From positions 2,016,001-2,080,000 of the forward strand of contig OZ251459.1 of NCBI GenBank assembly GCA_965242525.1: a stretch of 64,000 bases of DNA, given 5' to 3'. Source of the DNA: an uncultured Candidatus Binatia bacterium (GTDB taxonomy: Bacteria; Desulfobacterota; Binatia; UBA9968; JAJDTQ01). Each line of letters begins with the position of its first letter. The stretch's first letter is position 1. A program made the position numbers and the translations under genes. Positions 1-64,000 of the stretch are shown one piece after another. The notes below the pieces were generated by a model. The model saw only the letters and a list, made by a program, of their open reading frames with translations, did not search any database and had not been told where the DNA came from.

Positions 1-1023
1 GCATGGCATCTCACCATCCTCACTCTGATGTAGCATACGGGGGGCATAGCTGAGCAACTCACCAATCCAGCGCGCACATATATTTGCTTTCAGAGCAGCC
101 AGCCGCTTAGCCAGATCGGTAAGGAGGCTAGCGGCTGCGGTATTGAGATCGTCTTCCGCGGGGCATAATTCAGTCCTCTGTATCTGTTGAGCAGCGTTTC
201 CGCGATCAAGCAGCCGGATTTCTTCGTCCAATCTGTTGACGGTGTTCAGTGTATGTACAATCGCCAGCGCAACGAGAGCATCGCACGAATCTTTGGTAAC
301 CCACAGTAGTGTCTCACGGTGGTTTAGACGCCTCATCGAAACGAGTCTGCGATGAGTCGCCCGCGCTTGCATCACTGGATGATCTAGTCTTTCGATCATG
401 GATTTGAATTGATCGGGCCGCAATTCCACCACGAGTTCTATCAGGTGAGCCGTTGCACGATGCAGCGCCATATGGACGAGATCAAAGCCATGACTGTCGA
501 GTTGCTGGAAGATCTCCAATGTTCCTTTGCTCGAAGTTATAGCGCCCTTTGGGATCTTAGCATTGGCAGAATTAACCCCTGAAATACGAGATGCGTCAAG
601 AATCTGATCTCCACCACAGAGTTTCTTCAGTATATCAAGAGTGTGATCCACGAACGAGTCGATTTCCTCGGAGGACCAGCTAGACCGAATGATGTGTACA
701 GCCGAGTCGGTATCGATCGAACCGACGGCCCAGATTGCCCTTTCGTCGCGGTTGCCCCGAACTCCATCCACAATTAAGGTTGCGACTGACTCGCTCATTT
801 CAGACTTGAGCCATCGTTGCTTTCCGTCGGACTCGAACCATCCGAGAATCTCATTGATAACTCGACTTGGATCTCTCGAGGAGAAGTAGTGTGTGACGAT
901 TGGCTCGATCAGTTCATATGTTGATCTGCCCTTCAGAGGCGATTCACCTGAACCGAAGATCCGCCAAGTAACGGCCTTCAAGTCATCGTAAATGGAGGGT
1001 TCGAGTGAAAGGTTTCTGGTCAT
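1..1023 (-). CDS. Hypothetical, probably alpha-helical protein (partial, runs off the window; >341 aa)
   Basis: ATG at 1023 overlaps the TAA of the upstream ORF (TAATG). Frame stays open to base 1 (MTRNLSLEPSIYDDLKAVTWRIFG...). Missing from the ORF track because there is no stop in the window. GC is lower than in core genes. Confidence 0.75.
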   Translation of the reverse strand, partial: MTRNLSLEPSIYDDLKAVTWRIFGSGESPLKGRSTYELIEPIVTHYFSSRDPSRVINEILGWFESDGKQRWLKSEMSESVATLIVDGVRGNRDERAIWAVGSIDTDSAVHIIRSSWSSEEIDSFVDHTLDILKKLCGGDQILDASRISGVNSANAKIPKGAITSSKGTLEIFQQLDSHGFDLVHMALHRATAHLIELVVELRPDQFKSMIERLDHPVMQARATHRRLVSMRRLNHRETLLWVTKDSCDALVALAIVHTLNTVNRLDEEIRLLDRGNAAQQIQRTELCPAEDDLNTAAASLLTDLAKRLAALKANICARWIGELLSYAPRMLHQSEDGEMPC

Positions 1024-2741
1024 TATGTGACCTCTTCAATGAGAAATTCGGTGTTCTCAGAGCCAATTTTCATTGACCATAGCCGTTCGGCGTCAGCGCG
1101 ATACACGTCGTACAGCAGCCTGACGAAGGTGACGCCGTCGGCATGCCAGCCGTTGATAGAATGGGTGATCAGAATCTCTTGTTTCGGCGTTATCAAGTAA
1201 CGATCGTGATGTCCGGTCGTGCGACCAGGGTGCTTGGAGATTATTCGTCGTACTCTGACATGGGCTGTAATCTCCCTGGGATAATCCGACCACCAAAGGG
1301 TCGGCTTGCCTTCCTCTTCTCCTTGTCTTTGACACAGGATCAGTAAGGGAGCGCCGGTAGTGGACGCAAACAGATCAAGACATAGCTTGTGTACTTCGTT
1401 CCCCTTCAGTTGCCCCTTGGAGCAAGGAAAATAGGGGTCAACGAGATAGTTCGGTGCCTTTTGGTCAGAATCTTGACGCAGAATATCTATAAAATACTGG
1501 AAGGCGTCAACGACCTCTGTTGGTTGGAAGCGCCTGAAATTCCCTTCCCGACGCGCGGCGACCTCCCGTTCCCAGAGTCGATGTTCAAGCCCTCGTTGCC
1601 GTATCTCCTTGTCGATTTCGGCGTTCTCGTTATCGGAGCGTACGTTAAACTTGGAGATGGCGCCGGCTGGCTTGACCTTGTGAATCAAAGATTTCCGGCG
1701 GTTACGGAGATGCAATGTCGAGGTGGAATCATACATAAATTGGACGGAAATCTCCATGATCAGAAACGCCTCCATCAAATCAATACACTGTCCATCTGCA
1801 GCACGAAAAATCGCAAAACCTATGTGATCGACCTCAGATTCCAGATTTAACACATGATGCTGGGACGTGAGAAGAAGCTCGCGTCGGAGCACCTCATCTC
1901 CACTGTGGCTGGCCCAGACGGTAGCGCGATAGGCTTCTGATAGCAGATTCTCTGAATCCACATGGAGCCTCAACGTTCGGCCGTAACCTGCTGCCAGATC
2001 GCAGGTGATTGCATCCTCAGCTCCCGCAATCATCAGGTTGCCGACCCGATCCGAGCGACGGTCGAGTGGGAAGCCTAGACGTGAAAGTCGAAGCGACAAG
2101 TCTGCCGAAGACGATCCAAGCATCTCTCGCCAGCTATTGCGCGGCCCCTCCGCGAAGCTCCAGTACTCGACTACCTCAGCGCTGTGCTTCGAGAACGGGC
2201 TGCGCAACGAGGCTTCGGCCAACGGACGCTCATCTCGGTAAACCCAGTGGCGGCGAGGAGCGAGGTTCAAGGCGTAAGCAATTTCGATGCCATCGATCTT
2301 CAATTTACCTGAGTCCAGTATCTGGCCAATCAATGCCTCACAGCGTTCAAATGGTGCGTCGCAAGAAAATAGCCGAAGTCTGTCCCCAAGGTCGTCACAA
2401 GACCAACTCTCGTCCGGTTCACTCGCCCAGGGCCCTAACGCATCCGCCCGTCGGTGACGTATGAGCGTGAACAGGTTTGGCGGTTTTGCCGCCGCATCAT
2501 CCCAAACCAGAACCGTCATGCGAGCCATCCGGCCCTTCCTTGCATCCATCGTCACCGAGGCACGGGTTAGGGCATCAACAGGGAGCCCCCGCTCACACGC
2601 CCAACGGACTGCCTCCGCGTGGTCCACGTACACGCTACGCCCATCCTTCTGTGCTATGAGATGTTTCCGATGAATATGCTGTCGGACGTAGGTCTCGCTC
2701 TTGTCCACAGCACGGGCCAACTCTGCGATTGTGAGATCCAA
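1023..2741 (-). CDS. N-terminal HTH (excisionase/MerR-like) + C-terminal PLD-like nuclease-fold protein; candidate defence gene
   Basis: Likely TTG start at 2741 after GGAGGGG. N-terminus LTIAELARAVDKSETYVRQHI is HTH-like. C-terminus LVDPYF...HHDRYLIT...THSING resembles HDR-type PLD-like domains. Confidence 0.55.
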   Translation of the reverse strand: MDLTIAELARAVDKSETYVRQHIHRKHLIAQKDGRSVYVDHAEAVRWACERGLPVDALTRASVTMDARKGRMARMTVLVWDDAAAKPPNLFTLIRHRRADALGPWASEPDESWSCDDLGDRLRLFSCDAPFERCEALIGQILDSGKLKIDGIEIAYALNLAPRRHWVYRDERPLAEASLRSPFSKHSAEVVEYWSFAEGPRNSWREMLGSSSADLSLRLSRLGFPLDRRSDRVGNLMIAGAEDAITCDLAAGYGRTLRLHVDSENLLSEAYRATVWASHSGDEVLRRELLLTSQHHVLNLESEVDHIGFAIFRAADGQCIDLMEAFLIMEISVQFMYDSTSTLHLRNRRKSLIHKVKPAGAISKFNVRSDNENAEIDKEIRQRGLEHRLWEREVAARREGNFRRFQPTEVVDAFQYFIDILRQDSDQKAPNYLVDPYFPCSKGQLKGNEVHKLCLDLFASTTGAPLLILCQRQGEEEGKPTLWWSDYPREITAHVRVRRIISKHPGRTTGHHDRYLITPKQEILITHSINGWHADGVTFVRLLYDVYRADAERLWSMKIGSENTEFLIEEVT

Positions 2742-3063
2742 GACAAATACCCCTCCACTACGGAATGTTACATGTAACATACAATTGTAATTTACGTTTG
2801 TCAACCCACTGCAAATCCCTCAGGCCGCCGTTCCTTCGCCACGGTTCATATCGACCCAGAGCGCTTTGGCCGCGACATGGGTCTCGCAGGGCGGGGAAGA
2901 CCTGGAGCCACGTATCACCTTCTCGGGGCAGAAATGGAGGTTCCGTTCAAGACCACGACCATATACCGGACGGACCGAGCTTGCAGCCCGGCCAGCTTTG
3001 TAGTTGAAACAAGGCTGCTCCATACGGTCGTCGGCGCCCGGGAACCTTGGAGTCACGACTTGA

Positions 3064-3193
3064 GGAACATCTGGACAATCGGCGGAACATGAGCGCGTCC
3101 TTCGACTCCGCTTCGCTACGCTCAGGACGAACGGGGATAAGAGGGTCAGGATGAGGGAATCCATCCTGGGTGTCTCGACTGTTCAGAGGTTCC
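3064..3193 (+). mobile_element. MITE family A copy
   Basis: TIRs GGAACATCTGGACAATCG / CTCGACTGTTCAGAGGTTCC, flanked by a TTGA direct repeat; core GTCCTTCGACTCCGCTTCGCTACGCTCAGGACGAACGGGG. Confidence 0.85.
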
Positions 3194-3239
3194 TTGACCG
3201 GACTTGGACCGGCCTGCCGTCGTCCACGCGGGGACCGCA

Positions 3240-4544
3240 ATGAAAACGTCGCAAAACATGGCTTCCGGGCTGATCGTGACCCGGGTCGAAGCCCTCGGCT
3301 TCCGCTCCCTGCGCTACGTCTCGCAGCGACTCGGCCCCTTCCACGTCCTGGTCGGACCCAACGCCAGCGGGAAATCGGCGTTTCTCGACGTGCTGGCCTT
3401 CCTGGGCGACCTGCAACGGGTGGACCTCAAGCACGCGATCATGGGCCACCAGCCGCTCGCGGTACCGGTCCGCGCCACCGATCCGCAGCACATCACCTGG
3501 ATGCGGCGCGGCGCGCCCTTCGAACTGGCCTTGGAGGCAGCCGTTCCCGACGCGCTTCACGGGCACCTGAAGAACGGATCCGCCCGTGTATGCAGGTACG
3601 AGGTCACGGTGGACGTGTCGGAACCCTGCCGCATCGTCCGGGAGAACCTCTGGCTGAAGCCGGACAAGGGCTTCGGAGCCGAACGCATGCGGTCGGAGTT
3701 CCCGGACCCGCCCGAGCCGCCTGGGGAGGTCGTCGTCGATCCAGGGAAGCGGCCCCCCAGGAATTGGAGAAAGGTAGTCTTTCGGGAAAGCGATCCCGAA
3801 CGGGCAACCTTCCATCCCGAAACTTCCGGACGGTCGTTCCAGTTCCGTGTTCCAACCGGCCAATCCGCACTGAACAGCCTGCCTCCGGACGAGGAGCTTT
3901 TTCCGGTCGCCGCTCGATTCAAGCAGATGCTGGCGGCAGGCGTTCAGCGTATCGCCCTGTCGAGCGAGGCCCTTCGCCGGCCCAGTCCACCCGGCCAGTC
4001 CGACACCTATCTCCCCGACGGTTCGAACCTTCCCTACCTCGTGAACAAAGTGGCGAAACACCGCGACCTGTATGGGGACTGGACCATGCACGTCCGCGAG
4101 GCGCTGCCCGACGTGGTTCGGATCGTGCCCCGCATACGATCAGACGACGGACATCGTTACCTGATGGTTCACTACCGCAATGGATTGGAAGCGCCATCCT
4201 GGCTGGTGTCGGACGGCACGCTGCGGTTCCTCGCGTTGACGCTGCTCGCGTACCTCCCCGAACCCACCGGCCCTTACCTGATCGAGGAGCCGGAGAACGG
4301 CGTCCACCCTCTCAACGTGGAAACGGTCCTTCAGTCACTTTCATCGGTCTATGACGCCCAAGTCCTGTTGGCGACCCATTCGCCCGCCATCGTTCGCCTC
4401 GCCAGCCTCGACCAAATGCTCTGCTTCGCTCGTGACGAAGACCGCGGCGCAGACGTCGTCGCCGGCCGCGCACACCCCCTCTTGCGAGATTGGCAAGGAG
4501 TCACCGATCTGGGCGCCCTGCTCGCGAGCGGAGCCCTCGAGTGA
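3240..4544 (+). CDS. AAA_21/ABC-type ATPase, MADS MAD3-like
   Basis: Walker A GPNASGKS, signature VSDGTLRFLAL, Walker B LIEEPENGVHP, switch ATHSP. N-terminus IVTRVEALGFRSLRYVSQRLGPFHVLVG resembles MAD3 homologues. Start uncertain (3240 or 3258). Confidence 0.75.
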   Translation: MKTSQNMASGLIVTRVEALGFRSLRYVSQRLGPFHVLVGPNASGKSAFLDVLAFLGDLQRVDLKHAIMGHQPLAVPVRATDPQHITWMRRGAPFELALEAAVPDALHGHLKNGSARVCRYEVTVDVSEPCRIVRENLWLKPDKGFGAERMRSEFPDPPEPPGEVVVDPGKRPPRNWRKVVFRESDPERATFHPETSGRSFQFRVPTGQSALNSLPPDEELFPVAARFKQMLAAGVQRIALSSEALRRPSPPGQSDTYLPDGSNLPYLVNKVAKHRDLYGDWTMHVREALPDVVRIVPRIRSDDGHRYLMVHYRNGLEAPSWLVSDGTLRFLALTLLAYLPEPTGPYLIEEPENGVHPLNVETVLQSLSSVYDAQVLLATHSPAIVRLASLDQMLCFARDEDRGADVVAGRAHPLLRDWQGVTDLGALLASGALE

Positions 4545-5173
4545 TGGACCTCGTATGCCTCGTTGCGGACCGCAACATGGAAGCGGCGATATCCGGGTTG
4601 TTGGAGCGGCCGCACGCGCTCGGCATCCGCCCGATTACAAGGGAAGTGCCGGTGCATGAAGAAAGAGATCCGGGATGCTGCCACCATCCGATGAAGGTAC
4701 TCGGTCCGTATCGGAAGAATGCGGAACATGCCTTGATCGTGCTCGATCATGCTTGGGAAGGAGTCCCCGCGGCATCCGGCGCCGAACTCGAATCCTGGAT
4801 CGAAGACAACAGACTGAAGCGTGAGGGCTTGGCGGACTGGACCGTTCCAGTGGTGATCGAGCCGGAGTTGGAGGTCTGGGTGTTCAGTGACTCACCCCAC
4901 GTGGACGAGGTCCTCGGCTGGACGGACCGTAACCCCGGTTTGCGCAAGGCGCTCGAACGGCAAGGTTTATGGAGCCCGGGCGACCCCAAACCAACCGATC
5001 CGAAGGCAGCGTTCGAATGGACCCTCAGAACGGCGAGGAAGCGTCCCATCTCCTCCATGTACTTCCGTGAGCTTGCGCGAAAGGTGAGCACCCGGCGCTG
5101 TCAGGATCGTGCATTTCTAAGGTTCAAGCGAATACTGCAGAACTGGTTTCCCCGGCGCTCGTCGGACCCGTGA
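4544..5173 (+). CDS. TOPRIM-like/DUF4276-related partner protein, MAD4-like
   Basis: ATG at 4544 overlaps the ATPase stop (TGATG). MDLVCLVADRNME...HEERDPGC...LIVLDH...IEPELEVW matches the MAD4-type pattern. Confidence 0.65.
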   Translation: MDLVCLVADRNMEAAISGLLERPHALGIRPITREVPVHEERDPGCCHHPMKVLGPYRKNAEHALIVLDHAWEGVPAASGAELESWIEDNRLKREGLADWTVPVVIEPELEVWVFSDSPHVDEVLGWTDRNPGLRKALERQGLWSPGDPKPTDPKAAFEWTLRTARKRPISSMYFRELARKVSTRRCQDRAFLRFKRILQNWFPRRSSDP

Positions 5174-5410
5174 ACGACAACCGCGGTTGCTGCTTCGCGG
5201 TCGAAGCCGGTAGACGCCGGCGCCCGCGGCACATCCGCGAACCCGCGGTCCGTCTGGACAAAGGTTGGGGAAGTGCGCTAATCGGTTGGTTCGACGGTTC
5301 CGTTCGGGCCGGCCTGCGCACCGGGCCGGGGTTGACGCCGGGGACGCCGGGGCGATGCGGCGGGGACGGGTCCATGACACGGAGCGTCACTTCACACGGA
5401 GGTCGTCACC

Positions 5411-6433
5411 ATGAAAGCAACTCGCTCGTTCCTGGCCCGGGGCCTCGGCGCCCTCCTGGCCCTGTCGTTTCCGCTGGCCTCCGCGGGAGGCGCCGCGGAC
5501 GGGGTGACGGTCGCCTACTTCCTGGAATGGCCCACGCCGAACATCGCGGCGAAGATCGAGAAGACCTATGACAAGGTCATGGGGGTGGACCTCGCCTGGA
5601 AGTCCTTCGGCACCGGCAACGACATGTCCGCGGCCATGGCTTCGGGGGACGTGCAGATCGCCTACTCCCAGGGGCTGATCCCGTTCATGGTCGCGGTCAG
5701 CCGAGGGTTGCCGCTGGAGGCGGTGGGAGTCGCCGTGGCCTATTCCGACGCCGACAACTGCGTGGCGCACGAAAAGGCCGGCATCGACCGCTCCACCGCC
5801 ATGAACTTCGCCAAGTCCCTCAAGGGCCGGAGGGTCGCCTCGCCCATCGGCAACATCACCCATTACAAACTGCTGAAGACCCTGGCCTACTACGGGCTGT
5901 CGGAGAAGGACGTCTCCATCGTCCCGGTCACCGGGGGCAACGACGCGGCCGCGGCGTTCCTGAGCGAGAGGGTGGATATCGGCTGCGCCTTCGGCGGTCC
6001 GCTGGAACGGATGACCGCCAAGGGCAAGGTGTTGATGACCGGCGCCGAGCAGGAGAACATCGGCATACTCACCTTCGACGTGATCTCCGTGACCCGGGAG
6101 TTCGCCCGGGAGCACCCCGACCGGGTGGTGCAGTTCCTGCAGGTCACCGAGGACGCCAACCGCGCCTTTGCCGCCAACCCCAACGCCCAACTGGCCACCA
6201 TCGCCAAGGCATGGGGGATGAGCCTGGAACAGGTGAAGGGTTATCTCGGCGGCGCCGGCAGCTTCTCGTTCCCGACCCGGGACCAGCAGTTGTCGCCGGC
6301 CTGGATGGGCGGCACGGTGCAGGCCGCGACCAAGGGCGCCGCGGACTTCTTCGTGGAGCAGAAGCAGATGTCCCGGGCCCTGGACGACTACAGCGGCGCC
6401 GTCAACACCCGCTACCTGCAACGGGTGAAGTAG
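5411..6433 (+). CDS. tauA: Taurine-type ABC transporter substrate-binding protein
   Basis: Signal peptide, VAYFLEWPTPN, FGTGNDMSAAMASGDVQIAYSQG; RBS GGAGG upstream. Confidence 0.8.
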   Translation: MKATRSFLARGLGALLALSFPLASAGGAADGVTVAYFLEWPTPNIAAKIEKTYDKVMGVDLAWKSFGTGNDMSAAMASGDVQIAYSQGLIPFMVAVSRGLPLEAVGVAVAYSDADNCVAHEKAGIDRSTAMNFAKSLKGRRVASPIGNITHYKLLKTLAYYGLSEKDVSIVPVTGGNDAAAAFLSERVDIGCAFGGPLERMTAKGKVLMTGAEQENIGILTFDVISVTREFAREHPDRVVQFLQVTEDANRAFAANPNAQLATIAKAWGMSLEQVKGYLGGAGSFSFPTRDQQLSPAWMGGTVQAATKGAADFFVEQKQMSRALDDYSGAVNTRYLQRVK

Positions 6434-6470
6434 CGTCCGTCGAGGCGCCGGGAACCCCGGGAGGGCATCC

Positions 6471-7318
<848 letters not shown>

Positions 7319-7322
<4 letters not shown>

Positions 7323-8191
7323 GCCGGGGGACGCCGACGCTCCTGCGCCGGACGCTGGTGCGGCTGGGGCTGCGCAAGGCCGGGGAGGAAGCGCGGAAGA
7401 CCGTGACCTTCGGCGACCCTGCGGCCGCCCGGGGCGGGGTCTTCTGGAGCATCGTCTCCGTGGCCGGGGTGGTGGCGCTGTGGTTCATCGCCACCGAGAA
7501 CCGGTGGACCACGCCCATCTTCCTGCCCCCGCCCGCGGACGTGTGGCGGCAGTTCACACTCACCCTGTTCGACGGGTTCCGCGGCTACAACCTGCTGCAG
7601 CACGTGGGGGTCAGCGTCTATCGCCTGCTGGCGGGTTTCGCCCTCGGCTGCCTGGTGGGCATCCCCATCGGCTTCGCCATGGGGCTGTCGCGCACCATGC
7701 GCGGCCTGTTCGACCCTATCGTGGAGTTCATGCGGCCGATACCGCCCCTCGCCCTGATCCCGCTGATGATCATCTGGGCCGGCATCGACGACAAGCCCAA
7801 GATCATCCTGCTGTTCCTGGCCGCGCTGTGGATCATGGTGCTCGCGGCGCGCGCGGGCGTGCAGAGCATCCGCCTGTCCAAGATCCACGCGGCCTACACC
7901 CTTGGGGCCTCCCGGTCCCAGGTGCTGGTCCGCGTCATCCTGCCCAACTCGCTGCCGGAGATCTTCACCGGCATGCGCGTGGCCATGGGGGTGTGCTGGG
8001 GCACCCTCGTGGCCGCGGAACTGGTGGCCGCGGACGTGGGCATCGGCTTCATGATCGTGGTGGGGGGGAAGTTCCTCGAGACCGGGCTGGTGCTGGTGGG
8101 CGTCATCATCATCGGCGTCATCGGCGCCGCCATCGACGTAGGCATGCGAAAGCTGGAAGCCCGGATGATCCCCTGGAAGGGCAGAGGTTGA
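7319..8191 (+). CDS. tauC: Taurine/sulfonate ABC transporter permease
   Basis: ATGA overlap with tauB; hydrophobic helices, RPIPPLALIPL, EAA-like loop (HAAYTLGAS). Confidence 0.85.
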
Positions 8192-8218
8192 GGCGCCCCG
8201 GCCTCCGGGGCTTTCCAT

Positions 8219-8300
8219 GGGAAAGCGCGTCCTTCGACTTCGCTTCGCTACGCTCAGGACGAACGGGGACCTCCACTTGCTACGCTCGGAACGAACGGGA
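8219..8300 (+). repeat. MITE-A core palindrome (no TIRs) plus partial tandem copy
   Basis: GGGAAAGCGCGTCCTTCGACTTCGCTTCGCTACGCTCAGGACGAACGGGG followed by TACGCTCGGAACGAACGGGA. Confidence 0.8.
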
Positions 8301-8503
8301 GTCTCCACTACGCGATCCGATTCCCTCCCTCCTTGAGGGGGAGGGACAGGGAGGGGGGCCGCCCACACCAGCAGACCCATAACGAACGGGGACCGCTGTC
8401 CAGCCTTTCCTTGACACGCCATCGGCAACGGCCTAGGATTCGCAGGACGCACGCATCGACCGCCGACGTTCCATCCACCGCGGACTTTCACGGAGGAAGA
8501 AAA

Positions 8504-9628
8504 ATGGCCAAACAAGGCTTCAAGGCAATGGATTCGGACATGCACGTCTTCGAGCCCGCGGACCTGTGGGAGCGCTACATGGACCCGGAGTTCCGGGACC
8601 GGGCCCCCAAGGGGCTGCAACGGGACTTCCGGGACCTGGGCGTGGAGGTGGAGGGGAAGATCCTCCCCGTTCCCCGGCGGCCCGAGAACCCGGCGCTCCG
8701 GGACTACCGCCTGACCACCCTCAAGGAGAAGTACGGCGACGTGGCCGAGCGCGGTTTCGACGGCGTGAGCCAAGTCATGGCCATGGACAAGGAGGGGCTC
8801 GACCTGGCCTTCCTCTTCCCCACCCGCGGGTTGTTCGTCCTGGGCATCGACGGCCTCGACCCCGAGCTCGCCGCGGCCATATCCCGGGCCTACAACGACT
8901 GGCTCCACGACTTCGCGCAAGCCGCGCCGGACCGGATGCTCTGCGTCGCCATGGTGCCGCCCCAGAACGTGGAAGCAGCGGTGGCGGAGACCCGGCGCAC
9001 CGTAGGCGAGATGGGTTTCCGGGGCATATTCATGAGGCCCAACCAGACCAACGGGCGCTGCTGGAGCGACCCCTACTACGATCCGCTATGGGACGTGTGC
9101 CAGAGCCTCGACGTGCCGGTGGGCTTCCACGAAGCCGGGCGGGTCTATCAGCCGCAACCCGCCATCTCCCAGTTCATCCCCACGTTCTCCATGTTCAACA
9201 CCCTGAGCTTTCCGCTGGCCAACATGTTCGCCTGCTCGGACATGATCTACGGCGGCGTGATGGAACGCTTCCCCAGGCTGCGCGTCGCGTTCCTGGAAGG
9301 GAACTGCTCGTGGCTCCCCTGGCTCCTGTGGCGCATGGGCGACTACATGGAGTCGGTGGGGAAGGCGGAGTACCCGGACTTGACGCTCGAACCCCTGGAG
9401 TACTTCCAGCGCCAGTGTTTCGGCGCGGTCGAATGCGACGAGGTCACCGCAAAGCACATGCCCGAGTACGGCCTGGAGGACAACCTGGTGTTCTCCACCG
9501 ACTACCCGCACCTGGACGTCAAGTACCCCCACTCGCTGGACGCTTTCCTGGAGATGCCGTTCTCCAACGAGTCCAAGCGCAAGTACCTCTGGGACAACTG
9601 TGCGAGGCTGTACAACCTGGGGCAGTGA
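8504..9628 (+). CDS. Amidohydrolase_2 family metal-dependent hydrolase/decarboxylase
   Basis: MDSDMHVFEP, RAYNDWL, FSTDYPH; RBS GGAGGA. Confidence 0.85.
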   Translation: MAKQGFKAMDSDMHVFEPADLWERYMDPEFRDRAPKGLQRDFRDLGVEVEGKILPVPRRPENPALRDYRLTTLKEKYGDVAERGFDGVSQVMAMDKEGLDLAFLFPTRGLFVLGIDGLDPELAAAISRAYNDWLHDFAQAAPDRMLCVAMVPPQNVEAAVAETRRTVGEMGFRGIFMRPNQTNGRCWSDPYYDPLWDVCQSLDVPVGFHEAGRVYQPQPAISQFIPTFSMFNTLSFPLANMFACSDMIYGGVMERFPRLRVAFLEGNCSWLPWLLWRMGDYMESVGKAEYPDLTLEPLEYFQRQCFGAVECDEVTAKHMPEYGLEDNLVFSTDYPHLDVKYPHSLDAFLEMPFSNESKRKYLWDNCARLYNLGQ

Positions 9629-9641
9629 CGCCGGGGTTTCC

Positions 9642-10766
9642 GTGCGGACATTCGAGCGACGGGGGATCGTCGAAGGGTTCTTCGGTCCCCCGTGGACCAC
9701 CGCCCACCGCGCCGCCATGTTCGCCTTCGGCGCGGCCCGGGGCATGAACACCTACCTCTACGCCCCCAAGGACGACCCGTACCACCGGGAGCTCTGGCGA
9801 CTGCCCTACCCGGAACCGGAGTGGCGCGAGCTCTGCCGCCTCATCGAGGCGGCCCAGGGTCAAGGCATCGACTTCGTCTATGGCTTCCACCCCGGCAAGG
9901 ACCTCCGCTTCACCGCCCCGGAACCCGTACAGGTCCTGCTCGACAAGGCCGCGAGGCTGTACGACCGGGGCGTGCGGACCTTTGCCGTGCTGTTCGACGA
10001 CATCCCGTCGCACCTCACCCACGCCGAGGACGTGCGCAAGTTCGACCGCAGCCTGGCCAGAGCTGAATCCCTCTGGCTCGAAACCGTGATGGAGCGGCAA
10101 CCCGCCCACTGGCGCGTAGAGTGGTGGTTCTGTCCCTCGTACTACACGGACGACCCGTTGCTGGCCCGGACCTTCGGCGCCTTCGAGTCCGGGTTCCTGG
10201 AGACCGTGGGACGGTGCCTGCCCGCTTCCGTGAGCTGCTTCTGGACCGGGCCGAAGGTGGTGCCCGGGAGCATCGACTTGGCCCACATGGAGGCGGTGGG
10301 CGAACGGGTCGGACACCGGCTGCTGCTCTGGGACAACTATCCGGTCAACGACCTCACCATGAGCGACGAGCTGCACATCGGACCGCTCACCGGCCGGGAC
10401 CCGCGGCTCCCGGAGCGGGTCCACGCGCACTTGGCCAACCCGCTGCTGCAGGAAGAACTCAGCTTCGTTCCCCTGGCCACGTGCTTCGACTATGCCCGGG
10501 ACCCGTCCGCATACGCGCCGGAGGCGAGCTGGGAGGCGGTCGTGGCCGAGCGCTTCGGCCCCGCCAACCTGGACCACTGGCGCGCCCTCAGACGGTTCTG
10601 CGAGAAGGACGCGGGCGCCGCGGCGACGACGGCGCTTTCGGAACCGGAGCGCGCCGCGCTCGAAGCGGCCCACGCCTACCTGCTGGCGCACAGGGACGAA
10701 CGGTGGGGCCGGGAGTTCGCCCCGTGGCAAACCCGGCTGGAGCTCCTGCTCCGGGGAGACCGGTGA
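9642..10766 (+). CDS. GH84 beta-N-acetylglucosaminidase (O-GlcNAcase-like), catalytic domain only, no signal peptide
   Basis: RGIVEGFFGPPW, YLYAPKDDPYHR, catalytic LFDDIP, FWTGPKVV, LLWDNYPVND. Confidence 0.88.
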   Translation: MRTFERRGIVEGFFGPPWTTAHRAAMFAFGAARGMNTYLYAPKDDPYHRELWRLPYPEPEWRELCRLIEAAQGQGIDFVYGFHPGKDLRFTAPEPVQVLLDKAARLYDRGVRTFAVLFDDIPSHLTHAEDVRKFDRSLARAESLWLETVMERQPAHWRVEWWFCPSYYTDDPLLARTFGAFESGFLETVGRCLPASVSCFWTGPKVVPGSIDLAHMEAVGERVGHRLLLWDNYPVNDLTMSDELHIGPLTGRDPRLPERVHAHLANPLLQEELSFVPLATCFDYARDPSAYAPEASWEAVVAERFGPANLDHWRALRRFCEKDAGAAATTALSEPERAALEAAHAYLLAHRDERWGREFAPWQTRLELLLRGDR

Positions 10767-10918
10767 CGGGCCGCCGCGGCGCCGCGGGAGGGGCCGCCGG
10801 CGGACACCGGGCGGCCGCCGGGCAGGGATCCCCGCACCCCCTGCGAAGCGCCCCGGAAGACGCCTCGGCCGGGCGGACGGCCGCCGGGGGCCGGTCCCTG
10901 CGCCCCGCGGAGGAAGGA

Positions 10919-12211
10919 ATGCCGTCGGCCGACAACCTGCTGGACACCCTGCACGAAGTGCGGTCCCGAACCCTCGCCCTGGTGGAGGACCTCACGGACG
11001 AACAACTGATCGGCCCCAACCTCCCCATCGTCAACCCTCCGCTCTGGGAGATCGGCCACGTGGCCTGGTTCCACGAACGCTGGGCGCTCCGGCGCCTGCG
11101 CGGCCGCGACGCCATCCTCCCGCAAGGCGACGCCCTCTACAATTCTGCAACCGTCCCCCACGATTCCCGCTGGGACCTGGCGCTGCCGTCGCGGGAAGCG
11201 ACCCTCGACTACATGGCGCGCGTTCTCGATCGCATCTCGGAAGCACTGCCCGGCCGCGCGCCCGGACCGGAGGAAACCTACTTCCACCGACTGGGCGTCC
11301 TGCACGAAGACATGCACGCGGAGGCGCTGACCTACACGCGCCAGACCCTGGCCTACCCCGGGCCCTCGTTCCTCCCCCGCGGGCCGGCCTCGGCCGGCGG
11401 CCCCCACCCGGGCGACGCGGAGGTCCCCGGCGGCGAGTTCCTGCTCGGGGCAAGCCCGGACTCCCCCTTCGTCTTCGACAACGAGAAGTGGGGGCACCCG
11501 ATGACCGTGGCGCCCTACTGCATGGCCAAGGCGCCGGTGACCAACGCCGAGTTCGCCGCGTTCGTGGACGACCGGGGCTACGAGGATCCGCGCTGGTGGA
11601 GCGCCGCGGGCTGGGAGTGGCGCCGGACCGGAGGCGGACCCCATCCCGTGTACTGGCGTCGGGAGTCCCCCGGACGCTGGCTGGAGCGGACCTTCGACCG
11701 ATGGCTGCCGCTTGAGGGCCACCTCCCGGTGATCCACGTCAACTGGTACGAGGCCGAGGCATACTGCAACTGGGCCGGACGCCGGTTGCCCACCGAGGCC
11801 GAGTGGGAGATGGCCGCGGCGGTGGACCCCGCGGACCGAGCGGACCCGGAAGCGGCCAAGCGCCGTTTCCCGTGGGGCGGCGCGCCCCCCGACCCGGACC
11901 GCGGCAACCTCGACTGGGCCGGGGGCGGCCGGACGCCGGTGGACGCGCTTCCGGCCGGCGACAGCCCGGTGGGCTGCCGGCAGATGATCGGCAACGTGTG
12001 GGAGTGGACGGCCGACGTCTTCCACCCCTACCCCGGTTTCGTCCGGGACCCCTACGAGGAGTACTCCGAGCCCTGGTTCGGAGACCACCGGGTGCTGCGC
12101 GGCGGCTGCTGGACCACCCGCTCGCACCTCATCCGCAACACGTGGCGCAACTTCTACAAACCGGACCGCCGGGACGTCCTCGCCGGCTTCCGCACCTGCG
12201 CACGGCGATGA
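10919..12211 (+). CDS. senA: Selenoneine synthase SenA (EgtB-like DinB + FGE-sulfatase non-heme iron enzyme)
   Basis: NPPLWEIGHVAWF, iron motif HEDMHAE, RLPTEAEWE, GNVWEW, RNFY; adjacent to senB. An alternative in-frame GTG at 10763 overlaps the GH84 stop. Confidence 0.75.
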   Translation: MPSADNLLDTLHEVRSRTLALVEDLTDEQLIGPNLPIVNPPLWEIGHVAWFHERWALRRLRGRDAILPQGDALYNSATVPHDSRWDLALPSREATLDYMARVLDRISEALPGRAPGPEETYFHRLGVLHEDMHAEALTYTRQTLAYPGPSFLPRGPASAGGPHPGDAEVPGGEFLLGASPDSPFVFDNEKWGHPMTVAPYCMAKAPVTNAEFAAFVDDRGYEDPRWWSAAGWEWRRTGGGPHPVYWRRESPGRWLERTFDRWLPLEGHLPVIHVNWYEAEAYCNWAGRRLPTEAEWEMAAAVDPADRADPEAAKRRFPWGGAPPDPDRGNLDWAGGGRTPVDALPAGDSPVGCRQMIGNVWEWTADVFHPYPGFVRDPYEEYSEPWFGDHRVLRGGCWTTRSHLIRNTWRNFYKPDRRDVLAGFRTCARR

Positions 12212-12216
12212 CCGGA

Positions 12217-12445
12217 GGAACCCCTGAACAATCGAGGCATGGAAAGCGCGTCCTTCGACTTCGCTTCGCTACGCTCAGGACGAACGGGGGTAATCGTTCA
12301 GGGTTTCATGAAGGGAGAGTCTGGACAATTGGGCAGAGGGCATGAGTGCGCCCTTCGACTCCGCTTCGCTACGCTCAGGGCGAACGGGGGTGGAGGGTCA
12401 GGGCAAGGGAATCCACTCTCCATGTCTCGATTGTCCAGCGGTTCC
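12217..12445 (+). mobile_element. Two tandem MITE-A copies (12217-12308, ~12314-12445)
   Basis: Each has the core and degenerate GGAACC(C/T)CTGAACAAT / ATTGT(C/T)CAG(A/C)GGTTCC ends. TGAA lies at 12309-12312 and again after 12445. Confidence 0.8.
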
Positions 12446-12875
12446 TGAAGGTCTTGGAGTAGGCGCCATTCGACAAGATGGAAACCAAGACGAAGCGACT
12501 GTAAACAAGGAGGCTCTTCCGGCTTTCGTGTGGGTAAGGCAGGAAGGAAAGGGAAGCGACATCACCGCGGAGGCTCACCCCGTCATTCCCGCGAAAGCAT
12601 GTCCTCGCGGAAGCGGGGGCGGGAATCCATCCGCTTTCCTCGCTCTCGTTGTACAAACCTCTCATACAGGGCGCCATGGGGTTTGCTCGCAAGGTCTGGA
12701 TTCCCGCTTTCGCGGGAATGACAAGACGGGGCTTTCGCGGGTATGACGGGATGAAGCTTTCGCGGGTATGACGGGATGGGGAGTGTCGCAATCCACACGA
12801 ATTCCTGAAGCGCCAACAAGGATGGCTCCCGCGCTATCATACGTCCTTATGGTGGCAGCCACTCCAAGATCTTCA
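12446..12875. mobile_element. Putative third small element (TG...CA ends) interrupted by MITE-B
   Basis: Inverted repeats TGAAGGTCTTGGAGT / ACTCCAAGATCTTCA (14/15); 119 bp once MITE-B and one target copy are removed. Confidence 0.5.
12512..12814. mobile_element. MITE family B (ISL3-type ends, palindrome pair, GIY-YIG remnant)
   Basis: Imperfect 24-bp TIRs GGCTCTTCCGGCTTTCGTGTGGGT / ATCCACACGAATTCCTGAAGCGCC; perfect 8-bp target duplication AACAAGGA. Confidence 0.9.
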
Positions 12876-12879
12876 ATTT

Positions 12880-12957
12880 CCCCGTTCATCCTGAGCGTAA
12901 CGTAGCGAAATCCTCCGTTCGTCCTGAGCGTAGCGAAGCGAAGTCGAAGGACGCGCT
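12880..12957 (-). repeat. MITE-A core (reverse) with partial tandem copy
   Basis: CCGTTCGTCCTGAGCGTAGCGAAGCGAAGTCGAAGGACGCGC preceded by CCCGTTCATCCTGAGCGTAA. Confidence 0.8.
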
Positions 12958-13093
12958 CATGCTCCCTCGATCGTCCAGGGGTTCCCGGGATGCCGCGAGG
13001 GAAACGACAGGGTCACAAATGAAGGAACCGAGGGCCGTCGCCGGCCCTCGCAAGGAAAGGACCGCGGAATTGGCAAACGACTCGCTCGAACGC

Positions 13094-14053
13094 ATGGCCG
13101 CCATCGCCCTGGTGACCCCCGCGGGACCCACCCGGCGCACGGGCAACCGCATCTCGGGGGGCCGGTGGGGGCGGATCCTCAGGGCATCGGGCCATCGGGT
13201 CCGGACCCTGGACCGCTACGACAGTGAACACTGCGACCTGCTCATCGCGCTGCACGCCCGCCGCAGCCACGAGTCCGTCCTGCGGTTCCGCCAACTCCAC
13301 CCCCACAGGCCCGTCATCGTGGTGCTGACCGGGACGGACCTGTACCACGACATCCGCGTCAACGAGGACGCCCAGGAGTCCCTCCGGCTGGCGAGCCGCC
13401 TGGTGGTGCTGCAGCAACAGGGGCTCCGGGAACTCTCCCCTGCACTCCAGCGGAAGACCCGGGTCATCTACCAGTCGGCGTCGCCCTGCACCCCTCGCCC
13501 CGGAGACCGGCGCAGGGCCTTCACCGTATCGGTGGCGGGCCACATGCGGACCGAGAAGGACCCGTTCCGCACGGCCATGGCGGTGCGCGGGTTGCCGTCC
13601 TCGTCCCGGATCCGAGTGCTGCACATGGGCGCCGCCCTGAGCGAGGACATGGAGCGGCGCGCCCGGCGGGAGGAAGAGCGGAACCCGCGGTACCGCTGGC
13701 TGGGGGAATTGGCGCACTGGCAGGCGCGGCAGATGCTCGCCAAGGGCCACCTCCTGTCCATTACCTCGCGCATGGAGGGCAGCTCCAACGTCCTGTGCGA
13801 GGCCCTGGCCTCCGGGGTTCCGGTGGCTGCCTCGAAGATCCCGGGACTGGTGGGGACCCTGGGCGAAGACTACCCGGGGTACTTCGAACTCGGTGACACC
13901 GGAGGGCTGCGGCGGCTGTTGCTCAGGGCCGAAGGCGACCCGGAGTTCTACCGGAGCCTGACGCGGCATTGCGCCAAGGCCGCGCCGCTGGTGCTCCCCG
14001 AGCGCGAAGTCCAAGCCTGGCGGCGCCTGGTGGACGAGGTCGCCGCCGGCTGA
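13094..14053 (+). CDS. senB: Selenosugar synthase SenB (GT-B glycosyltransferase)
   Basis: IALVTPA...GNRISGGRW, LIALHARRS, VVLTGTDLYHD, GHMRTEKDP, SRMEGSSNVLCEA, LGEDYPGYF are characteristic of the SenB family. Confidence 0.85.
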   Translation: MAAIALVTPAGPTRRTGNRISGGRWGRILRASGHRVRTLDRYDSEHCDLLIALHARRSHESVLRFRQLHPHRPVIVVLTGTDLYHDIRVNEDAQESLRLASRLVVLQQQGLRELSPALQRKTRVIYQSASPCTPRPGDRRRAFTVSVAGHMRTEKDPFRTAMAVRGLPSSSRIRVLHMGAALSEDMERRARREEERNPRYRWLGELAHWQARQMLAKGHLLSITSRMEGSSNVLCEALASGVPVAASKIPGLVGTLGEDYPGYFELGDTGGLRRLLLRAEGDPEFYRSLTRHCAKAAPLVLPEREVQAWRRLVDEVAAG

Positions 14054-14102
14054 CTCCACGAGGGGCCGCGCCTGCATGGCGCCGGTGCCGTCGTTCCCGA
14101 GA

Positions 14103-14131
14103 TGGATTCCCGCTTTCGCGGGAATGACGGG
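14103..14131. repeat. Isolated REP/dRS3-like palindrome between convergent genes (possible terminator role)
   Basis: TGGATTCCCGCTTTCGCGGGAATGACGGG, same motif as inside MITE-B. Confidence 0.75.
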
Positions 14132-14168
14132 GAGTCGGCGTCCGGTTGCCGGCTTGCTGCTTTCCGGC

Positions 14169-15332
14169 TCACTCCGCGCCGGAGAGGACCTCCGTCAGCG
14201 CCTCGGCTACGGTGTCCAGCTCGGCGTGGGTGATGGTGAGGGGGGGCAGCAGCCGCACCACGGTGGCGCCCGCGGGCAAGGCGAGCACGCCTCGCTCCAT
14301 GAGCCGGACCAGGTACGGCTGGGACTTCTCCTTGAGCTCGATGCCGATCATCAGGCCCAGTTGCCGCAGTTCCCTGACCTTGGGCAAATCCCTCGCCTCC
14401 AGGCGCTCCCGCAGGTAGGCGCCCTTTTCCGCGGCTGCCTGGTCGAGCCGTTCCTCGACCATGGCGTCGATGGCCGCAAGGGACGCGGCGCAGGCCAGGG
14501 GGTTGCCGCCGAAGGTGCTGCCGTGCCTGCCCACCGGGGGCGTCACCTTGTCGGAACAGAGCACCGCGCCCATGGGGATGCCCCCGGCCATGGCCTTGGC
14601 CAGGCACAGGATGTCGGGCTCCAGGCCGAAGTGCTCGCAGGCGAACATCTTTCCGGTGCGGCAGAAACCGGTCTGGACCTCGTCGATGACCAGCAGGACG
14701 CCCCGGTCCCGGCACAGCTCGCCCACTTGTGAGAAGAACTCCGCCTTGCCGAGGTTCACCCCCCCTTCCCCCTGGACCACCTCCAGCAGCACGGCCGCGG
14801 TGTCGTCGCCCACCTGCGCTTCCAGCTTGGCGAAGTTGTTGAAGGGCGCGAACCGGAAACCTTCCACCACCGGCACGAAGGGCTCCCGGTACTCGCGCGT
14901 GAAGGTGGCGCTCAGGGCGCCCATGGTGCGGCCGTGGAACCCGCGCATGGCGCACACGAGCTCGTGCTTGCCGGTGGTGAAGCGGGCGAACTTGATGGCC
15001 GCTTCGATGGTCTCGGCGCCCGAGTTGCACAGGTAGGCGCGGGTGAGGCCGCCCGGGGCGATGCCCACCAGCCGCTCCAGCAGCCGCGCCTTGACGTCGT
15101 TGTAGAAGATCCCCGGGCAGGTCAGCAGCCGCCGGGCCTGCTCGGCCACCGCCTCCGCCACCTTCGGGTGGCAGTGGCCCAAGCTGGCCACGCCGTGGCC
15201 GGCCGCGCAGTCGATGTACTCCCGGCCGGCGTCGTCCCACACCCGGGCGCCCTGGCCGCGCACCAGCACCACGTCGCGCTTGGGATAGACGTCGAACTCG
15301 TACCGCCGCTGCAACTCCATCCAGTCGCTCAC
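14169..15332 (-). CDS. lysJ: [LysW]-aminoadipate/glutamate semialdehyde aminotransferase (LysJ/ArgD)
   Basis: Class III PLP motifs NSGAE, FHGRT, DEVQTG, LAKAMAGG, HGSTFGGNP; located in the lysW operon. Confidence 0.85.
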   Translation of the reverse strand: MSDWMELQRRYEFDVYPKRDVVLVRGQGARVWDDAGREYIDCAAGHGVASLGHCHPKVAEAVAEQARRLLTCPGIFYNDVKARLLERLVGIAPGGLTRAYLCNSGAETIEAAIKFARFTTGKHELVCAMRGFHGRTMGALSATFTREYREPFVPVVEGFRFAPFNNFAKLEAQVGDDTAAVLLEVVQGEGGVNLGKAEFFSQVGELCRDRGVLLVIDEVQTGFCRTGKMFACEHFGLEPDILCLAKAMAGGIPMGAVLCSDKVTPPVGRHGSTFGGNPLACAASLAAIDAMVEERLDQAAAEKGAYLRERLEARDLPKVRELRQLGLMIGIELKEKSQPYLVRLMERGVLALPAGATVVRLLPPLTITHAELDTVAEALTEVLSGAE

Positions 15333-16120
15333 CGGATCACCGTTCCCTTCCCCGCCAGGGCGTCGCGCACCGGGTGCTCCACCCTGCCGTCGCTCATGAC
15401 GACTCTCTCCGCCCCTTCCTCGAACAGCCGCCGCAACGCCAGCATCTTGCGCTTCATGCGCCCGGCCACCTGGGCCTCCCGCTGCTCCAGCTCGGCCGCG
15501 CGGATGTGCGGGACCACCGTGCCCTCGTCGTCCTTGTCCTCCAGGAACCCGGGGGCTTCGATGAGCTGCAACACCACCTCGGCGTGGAAGGCGGCCTGGA
15601 GCGCGTTCACGATGTCGTCGTTCTCGGAGTTGATGGCGGTTCGGCTCTCGTCGATGATGGGGATGGAGAGCACGGGCCGGTAGCCGTGGTCCAGCAGCAG
15701 CCGCAGCAACTCCTCGTTGACGCTCCGGGGCTTCCCCGAGAAGTCCCGGACGATCAGCGTCTTGCCGTCCTTCCGCACCCGGATGCCCTTGTTGCGCCGG
15801 CCCTGGACGGCCCTGCCATCGATGCCGGAAAGGCCCACGGCGTTGACCCCGTTCCGTTGCAGCAACTCCACGATGCGCTTGTTCTGGAGGCCCGCATACG
15901 CCATCAGGATGGCGTCCATGGCCGCCTCGTCCGAGCGCACGCTGGTGTAGCCCGACACCGACGTCAGCACCTGGGTGGGAGCGCCGAGCTTGGCCGCAAG
16001 CGCGTCGCGCACCGCGTTGGCCCCGTGCACCAACACGAAGGGGTCGGACACCTCGGCTAGGTCCCGGGCGACGCCCGGCAGGTTGATGGCGCTGCCGCCG
16101 CCCACCTTCACCAGGATCAT
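15329..16120 (-). CDS. lysZ: [LysW]-aminoadipate/glutamate kinase (LysZ/ArgB)
   Basis: MILVKVGGG, VLVHGAN, SVSGYTSVRSD, GRMKRK; GTGA overlap with lysJ. Confidence 0.9.
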   Translation of the reverse strand: MILVKVGGGSAINLPGVARDLAEVSDPFVLVHGANAVRDALAAKLGAPTQVLTSVSGYTSVRSDEAAMDAILMAYAGLQNKRIVELLQRNGVNAVGLSGIDGRAVQGRRNKGIRVRKDGKTLIVRDFSGKPRSVNEELLRLLLDHGYRPVLSIPIIDESRTAINSENDDIVNALQAAFHAEVVLQLIEAPGFLEDKDDEGTVVPHIRAAELEQREAQVAGRMKRKMLALRRLFEEGAERVVMSDGRVEHPVRDALAGKGTVIR

Positions 16121-16755
16121 CGGCGCCGCTCCACCGTGCGGTTGGGGATGGCGCTCCAGCCCCGCGGGTCCGGCACGGTCTCGGAGCTCACCGTGAAGCC
16201 CCGGTCGCTCCGGCGGGCGCGCAGCCGGAAGTATTCCGGGTCCTCGTTGAACAAGGACCCCACATAGACGTTCTCCCGGTCGGCGATGACCATGTTCATG
16301 GCCCTGACGTACCGGGTCCTGCGGACGATTACGTCCATGCCCTTCCTCATGGCCGCGGCCATGTCGCCCTTGTCGAAGCGCTTGACGTAGTTGAACACCT
16401 TCTCCGCGCCGATGCGGCCGGCCTCGGATATGCGCACGCCCCGGAGCTCGCCGTTGAACGCGAACGCGTATTTGCCGTCGCAGAACGGCATGTTGTTCTC
16501 CACCGCGATGCCCTCGTCCCGGAAAGCGCTGCGCGCGTGGCCCAACAGCAGGGTGGAAGCGCCGAACTGCCCCAGGTCGTCCTCCCAGATGGGCCGGACG
16601 TTGCGATAGACCTTCCACTCGCCGTCCGCCAGGTAGGCGCAACCCCAGCCGTGGCCCTGGTATTCCGGGCTGTTCCGGGCGACCTGGGCGAGGTGCGACA
16701 GACGCTCGCCGATGTCGAACGGTTCCGACTCCTTGACGCAAAGCAGGCGGCACAT
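16117..16755 (-). CDS. Class II glutamine amidotransferase-like Ntn hydrolase (EgtC/YafJ/Dug3-like)
   Basis: N-terminal nucleophile MCRLL, HGWG, LGHARSA, NNMPF, FAFNGEL; ATGA overlap with lysZ. Confidence 0.85.
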   Translation of the reverse strand: MCRLLCVKESEPFDIGERLSHLAQVARNSPEYQGHGWGCAYLADGEWKVYRNVRPIWEDDLGQFGASTLLLGHARSAFRDEGIAVENNMPFCDGKYAFAFNGELRGVRISEAGRIGAEKVFNYVKRFDKGDMAAAMRKGMDVIVRRTRYVRAMNMVIADRENVYVGSLFNEDPEYFRLRARRSDRGFTVSSETVPDPRGWSAIPNRTVERRR

Positions 16756-16785
16756 GGACGAAGGACCCCCGATGACCCCCGGTTC

Positions 16786-17838
16786 CTACCCTCCGGGATG
16801 CAGCCCGGGAAACTCCAGACCCAAGGTCTCGTCGAAGCCGTTCATTAGGTTGAAGGCCTGGACCGCCTGTCCCGCGGCCCCCTTCATGAGGTTGTCCAAG
16901 GCGCTGAGCACCACCAGCCGATCCGACCCTTTCTCCTTCTGGAAGCCGATGTCGCAGTAGTTGGCGCCGCTCAGCAGCTTGGGCTCCGGGTAGCGGTAGA
17001 TGCCGTCGGCCTCCTTGACCATGCGGATGAAGGGTTCGCCGCGGTACGCCTCCCGGTAGATCTTCCACACGTCCTTCTCTTCCAAGGGCTCGCGCAGGAA
17101 CAGGTGCGCGGTGGCCAGCACGCCCCGCACCATCTCGATGGAGGTGGCCGAGAAATAGACGCGGATCCGTTGGCCGAAGCTCAACTCCTGCACGATCTCC
17201 GCGCTGTGGCGGTGCAGCGTGGGCATGAACGAGCGCACCGCGCCGCTTCGCTCCGGGTGGTGGGACGCCTCGCTGGCGGCGTTGCCTCCTTCGCTGGAGC
17301 CCACCTTGACCTCCACCACCGTGCGGTCCGGTTCCACCAGCCCTTTCCTGAACAACGGGTACAGGCCGAGGATCGTAGCGGTGGCGTTGCAGCCCGCGCC
17401 GGTGACCAGGCTCGCCCCCCGGATCTCGTCCCGGTGCAGCTCCGGGACGCCATAGACGAACTCCTTCAGGAGTTCCGGGCGCAGGTGGGGCTTGCCGTAC
17501 CAGCGCCGGTACTCGTCCGGGTCGTCGAGCCGGAAGTCCGCGCTCAGGTCCACGAGCCTGGGGGCCAGCCCCCGGAAATGGTCGATGCGCTCCATGGCTT
17601 GGCCGTGGGGCAGGCAGAGGAACAGCAGGTCGCAAGAGCCGAGTTCGTCCATGCGGCGGAACCGGAGCTGGGTGCGCTTCCGCAGGTTTGGGTGGGCTTT
17701 GGACGCGAACTTCCCCGCGTAGCGCTCCGAGGTGACCTCGCACACCTCCACCCCGGGATGCCACAGGAGCAGCCGCAGGAGCTCGCCGCCCGTGTAACCC
17801 GACGCCCCCGCGATGGAGACCTTCAGCTTCTCGCCCAC
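16786..17838 (-). CDS. lysY: [LysW]-aminoadipyl/glutamyl-phosphate reductase (LysY/ArgC)
   Basis: GASGYTGGELLRLL, DLSADFRL, GAGCNATA, HHPERSG, DNLMKGAAGQAVQ; GTG start after a G-rich RBS. Confidence 0.9.
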   Translation of the reverse strand: MGEKLKVSIAGASGYTGGELLRLLLWHPGVEVCEVTSERYAGKFASKAHPNLRKRTQLRFRRMDELGSCDLLFLCLPHGQAMERIDHFRGLAPRLVDLSADFRLDDPDEYRRWYGKPHLRPELLKEFVYGVPELHRDEIRGASLVTGAGCNATATILGLYPLFRKGLVEPDRTVVEVKVGSSEGGNAASEASHHPERSGAVRSFMPTLHRHSAEIVQELSFGQRIRVYFSATSIEMVRGVLATAHLFLREPLEEKDVWKIYREAYRGEPFIRMVKEADGIYRYPEPKLLSGANYCDIGFQKEKGSDRLVVLSALDNLMKGAAGQAVQAFNLMNGFDETLGLEFPGLHPGG

Positions 17839-17932
17839 GGTCCGAGCCTCCCCCTCCCATGCGACATCGGAGCAACCTTCCCCGTTCGTCCGCGGCGATG
17901 CCGGCGGCCATGGACGCGGATGCAGCCCCCAT

Positions 17933-18030
17933 GCGAGACCGGAACGACCTTCCCCGTTCGTCCTGAGCGTAGCGAAGCGAAGTCGAAGGACGCGCTTTCC
18001 CAAGGGAGAACCGCATCGTTCCGACGTTCC
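17933..18030 (-). mobile_element. Degenerate MITE-A copy between lysX and lysY
   Basis: Core at 17951-18000, right end ATCGTTCCGACGTTCC, CCAT on both sides; a partial duplicate lies at 17856-17891. Confidence 0.7.
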
Positions 18031-18052
18031 CCATGCGTCTTTGCGGCCCGGG

Positions 18053-18949
18053 TCACGACGCCCCCGGCCCCGGCCGGTCCGCGCCGTCCTTCCGGTCCCG
18101 TTCCTCCCGGGCCGCGGCGAGCACGTGCTCGACGATGAGCCCGGGGATGTTCACCCCGGTGGTGTCGATGCTGTTGCGGAACTCCATGGTGTAGTTGACC
18201 TCGTTGACCAGCAGCCCCTCCGGGGTCTCGAACAGGTCCGCGGCCACGATGCCGCCCCCCACCGCCCTGGCCGCGCGGACCGAGAGGTCCCGCAATTCGT
18301 CCGTCACCGGACAGTTCTCGGCGCGTCCGCCCCGGGCCGTGTTGGTGATCCAGTGGCCGCTGTAGCGGTAGATGGCGGCAACGCATTCGTCCCCGATGAC
18401 GAAACTGCGGATGTCCCGCCCGGACTTCTCCACGTACTGCTGGATGTAGAATATGGAGTGGTGGTAGGTGCCCAGAGTCGCCTTGTGCTCCAGGATCGAC
18501 TCCGCGGCGTCCCGGTCGTTGACCTTTGCCAGGAGCCTGCCCCAGGAACCCACCGCGGGCTTGAGCACCACCGGATAGCCCATCTCCTCGATGGCCTCCA
18601 GGGTGGACTGCTCGGTGAACGCGATGCGCACTTCGGGCTGGGGCACCCCGTGCTCCCGGAGATGCACCGACGTGAGGATCTTGTCGCCGCACACCCCGGC
18701 CACCAGCGACGAGTTGACGCAGCGCACGCCCGCGCTCTCGAACAGGCGCAGGCCATGCAGGGCCCGGGAATGGTTGATGCACCGCTCCAGCAGCACGTGG
18801 AGGTCGAAGCGGTCCCGGCCCAGGTTGAAGGAGAGCTTGCGGTCGTCGATCATCCTGAGATCGACCCCGGCCCGCTGGCGAAACTCCCGGATCAGGAGTT
18901 TCTCCTCGGGCCGCACCAGCGAATGCAGCAAACCGACCTTGAGGCTCAT
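18053..18949 (-). CDS. lysX: ATP-grasp LysW ligase LysX
   Basis: [33 protein letters not shown] (LysX-like rather than ArgX-like GF signature); ATGA overlap with lysW. Confidence 0.9.
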
Positions 18950-19110
18950 TCTCCCCAGTCTTCCTCTTCCTGAGGCGCCTCGGTGACCTCCGGCGGGTCG
19001 AGGCTCGTGACCTCCAACTCCGTGCCGCAGTCGGCGCAGGCGATCAACTCGCCCTCCACTGCGTCGTCCTCCAGTTCCCACTCGGCTCCGCACACCGGAC
19101 ATTCGACCAT
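18946..19110 (-). CDS. lysW: Amino-group carrier protein LysW (54 aa; not in the ORF track)
   Basis: Manual translation [54 protein letters not shown]: two CxxC motifs and C-terminal EDWGE; RBS GGAGG. Confidence 0.97.
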
Positions 19111-19156
19111 GGACGGTCACCTCCTCGTGCAGCTTTCCCTTTCCGGCTCTTGCGGT

Positions 19157-20548
19157 CTAGCGGGGGGAGCCGTCTGCCGCCACCGCGGCGATGGCGTCCC
19201 GCAAGACGGCGACCATCTCGTCGATCTGCTCCCGGGTGACCACCAGCGGCGGACACAACGCGAGGGTGTCGCCCGGGCACACCCGCAGCAGGAGGCCGTT
19301 GGCCAGCGCCTCTTCCAGGACCCTTCGCCCCACCTGCTCTTCCGGGGGAAATGGCTCCCGGGTGGCCTTGTCCTTCACCAGCTCCACCGCGGCCATGAGT
19401 CCCCGGCCGCGCACGTGGCCGACCGTGGGCAGGTCCGACAGGGTGGCCACCCGCTCCTGCAGGTAAGGACCCAACTCCGCGGCCCGCTCCACCAGGCGCT
19501 CCCGTTGGATGATGTCGAGGTTGGCCAGGGCCGCGGCGCACGCCACCGGGTGGCCGGTGTAGGTGTAGCCGTGGAAGAACGCGTCGTCGCCCTTGGCCAG
19601 GAGGGTCTGGAACAGATCCTCCTTGAACAGCATGGCGCCCAGCGGGAGATAGCCGCTGGTGATGCCCTTGGCGGTGATGAGCACATCCGGCGTCACGCCC
19701 TCCCCGGCGCACGCGAACAGGCTGCCGGTGCGCCCGAAGCCCGTGATCACCTCGTCGCAGACCATCAGGACGCCGTGCCGGTCACAGATCTCCCGGATGC
19801 GGGCAAGCCACCCCCGGGGCGGCACGACCACCCCGCCCCCGCCCTGGACGGGCTCGGCCACGAAGGCCGCCACCGCGTCCATGCCCTCCTGCTCGACGAT
19901 CCTTTCGAGCTCGTCGGCGCAGGCCAGCTCGCAGCCCGGCCAGGTCTTCCCCAACTCACAGCGGTAGCAGTGGGGCCGCGCCATGTGTTGCACTCCCGGC
20001 AGGCCCGGCTCCATCTGCCGGTTGAAGACCGGTATCCCCGTGAGCATGGCTGCGCCGCTGGAGGAGCCGTGGTAGCCGTGGTTCAAGGTGACGAACCGGG
20101 TGCGCCGGGGCTCCCCCCTGGCCTTCCAGTAGGCCCGCACCAGGCGGATCATGCTTTCGTTGGCCTCGGAGCCGCCGGAGGTGAACACCACCCGGGTGAG
20201 ACCCTCCGGAGCCATCTCCGCCAACCGGGACGCCAGCCGGACGGTGGGTTCCGAGGTGGGACCCACGAGGGTGGGCGCGAAGGCGAGCCGGTCCATCTGT
20301 TCGGCCGCCGCCCGGGTGATCTCGGTCCGCCCGTGGCCCACGTGCACGTTCCAGAGGGTGGAGAGGCCGTCGATGTAACGCTTGCCCAGGGCGTCCCAGA
20401 GATGGACCCCCTCGGCCCGGACGAATACCGGCAGGGTGCCGGACTGGTGCCGGGACAACGGCACGAAGCCGTGGACCAGGTGGTCCCGGTCCGCCCGGCT
20501 CAAGGCCGCAGCCCGCTCCAGGTCAACGGGAATCGGGACAGGGGGCAT
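19157..20548 (-). CDS. Class III (omega-amino acid) aminotransferase
   Basis: SGGSEAN, GYHG, AEPVQG, DEVITGFGRTG, TAKGITSGY, HGYTYTGHP. Confidence 0.88.
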   Translation of the reverse strand: MPPVPIPVDLERAAALSRADRDHLVHGFVPLSRHQSGTLPVFVRAEGVHLWDALGKRYIDGLSTLWNVHVGHGRTEITRAAAEQMDRLAFAPTLVGPTSEPTVRLASRLAEMAPEGLTRVVFTSGGSEANESMIRLVRAYWKARGEPRRTRFVTLNHGYHGSSSGAAMLTGIPVFNRQMEPGLPGVQHMARPHCYRCELGKTWPGCELACADELERIVEQEGMDAVAAFVAEPVQGGGGVVVPPRGWLARIREICDRHGVLMVCDEVITGFGRTGSLFACAGEGVTPDVLITAKGITSGYLPLGAMLFKEDLFQTLLAKGDDAFFHGYTYTGHPVACAAALANLDIIQRERLVERAAELGPYLQERVATLSDLPTVGHVRGRGLMAAVELVKDKATREPFPPEEQVGRRVLEEALANGLLLRVCPGDTLALCPPLVVTREQIDEMVAVLRDAIAAVAADGSPR

Positions 20549-20551
20549 GGC

Positions 20552-21583
20552 TCACAGCCGGTAGTAGCGCCTGGGGTTGTCGCACAGGATCTTCTTGCGG
20601 AGGTCGGGGGCCAGGTCCTCGCGGGCGAAGAAGTCCGGCAGGTCGTGGAAGAACTCCGAGCGCGCCCGCTCGTGGGGGTAGTCCGAGGCCCACAGCACCT
20701 GGTCCCCTCCCAGCCGGTCCAGCACGTAGGGCAGGCTCTTCTCGTCCACCTCGCAGGTGAAGAAGATGTTGCCGCCCCGTATGATGTCGCTGGGGCGCTG
20801 CTGCACCGCCAGGGCGTGGCCGCGGCGCTCCCAGTTCTCGTCCAGTGCGTCCATCATGAACGGCACCCAGCCGGTGCCGCATTCGAGGTAGGCCACCCGC
20901 AATTTGGGGAAGCGGTCGAAGACGCCGCTGTTCACCATGCTCATGATCTGCATCATCTGCGGCATGGTGTGCTCCAGGGGGCGCGCTTCCGCCAAGCTCT
21001 CGAAGATGTCCAGGCCCAGGCCGGTGACCGGCCCGCCGTGGACCCCCAAAGGGCAGTCCAGCCGTTCCGCTTCGGCGTAGAGGGGGTCGAACTGGCTCCC
21101 TCCCAGGCCCACCAGCGGGGCCATGACCGACGGGATCACCCCCGACACCATGCCCAGTTCCTCGACGCAGCGGCGCAACTCCGCGACCGCGGCGCCGATG
21201 TCCTGCACCGGCAGCAGGGCCACGCCCTTGAGCCGATCCGACCGGCGCCCGAAGCAGTCGTGGAGCCAGTCGTTGTAGGCCCGGGCCACCGCGACGGCCC
21301 AGCCCTTGTTGCGGATCTGGCCGTGGAACAGGGCGTTGCTGGGGTAGAGGACCGTCTGTTCGATGTTCGACTCTTCCAGGAAGCCCAGCCAGTTGTCCGC
21401 GTCCGGCACCTCGGCCTTGTGGCGGGAGGACATGCCCCGCATCCAGCCGTCGGTGAGGGGAAAGAAATAGTATTCCCGGGTCCAGTCCTTGTCGCACCAG
21501 GGTTCCGGCAGGTAGCGGCGCAGGTCCTTGTCCTGGTCCACCACGTGGCCGTCCGCGTCGATGATCCCGTAGTCGAGTTCCAT
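20552..21583 (-). CDS. Amidohydrolase_2 family protein
   Basis: IIDADGHV, RAYNDWL, LWASDYPH. Confidence 0.85.
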   Translation of the reverse strand: MELDYGIIDADGHVVDQDKDLRRYLPEPWCDKDWTREYYFFPLTDGWMRGMSSRHKAEVPDADNWLGFLEESNIEQTVLYPSNALFHGQIRNKGWAVAVARAYNDWLHDCFGRRSDRLKGVALLPVQDIGAAVAELRRCVEELGMVSGVIPSVMAPLVGLGGSQFDPLYAEAERLDCPLGVHGGPVTGLGLDIFESLAEARPLEHTMPQMMQIMSMVNSGVFDRFPKLRVAYLECGTGWVPFMMDALDENWERRGHALAVQQRPSDIIRGGNIFFTCEVDEKSLPYVLDRLGGDQVLWASDYPHERARSEFFHDLPDFFAREDLAPDLRKKILCDNPRRYYRL

Positions 21584-21615
21584 AGGGAAAAACCTCCGTA
21601 TGCGCTTCGGCGTAC

Positions 21616-23085
21616 TCAGCGTATCATCGAGCGGCCGGACTCGCCCGAATAGTTGACGAACACGGTCTTGAGCTCGGTGAAGAAGTTGATGCCTTCCTCG
21701 GACATCTCCCGCTCCCCCACCCCGGTGGCCTTGATGCCGCCGAAGGGAAGCTGGGCCTCGCCGCCGATGGTGGGTTCGTTCACGTGGACCATGCCGGTCT
21801 CCACTTCCTCCACGAAACGCATGACCGTCTGCACGTCCCGGGTGAAGATGGACGTGGTGAGGCCGAACTCCACCGAGTTGGCGAAGGCGATGGCCTGGTC
21901 CAGGTCCCCGGCCGCGGCCACCGAAAGCACCGGACCGAAGATCTCCTCGCGGAAGATGCGCATGTCGGGGGTCACGTCGTCGAACACCGTGGGCTCCACG
22001 TAGTAGCCGTGGTCCAGCCCCGGGGGCCGGCCGCCCCCGGCCACCAGCCGGGCCCCTTCCTGCTTGCCCACCTCGATGTACTCCAGGTCGGTCTTCCACT
22101 GGCTCTCGTCCACCGCGGGCCCCATGTCCACGTCGCCGTCCAGGCCCGGCCCCACGCGGATCTTCCGGGCGTGGTCCTCCAGCCGGGCCACCAGTTCGTC
22201 CTTGGCGGCGCCGATGGCGATGACCCGGGAGGTGGCGGTGCAGCGCTGGCCGGTGGAGCCGAAGGCCCCGTCCCGGATGGCCACCGCGGCCTTGTCCAGG
22301 TCGCAGTCGGGCATGACGATGACCGCGTTCTTGCCGCCCATCTCGCAAGTCACCTTGGCGCCCCGGGATGCGGCCTTCACGTAGAGGTCGCTGCCGATCT
22401 GGTTGGAGCCGGTGAACGACACCACCGGGATGCGCGCGGAACCCACCATGGTCTCGCCCACGTCCGACCCCGACCCCACCACCACGTTGAAGACCCCCGG
22501 CGGAAGGCCCGCTTCCTCATAGACCTCCGCCAGCAGGCCCGCGGTGGCGGGAGTCAGTGAGGCGGGCTTCAGCACCACCGAGTTGCCCGCCACCAGCGCC
22601 GGGGCCGACTTCCACACCGGTATGGCCCAGGGAAAGTTCCACGGCGCGATCAACCCCACCACCCCCATGGGCTGCCGGATGGTGTAGGTGAAGGTGTCCC
22701 GGGCCTCGGACGGAAGGGTCTTGCCGCCGATGCGGTAACCGGCCCCGGCGTTGTACTCCAGCAGCGAGACCCCCTTGAGCACCTCGCCCCGGGCCTCCTT
22801 GAATATCTTCCCCTCCTCGCGGGTCATGGTCTCGGCGATCTCGTCCGCGCGCCGGCGCGCGATGTCCGCGGCCCGCCAGAGCACCCGCCCCCGCTCCGGC
22901 CCCGGGGTCTTCCTCCACCCCCGGAAAGCGGCCGCCGCGGCGTCGATGGCCCCCTCGGTGTCCGCAGCCGTGGCCATGGGGAACTCGGCGATCACGTCCC
23001 GTGTGTCCGCGGGGTTGACGTTGCGCACCCGCCTGTCGGAATCGGGCTGGCGCCACTCGCCGTTGATGTAGGAACCGGTATGCAT
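21616..23085 (-). CDS. Aldehyde dehydrogenase (KGSADH-like)
   Basis: [35 protein letters not shown]. Confidence 0.9.
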
Positions 23086-23207
23086 GCGCGTCTCCTTGGG
23101 GTTTCCTTGGCGTCTCCTTGGGATCGTGCACCGTGCGTTGACGTGAGTGCGATTAAAAAAGACTAACCGTGCCGTGTCAAGCGTTGGCGGGCCGTACCCG
23201 CCTTGAT

Positions 23208-23277
23208 CCGTTCGTCCTGAGCGTAGCGAAGCGAAGTCGAAGGACGCGCTCTTCCCCCGGGATTGTCCAGAGGTTCC
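23208..23277 (-). repeat. Partial MITE-A (core + one TIR)
   Basis: Core followed by GATTGTCCAGAGGTTCC. Confidence 0.8.
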
Positions 23278-23316
23278 TTGAAACCCCGAGCAGGATTTGC
23301 CATGGTTCCCGCCACC

Positions 23317-26300
23317 ATGAGACCCTCGCCTCTCCTTCAACCCTCGCCCTTCCTTCGCGCCGCGGTCCTCGCAGCCGGACTCCTGCTGGTTCCGTCCGCG
23401 GCCTGGAGCAAATCGGCCAAGGAAGTGTTCCAGCAAGCCGCCCCCTCGGTAGTCGTGGTGCTGGCCCTGGGCAGGAACGGCGCCACCACCGGCCAAGGCA
23501 GCGGCGTGGTGGTGGGCCGCACGGAAGTGGTCACCAACTGCCACGTGGTGGAAGACGCCGCGGGCATCGCGGTGCGCCAAGCCTCGGACCACACGGGCGA
23601 AACGACTTGGCGCATGGAGGCGTCCGTGCTGGCCCGGAACGACGAACGCGACCTGTGCCTGTTGTACGTGGACCAGTTGTCGGACCCGCCGGCACCCTCC
23701 ACGGCGCGCCTCGGTTCGGCCAAGACCTTGTCAGTGGGCGAGGAAGTCTATGCCATCGGCGCCCCCCGGGGCCTGGAACTGTCCCTGTCCCGCGGCATCG
23801 TGTCCCAACTGCGCGGCGTCCTGGGCAAGCGCCGTGGCCCCTTGATCCAGACCGACGCCGCCATCTCCCCCGGCTCGTCCGGCGGCGGCCTCTTCAACGC
23901 CAACGGCGAACTCGTCGGGATCACCACCTTCAAGCGGAGAGGCGAGAACCTGAACTTCGCCCTTCCCGCGGATTGGGTACGGGAGTTGCGGGAGCAGGGC
24001 CGGTCGGCGTTGGAGGCGGCGAAACTGCAGGCGGAGTGTGAGGAGAATCCGGATTTCGACTGTCTTGTGGCGCTGGCTGTGATGGATGCGGGGATGGAGG
24101 ATGCTGGTTTGCGAAGGCTTACCTTGTGGAACATCGCGGAGGCGCTACGTAACATCACAGAAATGCAAACCAAAGCAGGAAACGTGACTGATGCACTTCA
24201 AACCGCGCAGAAAATCGACGATGCTGGTTTCCGTGCAACGGTATTGAAAGGTATCAAAATCGCACACAGAGACATTCTAGCCGCACAAGCGAAAGCGGGA
24301 AACGTGACTGGTGCACTCAATACTGCGCAAAAAATCGACGACGCCGAGTGGCGTACAGAGATATTGGCTAAGATCGCAGTCACACAAGCGAAAGCGGGAA
24401 ACGTAGCTGACGCATTCGAAACCACGCAGACAATCGACGACCCGGAGTGGCATGCACGAACATTGGGTAGCATCGCATACGCACAAGTCGAAGCGGGAAA
24501 CGTGCCTGCTGCACTCAATACTGCGCAAAAAATCGATCGTGCAAAGGAGCGTGCAGCGATATTGACACTCATTGCACTCGCACAAGTCGAAGCAGGAGAA
24601 TCACAAGCGGCCAGAAAGACGCTAGCTAATGTAATCAATACCGCACAGACAATGGACGACCCGGAGTGGCGTGCACAGACATGGAGCTTCATCGCAGCTA
24701 TACAAATGGAGATGGGAAACGTGCCTGGTGCGCTCAATGCCGCGCAAAAAATCGACGACGCCGAGTCGGGTGCATATCTATTGAGCGAAATCGCAGTCAC
24801 ACAAGCGAAAGCGGGAAACGTGGCTGACGCACTCAAAACCATGCAGAGAATCAGCGACGCGGAGTGGCGTGCAACGGCATTAAGAGCCATTGCAGCCGCA
24901 CAAGCGAAAGCGAGAGAACCACAAGCAGCCAGAAAGACGTTGGCTAATGCAATCAATGCCGCACAGACAATCGACAATGCGTACAGGCGTGCAAGGGCAT
25001 TGGAAGATATTAAAACCGCACACAGAGATATTGCAACTGCACAAGCGAAAGCGGGAAACGTGGCTGACGCACTCGAAACCACGCAGAGAATCGACGACCC
25101 AGACTGGCGTGCACGAACGTTGACCGGCATCGCAGCCGCACAAATGGAAACGGGAGAGCGGCGATCAGCCAGAAATACATTCGCTGAGGCAATCAATGCC
25201 GCACAGACAATCGACAAGGCGTGGGCCCGTTCGTCGAGATTGACAGAAGTTGCAGCCGCACAAGCAAAAGCAGGGGAGCAGCAAGCAGCCAGAAATACAT
25301 TCACTAAGGCAATCAATGCCACGCAGAGAATCGACGACCCGGAGGGGCGTGCAGGAACATTGACTGGCATCGCAGCCGCACAAGCGAAAGCGGGAGAGTG
25401 GCAAGCGGCCAGCAATACATTCACTGAGGCAATCAATGTCGCACAGACAATCGACAATGCGTACCTGCGTGCATTGGGATTGAAGAAGATCGCAACTGCA
25501 CAAGCGAAAGCAGGAAACGTGGCTGACGCACTCGAAACCACGCAGAGAATCCACGACCCGGACTCACGTGCACAAACGTTGACCGGCATCGCAGCCGCAC
25601 AAATGGAAACGGGAGAGCGGCGATCAGCCAGCAATACATTCGCTGAGGCAATCAATGCCGCACAGACAATCGACAAGGCGTGGGCCCGTTCGTCGAGATT
25701 GACAGAAGTCGCAGCCGCACAAGCAAAAGCAGGGGAGCAGCAAGCAGCCAGAAATACATTCACTGAGGCAATCAATGCCACGCAGAGAATCGACGACCCG
25801 GAGCGGCGTGCACAAACATTGACTGGCATCGCAGCCGCACAAATGGAAACGGGAGAGCGGCGATCAGCCAGAAATACATTCACTGAGGCAATCAATGCCG
25901 CACAGAGAATCCATAGTGCAAAGCCCCGCTCGTCGAGATTGGAGGAAATCGCAACCGCACAAGCGAAAGCGGGAGAGCAGCAAGCGGCCAATCGGACGTT
26001 GACTGCTGCTTTCGATGCGGCACAGTATCTCAATACGCCCTACGATCGCCTTACGACCTCTGCAAGAATCTTGTCCACCCAGGCGAAAACAGGAAATGTC
26101 AATGACGCGATGGAAGCCTTCAAGAAGACATTCAAGGCCCGGGAGACACATCTTTCGGAAGCGGCGTTGAGGCTGGATCGCTCAGATCGAGTCCTGGTCC
26201 AGCGTGGTCTCGCGTCGTTGGGCAAGGACGTGGGGGCTGCCGACGGAGTTTTCGGACAACGGACCCGGGCGGCGGTGCGTTCGTGGCAAGTGGATGCAGG

Positions 26301-26448
26301 GTTCAAGGCCACCGGCCACCTGACACGAGAGCAGGCGGCCAGACTGATCGCCGCCGGTCGTCGTGCTGCCGCCGCGGCGACGGAAACACAACGGCTGAAG
26401 GAGTTTTGCGCTGAAGTCCCACAGTCCGAGCTTTGCCGTGACCTTTGA
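23317..26448 (+). CDS. Secreted trypsin-like (S1) serine protease + long TPR/HEAT-like helical repeat array + C-terminal peptidoglycan-binding domain
   Basis: Signal peptide; VVTNCHVV, DLCLL, ISPGSSGGGL; repeats (IAxAQAKAGNVADALxTAQxIDD); VQRGLASLG...ADGVFGQRTRAAVRSWQ...TG. Confidence 0.85.
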   Translation: MRPSPLLQPSPFLRAAVLAAGLLLVPSAAWSKSAKEVFQQAAPSVVVVLALGRNGATTGQGSGVVVGRTEVVTNCHVVEDAAGIAVRQASDHTGETTWRMEASVLARNDERDLCLLYVDQLSDPPAPSTARLGSAKTLSVGEEVYAIGAPRGLELSLSRGIVSQLRGVLGKRRGPLIQTDAAISPGSSGGGLFNANGELVGITTFKRRGENLNFALPADWVRELREQGRSALEAAKLQAECEENPDFDCLVALAVMDAGMEDAGLRRLTLWNIAEALRNITEMQTKAGNVTDALQTAQKIDDAGFRATVLKGIKIAHRDILAAQAKAGNVTGALNTAQKIDDAEWRTEILAKIAVTQAKAGNVADAFETTQTIDDPEWHARTLGSIAYAQVEAGNVPAALNTAQKIDRAKERAAILTLIALAQVEAGESQAARKTLANVINTAQTMDDPEWRAQTWSFIAAIQMEMGNVPGALNAAQKIDDAESGAYLLSEIAVTQAKAGNVADALKTMQRISDAEWRATALRAIAAAQAKAREPQAARKTLANAINAAQTIDNAYRRARALEDIKTAHRDIATAQAKAGNVADALETTQRIDDPDWRARTLTGIAAAQMETGERRSARNTFAEAINAAQTIDKAWARSSRLTEVAAAQAKAGEQQAARNTFTKAINATQRIDDPEGRAGTLTGIAAAQAKAGEWQAASNTFTEAINVAQTIDNAYLRALGLKKIATAQAKAGNVADALETTQRIHDPDSRAQTLTGIAAAQMETGERRSASNTFAEAINAAQTIDKAWARSSRLTEVAAAQAKAGEQQAARNTFTEAINATQRIDDPERRAQTLTGIAAAQMETGERRSARNTFTEAINAAQRIHSAKPRSSRLEEIATAQAKAGEQQAANRTLTAAFDAAQYLNTPYDRLTTSARILSTQAKTGNVNDAMEAFKKTFKARETHLSEAALRLDRSDRVLVQRGLASLGKDVGAADGVFGQRTRAAVRSWQVDAGFKATGHLTREQAARLIAAGRRAAAAATETQRLKEFCAEVPQSELCRDL

Positions 26449-26590
26449 GCACCCTCGAAGGCACGGCGGAAAAGCGCGCTTGTCCTTCGACTTGGCCGAA
26501 GGCGCCGTGCTCGTACTTAGGCTGCCTTCCTTCACCTTGAGTTTCGCTTTGCAGAGGAACCCCTGAGCATCGGGGGAACCGGCCATCCCC

Positions 26591-27088
26591 ATGTCCTCAT
26601 CCGCCAACTTGAAGCACGTCACCATCTACACGGACGGAGCCTGCCTCGGGAACCCGGGGCCGGGGGGCTACGGCGTCGTCCTCCTATACAACGGCAAACG
26701 GCGGGAGATCAGCCACGGCTACCGCAAGACCACCAACAACCGCATGGAGATCATGGCCGTCTTGGCGGGCCTCCGGTCCCTGAAGGAGCCGTGCCGGGTG
26801 ACCCTTTACAGCGACTCCCGGTACGTGGTGGACGCCATGTCCAAGGGATGGGCCAAGCGGTGGCGGGAACGGAACTGGAAGAGGAACGCCAGGGAGTCCG
26901 CCCGGAACCCCGACCTATGGGCCGAGTTGCTCGACCTGTCCGACCGGCACCGGGTGGACTACCGCTGGATCAAGGGACACGCGGGCGATCCGCTAAACGA
27001 GCGTTGCGACGATCTCGCAGTGGCCGCCGCCCATGACCCGGATAGGAGCGTCGATGCAGCCTACGAGAACCAAACGGGGATGTCCTGA
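26591..27088 (+). CDS. rnhA: Ribonuclease HI
   Basis: IYTDGACLGNPGPGG, TTNNRME, SDSRYV, KGHAG, NERCD. Confidence 0.96.
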   Translation: MSSSANLKHVTIYTDGACLGNPGPGGYGVVLLYNGKRREISHGYRKTTNNRMEIMAVLAGLRSLKEPCRVTLYSDSRYVVDAMSKGWAKRWRERNWKRNARESARNPDLWAELLDLSDRHRVDYRWIKGHAGDPLNERCDDLAVAAAHDPDRSVDAAYENQTGMS

Positions 27089-27118
27089 TTCACGGGAAGG
27101 CGTCGACACGAATTTTCC

Positions 27119-27316
27119 GGCTCTTCCGGCTTTTGTGTGGGTAAGGTAGGAGGGGAAAGGTGCGACAGGGTTCAAGGACCGACCATGGAGGAAGCGATGC
27201 CAGACCGGGAGTTGTACGCGAGGCTACTGGGGATCGAAGCGCCGTGGCGAGTGGAGGGAGTGGAGTTGAGGCTGGAAGAGGGAAAGGTGGTGGTACAGGT
27301 TGGACACGGGAGGTAG
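27119..27316 (+). pseudogene. Truncated ISL3-family IS: left end + first 39 codons of the transposase
   Basis: Left end GGCTCTTCCGGCTTTTGTGTGGGTAAGGTAGGAGGGGAAAGG matches MITE-B. ORF 27197-27316 MPDRELYARLLGIEAPWRVEGVELRLEEGKVVVQVGHGR* resembles ISL3 transposase N-termini. Confidence 0.8.
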
Positions 27317-27371
27317 GGAGTAAAGTTATCCAGAGTGTGACCACGAGGCATCAGTCGATATCTCCGCTATT

Positions 27372-29966
27372 TCATTCGCTCGATAGAAAGTCTACTACCA
27401 GGCGAGAGCGGAGCTTTGTATTCAAACTCGATGCGTCAAGCCCGCTTTGTCGAAACTTTGTCGCCGCGGTTGCACGCCACACTAAATCTTCGCCTGGAGC
27501 AATGAATGTTATTCGCAATTCACGAATAATGGCTATTGCTTTAGTCGCCCAATCCTGAAACTCATCCAGAGGCCATAAGGCTACCTTTTTGAGGTGTGGA
27601 GCTGCAGCCTTTTTGAATTTCTTTACCGGTGTGATCAAGACAGGAAGAATTTCAGCTTGGGCAGTAGCTTTGACATTTTCACGTATCCATTCCGGGTGCG
27701 TGGCCACCTGTCTCGCTTTTTTTATATCCAACGCCGAAGTTTCTTGTGCGCCTGCATGGTCCTCAAAAACAAAACATATACTGCCGGCAATCCACCATGG
27801 GTCCGGTGAGCCATCCTGTTCGACATTATCTGCCTCAAATCCGAGCATATCACCAAGCAGCTTATGGGCGTGCTCAAACGGTCCCTTCTCCTTCGAGTGC
27901 AAACCGTTCAAAATTTCTTTTTCATGTTTGGCAAATTTCCCGTCATGAAACATTCCGAGGTTGGCTAAAACTTTCTCGACTCGCTCTATTTGTTCCATGA
28001 GAATCGGGTTTTCTTCGGGCGATGAGCCATCTTCAGCTCTAGGTTGTGCTAATTGGACCAACCAACGAATACCAGGAGCGGCTTTCTTTGCTTCTGAAAA
28101 ATGTGCTTGGGCCTTCATGGTTAGACTTGGAATACCTGCATTGGCTCCAAGCGTTGCAGCACTTCCAGCAAGATAATGCCACAATGCTCGGTAGCCACGT
28201 AGTTCCGGATTGTTAAGCTTGCCCAATACATTGCCAGCAGAGGCAAGTGCGGCTTCATGGTCTCCTTGCCAGAGTCGTTTTTGGAACTCAACTTCGCCTG
28301 AAACTACAGACTCTAACTCATCTATAGCGGGAAAGCTTTCTTGAGTAGCACCGTTGCGAATGCGGAGTATTTCTTGATTAGCTTCCTCCCAATCTTCGCC
28401 ATTTTCTATGAAGATCTGGAAGTTCTCTACAAGGTTGTTCAAGGTTACCTCTTGTGATTGTTTTACACCGAAAGCAATCTCAGCTTGAAGTTCAGGATGG
28501 AAGTGCTTTCGACGCTTGTTATCGACAAGATAGCCGGTTAACTCCTCACCTGAAACTACAATAGCGGAGTAGTCTTCCAAGGATCTGGTGCAACGACCAA
28601 TCGCCTGGAAAATACGAGTTTGAATACGTTCGCTCAAGAGCAGGCTAGCCCCCATTCGAGTCATAATGAATCGCTCCTGCAAGTTGGTAGCCTTCGGCAA
28701 TCCATCAATGAATAAAAGTCGGCATTCCTGCCCTGGAAAATCAATACCGTCATACCTATTCGCTACAACAGTTACCGCTTGGGGTGCAGAGATAAACGGT
28801 TCCTTGGAAGTTTCTATGTCCTTGGCCTTAAAGATAGGGAAACGGAGATTGTCTTCAATATCCTTGACAATCTCCTCGCACATCTGTTCAGTTGGCACCA
28901 AAACGAGACTTCGTTCTCCATGACGCATGAGTTCTCGGCGTAACTCAGTAGTTTCTTCAGACCTCAGAGACATGTCGGGAAAAATGAAGAAACGGCGCCC
29001 AACACCTTGACGATCCCAACCTTCAGGGATAAAGAGACGCTGAATGCTTTTTCGGCCCATTTGACGTTCCAAATCACCACCAGTGCCAAGGGTTGCCGAC
29101 ATATAGATACGCTGACGAGGATCAGCGAACGGCCGATGCTCCCATGTTGGTGAGATAAGGGGGCGAATTAGAATATCCTGCGAGGAAAGATAAACATGAC
29201 AGGCGTAGATGTGGTCTCGAATCATCGACCATGTATACTTAAGATCATTTTGCTGGACATGTTGATCGAGAATTGCAGTCATATTTTCTGCAATTTGCAT
29301 GAAGTCAGGGGTGGAAATTTTCTCTACCCATGTAAGATCAGCAAGACTGTTTACTTGACCAGAAAGACGGGCAAAGTCAGTAGCTTGAAGCAGTGGTCTG
29401 ATAAGGTTCTGTAAGGCAATGTGGAGTGTCGTGTGTTCTGGCTTGTTCCGCTCTACCTGTAGCGACCAAAGTGGTGAGATATAGTTTTCAGCCACGTGAG
29501 CGTCATCAAGAATAAGTCCATCCGCATCATCGAAAAATGGATTAGTATTGAAAAGACTGCTATAGGTAGTAATCGCCATTGAGTCAGCATTGCGATAATG
29601 AGCTTTCGCTCTTTGATCGTACCCTTGAGCACTTCCTGTGAAGCCAAGAACTGTCAACCCATATTTCCCTCTGGCCTGTTCGACTACTTGATTCACCAAT
29701 TGTCGAGTGGGACAAAGATAGACAATGCGCTCTTGATATTTGCGTCGTCGCCATTCCCCAATGAGTAATCCCACCAGGGTTTTGCCGCTGCCCGTAGGAA
29801 GTTGCAATGCTACGTCCGGTGCATCCATGCTCTTTGACGCATAGATGCTCATAATATCTTTTTGGTGCGGCATGACGTCAGGGATCTTACGTCGTGACAG
29901 TAAACGAAAGAGTTCTTCAGGACTGTCCGGAGGGGCAGTAGGCGGGGAAAGTCTTCTGAATGCCAT
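27372..29966 (-). CDS. SF2 (DinG/XPD-like) helicase with C-terminal PD-(D/E)xK-like domain; Hna-like anti-phage protein
   Basis: LPTGSGKT, LDDAH, YMSAT, YDGIDF, QAIGRCTR, C-terminal SPDPWW...VFEDH; AT-rich relative to flanks. Confidence 0.7.
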   Translation of the reverse strand: MAFRRLSPPTAPPDSPEELFRLLSRRKIPDVMPHQKDIMSIYASKSMDAPDVALQLPTGSGKTLVGLLIGEWRRRKYQERIVYLCPTRQLVNQVVEQARGKYGLTVLGFTGSAQGYDQRAKAHYRNADSMAITTYSSLFNTNPFFDDADGLILDDAHVAENYISPLWSLQVERNKPEHTTLHIALQNLIRPLLQATDFARLSGQVNSLADLTWVEKISTPDFMQIAENMTAILDQHVQQNDLKYTWSMIRDHIYACHVYLSSQDILIRPLISPTWEHRPFADPRQRIYMSATLGTGGDLERQMGRKSIQRLFIPEGWDRQGVGRRFFIFPDMSLRSEETTELRRELMRHGERSLVLVPTEQMCEEIVKDIEDNLRFPIFKAKDIETSKEPFISAPQAVTVVANRYDGIDFPGQECRLLFIDGLPKATNLQERFIMTRMGASLLLSERIQTRIFQAIGRCTRSLEDYSAIVVSGEELTGYLVDNKRRKHFHPELQAEIAFGVKQSQEVTLNNLVENFQIFIENGEDWEEANQEILRIRNGATQESFPAIDELESVVSGEVEFQKRLWQGDHEAALASAGNVLGKLNNPELRGYRALWHYLAGSAATLGANAGIPSLTMKAQAHFSEAKKAAPGIRWLVQLAQPRAEDGSSPEENPILMEQIERVEKVLANLGMFHDGKFAKHEKEILNGLHSKEKGPFEHAHKLLGDMLGFEADNVEQDGSPDPWWIAGSICFVFEDHAGAQETSALDIKKARQVATHPEWIRENVKATAQAEILPVLITPVKKFKKAAAPHLKKVALWPLDEFQDWATKAIAIIRELRITFIAPGEDLVWRATAATKFRQSGLDASSLNTKLRSRLVVDFLSSE

Positions 29967-30076
29967 TGAACACCTTCCTTCTTAGTCGATCCCTATAGAT
30001 GGGACGTCAATGCTAGACTGGCGTGACGGGGCGGCGGACCGTAAGGCCGGCCGAGGCTAGCCGTACACCATTCTCA

Positions 30077-30366
30077 TTATGCTGCTGGCGAAAACCGTTC
30101 CACCCTGATGCCCTTCGCTTTCTTCATGGCGCAGGCCAGTTCGTAGGCGGCCTGAAGCCGATACCAGGTCTCCGCTCCACCGCCGAAGGCCTTGTCAAGA
30201 CGGATCGCCATCTCGGGCGAGATACCGGAACGGCAATTCACGATGTCCGAAAGCCGCTTGCGGCTGACGCCCAGCCTCCGAGCCGCCTCCGTCACGCTGA
30301 GCCCAAGGGTTCCAGGCAATCGTAGCGCACGGACAGTCCCGGATGGGGAGGATCCTTCATCGCCAT
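30077..30366 (-). pseudogene. higA: HigA antitoxin, frameshifted
   Basis: ATG at 30366 gives [24 protein letters not shown]. The HTH ([14 protein letters not shown]...ISPEMAIRL) continues in another frame; span is 290 nt, one base short. Confidence 0.85.
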
Positions 30367-30378
30367 TTCTCCGTCCTC

Positions 30379-30657
30379 CTAATGATAGTCGATCAAGTCC
30401 ACGTCCCTGACATCCCGCCCCTCGAAACGAAAGACGACGCGCCAGTTGCCAGACACGGCGACGGCCCAATAGTCCGCAAGGTCCCCCCTCAACGGATGCA
30501 ACCGAAACCCTGGCAGGTTCATATCCCCAGGTTCTGCTGCTTCGTCGAGACGGGCCAGTACACGTTCGATCTTGGCCATCAACTCAGGCGACACCCGCCG
30601 TCGGTCTCCCTTCCTGAACAGACGTTCCAAGCCCTTGTGTCGAAAGCCGAGGATCAT
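30379..30657 (-). CDS. higB: HigB/RelE-family toxin
   Basis: [14 protein letters not shown]...RLHPLRGD...[11 protein letters not shown]...DLIDYH. Confidence 0.92.
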
Positions 30658-30658
30658 C

Positions 30659-30684
30659 TGTAACCTGTCACCGAACAGTTTACA
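30659..30684. promoter_or_regulatory. Probable HigA operator palindrome
   Basis: TGTAACCTGT-caccga-ACAGTTTACA immediately upstream of the higB ATG. Confidence 0.6.
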
Positions 30685-31032
30685 ACTCGACAGGAAAGCA
30701 GTCGTTCCGCGTGATGTTCCGGTTGATGGTCGCAGCCCGACTCGGGCTGCCCGTCGGGGTGATTCCCTGTCCGGTCGGCTGACCGCCAAGGAATCGAATG
30801 GATTAGGCTGAGTTACCCTGATCGCTCACCCAAGGGTCTCAACGGATTGAGACCCCTGCTGAACCGTGCCTACCATGCGGCGTGTTCGATGGCAAGGCGC
30901 CGCCGGCGCGCTGGCTTGCACGACTGCGAGGCTGCATGGTCGAGGCGGCCACTGCCGAACTCACGGCCGGTCGGAAGGCTCGGACCCTCGTCGCCCCTAT
31001 GAATAATCCCGCCCCCTGCTACATTGGGGTGC

Positions 31033-32085
31033 ATGAAAGTCGGCATCACGGGGTTTCCCCGGGCGGGGAAGACCACCCTCTACAACGCCCTTACGGGGCT
31101 CAGCGCCGAGGTGGGGGGCTTCCATAGCGGGCGCGAGCCGGCCATGGCCGTGGTCAAGGTGCCGGACCCGCGGGTGGACGCGCTGAGCGAGATCGTCCAT
31201 CCCAGGGAGAAGAAGTACGCGGAGATCGACTTCCTGGACTTCCCGCCGTCACAGGAACGGAAGGCCGCCCTGGAAACCCGGTCGCTGGCGCAGATGCGCG
31301 AGGTGGACGCCCTGGCCCAGGTGGTCACGGCCTTTGCCGACCCCATGGCCGACGAGCCCCCGGCGCCCCTGCGGGACCTCAAGGCGTTCCAGGCCGAGTT
31401 GATCTTGGCCGACCTCGCGGTGGTCGAGAAGCGGTTGGAGCGGATCCGCAAGGAGACCGGCAAGGACCACAAGCGGGAGTCGGACCTGCTGGCGCGCTGT
31501 CAACGGACCCTGGAGGACGAACGCCCCCTGCGGAACCTGGAGTTCCTGCCGGAGGAAGAGGGGCTGCTCTCGGGCTTCGCGTTCCTGAGCGCCAAGCCCC
31601 TGCTGGTGGTCCACAACGCCGACGAGACCGCGCTGCAGGAGCCGGTCCCCGAAGACGTCCGGGAATACGCCCGGACGGAGGACCTGACTGTAGTCCCCGT
31701 CTGCGGCAAGCTGGAGATGGAGGTCGCGCAACTGGACCCCGAGGAGCGCGCCGAGTTCCTTTCGGAGCTCGGGCTTGCCGAGACCGCGCGCGACCGCTTC
31801 ATCCGCCAAGCCTATGAACACCTGCGGCTCATGAGCTTCTTCACCGCAGGCCCCACCGAGGTCCGCGCCTGGACCATCCCCCGCGGCACCGCCGCGGTAA
31901 AGGCCGCGGGCAAGATCCACTCGGACATCGAACGCGGCTTCATCCGCGCCGAGGTCATTTCCTACGGGGACTACGTGGAGCACCGGGGAGAGGCCGGCTG
32001 CCGCGCCGCCGGGAAACTCCGGCTCGAAGGCAAAGGCTACGTGGTTCAGGATGGCGACGTGATGCACATACGATTCAACGTGTGA
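31033..32085 (+). CDS. ychF: Redox-regulated ATPase YchF
   Basis: GFPRAGKTT, ELILADL, AAGKIHSDIERGFIRAEV, RLEGKGYVVQDGD...FNV. Confidence 0.93.
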   Translation: MKVGITGFPRAGKTTLYNALTGLSAEVGGFHSGREPAMAVVKVPDPRVDALSEIVHPREKKYAEIDFLDFPPSQERKAALETRSLAQMREVDALAQVVTAFADPMADEPPAPLRDLKAFQAELILADLAVVEKRLERIRKETGKDHKRESDLLARCQRTLEDERPLRNLEFLPEEEGLLSGFAFLSAKPLLVVHNADETALQEPVPEDVREYARTEDLTVVPVCGKLEMEVAQLDPEERAEFLSELGLAETARDRFIRQAYEHLRLMSFFTAGPTEVRAWTIPRGTAAVKAAGKIHSDIERGFIRAEVISYGDYVEHRGEAGCRAAGKLRLEGKGYVVQDGDVMHIRFNV

Positions 32086-32116
32086 CGGGAACCGGTCAGC
32101 TTTCGGTGCTCTTTCC

Positions 32117-32451
32117 GGCGCTTCAGGAATTCGTGTGGGTTGAGACACTCCCCACGCACGCGACGAAATCCGCTTCCCTCCCATTCCGACCATGCCGTCC
32201 TCGGTTTGGCGGCGCGGACGCCCCATCCCGTCATTCCCGCGAAAGCGGGAATCCATCCTTGTGAAAACTCCCCGTGCTTCCATCCTTCCGACCCAACCCC
32301 ATGGCGCCATGCATGAGAACAATGAAACTGGATTCCCGCTTTCGCGGGAATGACGGGGCAGGCGTCTGCGGGGCAATGACGGCATGACCCCTTTCCCTCC
32401 CCTTTCGCTCATCTTTCCCTTCTACCTTACCCACACAAAAGCCGGAAGACC
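32117..32451. mobile_element. MITE family B copy (opposite orientation to the 12512 copy)
   Basis: GGCGCTTCAGGAATTCGTGTGGGT ... ACCCACACAAAAGCCGGAAGACC with an inner palindrome pair; no clear target duplication. Confidence 0.85.
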
Positions 32452-32475
32452 AACAATCCAACCACCGCAACGACC

Positions 32476-33636
32476 CTACCCGGCCACGAGGTCGCCGCGC
32501 CAGAGGCGGGCCAAGAAGGTGGAGGCCGGCAACACGTCGATGCCGTCGTCCGTCCGTCTTCCCCGGGGCTCCAGACAGACCACCACACGCCGGCCGACGC
32601 CCGGATACTCCGCGGCCAGGCTCCGCAGTCCCCTCAGATGGTTCTGCGTGATCCGGGCGCTGGCCTTGGCTTCCACCGCGAGACGCATGTCGCCGAGCAC
32701 GAAATCCACCTCGGTGCCGCCAGCGAGGCGCCAGTAGGACAACTCGTCGTCCAGCTCCCGGTAGGCGCGGAAGGCGGAAAGCTCGTGGAAGACCCAGTTC
32801 TCGAACGCCTTTCCGTAGAGCGCCGAACCCGGGACCAGCGTGCCCCTTCGGGCCAGCCGGTTTACCACGCCGACGTCCGCGAAGTAGAACTTCGGCGCGC
32901 GCACCGTTCGCCGTTTGCGGCGTTTCCGCCAAGCCGGCAGCCGGCGCCCCAACAGGGTGTCTTCGAGGATCTCGAAATAACCCTTGGCCGTGTGGCTGGA
33001 CACCGCGCACTCGCTGGCGATGTTGGAGAAGTTGACCATCTCTCCGTCGCTCAGGGCCGCGGCGTCCAGAAAACCCGAGAAGGCCGGCAGGTTGCGGACC
33101 AGGCCCTCCGCGGCCACTTCCTCCTTGAGGTAGTCGGCCACGTACCCGTCCAGCAGCCGTTCCGGTCGGCTGGCCTCGTACATGCGCGGCAGGTAGCCGC
33201 GGTTCAGCAGCCGGGTCAGGTCGAAGCCGCTGCCGACCTCGTCCGCGGTGAGGCCGTGCAGCTCGTACCGCACCGCCCTTCCGCCGAGCAGGTTGGCGGC
33301 GCCGCGCCTCACCTTGCGCGCGCTGGACCCGCACAGGGCGAAGCACAGCCCGCGGTTCTCCATCAACCAGTGGACCTCGTCCAGCAGCGCGGGAACCTTC
33401 TGGACCTCGTCGATGACGACCCGGCTGCCGGCCGGCAGTCCTTCCGCCTCGACTTCCTCGCGCAGCCGCTCGGGATGGACCGCGTAGCGCCGGAACTCGT
33501 CGGTCTTCAGCAGGTCGAGCCAGCGGACCCGCGGGTAGCGCTGCCGCAGCAGCGTGCTCTTGCCGGTCTGGCGCGCTCCCCACAGGAAGAAGGTCTCCTG
33601 CCCCGGACCGGGCAGGGAGAGGTTTCGTTGGAACAT
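32476..33636 (-). CDS. AAA_14/DUF4143 ATPase
   Basis: GARQTGKST, IDEVQK, GSSA, PKFYFADVG, EVDFV...VEAK. Confidence 0.85.
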   Translation of the reverse strand: MFQRNLSLPGPGQETFFLWGARQTGKSTLLRQRYPRVRWLDLLKTDEFRRYAVHPERLREEVEAEGLPAGSRVVIDEVQKVPALLDEVHWLMENRGLCFALCGSSARKVRRGAANLLGGRAVRYELHGLTADEVGSGFDLTRLLNRGYLPRMYEASRPERLLDGYVADYLKEEVAAEGLVRNLPAFSGFLDAAALSDGEMVNFSNIASECAVSSHTAKGYFEILEDTLLGRRLPAWRKRRKRRTVRAPKFYFADVGVVNRLARRGTLVPGSALYGKAFENWVFHELSAFRAYRELDDELSYWRLAGGTEVDFVLGDMRLAVEAKASARITQNHLRGLRSLAAEYPGVGRRVVVCLEPRGRRTDDGIDVLPASTFLARLWRGDLVAG

Positions 33637-33688
33637 GTGCTTCAGCTTATCATGTTAATTGGAATCGCTGCTTCAAATTATCACAGCA

Positions 33689-33900
33689 GAAAACCCTGGA
33701 CAATTACCCCCGTTCGCTTTCCTGCGGGAGAGGAAGTTGAAGCCGGAATTGGTCAGGGTTTCCCGTAATCGGAACATCTGGACAACCGAGACATCCGGAA
33801 TAGATCCCCTTGCCCTGGCCCTCCCATCCCCGCTCGTCCTGAGCGTAGCGTAGCGGAGTCAAAGGACGCGCCCTTGCTCCTCCGATTGTTCCGGGGTTCC
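33689..33900 (-). mobile_element. Two adjacent MITE-A copies (33689-33763 internally deleted; 33771-33900)
   Basis: TIR-like ends; the second copy is flanked by AATC/GATC. Confidence 0.75.
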
Positions 33901-33912
33901 GATCGAAAGGTC

Positions 33913-35217
33913 TCAACGGATCATGGTGTTCGGCAGGAACAGGGCGATGTCCGGGAAGGCCACGAGGATCGCCAGGCACACGGCCATGGCGATCCAGAAG
34001 GGCAGGATGCCGGCGAATATCTGCGTCATGGGCACGTCTTCGGCGATGCCCTTGACCACGAAGACGTTGACCCCCACCGGGGGGCTGATGAGTCCCATCT
34101 CCAGCACGATGACCATGACCACGCCGAACCAGATGGGGTCGTATCCCAGGGTCAGGATGATGGGATGCACGATGGGGAGGGTGAGCACCAGCATGGCGAA
34201 GCCCTCCAGGAACATCCCGAGCACGATGTAGGCGGCCAGCAGGATGGCGAGCACCGCCAGCCGGGGCAGCTCCATGCCCACCAGCGTCTCGGCCAGGTCC
34301 GTGGGGATGTGGGTCAACGCCAGGAACGGGTTGAAGATGTGGGCGCCCACCAGGATGAGGAAGACCAGGGCGGTGGTGCGCACGCTCTCCAGGGACAGGG
34401 ACGAAAGCGACGCCCACGACAGGCGGCCCCGCACCAGGGCCAGCAGCAGGGCCAGGAAGGCCCCCACGCCCGCGGCCTCGGTGGGGGTGAAGAGGCCCGC
34501 GTAGATGCCGCCGATGGTCAGGGCCACGATGCCGATCATGGCGCTGGCCTGCCGGACCGCCCGGACCCGGTCACGGACCGGGGAAGCCGGACCCGGGGGT
34601 CCCAGGTGCGGACGGATGCGGGTCTGGATGAATATGGACAGGATGAACAGCCCGGTGAGCAGCAGCCCCGGGAAGACCCCGGCCAGGAACAGGCGCCCGA
34701 TGGATTCCTCGGTCAGGATGGCGTAGATCACGAAGCCGGTGCTCGGAGGGATGAGGATGCCCAGGGTGCCGCCCGCGGCGATGGCGCCCGTGGCCAGGCG
34801 CGGGTCGTAGCGGTAGGCGCGCATCTCCGGCAGCGACACCTTGCCCATGGTCACGGCCGCTGCCACCGAAGACCCGGACAGGGCCGCGAACCCGGCGCAC
34901 GCGGCAATGGTGGCCGAGGCCAGGCCGCCGCGCCAGTGGCCGAACCAGACGTAGGCCGCGGCGTAGAGGTCGCGGCTCATGCCGGAGACCGTGGCGAAGT
35001 TCCCCATGAGCACGAACAACGGTATGACGATGAGCTCGTAGTTGGTGGCGATGACGAAGGGCTCGCTGCCCAGCATGGCCAGGGCCGGCCCCCAGCCGTT
35101 GAGGGCGCCGAACCCCAGGAGGCCCACGAGCATCATGGCGATGCCCACGGGCATACGGAGGGCCAGCAGCACGAACAGCCCCGCCAACCCCAGCAGCCCC
35201 GCGCCCGTGGGACTCAT
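33913..35217 (-). CDS. dctM: TRAP transporter large permease
   Basis: IPLFVLMG, GGTLGILIPPS, FTPTEAA, ISPPVG. Confidence 0.92.
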   Translation of the reverse strand: MSPTGAGLLGLAGLFVLLALRMPVGIAMMLVGLLGFGALNGWGPALAMLGSEPFVIATNYELIVIPLFVLMGNFATVSGMSRDLYAAAYVWFGHWRGGLASATIAACAGFAALSGSSVAAAVTMGKVSLPEMRAYRYDPRLATGAIAAGGTLGILIPPSTGFVIYAILTEESIGRLFLAGVFPGLLLTGLFILSIFIQTRIRPHLGPPGPASPVRDRVRAVRQASAMIGIVALTIGGIYAGLFTPTEAAGVGAFLALLLALVRGRLSWASLSSLSLESVRTTALVFLILVGAHIFNPFLALTHIPTDLAETLVGMELPRLAVLAILLAAYIVLGMFLEGFAMLVLTLPIVHPIILTLGYDPIWFGVVMVIVLEMGLISPPVGVNVFVVKGIAEDVPMTQIFAGILPFWIAMAVCLAILVAFPDIALFLPNTMIR

Positions 35218-35732
35218 TCCGCTTTCTCTCGGGGACCCCGGAGGATGCCCGCGGCCCCCTGGATCAGCAGCACCAGGGCGAACAGCAACCAGCCGAAGCT
35301 CATCAGGAACACGAAGGGATGGTGCGGGATCTCCACCAGGTTGGACGCCTCGCCGTACTCCAGGGCGTCCAGCCCCTGCCCCAGGGCCTGCACCGAGACG
35401 TAGCCGAACAGGACCGCGCCCGCGAGCCGCATCAAGGCGTCGGTGTAGCGCAACCGGCTCTCGTCCACCACCGAACTGATGAGGTCCACCGCCACGTGGC
35501 CGCCGGTCCAGCCGCAGTAGGGTATCCCCAGGAAGACCACCACCGCCAGGCTCAACTCGGAGATGTCCTGGGCGCCGAGGATGGGCGCGTTGAAGACGTA
35601 ACGCATCACCACCGCGGCCACCGTCAGCCCCATGAGCCACAGGAGCGCGGCCCCGGCCGCGTATGCCAGGAGGCGGGTGGTCCGGCCCGCGGTCGCGCCC
35701 CCCGGCAACGCAGAGCCCGGTTCGCTATGCAT
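35214..35732 (-). CDS. dctQ: TRAP transporter small permease
   Basis: Four TM helices, VVMRYVFNAPILG, GGHVAVD. Confidence 0.88.
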   Translation of the reverse strand: MHSEPGSALPGGATAGRTTRLLAYAAGAALLWLMGLTVAAVVMRYVFNAPILGAQDISELSLAVVVFLGIPYCGWTGGHVAVDLISSVVDESRLRYTDALMRLAGAVLFGYVSVQALGQGLDALEYGEASNLVEIPHHPFVFLMSFGWLLFALVLLIQGAAGILRGPREKAE

Positions 35733-35738
35733 GGCGAA

Positions 35739-35848
35739 GGAACCTCTGGTCCATTCCGGCGTGAGGCGCCTCTCCCTATGGGAAAGCGCGTCCTTCGACT
35801 TCGCTTCGCTGCGCTCGGGACGAACGGAGGCAACCGTTCCGAGTTTCC
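35739..35848 (+). mobile_element. MITE-A copy (110-bp subtype) inside the TRAP operon
   Basis: GGAACCTCTGG...CCGTTCCGAGTTTCC with perfect CGAA duplication. Confidence 0.85.
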
Positions 35849-35865
35849 CGAACGCCGTTACCGGC

Positions 35866-36885
35866 TCATCCGCCCATGCCCATGGCCGCGAGGACCTTGC
35901 CCGCGTCGATGTCCTTGGCCGAGAGGGCCTCGACCGTCTTGCTGCGGACGCCGCTCAATGCCTGGCGGAAGCGCTTGTCCTCCGCGTCGGACAGGCGGAT
36001 GACCTCGCCCCTTCCGCTCTTCTCCTCCCCCGCCAGCGAGCTTGCCCCGGCCTTCTTGTAGATGCCCGCGGCCTTGACGCTCAGGGCCTCGCCCGAGGTC
36101 TCGTCCACGATCTTCCTGTGCTCGGCCGAAAGGCCGTCGTAGGCCTTGCGGTTCATCACCAGGAAGAACGCGGTGTTGGCGAAGGGTCCCACCGTATAGT
36201 ACTTGGCCACTTCGCCGATCTTGAAGCTGCGGATGACGCTCGGCGCCACCAGCAGCCCGTCCACCACCCCGGTCTTGAGGGCGTTGTACATGCGCGTGAC
36301 GGGCATGGCCACGGGAGTGGCCCCCAGCGCCGAGATGATGTCGCCCTGGAGCTTGGAGGGAGTGCGGATCTTCATGCCCTTCACGTCGTCCAGGGTCCGC
36401 ACCGCCTTGTTCCTGGTCATGATGACGGCCCTGTCGTTGGTCCACAGGGCGAGGATCCGGGTGCGGTCGTATTCCCCCTCCACCGCGCCCACAGCCTTCC
36501 ACAGCATCCTGGTGGCCGCCACCGCGTCCGGGGCGATCCCCGGCAACTCCACCAGCAGCGTCCTCGGGAAGAGCGATGACGTGTATCCCTGCAACCCGAA
36601 GGTGATGTCCGCGATGCCGTCCACCGCCCGCTTGTACTGGGCCGCCGGCCCCTTGCCCAGCTCCCCGCCGGGGTAGATCCGCACCGTCAACGAACCGTTG
36701 CTGCGCTTCGCCACCTCGTCCCCCCACGGCCGCATCACCAGCCGGTCCATGGGGTGCTTGGGAGACGTGAAGTGGGCGAGCTTGAGCTCCACCGCGTGCG
36801 CCGCCACCCCCAGCGCCGCGAGCCAGCCGCACAACGCGGCCGCCGCCGCCAACGTCCTGAAACAGCTTCCGAGTGATTGGGACAT
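35866..36885 (-). CDS. dctP: TRAP transporter substrate-binding protein
   Basis: Signal peptide, YPGGELG, KGMKIRTP, YNALKTGVVDG. Confidence 0.9.
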   Translation of the reverse strand: MSQSLGSCFRTLAAAAALCGWLAALGVAAHAVELKLAHFTSPKHPMDRLVMRPWGDEVAKRSNGSLTVRIYPGGELGKGPAAQYKRAVDGIADITFGLQGYTSSLFPRTLLVELPGIAPDAVAATRMLWKAVGAVEGEYDRTRILALWTNDRAVIMTRNKAVRTLDDVKGMKIRTPSKLQGDIISALGATPVAMPVTRMYNALKTGVVDGLLVAPSVIRSFKIGEVAKYYTVGPFANTAFFLVMNRKAYDGLSAEHRKIVDETSGEALSVKAAGIYKKAGASSLAGEEKSGRGEVIRLSDAEDKRFRQALSGVRSKTVEALSAKDIDAGKVLAAMGMGG

Positions 36886-37037
36886 GGTCCGTCCTCCTTT
36901 CGACACATGCACGATTGCAAGCGGAAGCAGACTAACCGAACCGTTGCACGAGTGTCAACGAAACGCCACTGCCGCGGGCGCACGGCAGCAGCGCGCTCGC
37001 TCCCCCGCCGAAGCTCGCGGCCGCCTTCCGCCGTATA

Positions 37038-37178
37038 GGAACCTCTGAACAATCGAGAGATCCAGGATGGATCCCCGCTTCCCTCACCCTGACGCCCCTA
37101 TCCCCGTTCGTCCTGAGCGTAGCGAAGCGAAGTCGAAGGACGCGCTTATGCCCCCTGTCCCGATCGTTCGGAGGTTCC
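37038..37178 (-). mobile_element. MITE-A copy
   Basis: GGAACCTCTGAACAATCG ... CGATCGTTCGGAGGTTCC with perfect TATA duplication. Confidence 0.9.
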
Positions 37179-37208
37179 TATACTGTTTCCGTGCCGCGTC
37201 CGGTATAA

Positions 37209-37337
37209 AGGAACCCTGAACAATCGAGCCGTGGATGGGGCTATTCCCTCACGTGACCTTCCCATCCCCGTTCGTCCTGAGCGTAGCGAAGCGAAGTCGA
37301 AGGGCGCGCTCTTCCCTCGGGACCGTTCAGGGTTTCC
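37209..37337 (-). mobile_element. MITE-A copy
   Basis: Degenerate TIRs and core; flanks ATAA/ACAA. Confidence 0.8.
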
Positions 37338-37388
37338 ACAAACGGGGCAGCGGGGCGCGCAAGGCTTTCGTCAACCGGAAGGAACTCC

Positions 37389-38807
37389 ATGGGGAAGGTT
37401 ACCGAGTCCCTGGCGGTCTATTGGGAGCGGCGCATGGCGCGCATCCTGCTGCTCGGGGTCGTCAGCGGTTTCCCCTGGGTGCTCATCGGCAGCAGCCTCA
37501 ACCTCTGGCTGAAGGAAGACGGCCTCAGCCGCAGCACCATCGGCTGGGCCGGGCTGATCTTCGGGGTCTATGCCTTCAACTTCCTGTGGGCGCCGCTCAT
37601 CGACCGCGTCCGCATACCTTGGCTCACGGGCCGATTGGGCCAGCGCCGGGCCTGGATCGTCACGCTCCAGGCGGTGATCGTGGCGTGCCTGCTCCTGTGG
37701 AGCGCTGTCGATCCCACCGCCAACTTGGCGGCGGTGGTGGGCATCGGCCTGGCCATCGCCGTCGCCTCCGCCACCCAGGACATCGCGGTGGACGCGCTCC
37801 GCATCGAGCAGGTGGGAACCACGGAAGCGGAGGCCATGGCCGCGGGGGCCGCCACCGCGGTGGTGGGCTGGTGGACCGGTTACAAGCTCGGCGGCATCGC
37901 CGCCCTGGAGACCGCGACCGCGTTCCAGAACGCCGGGGTCGAGGACTACTGGCAGGCCACCTTCGTAGTGCTCGGGGCGCTGGTGGTCCTCACCAACGTG
38001 GGCCTCCTGTTCGTGCGCGAGCAGGGGACCGCGGAACGCATGGCGGTGCAGGCCGCGGAGGAGAGCCGCATCGCCTCCCGCCTCGGGGTCTCCGGCGGGC
38101 TCGGCCGCGCCGCGGCGTGGCTCGGGGGCACGGTGGCGAGCCCCCTGCTGAGCTTCTTCCGGCGCAACGGCTTCGCCATCGCCCTGACCGTCCTGGGCTT
38201 CATCTTCCTGTTCAAGATCGGCGAGGCGTTCATGGGGCGCATGTCCCTGGTCTTCTACAAGGAGATCGGCTTCTCCAAGTCCGAGATCGCCCTCTACTCC
38301 AAGGGACTCGGCTGGGTCACCACCGTGACGTTCACCGTGCTGGGCGGGTTCTTCGCCATCCGCATGGGACTCGTGCGGGCCATGCTGCTGTCCGGCGTCG
38401 CCATGGCCTCCACCAACCTCCTGTTCGCGGCGCTGGCCTGGGCCGGCAAGTCGGAAGCCCTGTTCGCCGCCGCGGTGGTCATGGACGACCTCACCAGCGC
38501 CTTCGCCACGGTCATATTCGTGGCCTTCATCTCCATGCTGGTGGACCGGACCTACACCGCCACGCAATACGCCCTGCTGGCTTCCATCGGCACCGCGGGC
38601 CGGACCCTGTTCGCCGCCTCCTCCGGCGCGCTGGTGGACTGGCTGGACGGCGACTGGGGAACCTTCTTCGTCATCACGACCCTGATGGTGCTCCCCTCCC
38701 TGGTGTGCCTGTGGGCCATCCGCCGGAAACTCGGAGACCTGCTGGCCGACGCGCGAGTACGCCTCTCGCGCCGGGACGCGGAAGACGCCGCGGAAGGAGC
38801 GGGATGA
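37389..38807 (+). CDS. ampG: AmpG-family MFS muropeptide transporter
   Basis: LLGVVSGFP, FLWAPLIDR, GQRRAW, SATQDIAVDALRIE, TATQYALL. Confidence 0.85.
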   Translation: MGKVTESLAVYWERRMARILLLGVVSGFPWVLIGSSLNLWLKEDGLSRSTIGWAGLIFGVYAFNFLWAPLIDRVRIPWLTGRLGQRRAWIVTLQAVIVACLLLWSAVDPTANLAAVVGIGLAIAVASATQDIAVDALRIEQVGTTEAEAMAAGAATAVVGWWTGYKLGGIAALETATAFQNAGVEDYWQATFVVLGALVVLTNVGLLFVREQGTAERMAVQAAEESRIASRLGVSGGLGRAAAWLGGTVASPLLSFFRRNGFAIALTVLGFIFLFKIGEAFMGRMSLVFYKEIGFSKSEIALYSKGLGWVTTVTFTVLGGFFAIRMGLVRAMLLSGVAMASTNLLFAALAWAGKSEALFAAAVVMDDLTSAFATVIFVAFISMLVDRTYTATQYALLASIGTAGRTLFAASSGALVDWLDGDWGTFFVITTLMVLPSLVCLWAIRRKLGDLLADARVRLSRRDAEDAAEGAG

Positions 38808-38967
38808 CCGGCGCGTCCGTTCCGAGGGCAACGTTGCGAATTGACCGGGACGACGATTTTCATATACTTTGTAACGCGTCCTGGATGCTCCCTGGCCAGG
38901 ACCAATCGAAGAGTCGCGTGTGACAGCGCCCATCCGCGAAAGAGATCTCCCCGCCCGGAAGGGCAAC

Positions 38968-41466
38968 GTGGATAACGCAACGGCGCCCACTGCCGGCGCC
39001 GTCTTCCATCGGTGCGCGCTGCAGGTGAACCCATCCCGCTACGGCGGAACGTATCGCGGTCGGGCAACCGATGCCGATGCCCTGTCCCACGCCAGGGCCA
39101 TCGTCGAGAAGGCCGCTGAAGTCGGCGTTTCCGTCCTCGCGGTCACCGACCACGACAACGTGGGCGGCGTGGCCGCGTTCCGGGACGCTGCCGAGGGCCG
39201 CGGCATTACGGTATTCCCCGGTTTCGAGATCACGTCCTCCGAAGGCGTCCACGTCCTCTGCATCTACCCGCCGGAGGTCGAGGAAGAGGCCCTTGGCCGG
39301 TTCCTCCGCGGATTCGGCATCCACAAGACCGCTCCATCCTCGGACCTGTCCGGCCAGCCTTTCGAAGGAGTGATCGAGGCGGTCCGAACCCAGGGCGGCA
39401 TCGCCATCGCCGCCCCCGCGGTGGCCGCGGTCAACGCCAGGGACGTGGTGGAACCCGAAGACCTGGAGGACCCCGCGGCAACCTGCTGGATCAAGATGTC
39501 CGAGGTGGGCGTCGAGGGACTGCGACAGGCGTTTCTGGACCCGGGTTCACGGGTCCGCCTCAATCCCCGCAACGGCGAGACGGAGATGGAAGAGCACGCC
39601 GAGTTGGTGGAACTCGCCTGGGAAGGAGGGTTTCTCGATGGCGCAAGGGTGCGCTGGAACCCGAACCTCAACGTCCTCATCGGCGGACGCGGCGCCGGCA
39701 AGTCCACGGTCATCGAGAGCCTGCGTTACGTACTGAACGTGGACCCCGTGGGAGAGGACGCGCACAAGGCCCACCAGGGGATCGTGCGCCAAGTGCTGCG
39801 CAGCGGCGCCAAGCTGTCGCTTCGCGTCCGCTCCGTTCACCCGGAGCGGCGCGAATACCGGATCGAACGCACCGTGCCGAACCCGCCGGTGGTGCGCAAC
39901 GAGAGCGGCCAAGTCTCGAACCTGCTTCCCGAAGACGTGCTGCCGGGGGTGGAGGTGTACGGGCAGCACGAGATCTCCGAGTTGACCGGGAGCCGGGAGA
40001 AGCTCACCCGTCTCCTCCACCGCTTCGTCGAGCGCGATCCCTCGCTGCCCGGACGCAAGGCCGACATCCGTCGGGACCTGGAAAAGACCAGGCAGTCGAT
40101 CCTGGACGTGCGCGCCGAGCTCGGACAGGTCGAGGAACGGCTGGCAAGGCTTCCCGGCCTCGAAGAAACCCTCGAACGTTTCCGAGAGGCGGGGCTCGAA
40201 GACCGTCTCCGGGAGCGCAGCCTGCTCGTCCGCGAGGAAGGCGTGCTCGATTCGATTCCCGAGCGGCTGGAGCCTTTCCATGAGGGCCTGGCGAGCCTCC
40301 GCCATGCAACCCCCATCGACCGGGTGTTCCTGTCGCCGAAAGCGCTCGATGAACTGCCGGGAAAGGAGATACTGGCGGACGCCGACGGGGTCCTCGAACG
40401 CTTGAGCCGGGACATGGACGACTTGGCGCGCCGATGGGAGGAAGCGCTCACGCGGGCCGACGAAGCCGTGGCCGAAATCCGCTCCCGCTGGGACGAGCGC
40501 AAACGGGAAGTCCAGGAAGCCTACGAGGGAATCCTGCGCGAACTCCGGAAGTCCGCGGTGGACGGCGAGGAGTTCATCCGCCTGCAGCGCGAGATCGAGG
40601 GCCTGCGCCCGTTGCGAGAGCGCGAGTCCCTGCTGCGGCGGCTGGAACACGAGCACATGGAGCGGCGGCGGGCGCTGCTCGTCGAGTGGGAGGACCTCAA
40701 GGCCGAGGACTTCCGGCTCCTGGACCGGGCCGCGAAGGACGTCAACGGGAAGCTGCGCGACCGTGTTCGAATCGAGGTTACGGCCGCGGGAGACCGGGAG
40801 CCTCTGCTCCGGCTCGTCCGCGACGAGGTCGGCGGTCACATCGCGGAGGCCGTCGAGGCCCTCGACAAGGCCGACGACTTCTCGCTGACGCAGTTCGTCG
40901 AGAACTGCCGGGCGGGCGCTGACGCCGTCCGGAAGGCATACTCGGCGCCGCCGGCCCAATCGCAACGCCTTGCCGAGGCGCCTGCGGAGTTCCTGATGCT
41001 CGCGGAGGAGCTGGAGTTGCCGCCCACCACCGCCGTCCGACTCAATTTGGCGCCGACCGGCGAACCCCCGTCGTGGCGAGCGCTCGAAGACCTCTCGACC
41101 GGGCAGAAGGCCACCGCGGTGTTGCTGCTCCTGCTGCTCGAATCCAACGCCCCCCTGATCGTGGACCAGCCCGAGGACGACCTCGACAACCGCTTCATCA
41201 CCGAAGGCGTCGTCCCCCGGATGCGCGAGGAGAAACGTCGGCGGCAGTTCATCCTTTCGACCCACAACGCCAACATCCCGGTGCTGGGCGACGCCGAGTT
41301 GATACTCGGGCTCACCGCGTCCGGCGAAGCGGACGGAGGAAAGGCGCGGATCGCGCCGGAACACATGGGAGCCATCGACGCACGGCCGGTGCGAGAGTTG
41401 GTGGAGGACCTCCTCGAAGGGGGCAAGGACGCCTTCGAGACGAGACGGCTCAAGTACGGGTTCTGA
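38968..41466 (+). CDS. PHP-domain + SMC-like ATPase (TrlF/Ppl-like), PHP domain apparently shortened
   Basis: AVTDHD, PGFEI, GVHVLC; GGRGAGKST; coiled coil; LSTGQKAT, IVDQPEDDLDN, STHNANIPV. Confidence 0.8.
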   Translation: MDNATAPTAGAVFHRCALQVNPSRYGGTYRGRATDADALSHARAIVEKAAEVGVSVLAVTDHDNVGGVAAFRDAAEGRGITVFPGFEITSSEGVHVLCIYPPEVEEEALGRFLRGFGIHKTAPSSDLSGQPFEGVIEAVRTQGGIAIAAPAVAAVNARDVVEPEDLEDPAATCWIKMSEVGVEGLRQAFLDPGSRVRLNPRNGETEMEEHAELVELAWEGGFLDGARVRWNPNLNVLIGGRGAGKSTVIESLRYVLNVDPVGEDAHKAHQGIVRQVLRSGAKLSLRVRSVHPERREYRIERTVPNPPVVRNESGQVSNLLPEDVLPGVEVYGQHEISELTGSREKLTRLLHRFVERDPSLPGRKADIRRDLEKTRQSILDVRAELGQVEERLARLPGLEETLERFREAGLEDRLRERSLLVREEGVLDSIPERLEPFHEGLASLRHATPIDRVFLSPKALDELPGKEILADADGVLERLSRDMDDLARRWEEALTRADEAVAEIRSRWDERKREVQEAYEGILRELRKSAVDGEEFIRLQREIEGLRPLRERESLLRRLEHEHMERRRALLVEWEDLKAEDFRLLDRAAKDVNGKLRDRVRIEVTAAGDREPLLRLVRDEVGGHIAEAVEALDKADDFSLTQFVENCRAGADAVRKAYSAPPAQSQRLAEAPAEFLMLAEELELPPTTAVRLNLAPTGEPPSWRALEDLSTGQKATAVLLLLLLESNAPLIVDQPEDDLDNRFITEGVVPRMREEKRRRQFILSTHNANIPVLGDAELILGLTASGEADGGKARIAPEHMGAIDARPVRELVEDLLEGGKDAFETRRLKYGF

Positions 41467-41473
41467 GAGCGCG

Positions 41474-42697
41474 ATGAACAAGGCCGAACTGATCGAGCTG
41501 ATCCGCAACCACGAGAACTCGGGCGTAGAGTTCAAACGCGACGACATCACGCCGGAGAAGCTGGCCGGAGAGATGGCGGCCCTGCTGAACCTGGAAGGCG
41601 GCCATATCCTCCTCGGCGTGGAAAAGGACCAGACCGTCAGCGGCCTGACCCGGGACCGGGCCAAGGCCGAGGAATGGGTCATGGAGACGGCCCGGACACA
41701 CGTGCAGCCTGCCGCGACCCCTTACTGGGAGACCATCCATTGGGATGGCGGCAAAGTGGTGGGCGTCGTGTCCCTCCCCGCGGACGCGCCGGACAAGCCC
41801 TACAAGGCGAAACACCGATCGGTCTGGGTCACGAAGATGCGGGTCGGAACCACCACGCGCGACGCGACGCGGGAGGAAGAGGAACGTCTCTACCAGCAAT
41901 CCGGGCGGCTTCGGTACGGCCTCAAGCCCGTGCCCGGGGCCGCCATCGACACACTCGACCCGCGTCGTCTGCGGGACTACTTCGGTCGTGTCCTGGGAGG
42001 CGATGCCCCGGGCGGCGGCGACGTCGACGGGTGGCGCACGCTGCTGTCGAACCTGGACTTGGCGGCCGCTTCCGCGGGACGAACGGTTGCGACCATCGAC
42101 GGGACGCTGCTGTTCGGGAAGAACCCCAAACGCGCCCTTCCCCAATCGGGCGTCCGGGGCGTCTGCTACCTTGGCGAGGCGCCGGACTACGCCGCGCGCG
42201 CCGACGAGGACCTGAAGGGACCCCTGGCGCCGCTGGGCGCTCACGACGGCTCGATGGCGGAGCCCGGGTTGGTGGACCAGGCATGGGACTTCGTGCGCCG
42301 GAACACGACCCCCTCCGCTCGGCTGGAAGGCGCGCGCAGGGTGGACCGTTGGGAATACCCCGAAGCCGTCGTGCGCGAGGCCGTGGGCAACGCCCTGGTC
42401 CACCGCGACTACAGCGTGGCGGGGACCGACGTGCTGCTTGCGATCTTCCCCGACCGCCTCGAAATCACGAGCCCCGGACGCTTGCCCAACACGGTGACGC
42501 CGGAGGGAATGAAACTGGGCATGCGCTATGCCCGCAACCAGACGCTGGTCAACGTAATGCGTGACTATGGGTACGTGGATGCCCGCGGCATGGGCGTGCG
42601 CAACAAGATCATCCCCGGGATGCGCGCCCACAACGGCACCGAGCCGGACCTGGTCGAAGAGGAGAACCGCTTCACCGTCCGGTTGTGGAAGGCATGA
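41474..42697 (+). CDS. Schlafen/AlbA_2 + HATPase_c_4 domain protein
   Basis: ENSGVEFK, ALLNLEGGHILLGV, REAVGNALVHRDY, RLEITSPG, G.G motif. Confidence 0.85.
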   Translation: MNKAELIELIRNHENSGVEFKRDDITPEKLAGEMAALLNLEGGHILLGVEKDQTVSGLTRDRAKAEEWVMETARTHVQPAATPYWETIHWDGGKVVGVVSLPADAPDKPYKAKHRSVWVTKMRVGTTTRDATREEEERLYQQSGRLRYGLKPVPGAAIDTLDPRRLRDYFGRVLGGDAPGGGDVDGWRTLLSNLDLAAASAGRTVATIDGTLLFGKNPKRALPQSGVRGVCYLGEAPDYAARADEDLKGPLAPLGAHDGSMAEPGLVDQAWDFVRRNTTPSARLEGARRVDRWEYPEAVVREAVGNALVHRDYSVAGTDVLLAIFPDRLEITSPGRLPNTVTPEGMKLGMRYARNQTLVNVMRDYGYVDARGMGVRNKIIPGMRAHNGTEPDLVEEENRFTVRLWKA

Positions 42698-42699
42698 AC

Positions 42700-42791
42700 T
42701 GGCGGAGGGGGCGAGATTCGAACTCGCGGTCCGCGGTCAAGCGGACTCCGGTTTTCAAGACCGGCGCCTTAAACCACTCGGCCACCCCTCC
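42700..42791 (-). tRNA. tRNA-Ser (anticodon UGA)
   Basis: Reverse complement GGAGGGGTGGCCGAGTGGTTTAAGGCGCCGGTCTTGAAAACCGG-long variable arm-GAGTTCGAATCTCGCCCCCTCCGCCA. Confidence 0.97.
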
Positions 42792-42829
42792 GTATGCGGG
42801 AAACCGCAGGCCCCGTCGGCCATAGGACG

Positions 42830-43309
42830 TCACGGACCCTTGGGGGGATTCTGCCACTTGGCGAACGGATTTGCCACAAGGTTGGCGTTGTAGAACCGGG
42901 GGTCATGGGTGACTTCTTCCCCCACCCATGACGGTTTCGTCAGTGGCCGGTCTTCCCGGTCGAGCTCGACCTCGGCCACCACCAGGCCCCGGTTGTCGCC
43001 GAGGAACTCGTCCACTTCCCAGACCAGGCCGTCGTGCTCCACCCGCCGGCGCACCTTTTCCACCAGGGGTTGCTCGCACAAACGCAGCAATTCGCCCGCG
43101 TCCTCCGGCGGGATCTCGTACTCGAACTCGGTGCGCGCCGCGCCCCGGTTGATCCCCTTGACGGCGAGGGTGGCCTTCCCGCCCTCGACGCGCACGCGCA
43201 CCGTGCTTTCCGGCCGGGTGCACAGGTAGCCCTGCCGAAGGACCACCCCTTCGGCGCGGCGCCATTGGTCGCCGGTGACCAGGAACTTGCGCTCCACCTC
43301 CAGCGCCAT
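42830..43309 (-). CDS. CYTH-domain protein (triphosphatase-like)
   Basis: EVERKFLV, QGYL, RVR, EFEYEI, WEVDEF, VAEVEL. Confidence 0.92.
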   Translation of the reverse strand: MALEVERKFLVTGDQWRRAEGVVLRQGYLCTRPESTVRVRVEGGKATLAVKGINRGAARTEFEYEIPPEDAGELLRLCEQPLVEKVRRRVEHDGLVWEVDEFLGDNRGLVVAEVELDREDRPLTKPSWVGEEVTHDPRFYNANLVANPFAKWQNPPKGP

Positions 43310-43337
43310 GCGGTCCCCGCTGCCGCGCCTCCGGCGG

Positions 43338-44333
43338 CTACTTCAGCCGGCGCAGCACGTTCCCGGCCAAGCCTTGCAGGTATTCCTTTCGGCCGGACAG
43401 GTCCTTGGGCATGTTGAGCAGGGTCATCCCCACGTACTCCACGCCGTCGTCGGCCAGCCGTCCGAGCCGCTCCAGGCAATCGTCGCCGTTCCCGGCCACG
43501 GCCCAGGCGCCGACCTCGGAGTCCGAGGCGATGTTGATCTTGACCATGGTGTCTTCCTGCATGTTCCAACTGCTGTACATCTTGTAGGAAGACGCCGCGG
43601 ACTCCCGGGCCTCGGCGATGGCGGTCTCCCGGTCCCGGGCGAAGGCCACGCCCCGGGAGATGGTGATCCTGCCGGCGTCCTGCCCGGTGGCGCTGCGCTC
43701 GTCCCGGTAGATGGAGATCAGGCGGGCCACGTCGTCGAAGCCCACCTGGGGCGCCAGGTACGCGGCGTCGGCGATGCGCGCGGACCGGCGCACCGCCCCT
43801 TCGCTCTGGCACGCGATCCAGATGGGCGGATGGGGCTTCTGGATGGGCGTGAACCCCATCCTGGCCCCGTGCACGGTCCAGTACTTCCCTTCGTAGTCGA
43901 TCTCCTCCCCGGTCCACAGGCGCTTCATCACCTCGATGGACTCGGCGAGCCGCGAGACCCGCTGCTTGCGGTTCGACCCCACCGCCTCCAGCTCGGTATC
44001 GCGGTAGCCCAGGCCCACGCCCAGGACGAACCGGCCCTTGGCGATGTGGTCCAGGGTCGCCACGTCTTCGGCCACCTGGAGCGGGTTGTGCAGCGGCAGC
44101 AGCACGATGCCGGTCTGCAACCGCATCTCCCCCACTTCCGGCGCCAGCCGCGCCAGCATGGGGAAGGGCTGCGGCCAGATGGTGGGGTGCGAGACCCAGT
44201 GCTGGGGCATGGTGATGGCGGCGAAGCCGCAGTCCCGCGCCACGTGGCAGATCTCCACCGCGTCGTCGATCTGCTCGTGCAGGGGCCGCGCCGGATCGGT
44301 AAAGAAAGAACGGAAATAGATGCCGAGTTCCAC
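43338..44333 (-). CDS. LLM-class flavin-dependent oxidoreductase
   Basis: PLQVAEDVATLDHIAKGRFVLGVGLGY, PIQKPHPPIWI. Confidence 0.9.
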   Translation of the reverse strand: MELGIYFRSFFTDPARPLHEQIDDAVEICHVARDCGFAAITMPQHWVSHPTIWPQPFPMLARLAPEVGEMRLQTGIVLLPLHNPLQVAEDVATLDHIAKGRFVLGVGLGYRDTELEAVGSNRKQRVSRLAESIEVMKRLWTGEEIDYEGKYWTVHGARMGFTPIQKPHPPIWIACQSEGAVRRSARIADAAYLAPQVGFDDVARLISIYRDERSATGQDAGRITISRGVAFARDRETAIAEARESAASSYKMYSSWNMQEDTMVKINIASDSEVGAWAVAGNGDDCLERLGRLADDGVEYVGMTLLNMPKDLSGRKEYLQGLAGNVLRRLK

Positions 44334-44517
44334 GAAAGAATCCTCCTCGAACGAACGGATGGTTTCAAGAGGCTCCCGGAGGGTCCCGCGCGCCCCTCCC
44401 GGGACCGCGAGCGCGTCGCAAGGTTTCCGTCACAAGGCACGGGTACGCTGCAAGGTCCGGCGAACGCGGTCGAAAGGCCGCCTCCCCTTCATGGCAAGCA
44501 AGACCCGCCCTTGTCAA

Positions 44518-44627
44518 GGAAACCTCGAACAACGAACCCCGTCCATCCTGAGCGTAGCGAAGCGAAGTCGAAGGACGCGCTTTCGCATAGGGAAAGGGGA
44601 CGCAAACCGGAATGGATCGGACGTTCC
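44518..44627 (-). mobile_element. MITE-A copy (110-bp subtype)
   Basis: Degenerate TIRs and core; flanks TCAA/TCGA. Confidence 0.8.
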
Positions 44628-44733
44628 TCGACTTGCCGCCGGCGGCGCCGGGCCGGAAGCCGTCCCGCACGGCCCGGGACGCAAGCGCACGGCAAGTTGA
44701 CAGAACCCCGCGGGTCCTCTAACAGATAGCCCC

Positions 44734-46152
44734 ATGGTTTCATCATCCACGGGAAGCGGACCGGGAAAGGCTCCCGACGTGGACGTGCTCATCGCGGGCG
44801 GAGGCAACGCCGCCATGTGCGCCGCCCTCATGGCCCGCCACGGGGGCGCCAGCGTGCTGGTGCTGGAGGCCGCGCCCCAGGCGTTTCGCGGCGGCAACAG
44901 CCGCCACACCCGCAACCTCCGCTACATGCACGAAGGCGAGGACGGGTTCCTCACCGGCTCCTACCCGGAGGAAGAGTTCTGGAACGACCTCCTGCGCGTG
45001 ACCGGCGGCGACACCAACGAGGAACTGGCGCGCTTCACAATCCGCGAGTCCCGGGACGCGGGCGACTGGATGGCCGCCCACGGGGTCCGCTGGCAGCCGT
45101 CGCTTCGCGGCACCCTCCAGTTGTCGCGCACCAACGCGTTCTTCCTGGGCGGCGGCAAGGCCCTGGTCAACGCCTACTACGAGACCGCCCGGAAGATGGG
45201 CGTCCGGGTGGAGTACGAGACCGAGGTGCGGGATCTGGACATCGAGGACGGCGTGTTCCGCTCCGCGGTGGTGGAGCACCGCGGCCAGGCGCGGGAAGTG
45301 GCGGCCAAGGCGTTCGTCGGGGCCTCCGGCGGCTTCGAGGCCAACGTCCCGTGGCTCAAGGAGTACTGGGGCGAGGCCGCGGAGAACTTCGTCATCCGGG
45401 GCACCCCCTACAACAAGGGGCGGGTGCTGCGCCAGCTCCTGGACAACGGCGCGCGGCCGGTGGGGCGGCCCAAGGGCTTCCACGCCATCGCCCTGGACGC
45501 GCGCGCGCCCAAGTTCGACGGCGGCATCGTCACGCGGCTGGACAGCGTCCCCTTCGGAGTCGTGGTCAACCGGAACGCCGAGCGCTTCTACGACGAGGGC
45601 GAAGACTTCTGGCCCAAGCGCTACGCCATCTGGGGTACGCTCATCGCCGGCCAACCCGACCAGGAGGCGTATTCCATCGTAGACGCCAAGTCCATCGACC
45701 TCTTCCTGCCGTCGGTCTTTCCGCCGGTGCAGGCGGACTCCGTCCGGCAACTGGCCGCGGCCCTGGACCTCAACCCGGCCAAGCTGGAGGCCACGGTGGA
45801 GGCGTTCAACCGCGCGGTCCGGCCCGGGGCCTTCGACCCCACGGAGTTGGACGACTGCGCCACCGAAGGCATGGACCCGCCCAAAAGCCACTGGGCGCGT
45901 CCCATCGACACCCCGCCGTTCTACGGCTACCCGCTGCGGCCGGGCATCACGTTCACCTACCTGGGGGTCACCGTGAACCGGCAGGCGCAGGTGGTGTTCG
46001 GCGAGGACCGGCCCTCTCCCAACGTCTTTGCGGCCGGGGAGATGATGTCGGGAAACATCCTGGGAAAGGGCTATCTGGCGGGGTTCGGCATGACCATCGG
46101 AACGGTGTTCGGCCGCATCGCCGGAAGGGAGGCTGCGCGTGCCGTCGTCTGA
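44734..46152 (+). CDS. tcuA: FAD-dependent tricarballylate dehydrogenase
   Basis: GGGNAAMCAA, RGGNSRHTRNLR, DGGIVTRLD, GEDFWPKRYAIWG. Confidence 0.92.
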   Translation: MVSSSTGSGPGKAPDVDVLIAGGGNAAMCAALMARHGGASVLVLEAAPQAFRGGNSRHTRNLRYMHEGEDGFLTGSYPEEEFWNDLLRVTGGDTNEELARFTIRESRDAGDWMAAHGVRWQPSLRGTLQLSRTNAFFLGGGKALVNAYYETARKMGVRVEYETEVRDLDIEDGVFRSAVVEHRGQAREVAAKAFVGASGGFEANVPWLKEYWGEAAENFVIRGTPYNKGRVLRQLLDNGARPVGRPKGFHAIALDARAPKFDGGIVTRLDSVPFGVVVNRNAERFYDEGEDFWPKRYAIWGTLIAGQPDQEAYSIVDAKSIDLFLPSVFPPVQADSVRQLAAALDLNPAKLEATVEAFNRAVRPGAFDPTELDDCATEGMDPPKSHWARPIDTPPFYGYPLRPGITFTYLGVTVNRQAQVVFGEDRPSPNVFAAGEMMSGNILGKGYLAGFGMTIGTVFGRIAGREAARAVV

Positions 46153-47257
46153 GAATCTCAAGGAAGCCGACCGGGTCATGACCATCTGCAACGCCTGCCG
46201 CTACTGCGCGGGCTTCTGCGCGGTGTTCCCGGCCATGGAGCGGCGGCGCACCTTCGACGCCAAGGATCTGGTCTATCTGTCCAACCTGTGCTTCGAGTGC
46301 CGGGCCTGCTACTACGCCTGCCAGTACGCGCCGCCCCACGAGTTCGCGGTCAACGTGCCCCAGGCCCTGTCCCGGCTCCGGGCCGACACCTACGCGGACT
46401 ACGCCTGGCCCCGGATCCTGTCCGGCCTGTACCGCAACAACGCCTTCCTGGTGGGGCTCGTCACCACCGTGTGCGTGGTCGCGGCCTTCGTGCTCACCCT
46501 CGCCTACCAGGGCAGCTCGACCCTGTTCTCGGCCCACCAGGGCGACGGCGCGTTCTACGCGGTGGTGCCCTACGGCGCCATGGTGCTGCCGGCCATGGTG
46601 ATGTTCTTCTACGCCATTTTCGCGCTGCTGGCGGGGTTCGTCAGCTTCTGGCGGCGGACCCGCGGCAGCCTCGCGGACCTCATCGACCTGCCCGCCTTCG
46701 CGCGCGCCATGAAGGACGCCTTCGGCCTGCAATACATGAAGGGCGGAGGAGACGGGTGCAACTACCCCGACGAGAAGTTCTCCAAGAGCCGCATGTGGCA
46801 CCACCACCTGGTGTTCTACGGCTTCCTGCTGGACTTCGCGGCCACCACCACCGCGGCCTTCTACCACCACTTCCTGCACCTGGAAGCGCCCTACCCCTAC
46901 CTCAGCGCGCCCGTGGTGCTGGGGACCGTGGGCGGCGTCATGATGTGCATCGGCACGGTGGGGCTCCTGTGGCTCAAGCACGGGAGCGACCGGGAACCGG
47001 CCGAGGAGAAGATGCTCAGCCTGGACAGGACCTTCCTGGTCATGCTCTTCCTCACCAGCTTTACCGGGCTGCTGCTGCTGGTCTTCCGCGAGACCTCGTT
47101 CATGGGGACGCTGCTGGTCATCCACCTGGGCGTGGTAGCCGGACTCTTCCTGACCTTGCCCTACAGCAAGTTCGCCCACGCCGTATATCGCTACGGGGCG
47201 CTGATCCAGAACGCCATCGAGTTGCGGGAAGAGAACAGCCGCGTAGTGCTCGGCTGA
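46139..47257 (+). CDS. tcuB: Tricarballylate utilization 4Fe-4S protein
   Basis: ICNACRYCAGFCAVFP, LCFECRACYYACQYAPPHEF, PYSKFAH. Confidence 0.92.
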   Translation: MPSSENLKEADRVMTICNACRYCAGFCAVFPAMERRRTFDAKDLVYLSNLCFECRACYYACQYAPPHEFAVNVPQALSRLRADTYADYAWPRILSGLYRNNAFLVGLVTTVCVVAAFVLTLAYQGSSTLFSAHQGDGAFYAVVPYGAMVLPAMVMFFYAIFALLAGFVSFWRRTRGSLADLIDLPAFARAMKDAFGLQYMKGGGDGCNYPDEKFSKSRMWHHHLVFYGFLLDFAATTTAAFYHHFLHLEAPYPYLSAPVVLGTVGGVMMCIGTVGLLWLKHGSDREPAEEKMLSLDRTFLVMLFLTSFTGLLLLVFRETSFMGTLLVIHLGVVAGLFLTLPYSKFAHAVYRYGALIQNAIELREENSRVVLG

Positions 47258-47302
47258 CCCGAACCGCGTCCGCGGTCGCCGATGGACGGAGACGCCCGTT
47301 CG

Positions 47303-47731
47303 GGAGACCTCGAACAATCGGCAGAGGGCATGCGTGCGTCCTTCGACTTCGCTTCGCTACGCTCAGGACGAACGGGGAAAGGAGGGTCAAGGTGAGGGAA
47401 TCCATCCTCCTGTCTCAATTGAGGCTCTTCCAGCTTTCGTGTGGGTAAGGTAGGAGGGAAAGGGAACGAAAAGGATCCGCGGTCATTGCTCCCAGACACC
47501 TGCCCCGTCATTCCCGCAGCCGCCCACCATTCCCGCAGCCGCCCGCTCCCGTCATTCCCGCGAAAGCGGGAATCCAGACCCTGCGAGCAAACCACATGGG
47601 CGCCCTGTATGAGAGGTTTGTACAACGAGAGCGATGAAACCGGATGGATTCCCGCTTTCGCGGGAATGACGGGAGCGGGAGTGTCGCAACCCACACGAAT
47701 TCCGGAAGCGCCTCGTTCGTCCGGACGTTCC
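47303..47731 (+). mobile_element. MITE-A interrupted in its right TIR by MITE-B (47423-47712)
   Basis: The MITE-A body stops at ...TGTCTCAATTGA and resumes TCGTTCGTCCGGACGTTCC after a full MITE-B; outer flanks TTCG/TTCA. Confidence 0.8.
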
Positions 47732-47732
47732 T

Positions 47733-48731
47733 TCAGTAGGTGTCCAGCATCCGCTGGATGGAGTCCGGGTCGTGGGTGACGCTCAGGGCCAGGGCCAGCA
47801 GCACCCGGGCTTTCCAGGGTTGGAGATTGTCCGCGGCCACGACTCCCCGGGCGCGCAGCGACGGGCTGCGCGCCACCCGGCCGGAACCCACCCGGCTGCC
47901 GATGCAGATCATCACGCCCTTGCGGCGGGCGCGCTCCAGCGCCTCGTCCTGCGCCGGGGTGGGCCGGCCCGCCCCGGTGGCGGCGCAGACGATGCCCTTG
48001 GCGCCCGCGGCCACGCTGGCGTCGATCATGGCGCCGTCCGCTCCCGCGTGTGACACCACCACGTCCACCCGAGGCAGCGCCTCCAACCCGCTCACGTCGA
48101 ACTCGGTCCCGGTGGTGTGCGGCTTGACCGTGCGGTGGTAGTAGCGCACGCGGCCGTCCGCGTCGGCAAAGCCCAGGGGTCCCAGGTCCCGCCCCTGGAA
48201 CGCTTCCACGCGGTAGGTGGCCGTCTTGGTCAGGTCCCGGGCGCCGTAGATGCGGTCGTTCATCACCGCCAGCACACCGCACCCGCGGGAATGGGGCTCC
48301 GCGGCCACCCGCACGGCGTTGAGCAGGTTCAGGTAACCGTCCGCGCTCAACGCCGACGCCGGCCGCATGGACCCCACCAGCACCACCGGCCGGTCCGTCT
48401 TGAGGACCAAGTTCAGGAAGTAGGCCGTCTCTTCGAGGGTGTTGGTGCCGTGGGTGACGACCGCGCCGTCGGCTCGGTCCTGCGCAAAGACCTCGTGCAG
48501 CAGCTCCGTCAGGTCGAGCCAGTCCCGATCCGTCAGTGCGTGGCTCGGCAACCGCCGAAACAGCGTTTCCTCCACCGAGGCGATGTCCGCAAGCTCCGGG
48601 ACCGAGCCCACGAGATCCCCCGCATCGAGCCGCCGGTTGTTCTCGATGTACCAGGCAAGGTCCAGGCGGTCGGCTCCCACCGAGTCGATGGTGCCGCCGG
48701 TGACGATCAAGGCAACTCTGGGTAAGGCCAT
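47733..48731 (-). CDS. L-asparaginase/glutaminase family
   Basis: VTGGTI, VTHGTNTLEETAYFL, GSMRP, SADG. Confidence 0.9.
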   Translation of the reverse strand: MALPRVALIVTGGTIDSVGADRLDLAWYIENNRRLDAGDLVGSVPELADIASVEETLFRRLPSHALTDRDWLDLTELLHEVFAQDRADGAVVTHGTNTLEETAYFLNLVLKTDRPVVLVGSMRPASALSADGYLNLLNAVRVAAEPHSRGCGVLAVMNDRIYGARDLTKTATYRVEAFQGRDLGPLGFADADGRVRYYHRTVKPHTTGTEFDVSGLEALPRVDVVVSHAGADGAMIDASVAAGAKGIVCAATGAGRPTPAQDEALERARRKGVMICIGSRVGSGRVARSPSLRARGVVAADNLQPWKARVLLALALSVTHDPDSIQRMLDTY

Positions 48732-48773
48732 GTGGTCGCTTGGAGTCAGGACGGATGGGAAGGGAGAGAAGAT

Positions 48774-48815
48774 ACGCCGCCCACGGGCAACCTTGCGCCC
48801 TGGGCGGCGTTTTTT
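48774..48815. terminator. GC-rich hairpin, possible intrinsic terminator
   Basis: ACGCCGCCCA...TGGGCGGCGT followed by TTTTT on the + strand, just past the lipoprotein stop (the U-tract is on the opposite strand to that gene). Confidence 0.4.
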
Positions 48816-48822
48816 CCGCGGG

Positions 48823-49989
48823 TCAGGGACCGTCAGGGACCAGCTTTCCCCCGAATGCCCCGAAGTGATAAGCCGTATAGGCCGAACGGGGCCTGTTAAC
48901 GAAGATCCCCCCCACTTCGCCACCTTGATAAAACCTACCCTCCACTCTGCCAGGGCCATCTACAGGGGTAATCTGTCGTATGCCATTATCGAACGCCCCT
49001 TCATTATCAACGGGAATGTTCGACCAAGTCACTGGATAACCCGGGGTTGGAAAGTCTATCTCCAGGTTTAGTTGACCCCCTGTAGCACCCCTCGTATATG
49101 TCAACTCGAACTGTCCCACAGAGCCTTGGTACATCATGGTCTTTCCCCGATATACCCCGACAACGGGGGTGGTATCCATTATGCCCATGGAAATCATACG
49201 AGCATAAGTATTTAGACTGTAGAAATCGGACGGTGAGCTCTCACCGCTTGGCCTGGGTGTCTCCTCTAGAATAAATATGCTATTACTGAGCCAACGACCC
49301 CAATATCTCCTGGGGCCGGGCCTATCCTCCTCAAACCATCCTTCGATACTACCCACGGATAGAGCCCATTCTTCCCTTCTCGCTTCAGTCAGTAGTTCAG
49401 TCAGTGGCTTTGCGTTCGCAAGCATCTCTTTCACGACGGCTTGGCAGGCCGCAACGCCGCCGTCACATGTCGCTCCTGGAAAGTCGCTTGCTCGTGCGTG
49501 CGTCCGGTGGTTCATACGACCGATCAGACTAGGCAGTTCCCGCCAATCAACAAGCGGAGGTTCAACAGCCGGGGGTTCAATAACCGGATGGGCAAACTGG
49601 TCTCCGCCATCATCTGGCGGCGTTGTCGGAGTAGTCGGAGTTACAACCCGGACGCCTTGAATTTCAATCCGGAGGCTACCGGCCAGCAAGGTAACGGTAC
49701 CGTCGGCCGCAACCGTGATCCTGCAGTTTTCGCTGCCGGCAGAACACCTGATCACCGTCTCCATGCCGTCGGCTTCCCGAACCGGCAGGGACTCATCAGC
49801 AGGGATAGTGACAGTACCTGTCTGCAACGTATGACCCGGGGGCAAGGGTATAGGTCCCGGCCCAAAGGTTGGCGTAGGTGTCGGTGAAGCCCCACCTGCC
49901 ATGGACGCGCCCCTGCTACCGCCACCGCACCCGGCCAGCATCAACGCGCCTGCTACTGCCAACGCCAGGATGGTTCCTTTCATGTCCAT
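48823..49989 (-). CDS. Predicted surface lipoprotein with C-terminal beta-barrel-like (TbpB/Slam-substrate-like) end
   Basis: Lipobox LAGC-GGGS, Pro/Thr linkers, C-terminal GRFYQGGEVGGIF...GAFGG; lower GC. Confidence 0.65.
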   Translation of the reverse strand: MDMKGTILALAVAGALMLAGCGGGSRGASMAGGASPTPTPTFGPGPIPLPPGHTLQTGTVTIPADESLPVREADGMETVIRCSAGSENCRITVAADGTVTLLAGSLRIEIQGVRVVTPTTPTTPPDDGGDQFAHPVIEPPAVEPPLVDWRELPSLIGRMNHRTHARASDFPGATCDGGVAACQAVVKEMLANAKPLTELLTEARREEWALSVGSIEGWFEEDRPGPRRYWGRWLSNSIFILEETPRPSGESSPSDFYSLNTYARMISMGIMDTTPVVGVYRGKTMMYQGSVGQFELTYTRGATGGQLNLEIDFPTPGYPVTWSNIPVDNEGAFDNGIRQITPVDGPGRVEGRFYQGGEVGGIFVNRPRSAYTAYHFGAFGGKLVPDGP

Positions 49990-50128
49990 TCCTCCCGTCT
50001 ATTCAGGCTCGAAGCCCTGCCGCTGTTCATGGCGGCGGCGTGCAGCGTAGGGTTTGACGAGGGATGAAGGGTCCCCCGGTAGTGGAACCACACGCCGCCA
50101 AGCCCCGCAGCCCACTACCGATCCCATA

Positions 50129-50173
50129 TCCCACAGGGAGAGAAGATTCAAGCCGGAATTGTTCAGAGTTTCC
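50129..50173. repeat. MITE-A end fragment
   Basis: CCCACAGGGAGAGAAGATTCAAGCCGGAATTGTTCAGAGTTTCC matches the end of the 60800 and 33689 copies. Confidence 0.65.
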
Positions 50174-50288
50174 GTAAGGGAGTCGGGAGGGAGGAACGGC
50201 GCTGGCGCGGGCAGGCTCGGAGGGCGGGTGGCGGCGGTCCGGGCGTGTTGGGAGAGACAGCGCAGGCGCGCTGGCGCGGGCGGCCCGG

Positions 50289-52250
50289 TCAGGGCCGGCG
50301 GGGAAGGCGCAGGCGCGCCAGCACCGGGTCGTGGTCGCTGGCCCGGGCCGGGGTTGCCGCGAACTCCGCGTTGACGTGCACCACGTCCACCTCGGCCGAA
50401 GCGATCAGGGAGCCGCTGACCAGGATGTGGTCCAAGGCCTGTGCGTTGCCGTCGAAGACGTAGCTGTAGCGCTCGTTCGCGGGCAGCTTCCCGGTGAGGT
50501 TGTGGAGGCTCCGTTCGAGGATCTTCAGGGGGGAGACGAATTCGAGCTCGTTGAAGTCGCCCAGCACCACCACCGGGCCGCCGTCGCGGGCCTCGAGGGC
50601 GTTGGCTACGAACGCATGGACCGCGCGGGCCTGGGCCCGGCGCCGCTCCACGCCGCGGTTCACACGAGGGTCTTCCTGAAGCTCCGTCCAAGGCTGGATG
50701 CGGCCGAACGACGGGCTGCCGCCGATCCTGGCCCTGAAGTGGACGTTGACCACCGTCACCGGGCGGGCGGGCGGGTGGGCAGAAGCGCGCAACCGGAAAC
50801 CGGCCACCAGGGGCAGCACGCTCTTGAAGAAAGGGTTGCGCGGACGGGTGCGCTGGTTCCGGGGCTCGGTGACCGTGGCCACCGAGCCCGGCGCGAGCCG
50901 CACGCGCTTGGGGTTGTACAGGAAGGCCGCGCGGATGTTGCCGCCGGGCCGGCCGCCGCTGGTGTCGTCGCCGATGAAGGGGTTGTCGATGAACCTGTAA
51001 GCCGGCCCGCCCGCCGCGGCGATGCGCGCCGTCAGCAACCGCAAGGTCCGGTCGGCCGCGGTCACGGCCGTGTTGGCCGTGCCGTCGTTGTCCTGGACCT
51101 CCTGGAGGGCCACCACGTCGGGACCCCGCAGGTTCCGGGCGATGACCGAGGCCACCGCGTCGAAGCGGCCGTCCGCCACGTCCGCGTCGCCATCGGCGTC
51201 GTTGGGGTCCAGGTTGAGCACGTTGAAGGAGGCGATGGTCAGGTAACCGTCGCGCGGGACCAAGCGCGTGGTCTCCGGCTCCAACCGCCCCCGCGGGGGC
51301 GTCACCGCCTCGGTCCCCCGCACCTCGCTGCGAGCGGGGCGAGGACGTGGACTTCCGCGCCAAGGCGTCACCGCCTCGGTGAGCCGCACCTCGTAGTTGC
51401 CGAAGCCGTAGCTCATGACGCCCGTAGCATCGCCCAGGGAATCGCCCACGTTGACGCGCGGCATGGGCCGCGGGTGGAGTCCGGGGTCGTCGTCGAGCTG
51501 GATGCGCTCGGGGTTGAAGTCGTGCGGGGCCACATTCAGGGCGCCGCGCCGGCTCAGGCCCGAAGGAGAGGTCCCGCGGGCCACCACGAAGACCTCGCCA
51601 TAGCCGCTGGTGGGGCTGACGGCCACCGCGTCCCTCACCATGACCCGCATGCCTTCCAGGGTCTCGTAGAAGTCGATGCCGTCCTCTCCCGGGTCGAAGA
51701 CCGCGAAGTTGTCGTTGTCGATGACCTCCGTGGGCGGGAGGCGTCCGCCGCTCCCCAGCACCGCGGGCGCGGGAAGGCGGTTGCCGCGCGACGTGCGCGC
51801 CACGCGCGGGCGCGTCAACTGCGTGAGTGTCAGGTTGTGGGTCGATGGCCCGCCGGGCTGGTATTCGGTCACCACTCCGCGCACGCACAGCCCGTCGCCC
51901 GCCTTCACCCCGGGCCTCCGCCGGGTGAAGACGAAGATGCCTTCCGAGGTATGTGGGTCGCCGTCTCCCGCGGGGTCCTGCAGGTAGAACCCGTCGGTGT
52001 CCACCGCGGTCACCACGCCGCCGGTGGTGACCGTGCGCCCACGGAGCGGCGATGTATGGGTCCGGCCCTGGATGCTCGCGATGGGAGTCGCCTTCGAGCC
52101 CCCGGAGATGCGGCCCTTGCAGGCCGGACCCGCCGCCCAGGCGCCGACCACCCCCTCCGCCGCACCCGCGAGCAGCAGGACGGCCGTCACCGCAGCCGTC
52201 ACTGCGTGGCAGCCGAACCGCGTGACCCATCGGAGCGCCCTTCCCGTCAT
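50289..52250 (-). CDS. Extracellular nuclease (OB fold + endonuclease/exonuclease/phosphatase; ExeM/NucH-like)
   Basis: Signal peptide, GFYLQD, SEGIFV, ASFNVLNL, ALQEVQD, LGDFN, LDHIL, SDHDP. Confidence 0.9.
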   Translation of the reverse strand: MTGRALRWVTRFGCHAVTAAVTAVLLLAGAAEGVVGAWAAGPACKGRISGGSKATPIASIQGRTHTSPLRGRTVTTGGVVTAVDTDGFYLQDPAGDGDPHTSEGIFVFTRRRPGVKAGDGLCVRGVVTEYQPGGPSTHNLTLTQLTRPRVARTSRGNRLPAPAVLGSGGRLPPTEVIDNDNFAVFDPGEDGIDFYETLEGMRVMVRDAVAVSPTSGYGEVFVVARGTSPSGLSRRGALNVAPHDFNPERIQLDDDPGLHPRPMPRVNVGDSLGDATGVMSYGFGNYEVRLTEAVTPWRGSPRPRPARSEVRGTEAVTPPRGRLEPETTRLVPRDGYLTIASFNVLNLDPNDADGDADVADGRFDAVASVIARNLRGPDVVALQEVQDNDGTANTAVTAADRTLRLLTARIAAAGGPAYRFIDNPFIGDDTSGGRPGGNIRAAFLYNPKRVRLAPGSVATVTEPRNQRTRPRNPFFKSVLPLVAGFRLRASAHPPARPVTVVNVHFRARIGGSPSFGRIQPWTELQEDPRVNRGVERRRAQARAVHAFVANALEARDGGPVVVLGDFNELEFVSPLKILERSLHNLTGKLPANERYSYVFDGNAQALDHILVSGSLIASAEVDVVHVNAEFAATPARASDHDPVLARLRLPRRP

Positions 52251-52322
52251 GGGTAACCGAATACCACGCGCCGTCTGGCAGGGCCAAGGCGCCGACCTCG
52301 TAATTCCCACAGACGCACACGC

Positions 52323-52733
52323 CCCGTCATTCCCGCGAAAGCGGGAATCCATTTTCCTCGACCTCGTTGTACAAACATCTCCAGGTCGGAGGACTCTTCT
52401 CGATCAACCCGATCTTCCATGCCCGATTCCATTTCCTGACCGCCTCTTCTCTCTGGATAGCGATTTCCATGGATTCAGGAACCCCGTATCCAATCCACTG
52501 GTCACAGTGATGCAGGGCGCCATGAGGTTCGCTCGCAGGGATGGAAACACGGGGGTTTTCAATGGGAATGGATGGATTCCTGCTTTCGCGGGAATGACGG
52601 GGTGGGCGTCCGCGGCGCCTGCCTCCAGGCTTACTGCCTGATGGGGCAGGTCCGCAGAAACGGTGGAATGACGGCGTGATCCCTGCCTCTCCCCTTTCCC
52701 TCCTGCCTTACCCACACGAAAGCCGGAAGAGAC
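52323..52733. mobile_element. MITE-B copy lacking one end, with the longest GIY-YIG remnant
   Basis: Palindromes at 52323-52351 and 52573-52601; ISL3-type end ACCCACACGAAAGCCGGAAGAGAC at 52710-52733. Confidence 0.8.
52350..52562 (-). pseudogene. Internally deleted GIY-YIG nuclease (YhbQ/UPF0213-like) remnant
   Basis: Manual translation: N-terminal KTP/VSIPASEPHGALH/TVTSGL (frameshifted) and C-terminal SMEIAIQREEAVRKWNRAWKIGLIEKSPPTWRCLYNEV. Confidence 0.8.
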
Positions 52734-52801
52734 CGAGAGTTCTCCCCTGCCTCCACGTGCGGCCGGTTGCCCAGGGTTCGCGCTTGCGGGTATGATCGGA
52801 A

Positions 52802-53006
52802 GGAACGTCCGATCAATTCCGGCTCGAGGTCCTTCTCCCGGTGGGAAAGGGCGTCCTTCGACTTCGCTTCGCTACGCTCAGGACGAACGGAGGACTCGTT
52901 TTGCTACGCTCAGGATGAACGGAGGTTCGCTACTCTACGCTCAGGATGAGCGGAGGACTTCGCTTCGCTACCCTCGGGACGAACGGGGATATCGTTCAGG
53001 GTTTCC
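52802..53006 (+). mobile_element. MITE-A with internal 4x tandem expansion
   Basis: Perfect GGAA duplication; unit CTAC(G/C)CTC(A/G)GGA(C/T)GA(A/G)CGG repeated four times. Confidence 0.85.
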
Positions 53007-53176
53007 GGAAGCCGGTTTCAGGAAGATTTGGCCTATCGACCACGGAAAGGAGGGCTTGTCGTCAAGGAACCGACCATGCGGCCGGCGGCGACAGGCGAGA
53101 CCCGTTGAGCGCTGATACCACCATCCGGGAAGGACGGCTTCGACCTGTTCCTGACCCGGGAGAGAGTCGAGGCAGG

Positions 53177-56100
53177 TTGAGCGACGATACCACCATCCGG
53201 GAAGGACAGGTCCTGACCGGGCCGCTGTTCAGCGAGCCCATGCGGGTGGAGACCTTGCGGCCCATCGGGCCTGACGCCCTGGAAGCGGGGCTGGTGGGGC
53301 AGCGGACGGAACGGTTCCGGCGGGTCACGCTGACCGGGAGCGACCTGCGGGGACTGGCCATCGCCAACCCGTCTCCTTCCTACGACGGCGACGGAGGGCT
53401 GCTGCGGCTTGGGCTCCAGGCATACTCCCTGGGCATCGCCTACGAGTTCGACCCCTGTTTCGGGCTGTCCGTCTCGCGGGTGGACCCCCTGCCCCACCAG
53501 TTGGAAGCGGTCTATGACCATCTCCTCAAGCTCCCCAGCGTCCGGTTCCTGCTGGCCGACGACGCCGGCGCCGGCAAGACCATCATGGCGGGCCTGCTGG
53601 TGCGCGAGCTCAAGCTGCGCGGCCTGGTGGAGCGCGTCCTGGTGGTCTGCCCCGCGAACCTGACCTTCCAGTGGCAGCGGGAGCTCAGGGAGAAGTTCGA
53701 CGAGAAGTTTTCCGTGTTCAGGGGCAGCGACATCCACAACCAGTTCGGACTGAACCAGTGGATCGAACAGAGGCAGGTCATCACCTCCCTCGACTTGGCC
53801 AAGCGCTCCGACATCCTGCCGTCACTGCGCCAAGCGCATTGGGACCTGGTGATCGTGGACGAGGCCCACCGCATGTCGGCGCGGGACGAGACCCACAAGA
53901 GCCAGCGCTACCGGCTGGGGGAGATCCTCCGGGACAGCGCGGACAACGTGTTGCTGCTCACCGCCACCCCGCACAAGGGCGACCCCCACAACTTCACACT
54001 GTTCCTGCAACTGCTGGACCGGGACGCCTACGCCGACGTGCGCTCCATCCGAGAGGCCATGGAGCGGCGGCGCGCCCCCTTCTACCTGCGCCGGACCAAG
54101 GAGGCCATGTGCTACTTTCCGGAGCGCCGGACGGACGGGGGATGGGCCGCCAAGCCCGTGTTCACCAAACGCATCACGCACACCGCGGGCTTCGCCATGG
54201 ACGGCGCCGAGTTCGAGCTGTACCAGGCGGTCACCCGCTTCGTGAAGCGGCAGAGCGCCCGGGCCGCGGCCCAGGGCGACGACCCGCGGGCCCGGGCCGT
54301 GGGCTTCCTCATGTCGTTGTACCAGCGGCGTCTGGCCTCCAGCGCCTACGCCATGCGGCGGTCCCTGGAGAACCGGGCCCGACGCCTGGAGGAGGGCCTC
54401 GACCGCGCCCGGGAGCTGGCGCGAACGGCGCCGCCGGACCTTCCCGACCCGGAAGAACTGGAGGAGATGGAGGACGCCGAGCGCGAACGCCTGGAACGGC
54501 TGCTGGAGGCGGTCACGCTGGCGGGCAACGCCGAACAGGTCCGTGAGGAAGCGGCCGAACTCCGCCAGCTTGCCGAAGCGGCGAAGGCGGTCGAAGGCCC
54601 CGAAGGCCAGGCGAAACTGGGACGCCTCCGGGACATCATGCAGGACCAGGGGTTCTTCGACCGCCCCGACCAGCGGTTGCTGGTCTTCACCGAGTTCAGG
54701 GACACCCTGGACTACCTGACGGACCAACTGAAGGCGTGGGGGTTCAAGGTCGGGTGCATCCACGGCGGCATGAAGGGCGGCTCGCGGGACGAACCGGGCT
54801 CGCGGGTCCATGCGGAACAGCAGTTCCGGGACGGCGAAGTCCAGGTGCTGGTGGCCACCGAAGCGGCCGGCGAAGGCATCAACCTCCAGTGCTGCCACAT
54901 CCTCTTCAACTACGACATCCCCTGGAACCCCAACCGGCTGGAACAGCGCATGGGCCGCATCCACCGCTACGGACAGCGCTCGGACTGCCTGATCTTCAAC
55001 TTCGTGGCCGCCAACACCATCGAAGGCCGGGTGCTCCGGCGCCTGCTGGACAAGCTCCAGGAGATCCGCGACGCCCTGGACGACGACGCGGTGTTCAACG
55101 TGGTGGGCGAGGTCTTGCCCTCCGCCCACGTGGAGCGGGTGCTGCGGGACTACTACGCGGGCAGGCTGGGGGACGCCGACCTGGAGGACCGGCTCCTGAA
55201 GGACGTGGACGAAGGGCGCTTCCGGGCCATCTGCCAGACGGCCCTGGAGGGCTTGGCCGCCAAGAAGCTGGACCTGGACATGCTCGTGGAGCGCCGCGCC
55301 CGGGCACGGGAACGGCGCGTGGTGCCCGAGACCCTGGCGCGTTTCCTCGCCGCAAGCGCCCCCGAGGCGGGCCTCACCCTCGACTTGGCCCCCGGCCTGC
55401 CCCATACCTTCGACCCGGGCCGGACGCCCACCGCGTTGAAGCGCTACGAACGGGAACCGGACTGGAGGCTTCCGGGACTCGTCTCCCGCTACCCTCGCCT
55501 GTCCACGGACCGGGGCGCCGCGGAGGCGCGCCACCTGGAATGGGTCACTCCCGGCCATCCCCTGTTCGAGGCCCTGCGCCGCCACAGTTTCGACCTGGCC
55601 CGGGATGCCTTCGCCAAAGGGGCCTGCTTCCATTCCCTGGAGCACCAAGCCCCGGCGCGGCTCGACTTCTACCGGGCGCGGGTGGTGGACGGCCTGGGGC
55701 GCGTGGTCCACGAACGGCTGTTCGCCCTGGAGTTGGCGGACGGCCGCGAGCCGCGCCTCCGGGAACCCGACGTCCTCGGCAACCTGACCCCTGCCGCGGC
55801 TTCGCACCCCCTGCCCGCGGCGGCCGCGCTTCCCGAAGCCGCGGCGTGGCTCAACGAGCACGCGCTCACGCCATTCCTCCAGGAGGTCCGGGAGGAGCGG
55901 GTCACCGAGATCGACCGCATCGCCGAGCACGTGGAGATGTCGCTCACCGAGGTGCTGCAACGCACGGACCGGGAGATGGGCCACGCCGCGGAGGAGGCGA
56001 AGAAACAGGCCACCGGCGCCGAAGGACGCATGGCGCAGGCCTACGCCCGCCACGACGAGGCCACGGCCCGGCGCGACCGGCGCAGGCAGGAACTCGACCG

Positions 56101-56620
56101 GCAACGGGCGTTGACCCTCCAGGGGGTCGAGCGGCTGGCCAGCGTCCTGGTGCTGCCCCATCCCGACGGCGAGACCCCCGAAGTGCGGCGGCTGCGCCCC
56201 AACCCGGAGACCGAACACACCGCCATGCAGGTGGCCATGGAGCACGAGAAGGCCCAGGGCCGCCAAGTCTTCGACGTCCACGAGAAGAACCTGGGCTACG
56301 ACGTGACCAGCCTGGACCTGGTATCGGGCGAACTGCGGCTGATCGAGGTCAAGGGACTCGCCGGGGCCAGGGGCGCGGTCCTGCTCACCCCCAACGAGCG
56401 GCGCGTGGCCGAGGACCGCCGGGACTGCTACTGGCTCTACGTGGTCACGGACTGCGCCGCGGAACCGGCCTTGCAGGACCCCATCCGGGACCCGGCCCGC
56501 TTCCCCTGGCGCGAGGTCCGCAAGGTGGCCCATTACTACCTGGGCGTGGATGCCCTGAAGCAGCCCACGGAGGTCCGGGAGGATGCGCCGTCTTACGACG
56601 GAGAGGACGGGGCGTCCTGA
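53177..56620 (+). CDS. SNF2-family helicase with C-terminal DUF3883 nuclease-like domain
   Basis: LLADDAGAGKT, VDEAH, LLTATPH, TEAAGEGINLQ, EQRMGRIHRYGQ, GYDVTS...IEVKG. Start uncertain (duplicated start region). Confidence 0.9.
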   Translation: MSDDTTIREGQVLTGPLFSEPMRVETLRPIGPDALEAGLVGQRTERFRRVTLTGSDLRGLAIANPSPSYDGDGGLLRLGLQAYSLGIAYEFDPCFGLSVSRVDPLPHQLEAVYDHLLKLPSVRFLLADDAGAGKTIMAGLLVRELKLRGLVERVLVVCPANLTFQWQRELREKFDEKFSVFRGSDIHNQFGLNQWIEQRQVITSLDLAKRSDILPSLRQAHWDLVIVDEAHRMSARDETHKSQRYRLGEILRDSADNVLLLTATPHKGDPHNFTLFLQLLDRDAYADVRSIREAMERRRAPFYLRRTKEAMCYFPERRTDGGWAAKPVFTKRITHTAGFAMDGAEFELYQAVTRFVKRQSARAAAQGDDPRARAVGFLMSLYQRRLASSAYAMRRSLENRARRLEEGLDRARELARTAPPDLPDPEELEEMEDAERERLERLLEAVTLAGNAEQVREEAAELRQLAEAAKAVEGPEGQAKLGRLRDIMQDQGFFDRPDQRLLVFTEFRDTLDYLTDQLKAWGFKVGCIHGGMKGGSRDEPGSRVHAEQQFRDGEVQVLVATEAAGEGINLQCCHILFNYDIPWNPNRLEQRMGRIHRYGQRSDCLIFNFVAANTIEGRVLRRLLDKLQEIRDALDDDAVFNVVGEVLPSAHVERVLRDYYAGRLGDADLEDRLLKDVDEGRFRAICQTALEGLAAKKLDLDMLVERRARARERRVVPETLARFLAASAPEAGLTLDLAPGLPHTFDPGRTPTALKRYEREPDWRLPGLVSRYPRLSTDRGAAEARHLEWVTPGHPLFEALRRHSFDLARDAFAKGACFHSLEHQAPARLDFYRARVVDGLGRVVHERLFALELADGREPRLREPDVLGNLTPAAASHPLPAAAALPEAAAWLNEHALTPFLQEVREERVTEIDRIAEHVEMSLTEVLQRTDREMGHAAEEAKKQATGAEGRMAQAYARHDEATARRDRRRQELDRQRALTLQGVERLASVLVLPHPDGETPEVRRLRPNPETEHTAMQVAMEHEKAQGRQVFDVHEKNLGYDVTSLDLVSGELRLIEVKGLAGARGAVLLTPNERRVAEDRRDCYWLYVVTDCAAEPALQDPIRDPARFPWREVRKVAHYYLGVDALKQPTEVREDAPSYDGEDGAS

Positions 56621-56641
56621 ACCGAGGTCGGAACGATGACG

Positions 56642-56772
56642 GGAACCTCTGAACAATCGGGAGAGAGCGTCCTTCGACTTCGCTTCGCTACGCTCAGGAC
56701 GAACGGGGATAGGGGCGTCAGGGTGAGGGAATCGGGAATCCATCCCGGATGTCTCGATTGTTCAGAGGTTCC
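56642..56772 (+). mobile_element. MITE-A copy
   Basis: Perfect 18-bp TIR GGAACCTCTGAACAATCG / CGATTGTTCAGAGGTTCC and GACG duplication. Confidence 0.92.
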
Positions 56773-56799
56773 GACGATAGCCGAGCACGAGGAGACCCG

Positions 56800-58048
56800 G
56801 TGATCGAGCGCGTGACCATACGGCATTTCAAACGGTTTCGGGACCAGAGCTTCGACTTGGCCGAATCGGTGGTGCTCGCCGGACCGAACAACGCCGGCAA
56901 GTCCACGCTGCTACAGGCCATAGCCGCCTGGAAGATGGGGCTGGACCGATGGGTGGCGCAGCGCGGGGGCAGCAAGGCGGCCACGCGGTCCGGCGTAGCC
57001 ATCACGCGCAACGACTTTACCGCAGTGCCGCTCCGCGAGATGAACCTGTTGTGGGAGGACCGGAAGGTGACCGGCCAGGCGGGGACGGCGGGAGCGCCCA
57101 GACCCATCGAGATCGTCGTCAGGGGAAAGGCCGGAGAGGCAACGTGGAACTGCGGGATGGAGTTCCAGTACGCCAACCGGGACCTGGTGTACGTGCGGCC
57201 CCGCGGCGCCAAGGACCTCGACCGCGAAGCCATCCGGAACTTTCCGCCCGCGGCTGCCAGGGACCTCGGCATCGTCCATGTGCCGCCGCTCTTCGGCATC
57301 GAGCGCGACGAGCCGCGGCGCGACCGCGGCATGCAGGACCTGCTGGTGGGTCAGGGGCGTCCGGGCGAAATCATCCGGAACCTCCTGCTGGAGATTGCCG
57401 AGAACGACCCGGAAGGCTGGCTGTCGCTCGGAGAGTTCTTCAGGGACCTCTTCCGTATCGACCTGCTGAAACCCGACTACTCGCCAGCGCAACCCTACAT
57501 CGTGTGCGAGTACCGCGAGCCGGACCATAGCCGGCCGCTGGACCTGTCCAACGCCGGGAGCGGAACGCTCCAGGTCCTGCTCCTGCTGGCGTTCCTGTAC
57601 GCGCGGCCGGCCACGGTCATCCTGCTCGACGAACCGGACGCGCACCAGCACGTCATCCTGCAACGACAGGTGTACGACCTGCTTCGCAAGGTGGCCCGGG
57701 ACCGCGGGGGGCAGGTGGTCATTGCCACCCACTCCGAGGTGGTGATCGACGCGACGGAGCCCACACGGGTGCTCGCGTTCCTGGGACAGGAGCCGCGCCC
57801 GCTCACCGACCGAAACGAACGAGACCGGCTCCGGGAGGCGCTCAAGCGGGTGACCACCAACCCTCGTGCCCCTTCTCGATGACATGGACCTCCCGACGCC
57901 CAAGCGGGATCTCTACCTGCTGGCCGAGAAGATGGCCGCGGAAGAAATCCACCCCGAAGTCATCGAGAAGCTGGACCGGCTGGCGGAGGTGCTGCTTCCC
58001 TCAAAGTTCGAGGCGGTTGGCAACGGTCACGGAGGACCGGACTCTTGA
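56800..58048 (+). pseudogene. OLD-like ABC ATPase, probably internally deleted (ATPase 56800-57882 + C-terminal fragment 57866-58048)
   Basis: GPNNAGKST, AGSGTLQ, LLDEPDAH, ATHSE. The frame ends shortly after the ATPase domain and a 60-aa protein-like tail follows out of frame. Confidence 0.6.
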
Positions 58049-59739
58049 CCCCTGAAAGCATCGAGGCGCTCATCCAAGGCGGCGAGACGCTTGCGGTGGA
58101 GTTCGAGGGGGAGGATGCCCGCCCCTTCTCCGACCGTGAGCTGGTCGAAACGGTCGTCTGTCTCGCCAACCGGAGCGACGACGGCGACGGCTGGCTGCTG
58201 GTCGGCGTCGAGGACGACGGGCGCGTGAGCGGCGCCCGGCCCCGCCATGAAGCAGGCGGGACCGACCCCGGACGGGTACGGGCCCTCGTCGCGAGCCGCA
58301 CCCGTCCGTCCCTCTCCGTCCGCGCCGAAGTGGTGGCGCTGGCAGGCCGGGAGGTCCTCGTCATCGAGGTCCCGTCCGTGCGCCAACCCACCGGCGTCTC
58401 GGACGGCCGCTACCTGCGCCGCGCCATCGGCGGGGACGGCAAGCCTTGCTGCGTCCCGTTCCACTTCCACGAGATGCAGGCGCAGCAGGCCGACCGCGGT
58501 CTGCTCGATTACTCGGCGCTGCGGCTGGACGGCGTCGGAACGGAGGCGCTGGACCCGCTGGAGTTCGAGCGCTTCCGCCGCATGATCCGGGAGAACCTGA
58601 GCTGCGGGGACGCGGCCCTGCTCGAACTCAGCGACCTGGAGCTCGCCAAGGCGCTGGGCGCAGTCGAATGCGGCAACGGCGAGGTCTCGGTCAGGGTTCT
58701 GGGACTCCTGCTCTTCGGTCGAACGGATGCCCTGGCTTCCATGCTTCCCGCGCACGAGGTCGCGTTCCAAATGCTTTCCGGCACGGAGGTGGAGGTCAAC
58801 GACTTCTTCCGCTGGCCCCTGCTCCGGGTCATGGAGGAGTTGGAGGCGCGCTTCCGGGCGCACAACCGGGAGCGGGAAATCTTCGTCGGGATGGTGCGCA
58901 TCGGAGTGCCCGATTACCCGGAGCGCGCCTTCCGCGAAGGCGTCGCCAACGCCTTGATCCACCGGGATTACACGAGCCTCGGCGCCGTCCACGTGCAGTG
59001 GCGGGAGGACCGGATGGAGATCTCGAACCCCGGCGGGTTTCCGTCGGGCGTGCGCCTGGACAACCTGCTGGTGACCGGACCGCGGCCCCGCAACCCGCTG
59101 TTGGCCGACGCCTTCAAGCGCGCCGGCATCGTGGAGCGCACCGCCCGCGGCATCGACACCATCTTCCACGAACAACTCCGCAACGGCCGCCCCGCACCCT
59201 CCTACGAACGCAGCACCGAGGCCGGCGTCACCCTGGCGCTGCCCGGCGGCGAACCCAACCTCGATTTCGTGCGTCTGGCAGCGGAAGAAGGACGACAGGG
59301 CCGGCCCCTCTCCCCGGATGAACTGCTGCTCCTGAACGCACTGGAGCGCGAGCCGCGGCTGACCGCCGTGCGGGCGGCTGCAACGATCCAGAGGGGAAAC
59401 GGCGAGGCGGAGGCCGTTTTGCGAAAGCTGTGCGAGCGCGGTATCGTCGAGGCCCGGGGCGCCGCTCCGCGGCAGACGTTCAGGCTCTCCGAAGCCGCTA
59501 TTCGGCGGCTCGGGGGCCGAAGGGCCGCTGGCGAGGGACGGGGGGCATCCGCTCGGCACGACGAGAAGATACGCCGGTACGTCGAGGAACACGGCTCGAT
59601 CTCGCGGAGGGAGGCCGCGGAACTCTGCGCCATCGACGCGCCTCGGGCCTACAGGTTGCTGAAGAAGATGGAGACGGACGGGGTTCTTCGCCGTGTCGGG
59701 ACCAACGGAAGGGGCGCTCGCTATGAAAGAAACGCATAG
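58045..59739 (+). CDS. AlbA_2 + HATPase_c_4 + HTH protein (RecG-like regulator family)
   Basis: GETLAVEF, CLAN...LLVGVEDDG, REGVANALIHRDY, ISNPGG, PRNPLLA, C-terminal wHTH. Confidence 0.85.
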   Translation: MTPESIEALIQGGETLAVEFEGEDARPFSDRELVETVVCLANRSDDGDGWLLVGVEDDGRVSGARPRHEAGGTDPGRVRALVASRTRPSLSVRAEVVALAGREVLVIEVPSVRQPTGVSDGRYLRRAIGGDGKPCCVPFHFHEMQAQQADRGLLDYSALRLDGVGTEALDPLEFERFRRMIRENLSCGDAALLELSDLELAKALGAVECGNGEVSVRVLGLLLFGRTDALASMLPAHEVAFQMLSGTEVEVNDFFRWPLLRVMEELEARFRAHNREREIFVGMVRIGVPDYPERAFREGVANALIHRDYTSLGAVHVQWREDRMEISNPGGFPSGVRLDNLLVTGPRPRNPLLADAFKRAGIVERTARGIDTIFHEQLRNGRPAPSYERSTEAGVTLALPGGEPNLDFVRLAAEEGRQGRPLSPDELLLLNALEREPRLTAVRAAATIQRGNGEAEAVLRKLCERGIVEARGAAPRQTFRLSEAAIRRLGGRRAAGEGRGASARHDEKIRRYVEEHGSISRREAAELCAIDAPRAYRLLKKMETDGVLRRVGTNGRGARYERNA

Positions 59740-60061
59740 AAACGCACCGCTCGACCAGAAGACGTTGGACGACGTTATCCGGCGGGTCGTCGGAGCGGCT
59801 CAACCGGAAAAGATCATCCTCTTCGGGTCCGCGGCCCGGGGCACCATGGGACCGGACAGCGACGTGGACCTCCTCGTCGTCAAAGAGGGCGCAGACCCCC
59901 TCGACCTCACGGCTCGGATCTACAGGAAGCTGTACGGGGTCGGCGTACCCGTCGATGCCATCGTCGTCACCCCCGCGGACATGGAGCGCTTCAAGGACAG
60001 TCACGCCCTGGTCATCAAACCCGCTCTCCGGGAGGGACGGGTCGTATATGAAGCCGCCTGA
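59723..60061 (+). CDS. Minimal nucleotidyltransferase (MNT antitoxin)
   Basis: ILFGSAARG...DSDVDLLVV. Confidence 0.9.
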   Translation: MKETHRNAPLDQKTLDDVIRRVVGAAQPEKIILFGSAARGTMGPDSDVDLLVVKEGADPLDLTARIYRKLYGVGVPVDAIVVTPADMERFKDSHALVIKPALREGRVVYEAA

Positions 60062-60440
60062 ACGTTTTCCGCCCGATGATCCGCGGGAATGGTTGAATCG
60101 CGCCAGAAGCAACTTGGCGTTGGCGGAGACTCGTACCGCCGGCGTCTATCTGGAAGACCTGTGTTTCGAGGCCCAGCAGGCGGCAGAGAAGGCCATCAAG
60201 TCGGTGATGATAAAGCGTAACCTCGAATATCCCTACCTGCATGACTTGTCTCACCTGTTGTCGCTCCTTGAAGAAGCAGGCGAGACGATCCCGGACATGG
60301 TCCGCAAGGCCGGGGAATTGGCTCCATATGCGGTGAGCATACGCTATCCCGGAACTACCAGACCAGTCGCCGTACACGAGTACGAGAAAGTGATCGAGAT
60401 TGCTGCGGCCGTCGTCCGGTGGGCTGAGAGAGTCCGATGA
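60048..60440 (+). CDS. HEPN-domain protein
   Basis: WLNRARSNL, CFEAQQAAEKAIK, HDL, RYP; overlaps the MNT gene. Confidence 0.88.
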   Translation: MKPPERFPPDDPREWLNRARSNLALAETRTAGVYLEDLCFEAQQAAEKAIKSVMIKRNLEYPYLHDLSHLLSLLEEAGETIPDMVRKAGELAPYAVSIRYPGTTRPVAVHEYEKVIEIAAAVVRWAERVR

Positions 60441-60456
60441 CACCCGAACAATGCAA

Positions 60457-60589
60457 GGAACTTCTGAACAATCGAAACAGAGGCAAGAGCCCGTCCTTCG
60501 ACTCCGCTTCGCTACGCTCAGGACGAACGGGGATAGGACGGTCAGGGTGAGGGAATCCATCCGGGATGTCTCGATTGTTCAGAGGTTCC
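60457..60589 (+). mobile_element. MITE-A copy
   Basis: Near-perfect TIRs; flanks GCAA/ACAA. Confidence 0.88.
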
Positions 60590-60650
60590 ACAAGCAGGTC
60601 TTCGCCGTGTCCGGGTCATCGAAGGGGCTCTCGCCACGAAAGAAACACAC

Positions 60651-60727
60651 GGAAACGCACACCGTGCGTTTCCTGAACACATCTGTGCGTTTAACGCGTG
60701 CGTTTCATCGGACAGCCGTGCGTTTCC
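60651..60727. repeat. Cluster of GTGCGTTT motifs including a perfect palindrome
   Basis: GGAAACGCAC-acc-GTGCGTTTCC, then GTGCGTTT at 60685, 60698 and 60718. Confidence 0.7.
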
Positions 60728-60799
60728 ATAGGGTTCAAGCGGCGAGGTTCCGAACGCTCTCCGACCGATATCCCGTTCGCCTGCTTGCAGACGGGTAAG

Positions 60800-60909
60800 G
60801 GGAACTCTGAACGGTTGCCCCCGTTCGTCCTGAGCGTAGCGAAGCGAAGTCGAAGGACGCGCTTTCCCACAGGGAGAGGAAGTTCAAGCCGGGATTGATC
60901 CGAGGCTCA
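60800..60909 (-). mobile_element. MITE-A copy (110-bp subtype)
   Basis: Core plus degenerate TIRs; flanks TAAG/CAAG. Confidence 0.8.
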
Positions 60910-60923
60910 CAAGGATTCGATTT

Positions 60924-63900
60924 GTGATTCCCAGGGAGTGCAGGCGTCTGGCGGAGGTGGACTTCCCCATTGCCGAGGTTTCGCGGCACGCGGCGCGGGA
61001 GAAGTCCATCCGGCATGGGCACCCTTCCACGCTGCATCTCTGGTGGGCGCGACGGCCGCTGGCCTCCTCCCGGGCCATGCTGATGGCGCTGCTGCTGCCG
61101 GACCCGTGCGACCCGCATTGCCCGGAAGCCTTCAAGCGGGAGGCGCGGCGGATCCTCCTCGAGATGCACGGGCGGCCGGAAGGGTGGATCGAGGCCGTCG
61201 AATCGGATGAGGGCTTGCGGCGGGTCCTGCTCAAGTTCATCGCCGACTTCGCCAACTGGAGCCTCGCCGCAAACGGCGTCCGGCTCGAAACGGCCCGGGC
61301 GCTGGTGAAGGCGGCCCACGGCGCGGAGCCGCCCCTGGTGGTGGATCCGTTCGCGGGCGGCGGCTCGATTCCGCTGGAGGCATTGCGGGTGGGCTGTGAT
61401 GCGTTCGCCAGCGACCTGAACCCGGTGGCCTGCCTGATCCTCAAGGTGGTGCTGGAGGACATCCCCCGCCACGGCCCGGGGCTGGCCGACGAGTTGCGCA
61501 AGGTCGGCAGCAAGGTCAAGCAGGCTGCGGAACGGAAACTGGCCGACCTCTACCCTGCGGACCCGGACGGGAGCACGCCCATCGCCTACCTGTGGGCGCG
61601 CACGGTGCGGTGCGAAGCTCCGAACTGCGGGGCGGAGATCCCCTTGCTGCGGTCCCTGTGGTTGGCGAAGAAGGGGGTCTTCAAGAGGGAGGGCGGCAAG
61701 CGAATCAAGGTCCGGGGCCGTCAGGCGCTCCGGTATCGGGTGGTGCGGCCGGCCAAGGAGCCGCCGCGTGTCGAGTTGGAGGTGTTCGAGCCGGAAACCG
61801 ACAAGGATGTGCGCGGGGGCACGGTGACGCGGGCAAAAGCGACCTGCTTGTGTTGCAGCGCCGTGTTACCGCCGGAACGGGTGCGGGCGCAACTTTCCGA
61901 GCAACACGGCGGCGCGGACGTGATCTTCGATGGCAAAGGGAAGCGCATGGGCGGCGCGCGCATGACCGCTGTGGTGACGCTGAAGGAGGACGAGCCTGGC
62001 CGGCGCTATCGGCTGCCGACGGATGCCGATTACGCGGCGGTGCACGAGGCGCAGGCGCGGCTGGCGGGGATTCTCGACGAATGGGAGCGGGGCGGGAGGC
62101 AGGGGCTTTGTCCTGTGCCGGACGAGCCGACACCTGCCGGCGGGGGTTCGGGGGCCGGTCGTGCGTTCAGCTTGCATCGGTACGGGATGATGCAATGGAG
62201 CAATCTGTTCACGGCGCGCCAGAAGGTGGCGCTGGTGGAGCTATTATGCTCGATCTCGAAACAGTCGCCAGAGGTTGATGGATTAGTATTGTTGATAGGC
62301 AAAGTTCTTCGACATTGCAATGTCATTGCTAAATGGCATACAGGAAGCGAGACCGTTGCAGGCGCATTCGCAATGGGAACCGTCCCCATGTCCTGGGATT
62401 TTCCTGAAATGTACCCTTTTGTCTCCTACGCCGGGGGTATCGAGAATGCCATACGAGATGTTATCGATCCAATTGACCACTTAGGAATCTCACTTGATCG
62501 ATCTGGCGAAATTCAACTCGCCGACGCAATGGACCACCCACTGCCCGATCAAAGTGGCGGCATATGGTTTACCGATCCGCCCTACTACGATGCCATTCCC
62601 TACGCTGATTTGTCTGACTTCTTCTTCGTCTGGCTGAGACATATACTCCCGGACCGTTCGTTGTTTCGTGACCCATTCGATGCAGACAATCCGCTCTCTC
62701 CCAAAGAGCGTGAAGCAGTATGGGATGAGACCAAGCGATACAAAACGAGAGTCAAGGATCGGGACTTTTTTGAAGATGCAATGAGCTACGCTTTCGCTGA
62801 AGGCCACCGCGTACTACGCGAAGACGGCATCGGCTCTATTGTCTTCGCTCACAAGACTACGGAAGGTTGGGAAGCCTTGTTGTCTGGATTGATTCGCGGC
62901 GGTTGGACGATCACAGGATCATGGCCGATTGCTACCGAGCGAGGAGCGCGCCTTCGCGCCCGCGATTCCGCGGCGCTCGCCACCAGCGTCCACCTGGTCT
63001 GCCGTCCCCGGCCCGACGACGCGCCGGTGGGCGATTGGGCGGACGTGCTGCGCGAACTGCCGGTCCGCGTGGGCGAATGGATGGAACGGCTGCAAGGCGA
63101 GGGAGTGCGGGGCGCGGACCTGGTCTTCGCCTGCATCGGCCCGGCCTTGGAGATATACAGCCGCTACCGGCAGGTGGAGACCGCGGAGGGGCGTCAGGTG
63201 GGCCTGCCGGAGTACCTGGAACGGGTGTGGGAAGTGGTCGGGCGCACCGCGCTGGAAAACGTCCTCGGGGCCGCGGAGGCGAAGGCGCGCAACGGCATGG
63301 CCGGAGCGCTGGAAGAGGACACCCGCCTGACCGCCCTGTTCCTCTGGACCCTGCAAAGCACCGGAGCAGACGACGCCTCCGAAGACGATGACAACGTTGC
63401 GGAGGACGATGACCACGAGTCGGACGACGCGCCCCGCGACAAGCCCGGGGGCTACAGTCTCGTATTCGACGTGGCGCGCCGCTTGGCCCAGCCCCTGGGC
63501 ATCGAACTGTCCAAGTGGGAGGGGCGGATCATCGAGACGGACAAGGGCGTGGTGCGGCTGATAAACGCCACGGAACGAGGGAAACAGCTTTTCGGCGAAG
63601 ACGGCGCAGACACGGCCGCGGAATGGTTGGAGCGCGACCCGAAGGTTACCGTCCAGCAGGCGCTTTTCCCCGAAATGGAGTCTGCTCCCCGGAAGAAGCG
63701 CGCCCGAAGCCGCGGGGGGAAGGTCCTCGTTGCGGACGACGCGGAGATGCAGGCCCCGGACGCCACTACGCTGGACCGGGTCCACGCGGCCATGCTCTTG
63801 CAGGCGTCGGGCCGCAGCCAGGCCCTGCGCAACCTGCTGAAGGCGGAACACGAGCGCGGCCCCGACTTCCTGCGCCTTGCCAACGCCCTGTCCGCTCTGT

Positions 63901-63962
63901 ACCCTTCCGTGAGCGAAGAAAAGCGCCTGCTGGACGCCATGCTGCTGGCAGCGCCGCGGTAG
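60924..63962 (+). CDS. DUF1156 adenine-specific DNA methyltransferase with Zn ribbon
   Basis: TLHLWWARRPLA, DPFAGGGSIPLEA, SDLNPVA, YLWARTVRC...C, FTDPPYYD. Confidence 0.92.
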   Translation: MIPRECRRLAEVDFPIAEVSRHAAREKSIRHGHPSTLHLWWARRPLASSRAMLMALLLPDPCDPHCPEAFKREARRILLEMHGRPEGWIEAVESDEGLRRVLLKFIADFANWSLAANGVRLETARALVKAAHGAEPPLVVDPFAGGGSIPLEALRVGCDAFASDLNPVACLILKVVLEDIPRHGPGLADELRKVGSKVKQAAERKLADLYPADPDGSTPIAYLWARTVRCEAPNCGAEIPLLRSLWLAKKGVFKREGGKRIKVRGRQALRYRVVRPAKEPPRVELEVFEPETDKDVRGGTVTRAKATCLCCSAVLPPERVRAQLSEQHGGADVIFDGKGKRMGGARMTAVVTLKEDEPGRRYRLPTDADYAAVHEAQARLAGILDEWERGGRQGLCPVPDEPTPAGGGSGAGRAFSLHRYGMMQWSNLFTARQKVALVELLCSISKQSPEVDGLVLLIGKVLRHCNVIAKWHTGSETVAGAFAMGTVPMSWDFPEMYPFVSYAGGIENAIRDVIDPIDHLGISLDRSGEIQLADAMDHPLPDQSGGIWFTDPPYYDAIPYADLSDFFFVWLRHILPDRSLFRDPFDADNPLSPKEREAVWDETKRYKTRVKDRDFFEDAMSYAFAEGHRVLREDGIGSIVFAHKTTEGWEALLSGLIRGGWTITGSWPIATERGARLRARDSAALATSVHLVCRPRPDDAPVGDWADVLRELPVRVGEWMERLQGEGVRGADLVFACIGPALEIYSRYRQVETAEGRQVGLPEYLERVWEVVGRTALENVLGAAEAKARNGMAGALEEDTRLTALFLWTLQSTGADDASEDDDNVAEDDDHESDDAPRDKPGGYSLVFDVARRLAQPLGIELSKWEGRIIETDKGVVRLINATERGKQLFGEDGADTAAEWLERDPKVTVQQALFPEMESAPRKKRARSRGGKVLVADDAEMQAPDATTLDRVHAAMLLQASGRSQALRNLLKAEHERGPDFLRLANALSALYPSVSEEKRLLDAMLLAAPR

Positions 63963-63980
63963 GCAAGAGGAACAGTCGCC

Positions 63981-64000
63981 GTGGCAAAGATCGAAGGAAT
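63981..64000 (+). CDS. Possible start of the next gene (partial)
   Basis: GTG GCA AAG ATC GAA GGA after AGAGGA; too short to assign a product. Confidence 0.35.

Follow-up and report, generated by a model that had tools for sequence, protein, structure and literature searches.

A GH84 glycoside hydrolase linked to senA and senB in Binatia: a possible additional step in selenoneine metabolism

We analyzed a window of 64,000 nt from an uncultured Candidatus Binatia bacterium (GCA_965242525.1 OZ251459.1:2016001-2080000; genome G000, completeness 98.96%), and positions given below refer to this window. Between 8504 and 14053, the plus strand carries, in order, an Amidohydro_2 gene, a 13-bp gap, a GH84 gene, senA, a block of dispersed repeats, and senB. 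Profile matches and start and stop positions confirmed every element of this arrangement as originally predicted. The features are as follows:

8411..8439, + strand: candidate sigma-70-like promoter by consensus match only (TTGACA-17-TAGGAT, 10/12)
8504..9628, + strand: Amidohydro_2 protein, ACMSD/LigW-type metal hydrolase or decarboxylase family, 374 aa (PF04909, E 1.2e-33)
9642..10766, + strand: predicted GH84 beta-N-acetylglucosaminidase, 374 aa (PF07555, E 2.9e-82)
10767..10918, + strand: GC-rich GH84-SenA spacer, of a length that varies among relatives
10919..12211, + strand: SenA, selenoneine synthase, 430 aa (NF041186, 516.4 bits against a cut-off of 420)
12212..12990, unstranded: dispersed REP/MITE-like repeats between senA and senB (from genome copy counts)
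13094..14053, + strand: SenB, selenosugar synthase (GT-B glycosyltransferase), 319 aa (TIGR04348, 390.5 bits against a cut-off of 300)

The promoter candidate, the sole sigma-70-like match within 8100-14300 (0.2 expected), lies upstream of the amidohydrolase gene. This gene ends in a TGA at 9626-9628, and the GH84 gene starts 13 bp past it with a GTG at 9642. The amidohydrolase matched none of the NCBIfam models, is one of about 68 paralogues in G000, and adjoins GH84 only in six loci of the same genus (L005, L006, L007, L085, L086, and L148). Its proposed membership in the pathway was not borne out on these grounds, and it is probably a genus-specific neighbor, incidental to the pathway.

SenA combines the Pfam domains DinB_2 and FGE-sulfatase and scores 342.7 bits on the EgtB model TIGR03440, under the cut-off of 360. 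A GTG at 10763 that overlaps the GH84 stop (10764-10766) had been noted as an in-frame codon ahead of SenA. This codon is present and in frame with SenA, but the ATG at 10919 is the better start: it is preceded by a GGAGGA box, and the SenA family alignment begins at a residue encoded at about 10925. The GH84-SenA spacer measures 152 nt here and about 26-163 nt among relatives, and because of this variable length it is probably non-coding.

SenB comprises Glyco_trans_1_4 and Glycos_transf_1 domains. The TIGR04348 alignment starts only at residue 49 of the open reading frame that opens at 12959, and the repeats cover 12959-12990. As the ATG at 12959 thus lies within the repeats, 13094 (or 13019) is the more likely start of SenB. 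Searching 12212-12990 against the genome returned 2733 short HSPs, with 712 genome copies of a core at 12261-12290 and 236 of a core at 12701-12722, which substantiates the earlier view that repeats were inserted between the two sen genes; the repeat block spans about 0.8 kb. The senA-senB spacer is 882 nt here, as against about 16-384 nt in relatives.

As originally noted, the window contains neither selD/senC nor egtD; single copies lie elsewhere in the genome. The only SelD above cut-off in G000 is encoded about 1.6 Mb away (G000:C1:3604732-3605769, with the match at 3604834-3605757) by a gene of the selenocysteine type with one in-frame TGA, and egtD lies about 30 kb upstream (G000:C1:1994071-1995093). 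All four genes required for selenoneine (egtD, selD, senB, and senA) are present in the genome. At the GH84-linked sen loci, the flanks yielded no SelD hit. Compared with canonical senABC, as available accounts describe it for Variovorax paradoxus and other bacteria (bioRxiv 10.1101/2022.04.13.486033), SenA and SenB are orthologues above the equivalog cut-offs, and the supply of hercynine (EgtD) and selenophosphate (SelD) is likewise encoded. The present cluster differs in lacking senC, in having GH84 ahead of senA and egtD 30 kb off, and in the repeats that part senA from senB. We found no EgtB in G000, and the suggestion that GH84 serves ergothioneine metabolism is unsupported for this reason.

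The GH84 protein scores 276.7 bits on PF07555 (cut-off 25), covering 291 of 295 model positions. On NF041654, the NCBIfam equivalog for full-length proteins (732 positions), it reaches 202.8 bits, below the cut-off of 1000; that model contains extra domains that are absent here. The AF2 model (pLDDT 93.6, pTM 0.92) displays eight strand-helix units followed by helices at 275-371, that is, a (beta/alpha)8 barrel with a short C-terminal helical bundle. The best solved relative is 5DIY, the Thermobaculum terrenum OGA (E 4.9e-66), which also leads the Foldseek search (TMq 0.89), in which the top 50 matches are all GH84 structures.

Six residues that we take to form the -1 GlcNAc subsite (K43, Y168, W230, N232, D237, and N266) are shared by the clade described below and by at least 85% of other GH84s in the alignment. 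The adjacent D119 and D120 correspond to the DD motif of CpNagJ and to D119/N120 in 5DIY, a D120N mutant; the portion of PMC4263850 available states the catalytic role of this motif. The N-terminus extends only six residues ahead of the first barrel strand, so that a signal peptide would not fit, and the original description of a cytoplasmic enzyme with an intact DD motif holds. We predict from the intact active site that the protein is a working cytoplasmic beta-N-acetylglucosaminidase, very probably with a substrate-assisted, retaining mechanism on beta-GlcNAc. It shares its fold, DD pair, and sugar-binding set with 5DIY, C. perfringens NagJ/CpOGA, B. thetaiotaomicron BtGH84, and O. granulosus OgOGA. 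Unlike these enzymes, it belongs to a separate clade (at most 42% identity to 63 others), is minimal at 374 aa, lacking a CBM, a signal peptide, and a long stalk, and is partnered by selenium-metabolite genes rather than genes for glycan utilization or O-GlcNAc cycling.

We then considered whether this partnership reflects function. In a sample of 80 GH84 loci, 17 share at least 54% identity with the protein and 63 at most 42%. GH84, SenA, and SenB all lie on one strand in 12 of the 17 close loci; of the remaining five, three are cut by contig ends, one has only an FGE-domain neighbor, and one lacks a sen gene within 10 kb. Neither SenA nor SenB was found near any of the 63 distant loci. In a class-wide sample of 151 genomes, GH84 orthologues (at least 58% identity) occur in 19, namely G000 and all 18 other sampled genomes of its order, distributed over three families (f1, 7/7; f86, 9/9; f87, 2/2). 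In 17 of these 19 genomes, SenB is encoded on the GH84 strand and lies within 5 kb; in the two exceptions, the contig stops just past SenA (G288) or its edge leaves GH84 as a fragment (G219). Gene order varies among these loci: three (L010, L146, and L147) read GH84-VOC-alpha/beta hydrolase-SenA-SenB, and two genomes (G246 and G304) have GH84 beside SenB with SenA more than 1 Mb off or on another contig. The proposed GH84-senA linkage thus recurs in relatives, across three families of one order, an outcome in favor of the original proposal, and the association of GH84 with the sen genes is beyond chance.

GH84 is nevertheless an accessory rather than a core step, since 37 of 41 SenB genomes from other groups lack it at E <= 1e-20; none of the 41 SenB loci has GH84 in the flanks examined, and the clade enzyme is absent from six genomes of the same class that do encode SenB. 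The idea that GH84 is necessary for the pathway is therefore unsupported.

That most sen clusters function without GH84 also suits a reading in which the enzyme serves ordinary GlcNAc salvage or the hydrolysis of protein O-GlcNAc and the synteny was simply inherited within one order. Most linked loci come from one order and, being kin, are not independent, and the nearest solved relative is an O-GlcNAc hydrolase. We nonetheless consider this explanation improbable, as the linkage has outlasted divergence to 54-60% protein identity and three gene orders. Moreover, a search of G000 for a GT41 OGT (PF13844), the partner of OGA in O-GlcNAc cycling, gave no match, while the same search was positive in 2 of 14 control genomes.

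Phylogeny argues in the same direction. In a tree of 87 GH84s, the 24 sequences from genomes with sen genes group together in a single clade (SH-aLRT 100, stem 0.63). Within it, 20 adjoin senA and/or senB, and the other four come from genomes that encode both genes above cut-off elsewhere, so that the co-occurrence holds without physical linkage; one of these is a Burkholderiales MAG in which GH84 sits on a 512-kb contig with a host-like GC3 of 0.93. The three sister rows of the clade also derive from genomes with SenB and SenA. By contrast, SenB above cut-off was found in 0 of 35 genomes with other GH84s; in one of these, SenB is divided between two contig ends. We conclude that a functional tie between GH84 and the sen pathway is likely, and the distribution suggests a dedicated sen accessory enzyme in one Binatia order and a few other lineages.

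What might such an enzyme hydrolyze? The available text of the 2022 description of selenoneine biosynthesis (bioRxiv 10.1101/2022.04.13.486033) presents three enzymes and a non-enzymatic last step, in which the sugar is lost by spontaneous selenoxide elimination and a hydrolase plays no part. The same text reports that reconstitution in vitro succeeded without a glycosidase, so a GH84 step would be dispensable, and that reduction of the SenA selenoxide can yield a hercynyl-SeGlcNAc selenoether, which was detected as a shunt product. We tentatively propose, at somewhat less than even confidence, that GH84 acts on the hercynyl-SeGlcNAc selenoether or selenoxide and releases selenoneine.

In this scheme, SelD, encoded elsewhere, would provide selenophosphate, SenB would convert UDP-GlcNAc to 1-seleno-beta-GlcNAc, and SenA would couple the selenosugar oxidatively to hercynine from EgtD, giving the hercynyl-SeGlcNAc selenoxide. 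Part of the selenoxide would eliminate spontaneously to selenoneine, and part would react with cellular thiols to form the stable selenoether. GH84 would then cleave the beta Se-C1 bond of the selenoether, and perhaps also that of the selenoxide, with D119 polarizing the acetamido group to give an oxazoline intermediate. The selone or selenolate would be a good leaving group for which acid catalysis is not needed. Macauley and colleagues reportedly found in 2005 that O-GlcNAcase cleaves thioglycosides without general acid catalysis. The products would be selenoneine and GlcNAc, and scarce selenium would be kept out of a dead end.

The selenosugar itself is another candidate substrate. GH84 might hydrolyze free 1-seleno-beta-GlcNAc or its diselenide to GlcNAc and selenide, which, whenever hercynine or SenA activity is in short supply, could serve to recover selenium and sugar or to keep a reactive selenol in check. 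The SenB product is beta-configured according to the accessible part of PMC10891094, and in G246 and G304, where GH84 remains directly beside SenB with SenA distant, a SenB-product substrate fits at least equally well. HSe- is also a good leaving group. Such hydrolysis would, however, undo the SenB reaction in a futile cycle, and several observations weigh against it: GH84 is usually the first gene of the same apparent operon, a few tens of nucleotides from senA; SenA is encoded in every clade genome examined (24/24 rows and the three sisters); and GH84 occurs at none of 18 SenB loci that lack SenA in the flanks examined. We therefore regard selenosugar turnover, together with either purpose, as unlikely.

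Features of the active site bear on the nature of the aglycone. Alignment against other GH84s revealed 31 positions specific to the sen-associated clade, including seven gained Trp as well as gained Glu. Several of the 31 (F14, F82, H83, W161, W162, S166, and C199) lie at strand ends beside the catalytic residues. F14 is present in all 24 clade members, whereas 59 of 60 other GH84s have Tyr at this position, which corresponds to Tyr69 of hOGA and Tyr189 of CpOGA. In hOGA, this Tyr is described in the available text of PMC3476531 as stacking on the glycopeptide and possibly hydrogen-bonding the acid/base Asp. If selenoneine is released by GH84, the Trp and Glu gains and the loss of the Tyr hydroxyl may mean that the aglycone site was rebuilt for a trimethyl-betaine selone, a reading that we hold to be plausible, though short of even.

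These substitutions also bear on a third possibility, that GH84 hydrates 2-acetamidoglucal, the by-product of selenoxide elimination, to GlcNAc, which would recover the sugar and rid the cell of a potent inhibitor of its hexosaminidases. As one 2-acetamidoglucal would arise per selenoneine, a link to SenA and SenB would follow. Beta-hexosaminidases are said to hydrate this glycal, in work by Lai and Withers from 1994, but the enzymes concerned belong to GH20, not GH84. Selenoneine is a trace metabolite, so that the salvaged sugar would be negligible, and a substrate without an aglycone leaves the 31 clade-specific substitutions unexplained, among them the seven Trp gains and, next to the acid/base Asp, the change from Tyr to Phe. 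That change would further be expected to disfavor glycal hydration, which needs proton delivery. In the portions of the literature available, 2-acetamidoglucal is the sugar released in the OvsA reaction, which is analogous to SenA reactivity (bioRxiv 10.1101/2024.04.10.588772), and N-acetyl glycals are reported to be tight-binding hexosaminidase inhibitors (Santana et al. 2016, via PMC6017319). On balance, we judge by-product clean-up to be rather unlikely.

Release of selenoneine by GH84 would have counterparts in related pathways. In ergothioneine biosynthesis, EgtE and EgtC act after EgtB by a like logic, removing a carrier remnant from the chalcogen after NHISS coupling, but they are a PLP C-S lyase and an amidohydrolase, unrelated to the glycoside hydrolase here, and the bond type differs. 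The accessible 2022 account reports the sen pathway as not needing such trimming (bioRxiv 10.1101/2022.04.13.486033). In lincomycin biosynthesis, according to the part of PMC13674229 available, LmbT and LmbV offer a precedent, an ergothioneine S-glycoside intermediate in which a 2-chalcogeno-imidazole betaine is placed on the anomeric carbon of a sugar and then displaced as the leaving group; this case differs in that mycothiol is the displacing agent, the enzymes belong to another family, sulfur takes the place of selenium, and there is no hydrolysis. It is possible, at a confidence we would place a little below even, that the clade represents the first dedicated selenoglycosidase, an enzymatic last step of selenoneine synthesis and a counterpart of EgtE.

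Our literature search found no paper linking selenoneine with GH84. Of the original proposal that GH84 adds a step to the pathway, the conserved linkage and the fit of the chemistry stand; the parts concerning the amidohydrolase, ergothioneine, and necessity are unsupported. That this GH84 lineage is seen only in genomes with senA and senB, and usually shares their operon, suggests that the pathway as described lacks an enzymatic step, which could be deglycosylation of the selenoether or selenoxide, turnover of the selenosugar, or clean-up of the glycal by-product. The role of GH84 is directly testable, because the published assays of SenA and SenB have already produced all of the substrates.

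If the enzyme is indeed a selenoglycosidase, the "spontaneous" final step would be insufficient in thiol-rich cells, and higher yields might be possible in engineered selenoneine production. The physiological roles of bacterial GH84s are termed doubtful and unstudied in the available part of PMC4263850. A role in the sen pathway would give one family of these enzymes, small and cytoplasmic, a function. It would also be the first case of a glycoside hydrolase whose physiological substrate is an Se-glycoside or a glycal.

The genome encoding the locus is 4.23 Mb long and 98.96% complete, with a GC content of ~68%. In the window, the GH84 gene is followed by the genes for selenoneine synthase (SenA) and selenosugar synthase (SenB), and we annotated the region as follows:

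3204-4544, plus strand, AAA_21/AbiEii-like ATPase ORF (PF13304, E 7e-29), upstream of the transporter genes
5411-8191, plus strand, TauABC-like ABC transporter (scores under the equivalog cut-offs)
8504-9628, plus strand, Amidohydro_2 (PF04909, E 1.2e-33)
9642-10766, plus strand, GH84 (PF07555, E 2.9e-82), after a 13-bp gap from Amidohydro_2
10919-12211, plus strand, SenA (NF041186, 516 bits vs. cut-off 420)
13094-14053, plus strand, SenB (TIGR04348, 390 bits vs. cut-off 300)

The EgtB model matches SenA under that model's own cut-off. The genes 3′ of SenB are convergent with it, lie on the minus strand and belong to arginine/lysine-type biosynthesis. The ATPase may be an orphan or of the defence type. 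We rejected the transporter as a member of the unit, given its sub-cut-off scores and the lack of a conserved orthologue in relatives. The original prediction also listed the amidohydrolase, for whose membership in the pathway we found no support: it adjoins GH84 only in six same-genus loci and has ~68 paralogues, so we treat its position as incidental or genus-specific. The PF04909 family is much expanded in this genome (~68 tblastn hits for the window copy, E ≤ 1e-5).

The GTG at 10763 overlaps the GH84 stop codon, as originally described, and does not hold up as the SenA start, since the SenA family alignment opens at ~10925. The ATG at 10919 is preceded by a GGAGGA box, and the GH84-SenA spacer varies in relatives from ~26 to 163 nt; on these grounds we read 10767-10918 as intergenic. 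An Rfam scan of 8000-14500 gave no match at E ≤ 0.1, and a promoter/terminator scan returned one promoter-like site and zero plus-strand terminator-like sites, weak grounds on which to call an operon. The 22 sequencing runs listed for 9000-14100 include no RNA. Runs labelled as sponge metagenomes (2 or 3 studies) contain 38-47% of the sampled 31-mers from this interval, and this overlap is no more than a hint of sponge-dwelling close relatives.

The stretch from 12212 to 12990 is made up of dispersed repeats, with one core (12261-12290) present in 712 copies in the genome and 20 in the window and a second (12701-12722) in 236 and 8, respectively. As the senA-senB spacer in relatives is only 16-384 nt, we interpret these repeats as an insertion. 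The two short-repeat families fill intergenic spaces genome-wide (window sites 12212-12990, 8240, 14107 and 17951) and generate long ORFs that are spurious as well as misleading ATG start codons, the one at 12959 among them.

The original prediction anticipated that GH84-senA linkage would recur in related genomes. Of 80 GH84 loci fetched, 17 encode proteins at least 54% identical to the window GH84 (the rest, at most 42%), and 12 of these 17 carry GH84, SenA and SenB on one strand, bearing out the expectation. Within the same 17, the L011 contig ends inside SenA, the L014 and L019 contigs end in GH84, no sen gene lies within 10 kb in L012, and L015 has a stand-alone FGE-domain gene only. SenA and SenB were absent near all 63 distant GH84s. 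Sampling from the SenB side (43 loci) recovered GH84 only in two close Binatia relatives and in 0/41 others within the flanks examined; searching the whole genomes of those 41 loci gave no GH84 at E ≤ 1e-20 in 37. We also sampled 151 genomes of the window's class. Each of the 18 that share the window's order, the source genome aside, encodes a GH84 orthologue (families f1, 7/7; f86, 9/9; f87, 2/2), and six SenB-positive genomes of other families lack it. Of the 19 orthologue carriers, counting the source genome, 17 have a co-oriented SenB no more than 5 kb from GH84; in the remaining two, the contig stops 94 nt past SenA (G288) or the GH84 is a contig-edge fragment (G219).

On the SenB side, 18/41 non-Binatia loci lack SenA in the flanks examined, some of them on short contigs (L088, L096, L100, L102, L104, L106-L109, L111, L112, L114, L115, L117, L120, L122, L124 and L127). 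They include Planctomycetota, Kuenenia-labelled, Solibacteraceae and Verrucomicrobia-type MAGs, which suggests split pathways or selenosugar-only producers.

Gene order varies among relatives. In two f87 genomes (G246 and G304), SenB comes directly after GH84, and SenA is encoded 1.4 Mb from the pair or on a different contig. In L010, L146 and L147 (the latter two from f86), VOC/glyoxalase-fold and HsaD/BphD-like alpha/beta hydrolase genes lie between GH84 and SenA. The additional genes are located as follows:

L010:11118-12831, L146:8597-10575, L147:6100-8712, two-domain VOC/glyoxalase-fold protein and hydrolase
L017:11353-12222, alpha/beta hydrolase alone, between GH84 and SenA
L020:8946-9815, L011:8931-9800, alpha/beta hydrolase alone, just upstream of GH84
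L015:9076-9897 (minus strand), L019:1569-2378 (minus strand), L144:10350-11057, L145:6800-7508, L146:11856-12629, stand-alone FGE gene

The source genome holds just distant homologues (36-38%) of the VOC protein and hydrolase, elsewhere in the genome. The stand-alone FGE-sulfatase-domain protein (~270 aa, without a DinB iron domain) is encoded divergently from the sen-associated GH84 in five loci. In NCBIfam it scores best against SenA and EgtB, matching their C-terminal halves (106 and 101 bits, respectively). The source genome has no orthologue of this protein, which is a candidate second accessory associated with sen. One genome, G004, has two GH84 copies of the sen-associated clade (L138:1-408; L019/L141): the copy beside SenA-SenB is 56% identical to the window GH84 and truncated where its contig begins, and the copy beside the FGE-only gene is 67% identical.

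To place these proteins, we built a quick IQ-TREE phylogeny (LG+G4) of 87 GH84 catalytic regions, leaving out L025 and L138, which are too short, and five duplicate loci. The 24 GH84s from sen genomes form one clade (SH-aLRT 100, stem 0.63). The three rows sister to this clade (39-41% identity) likewise derive from genomes that encode SenA and an above-cut-off SenB; in one of these genomes SenA is split in two. SenB above cut-off was found in 0/35 genomes carrying GH84s outside the clade and sister group; one of the 35, G369, encodes SenA together with a SenB whose two parts lie at separate contig ends. Clade GH84s occur away from sen genes in four genomes, all of which encode SenA and SenB above cut-off elsewhere. 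One is a Burkholderiales MAG whose GH84 lies on a 512-kb contig with a GC3 of 0.93, as for the contig itself, and this shared, very high GC3 argues against mis-binning. Another of the four (G003) and the genome of L015 are flagged as unpublished.

The linked loci are largely kin and hence not independent, and neutral synteny would be compatible with such a sample; we consider it highly unlikely. We regard the GH84-sen association as strong because linkage extends across three gene orders, one or more distant lineages show co-occurrence without linkage, and the limits of the clade match the presence of sen genes.

The original prediction left egtD and selD to be located, and both are present in the genome: EgtD at C1:1994071-1995093, 30 kb upstream of the locus, and SelD at C1:3604732-3605769 on the minus strand. 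By whole-genome tblastn, GH84, SenA, SenB, EgtD and SelD are each single copy, and EgtB is absent. A single in-frame TGA occurs early in selD, at the site within the Gly-rich motif near the N-terminus where selenocysteine is expected, so the protein probably contains selenocysteine. As the GH84-SenA-SenB cluster has no senC, the sole SelD must also supply the sen pathway. With EgtD, SelD, SenB and SenA all present, a complete selenoneine route is encoded, and we see no other evident use for hercynine in this genome.

GH84 aligns over 319 residues with the Thermobaculum terrenum OGA (5DIY, E 4.9e-66), and CpNagJ and BtGH84 also align. In the AF2 model (pLDDT 93.6, pTM 0.92), residues 275-371 form a helical bundle C-terminal to a (beta/alpha)8 barrel, and Foldseek matches the model to 5DIY with a TMq of 0.89. 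The catalytic D119-D120 and the sugar-binding K43, Y168, W230, N232, D237 and N266 are conserved. A role as a protein O-GlcNAcase was rejected, since the genome has no GT41 OGT and a protein O-GlcNAc cycle is therefore unlikely. Among 120 listed matches of 656-2000 aa (best identity, 40%), none fuses GH84 with FGE-sulfatase or glycosyltransferase domains, which is weak evidence.

Thirty-one positions are clade specific (≥ 95% in the clade, ≤ 10% elsewhere), including seven gained tryptophans and three Tyr-to-Phe changes. Placed relative to the barrel strands, F14, F82/H83, W161/W162/S166, C199 and L227 flank the catalytic residues at strand ends. F14 is the equivalent of hOGA Tyr69/CpOGA Tyr189, which is described as stacking on the glycopeptide backbone and possibly hydrogen-bonding the acid/base Asp; the hOGA Y69F mutant keeps activity (PMC3476531). 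These changes may reflect a rebuilt, Trp- and Glu-rich aglycone region, which would be explained only by an aglycone-bearing substrate. Betaine-binding sites are often rich in Trp and Glu.

Three substrates would fit a beta-GlcNAc-specific, substrate-assisted hydrolase: the hercynyl-SeGlcNAc selenoether or selenoxide, free SeGlcNAc and 2-acetamidoglucal. O-GlcNAcase is said to cleave thioglycosides without general acid catalysis. SenB converts a UDP-alpha-sugar to a 1-Se-beta-sugar (PMC10891094). For SenA, bioRxiv 10.1101/2022.04.13.486033 gives no direct observation of the hercynyl-SeGlcNAc selenoxide, reports detection of the reduced selenoether and proposes spontaneous Cope elimination of the selenoxide. 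In the analogous OvsA reaction, release of the sugar as 2-acetamidoglucal was observed (bioRxiv 10.1101/2024.04.10.588772). N-acetyl glycals are reported to be tight-binding hexosaminidase inhibitors (PMC6017319).

We tentatively favour the hercynyl-SeGlcNAc selenoether or selenoxide, as its cleavage would be productive rather than futile and would rescue scarce selenium, and as the rebuilt aglycone region needs an aglycone. Action on free SeGlcNAc would match the closer physical tie of GH84 to SenB; it offers no aglycone for that region, and we find it doubtful. Action on 2-acetamidoglucal, which would match the one-to-one stoichiometry of this by-product, has the same shortcoming and seems unlikely to us. 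A search for clade GH84s in SenB-positive, SenA-less genomes returned zero, and every clade genome has SenA, so that this distribution does not separate the rivals of the selenoether/selenoxide reading from it.

In the literature searched, we found no paper joining selenoneine with GH84 or a glucosaminidase, and supplementary neighbourhood tables might list GH84 at low frequency. The terms "glycosidase", "hydrolase" and "glucosaminidase" are absent from the main text of bioRxiv 10.1101/2022.04.13.486033, and Table 1 of a 2026 survey lists no glycoside hydrolase among families co-encoded with genes for SenA-type coupling enzymes (NHISS; PMC13674229). The GH84-sen arrangement varies a known kind of cluster and gives a lead, well supported and open to testing, to a possible new enzymatic step.

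Follow-up and report, generated by a model that had tools for sequence, protein, structure and literature searches.

How might a bacterium release lysine from the carrier protein LysW when its LysW operon contains no gene for the usual release enzyme? Among uses of a protein as an amino-protecting group, the LysW pathway is the textbook case, and to our knowledge its last step has so far been tied to one enzyme family, LysK, a dinuclear metal peptidase of the M20 type. The part of PMC12998189 that deals with this step describes LysK as the hydrolase of the last reaction of the pathway. Where LysK is missing, pathway calls made from genomes rate the LysW route of the organism as incomplete. One section of the Caldithrix abyssi genome paper, for instance, lists LysWXZYJ and Hcs and states that the synthesis of lysine may be incomplete or may rely on non-orthologous displacement (PMC5317091). 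The same question is raised by an operon in the 64,000-nucleotide stretch of a Binatia genome analysed here (the window, C1:2016001-2080000), in which a small protein of the N-terminal-nucleophile (Ntn) type is encoded among the lys genes.

The operon and its genome

The six genes all lie on the minus strand, between positions 14169 and 19110 of the window, in the order lysW-lysX-lysY-[212-aa Cys2 Ntn protein]-lysZ-lysJ that the first-pass annotation had read there. The first, lysW (18946-19110), encodes a 54-aa zinc-ribbon amino-group carrier protein with the C-terminal end EDWGE (TIGR01206 65.8 bits, cut-off 53.2; PF21344 67.2 bits), and its stop codon is overlapped by the ATG of lysX (18053-18949) in an ATGA. 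LysX is a 298-aa ATP-grasp ligase (TIGR02144 345.4 bits, cut-off 275.6) of the kind that loads the substrate onto the C-terminal Glu of LysW. When aligned to 1uc8 and 3vpd it has F, I, T, N and S at the positions of the aminoadipate-specific signature of the Thermus enzyme, which the relevant part of PMC12998189 gives as F182, I192, T203, N258 and S259, and the same F-I-T-N-S signature is found in 99 of the 103 LysX sequences compared across loci. The 214-nt gap between lysX and lysY contains one copy of a dispersed repeat. LysY (16786-17838; 350 aa from a GTG start that we chose) is a [LysW]-aminoadipyl-phosphate reductase of the ArgC family (argC/LysY model TIGR01850 390.5 bits, cut-off 233.6, together with Pfam semialdehyde dehydrogenase domains). 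The Ntn gene (16117-16755) begins 30 nt downstream of the lysY stop, at an ATG that is the first start codon past an in-frame stop, and its product has the N-terminus MCRLL. Its own stop codon is overlapped, again in an ATGA, by the ATG of lysZ (15329-16120), as noted earlier; LysZ is a 263-aa [LysW]-aminoadipate kinase (NF010659 251.7 bits, cut-off 223). The last gene, lysJ (14169-15332), overlaps lysZ in a GTGA and encodes a 387-aa class III aminotransferase of the LysJ/ArgD family (NF042418 460.9 bits, below its cut-off of 700; argD-family TIGR00707 428.7 bits, above its cut-off of 410.05; PF00202 371.4 bits). LysW, LysX, LysY and LysZ thus pass the cut-offs of their models, and LysJ passes that of the argD family only.

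In this genome, which is 98.96% complete, a search with the LysK model TIGR01902 gave eight weak M20-like places, of which the best scored 47.1 bits (cut-off 163.1) and all lie outside the window. This bears out the earlier statement that neither the operon nor the window encodes an M20 peptidase and extends the absence of a LysK above cut-off to the whole genome. Because dapB, lysA, ArgJ (425.5 bits) and argB are also present, the operon is not the sole possible route to lysine or ornithine in this organism. A homocitrate synthase above cut-off was not found in the genome, where the best match to TIGR02146 was a 535-aa LeuA-like frame at 271.8 bits against 413.55.

Fold and conserved residues of the Ntn protein

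Members of the family are currently annotated only as "class II glutamine amidotransferase" or "hypothetical", and the family profiles tried on the 212-aa protein gave sub-threshold matches only (GATase_6 18.6 bits against 27; EgtC TIGR03442 43.6 against 218.65). Its AF2 model (pLDDT 83.9, pTM 0.84) has as its best Foldseek matches the EgtC structures 4zfj, 4zfk and 4zfl (E 8.5e-12, TM 0.75, 17-19% identity), alongside 3mdn, 1te5, GFAT/GlmS and PurF, each with probability 1.00, and the model and these matches agree on the four-layer alpha-beta-beta-alpha Ntn fold. As in class II enzymes, a Cys directly follows the initiator Met; M1 and C2 are invariant in alignments of 16 and of 23 sequences and are also kept in a divergent subfamily described below. 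Further invariant residues are R75, N101, G102 and G116, and the motifs H73-A-R75-S and F-N101-G102 would supply the Arg for the alpha-carboxylate and the Asn-Gly oxyanion hole of the class II fold, roles that we take over, as an assumption, from the GlmS and PurF motifs. In a weak hhalign alignment (probability 6%) to the AsnB-like domain encoded in this same genome, the two motifs fall opposite HRR and FNG.

The resemblance to EgtC of the ergothioneine pathway extends to general design, since EgtC, too, stands alone: it has about 230 aa, uses Cys2 as its nucleophile and, with no synthase domain attached, hydrolyses a gamma-glutamyl amide. It does not extend to family membership: the curated EgtC model rejects the protein, which scored 28.7 bits in a six-frame search with TIGR03442, and no EgtC was found in the genome. 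Of the label "EgtC-like" given in the first pass, the part that concerns the fold therefore stands and the part that concerns the family does not. The gamma-glutamyl group on which EgtC acts is part of a small molecule whose alpha-amino group is free, whereas the Glu proposed here would be the last residue of a protein. In class II amidotransferases the free alpha-amino group of glutamine is bound by the Asp of an S-D-x-E motif, and in the Ntn protein the invariant Gly116 seems to stand at the place of this Asp (G-R-I-G116-A-E-K against G-R-S-D-T-E-T, in a tentative hhalign alignment of probability 6%). A Gly at this position would tentatively fit a peptidyl-Glu substrate.

Distribution of the Ntn gene and of LysK

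Related loci, 80 of which were kept from at least 488 species-level genomes, show the Ntn gene directly adjoining lysY, lysZ or lysJ in every case (80/80), usually in the order W-(HCS)-X-Y-Ntn-Z-J, so that the expected co-occurrence of this GATase-II subfamily with lysWXYZJ takes the form of embedding in the cluster. By their record titles the loci belong to Binatia, Calditrichia, Ignavibacteria/Melioribacteraceae, Gemmatimonadota, Arenicellales and other Gammaproteobacteria, KSB1, Acidobacteriota, Planctomycetota and Rhodothermaceae. Clusters of the LysK type are arranged W-X-Y-Z-J-K, and in loci L105-L109 the divergent Ntn subfamily (27-37% identical, with the same catalytic motifs) follows lysJ, which is the place of lysK.

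In 50 further genomes that carry the Ntn gene, the search likewise gave no LysK above the TIGR01902 cut-off. In 44 of these there are weak M20 matches, the highest at 106.5 bits, to proteins that could in principle cleave LysW-lysine; in the other 6 there is no M20 match at E<=1e-5. Among 41 LysX-positive genomes in a sample of Acidobacteriota, 18 have the Ntn gene, 22 LysK, none both and 1 neither, and the corresponding figures for 25 LysX-positive Planctomycetota are 2, 22, 0 and 1. When the 66 are pooled (Ntn only 20, LysK only 44, both 0, neither 2), the mutual exclusivity suggested at the outset holds for both phylum samples, with a Fisher p of 5.7e-15 that treats the genomes as independent despite their relatedness. 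As for the two genomes with neither, the contig of one (G427) ends past lysY, and the other (G680) shows W-X-Y only. Conversely, of the 20 among 401 Acidobacteriota that have an Ntn match, 19 are LysX-positive; in the remaining one, a LysX-negative genome, the match is partial. On a FastTree phylogeny of concatenated LysX, LysY and LysZ, which included 84 of 120 loci (36 were left out for incomplete genes), the Ntn/LysK label switches just once, with a support of 73 for the Ntn clade. Because the divide is a single split on this tree, the Fisher values overstate independence, and the clean exclusivity may rest on one old event.

Some carriers of the Ntn gene appear, from their gene content, to depend on the LysW cluster for lysine, which we count as a supporting line. 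No dapB is detected (E<=1e-10) in 24 of the 50 Ntn genomes, and a homocitrate-synthase-like gene lies within the cluster in 18 of these 24 as against 1 of the 26 dapB-positive ones. Three genomes, one of them from an isolate (G045; the others are G033 and G036), are without dapB, without lysA and without an M20 match.

The C-terminus of LysW and the predicted complex

LysW ends in Gln (EDWGQ) rather than Glu in 25 of 78 Ntn-type clusters, the other 53 ending in Glu, and in none of 44 LysK-type clusters (Fisher p = 3.2e-6). On the LysXYZ tree there are 11 Glu/Gln switches, all within the Ntn clade; scaling by branch length predicts about 3.2 such changes for the LysK part, where none is seen (P ~0.04). 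In each of five chromosome-level genomes whose LysW ends in Gln, there is a single lysW match. Our literature search found no description of a Gln-ended LysW. Its occurrence only beside the Ntn enzyme would be explained by a glutaminase-type action on the LysW C-terminus.

The predicted Ntn-LysW complex has an ipSAE of 0.62 (runs 0.44, 0.67 and 0.62), as compared with 0.09 for the best of three controls, and its runs share at least 67% of contacts, with partner pLDDT of at least 82. Of 80 solved complexes, 58 attain the ipSAE mark used, as do 2 of 110 mismatched pairs; these counts hold only roughly here because the complex was folded with our own alignments. In the predicted interface Ntn residues 2, 75-78, 100-110 and 115-117 face LysW residues 47-54, and this tail is placed on Cys2, Arg75 and Asn101-Gly102. 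The modelled complex, which had been put forward as a check, thus stands clear of its controls and has the LysW tail in the predicted active site.

Proposed reaction and its relation to known systems

The reading that we favor, with a probability of roughly 0.8, is that the 212-aa protein is a stand-alone Ntn amidohydrolase of class II fold that acts on the C-terminal gamma-glutamyl amide of LysW in the stead of LysK. The original proposal of a non-orthologous LysK replacement is in this way supported computationally by synteny, exclusivity, position in the cluster, dependence, the complex model and the LysW-tail pattern, and each of the computational checks suggested along with it gave a favorable result. 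The substrate, the two reactions (lysine release and Gln deamidation) and the residue roles that we infer would fit together as follows. Once Met1 has been removed, Cys2 would attack LysW-gamma-Glu-(N-alpha)-lysine through its thiol, at the gamma-carbonyl of Glu54 of LysW, with Asn101 and Gly102 as the oxyanion hole and with Arg75 holding the free alpha-carboxylate of the LysW C-terminal residue; lysine would depart, and hydrolysis of the gamma-glutamyl thioester would regenerate LysW-Glu, ready for another cycle. In LysK-less genomes an Ntn enzyme would thus take over from the M20 metallopeptidase. The same chemistry would deamidate a LysW encoded with a C-terminal Gln, and we propose this as the reason why Gln-ended lysW genes are found only beside the Ntn gene.

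The proposed reaction is that of LysK of Thermus thermophilus (an ArgE homologue), which hydrolyses the amide bond that links the alpha-amino group of lysine to the gamma-carboxyl of the terminal Glu of LysW. The two enzymes would share the pathway step, have complementary phyletic patterns and, in the divergent Ntn subfamily, occupy the same place in the cluster; they differ in fold and chemistry, with a Cys nucleophile and a covalent thioester predicted on the Ntn side in place of the dinuclear metal site. Membership in the LysK family (TIGR01902, M20) is ruled out by the Ntn fold, and the protein could only be an analogue. A C-terminal Gln, as a primary amide, is moreover a natural type of substrate for an Ntn enzyme, whereas no LysK-type cluster has one. 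Another parallel is Dop of the Pup-proteasome system, which both deamidates Gln and cleaves a gamma-glutamyl isopeptide to an amine, the C-terminal residue of Pup being Gln or Glu according to species and the Pup bond being made by an ATP-dependent ligase. By the literature description, both cases would join a small carrier or tag protein ending in Gln or Glu to one enzyme for deamidation and isopeptide cleavage, but Dop has a glutamine-synthetase-like fold, needs a nucleotide, acts on an isopeptide to the epsilon-amine of a protein lysine and serves protein tagging. ArgJ, an Ntn-type ornithine acetyltransferase of the DmpA/OAT superfamily with an autoproteolytically formed Thr nucleophile, stands at the end of the homologous arginine pathway and likewise takes off an amino-protecting group through a covalent acyl-enzyme on an N-terminal nucleophile. 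It belongs to another Ntn superfamily, transfers acetyl rather than handling a protein carrier, and is separately encoded in this genome.

Alternative readings

The thioester intermediate of Ntn amidotransferases permits aminolysis besides hydrolysis, and this opens the way to readings in which LysW is passed on rather than set free. The enzyme may be a LysW transamidase as well as a hydrolase, which hands LysW through the gamma-glutamyl thioester from finished lysine to the next aminoadipate and makes an ATP-free start possible from a Gln-ended "pro-LysW"; we regard this as unlikely, though if it were true the protecting group would be recycled as ArgJ recycles acetyl, and LysX would only prime the system. 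That the enzyme is mainly a transferase of this ArgJ-like kind, passing LysW straight to new aminoadipate while LysX primes or tops up, seems to us quite unlikely. In its favor, the Ntn gene lies in mid-cluster between lysY and lysZ, not at the end, in most loci, and the Gln-ended LysW of 25 clusters would serve as an acyl donor, possibly one that is ready-activated; but lysX is retained in every cluster for which that region was recovered, most Ntn-type LysW proteins end in Glu, the PDB titles of the closest structural relative, EgtC, call it a gamma-glutamyl amide hydrolase, and no feature that we examined tells transfer from hydrolysis.

It is very unlikely that the enzyme's sole task is to mature or repair LysW, through deamidation of a C-terminal Gln, while another hydrolase, such as a low-scoring M20 peptidase, frees the lysine. 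The restriction of Gln-ended LysW to Ntn clusters and the weak M20 matches in 44 of 50 genomes fit such a division of labor, but the gene is kept in the 53 clusters whose Glu-ended LysW needs no maturation, 6 genomes are without any M20 match, the divergent subfamily has taken the lysK position, and LysK above cut-off is found in 0/50, 0/18 and 0/2 of the Ntn genomes. Hardly credible is the idea that the gene is unrelated to LysW and encodes an EgtC- or YafJ-type amidase of thiol-/selenol-histidine or glutathione metabolism that is by chance near senA and senB. EgtC is indeed the best structural match, and SenA (516.5 bits, cut-off 420) and SenB (391.2, cut-off 300) are encoded past lysJ, at distances of 100 bases to 3 kb. 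Against this idea, the protein scores far under the cut-off of the EgtC equivalog model, a SenB-like neighbor occurs in just 13 of the 80 loci (the example shown is from Binatia) as against lys neighbors in all 80, so that linkage to ergothioneine genes is not conserved, and 19 of the 20 Acidobacteriota with an Ntn match are LysX-positive.

What the Ntn enzyme would mean for LysW pathways

What is new here is the Ntn gene as a candidate for the last-step enzyme of carrier-protein lysine synthesis across hundreds of bacterial species, a proposal supported by the comparison of their gene clusters. A Gln-ended LysW would be a carrier protein that requires deamidation ahead of its first use, in parallel to Pup and Dop, and the Ntn enzyme could serve as a metal-free tool for the removal of LysW-type carriers in engineered pathways. 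If the Ntn amidase is the release enzyme, a function would be supplied to a family that now has only generic annotations, a clean case would be added to those in which non-homologous enzymes carry out one reaction, and the gap in the lysine pathway would be closed for at least 488 species-level genomes in many phyla.

Organization and product of the lys operon

Comparative genomics and modelling lend good support, at a probability that we put at roughly 0.8, to the proposal of the first-pass annotation that the 212-residue Cys2 protein encoded within the lys operon of the window (hereafter the Ntn protein) is a non-orthologous replacement of LysK, the M20 hydrolase of the last step, and that it releases the product bound to the carrier protein LysW. 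Six closely spaced genes, all read from the minus strand, make up the operon (14169-19110): lysW (18946-19110); lysX (18053-18949), whose ATG overlaps the lysW stop; lysY (16786-17838), separated from lysX by a 214-nt spacer and followed by a 30-nt gap; the Ntn gene, an open reading frame of 212 codons beginning MCRLL (16117-16755); lysZ (15329-16120), whose ATG overlaps the Ntn stop (ATGA); and lysJ (14169-15332), which is joined to lysZ by a GTGA overlap. LysW, LysX, the ArgC-type reductase and the [LysW]-aminoadipate kinase score above the cut-offs of their own curated models, and the lysJ aminotransferase passes an argD-family cut-off. Gene calls, model scores and a LysK-model search thus leave the original description (gene order, ATGA coupling, and no M20 gene in the operon or the window) correct in every point.

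The only match in an Rfam scan of the window is a tRNA (42703-42791), with no lysine riboswitch or other RNA element upstream of the operon, and a promoter and terminator scan of 13500-24000 was uninformative (no promoter-like site; one terminator-like site against 5.2 expected). A dispersed 32-base repeat, possibly REP-like or a miniature mobile element, has 16 copies in the window at three or fewer mismatches (0 expected from shuffles); one of them lies within the operon, in the lysX-lysY spacer (17956-17987, minus strand), and others lie, for example, at 8233, 12254, 12917, 23210, 37106 and 47342. Further upstream of the operon, the stretch 23263-29966 has a G+C fraction of 0.47-0.57 against about 0.68 in its surroundings and a strong excess of A over T at 24-26 kb; its open reading frames encode 1061 residues (in which a unit of about 35 residues recurs many times, nearly unchanged), 165 residues and 864 residues.

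The load of the carrier can be judged from LysX. Positions F182, I192, T203, N258 and S259 of the Thermus enzyme are described, in the available text of PMC12998189, as setting the preference for aminoadipate over glutamate. The aligned residues of the LysX in the window are F, I, T, N and S, and the same five-residue signature is found in 99 of the 103 LysX sequences compared, in clusters with the Ntn gene and in clusters with LysK alike. A signature of the aminoadipate type makes aminoadipate the most likely load of the carrier and lysine the most likely product; for the same reason a role of the operon in ornithine or arginine synthesis is not favoured.

Family and fold of the Ntn protein

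In a collection clustered at 90% identity, 3062 proteins are related to the Ntn protein at E<=0.001, and the best 120 of these are 207-224 residues long and 55-94% identical to it. Among representatives of 50%-identity clusters, 815, 319 and 122 are found at E<=1e-3, 1e-10 and 1e-30, respectively. The names given to these relatives at source are only "glutamine amidotransferase", "class II glutamine amidotransferase" and "hypothetical". Invariant positions of the family include M1, C2, R3, H73, R75, N101, G102 and G116. The best structural match of an AlphaFold2 model (pLDDT 83.9) is EgtC, the Ntn hydrolase of ergothioneine synthesis (E 8.5e-12, TM 0.75, 17-19% identity), followed by two proteins from structural genomics labelled "class II amidotransferase" and by the glutaminase domains of PurF and GFAT/GlmS; among solved chains, 3mdn (E 3e-5) and EgtC (E 4e-4) are closest in sequence. 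The Ntn protein falls below every curated cut-off, with 18.6 against 27 bits for GATase_6 and 43.6 against 218.65 bits for EgtC. The earlier term "EgtC-like" therefore holds for the type of fold and fails for membership of the EgtC family: the protein is a stand-alone Cys-nucleophile amidase of EgtC type, yet no EgtC.

An EgtC or selenoneine role was raised by the two selenoneine genes that lie beside the operon on the plus strand, senA (10919-12211; NF041186, 516.5 bits, cut-off 420) and senB (13094-14053; TIGR04348, 391.2 bits, cut-off 300). The EgtC scores and the pattern of synteny speak against this role, and we reject it. A search of the genome from which the window derives finds no EgtC above the cut-off. 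A SenB-like neighbour occurs in 13 of 80 related loci, the example displayed being a Binatia locus.

Linkage to lys genes and exclusion of LysK

With one genome scanned per species, an Ntn relative turned up in at least 488 genomes, from which 80 loci were kept. The linkage to the lys cluster is conserved throughout: in 80 of 80 loci the Ntn gene directly adjoins homologues of lysY, lysZ or lysJ, usually in the order W-X-Y-Ntn-Z-J, and no M20 gene is among its conserved neighbours. The carriers are found in Binatia, Calditrichia, Ignavibacteria, Melioribacteraceae, Gemmatimonadota, Arenicellales and other Gammaproteobacteria, and also in KSB1, Acidobacteriota, Planctomycetota and Rhodothermaceae. 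Open frames of 548-562 residues had raised the possibility of a lysY-Ntn fusion, which is ruled out: the genes are in different frames, and lysY ends at a stop codon 2-3 nt ahead of the Ntn ATG. One Binatia-type locus (L011, genome G003) has the tblastn order J-W-X-Y-Ntn-Z-J-Y-Ntn-Z-J, hinting at a further, incomplete cluster downstream; a separate locus comparison revealed no more there than an additional lysY.

Between lysW and lysX, 24 of the 80 loci have a further gene of about 385 codons, whose product reaches 334-347 bits against the homocitrate synthase model (cut-off 413.55), level with an isopropylmalate synthase subfamily model; we read it as homocitrate-synthase-like. Five Acidobacteriota loci (L105-L109, in genomes G093, G113, G374, G392 and G194) carry a divergent Ntn gene after lysJ, i.e., at the position of lysK. 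Their proteins, of 220-251 residues, are 27-37% identical to the Ntn protein and keep the MC, HARS, FNG and IG[A/S][E/Q]K motifs; QGDGWG and IGSQK motifs mark the subfamily, and in some of these loci a homocitrate-synthase-like gene lies between lysY and lysZ.

LysK itself is absent from the carriers. The genome of the window (4.23 Mb, 98.96% complete) has eight weak M20-like places, none of them inside the window, and the best reaches 47.1 bits against the LysK cut-off of 163.1. Across 50 Ntn-carrying genomes LysK is above the cut-off in none; the best score is 106.5 bits, and in six of them nothing matches at E<=1e-5. Clusters with LysK have the order W-X-Y-Z-J-K. Samples of two phyla served for comparison. 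In the one from Acidobacteriota, LysX is above its cut-off in 41 of 401 genomes; 41 genomes were examined (40 of the LysX-positive ones, the unpublished G202 being left out, plus one with a match at a contig end), among them are 18 with the Ntn gene and 22 with LysK, no genome with both, and one with neither, whose contig breaks off right after lysY. The whole Acidobacteriota sample holds 20 genomes with the Ntn gene; 19 of these are LysX-positive and the remaining one has a partial match. G202 enters only the counts 19/20 and 41/401, and no conclusion hinges on it. In the Planctomycetota sample LysX occurs in 25 of 301 genomes, with the Ntn gene in 2 of the 25, LysK in 22, both in none and neither in one. 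The two genes are thus mutually exclusive in the samples of both phyla (0/41 and 0/25 with both).

These instances of exclusivity are not very independent of one another. On a FastTree tree of concatenated LysX, LysY and LysZ, which covers 84 of 120 loci (36 were dropped with one of the three genes incomplete), the Ntn/LysK label changes once and the Ntn-type clusters form one clade (support 73), for which reason the Fisher p values, among them 5.7e-15 for exclusivity, overstate the evidence. Three clusters with the Ntn gene at the lysK position are the sister group of all those with the gene between lysY and lysZ, and a fourth is nested among the latter. Read on this unrooted tree, the pattern would fit a single ancient replacement where lysK stands and a later shift of the gene to a place between lysY and lysZ.

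Predicted complex with LysW

The enzyme (without Met1) was folded together with LysW, with a 23-row alignment for each, and the pair reached an ipSAE of 0.62 (runs 0.44, 0.67 and 0.62) against 0.09 for the best of three controls. Among solved complexes, 58 of 80 attain the calibration mark; among mismatched pairs, 2 of 110 do. This calibration is only rough here given the custom alignments. Contact agreement between runs is at least 67% and the partner pLDDT at least 82. The confident interface comprises residues 2, 75-78, 89, 100-110, 115-117, 119-120, 142 and 146-148 of the Ntn protein and residues 6, 29-31 and 47-54 of LysW, and in the model the acidic LysW tail (Trp52, Gly53, Glu54) lies on the nucleophile, the Arg of the HARS motif and the Asn-Gly pair. 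No solved structure of such a complex is known to us; the predicted complex supports binding of LysW by the Ntn protein, short of demonstrating it.

Class II amidotransferases have an Asp that binds the free amino group of glutamine. Global hhalign comparison with the N-domains of GlmS and the AsnB-like protein of the same genome gave nothing; in local comparison the GlmS alignment was out of register, and the only match, a weak one to the AsnB-like domain (probability 6%), places the invariant Gly116 at the position of this Asp. Gly in place of Asp would be in keeping with a substrate Glu that is tied into a peptide bond through its amino group, and we offer this as a lead only.

LysW proteins that end in glutamine

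All recovered LysW tails read EDWGE or EDWGQ, with none recovered from 20 Ntn-type loci. The Gln-ended form occurs in 25 of 78 Ntn-type against 0 of 44 LysK-type clusters (Fisher p = 3.2e-6), the type being taken from the locus itself or, for four Acidobacteriota and all Planctomycetota loci, from genome-level searches. The last residue switches 11 times on the LysXYZ tree, always within the Ntn clade; the same rate would predict about 3.2 switches for the LysK part, where none is seen (P about 0.04). In each of five chromosome-level genomes that encode a Gln-ended LysW, lysW is matched exactly once. It is established for the pathway that LysX requires the gamma-carboxylate, so a Gln-ended LysW must be deamidated before use. 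An enzyme of glutaminase fold that recognises the LysW C-terminus would deamidate the Gln end by the same chemistry as it would release lysine.

Lysine routes in carrier genomes

The genome of the window also encodes other routes. On contig C1, lysA (524.1 bits), dapB (267.7 bits) and a canonical argB (252.7 bits) beside an argD-like gene lie close together (C1:2782894-2793670), ArgJ (425.5 bits) is encoded elsewhere (C1:2138525-2139694), and there is a second ArgC-like gene. No homocitrate synthase is found above the cut-off in this genome, the best score being 271.8 bits for a LeuA-like frame of 535 residues. The combination of dapB with a cluster that has no synthase is common to all 13 Binatia genomes and to the gammaproteobacterial carriers. 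Upstream of lysW, also on the minus strand, are genes for a class III aminotransferase (19157-20548, ending 46 nt before lysW), an Amidohydro_2 protein (20552-21583) and an aldehyde dehydrogenase (21616-23085) nearest to ketoglutarate-semialdehyde dehydrogenases, though below the cut-off. In 15 loci lysW is immediately preceded by a class III aminotransferase gene (order J-W-X-Y-Ntn-Z-J), and those checked (G001-G013) are Binatia-type. This aminotransferase may supply the pathway where homocitrate synthase is missing from the genome.

Among the 50 Ntn-carrying genomes, 26 have dapB and the other 24 lack it at E<=1e-10. Of the 24 lacking dapB, 18 have a homocitrate-synthase-like gene in the cluster, as does only 1 of the 26 that possess dapB; homocitrate synthase is absent from the cluster in 25 of 26 dapB-positive against 6 of 24 dapB-negative genomes. 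One cluster type seems to serve two physiological uses. Three Melioribacteraceae-type genomes, one of which belongs to an isolate, lack dapB and lysA and give no M20 match whatsoever. For such organisms the LysW pathway seems to be the sole way to lysine, in which case the product must be released by an enzyme other than M20.

Implications for the LysW pathway

The genome paper on Caldithrix abyssi (PMC5317091) describes a LysWXZYJ-Hcs locus and states that lysine synthesis might proceed by non-orthologous displacement or be incomplete, and the paper on Ignavibacterium album infers that the organism is unable to synthesize lysine. In a library of open-access PubMed Central papers and bioRxiv preprints, no paper mentions LysW alongside the term "glutamine amidotransferase", and among the papers listed by related searches none links LysW to an Ntn or EgtC-type enzyme in its title or abstract opening. 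The available portions of PMC12998189, PMC5317091, PMC3362086, PMC11651109 and the GapMind 2026 preprint (10.1101/2024.10.14.618325) name no substitute for LysK. Since the literature so covered holds no such link, we rate as new, if true, both a variant of the LysW pathway and a function for a hitherto unnamed family.
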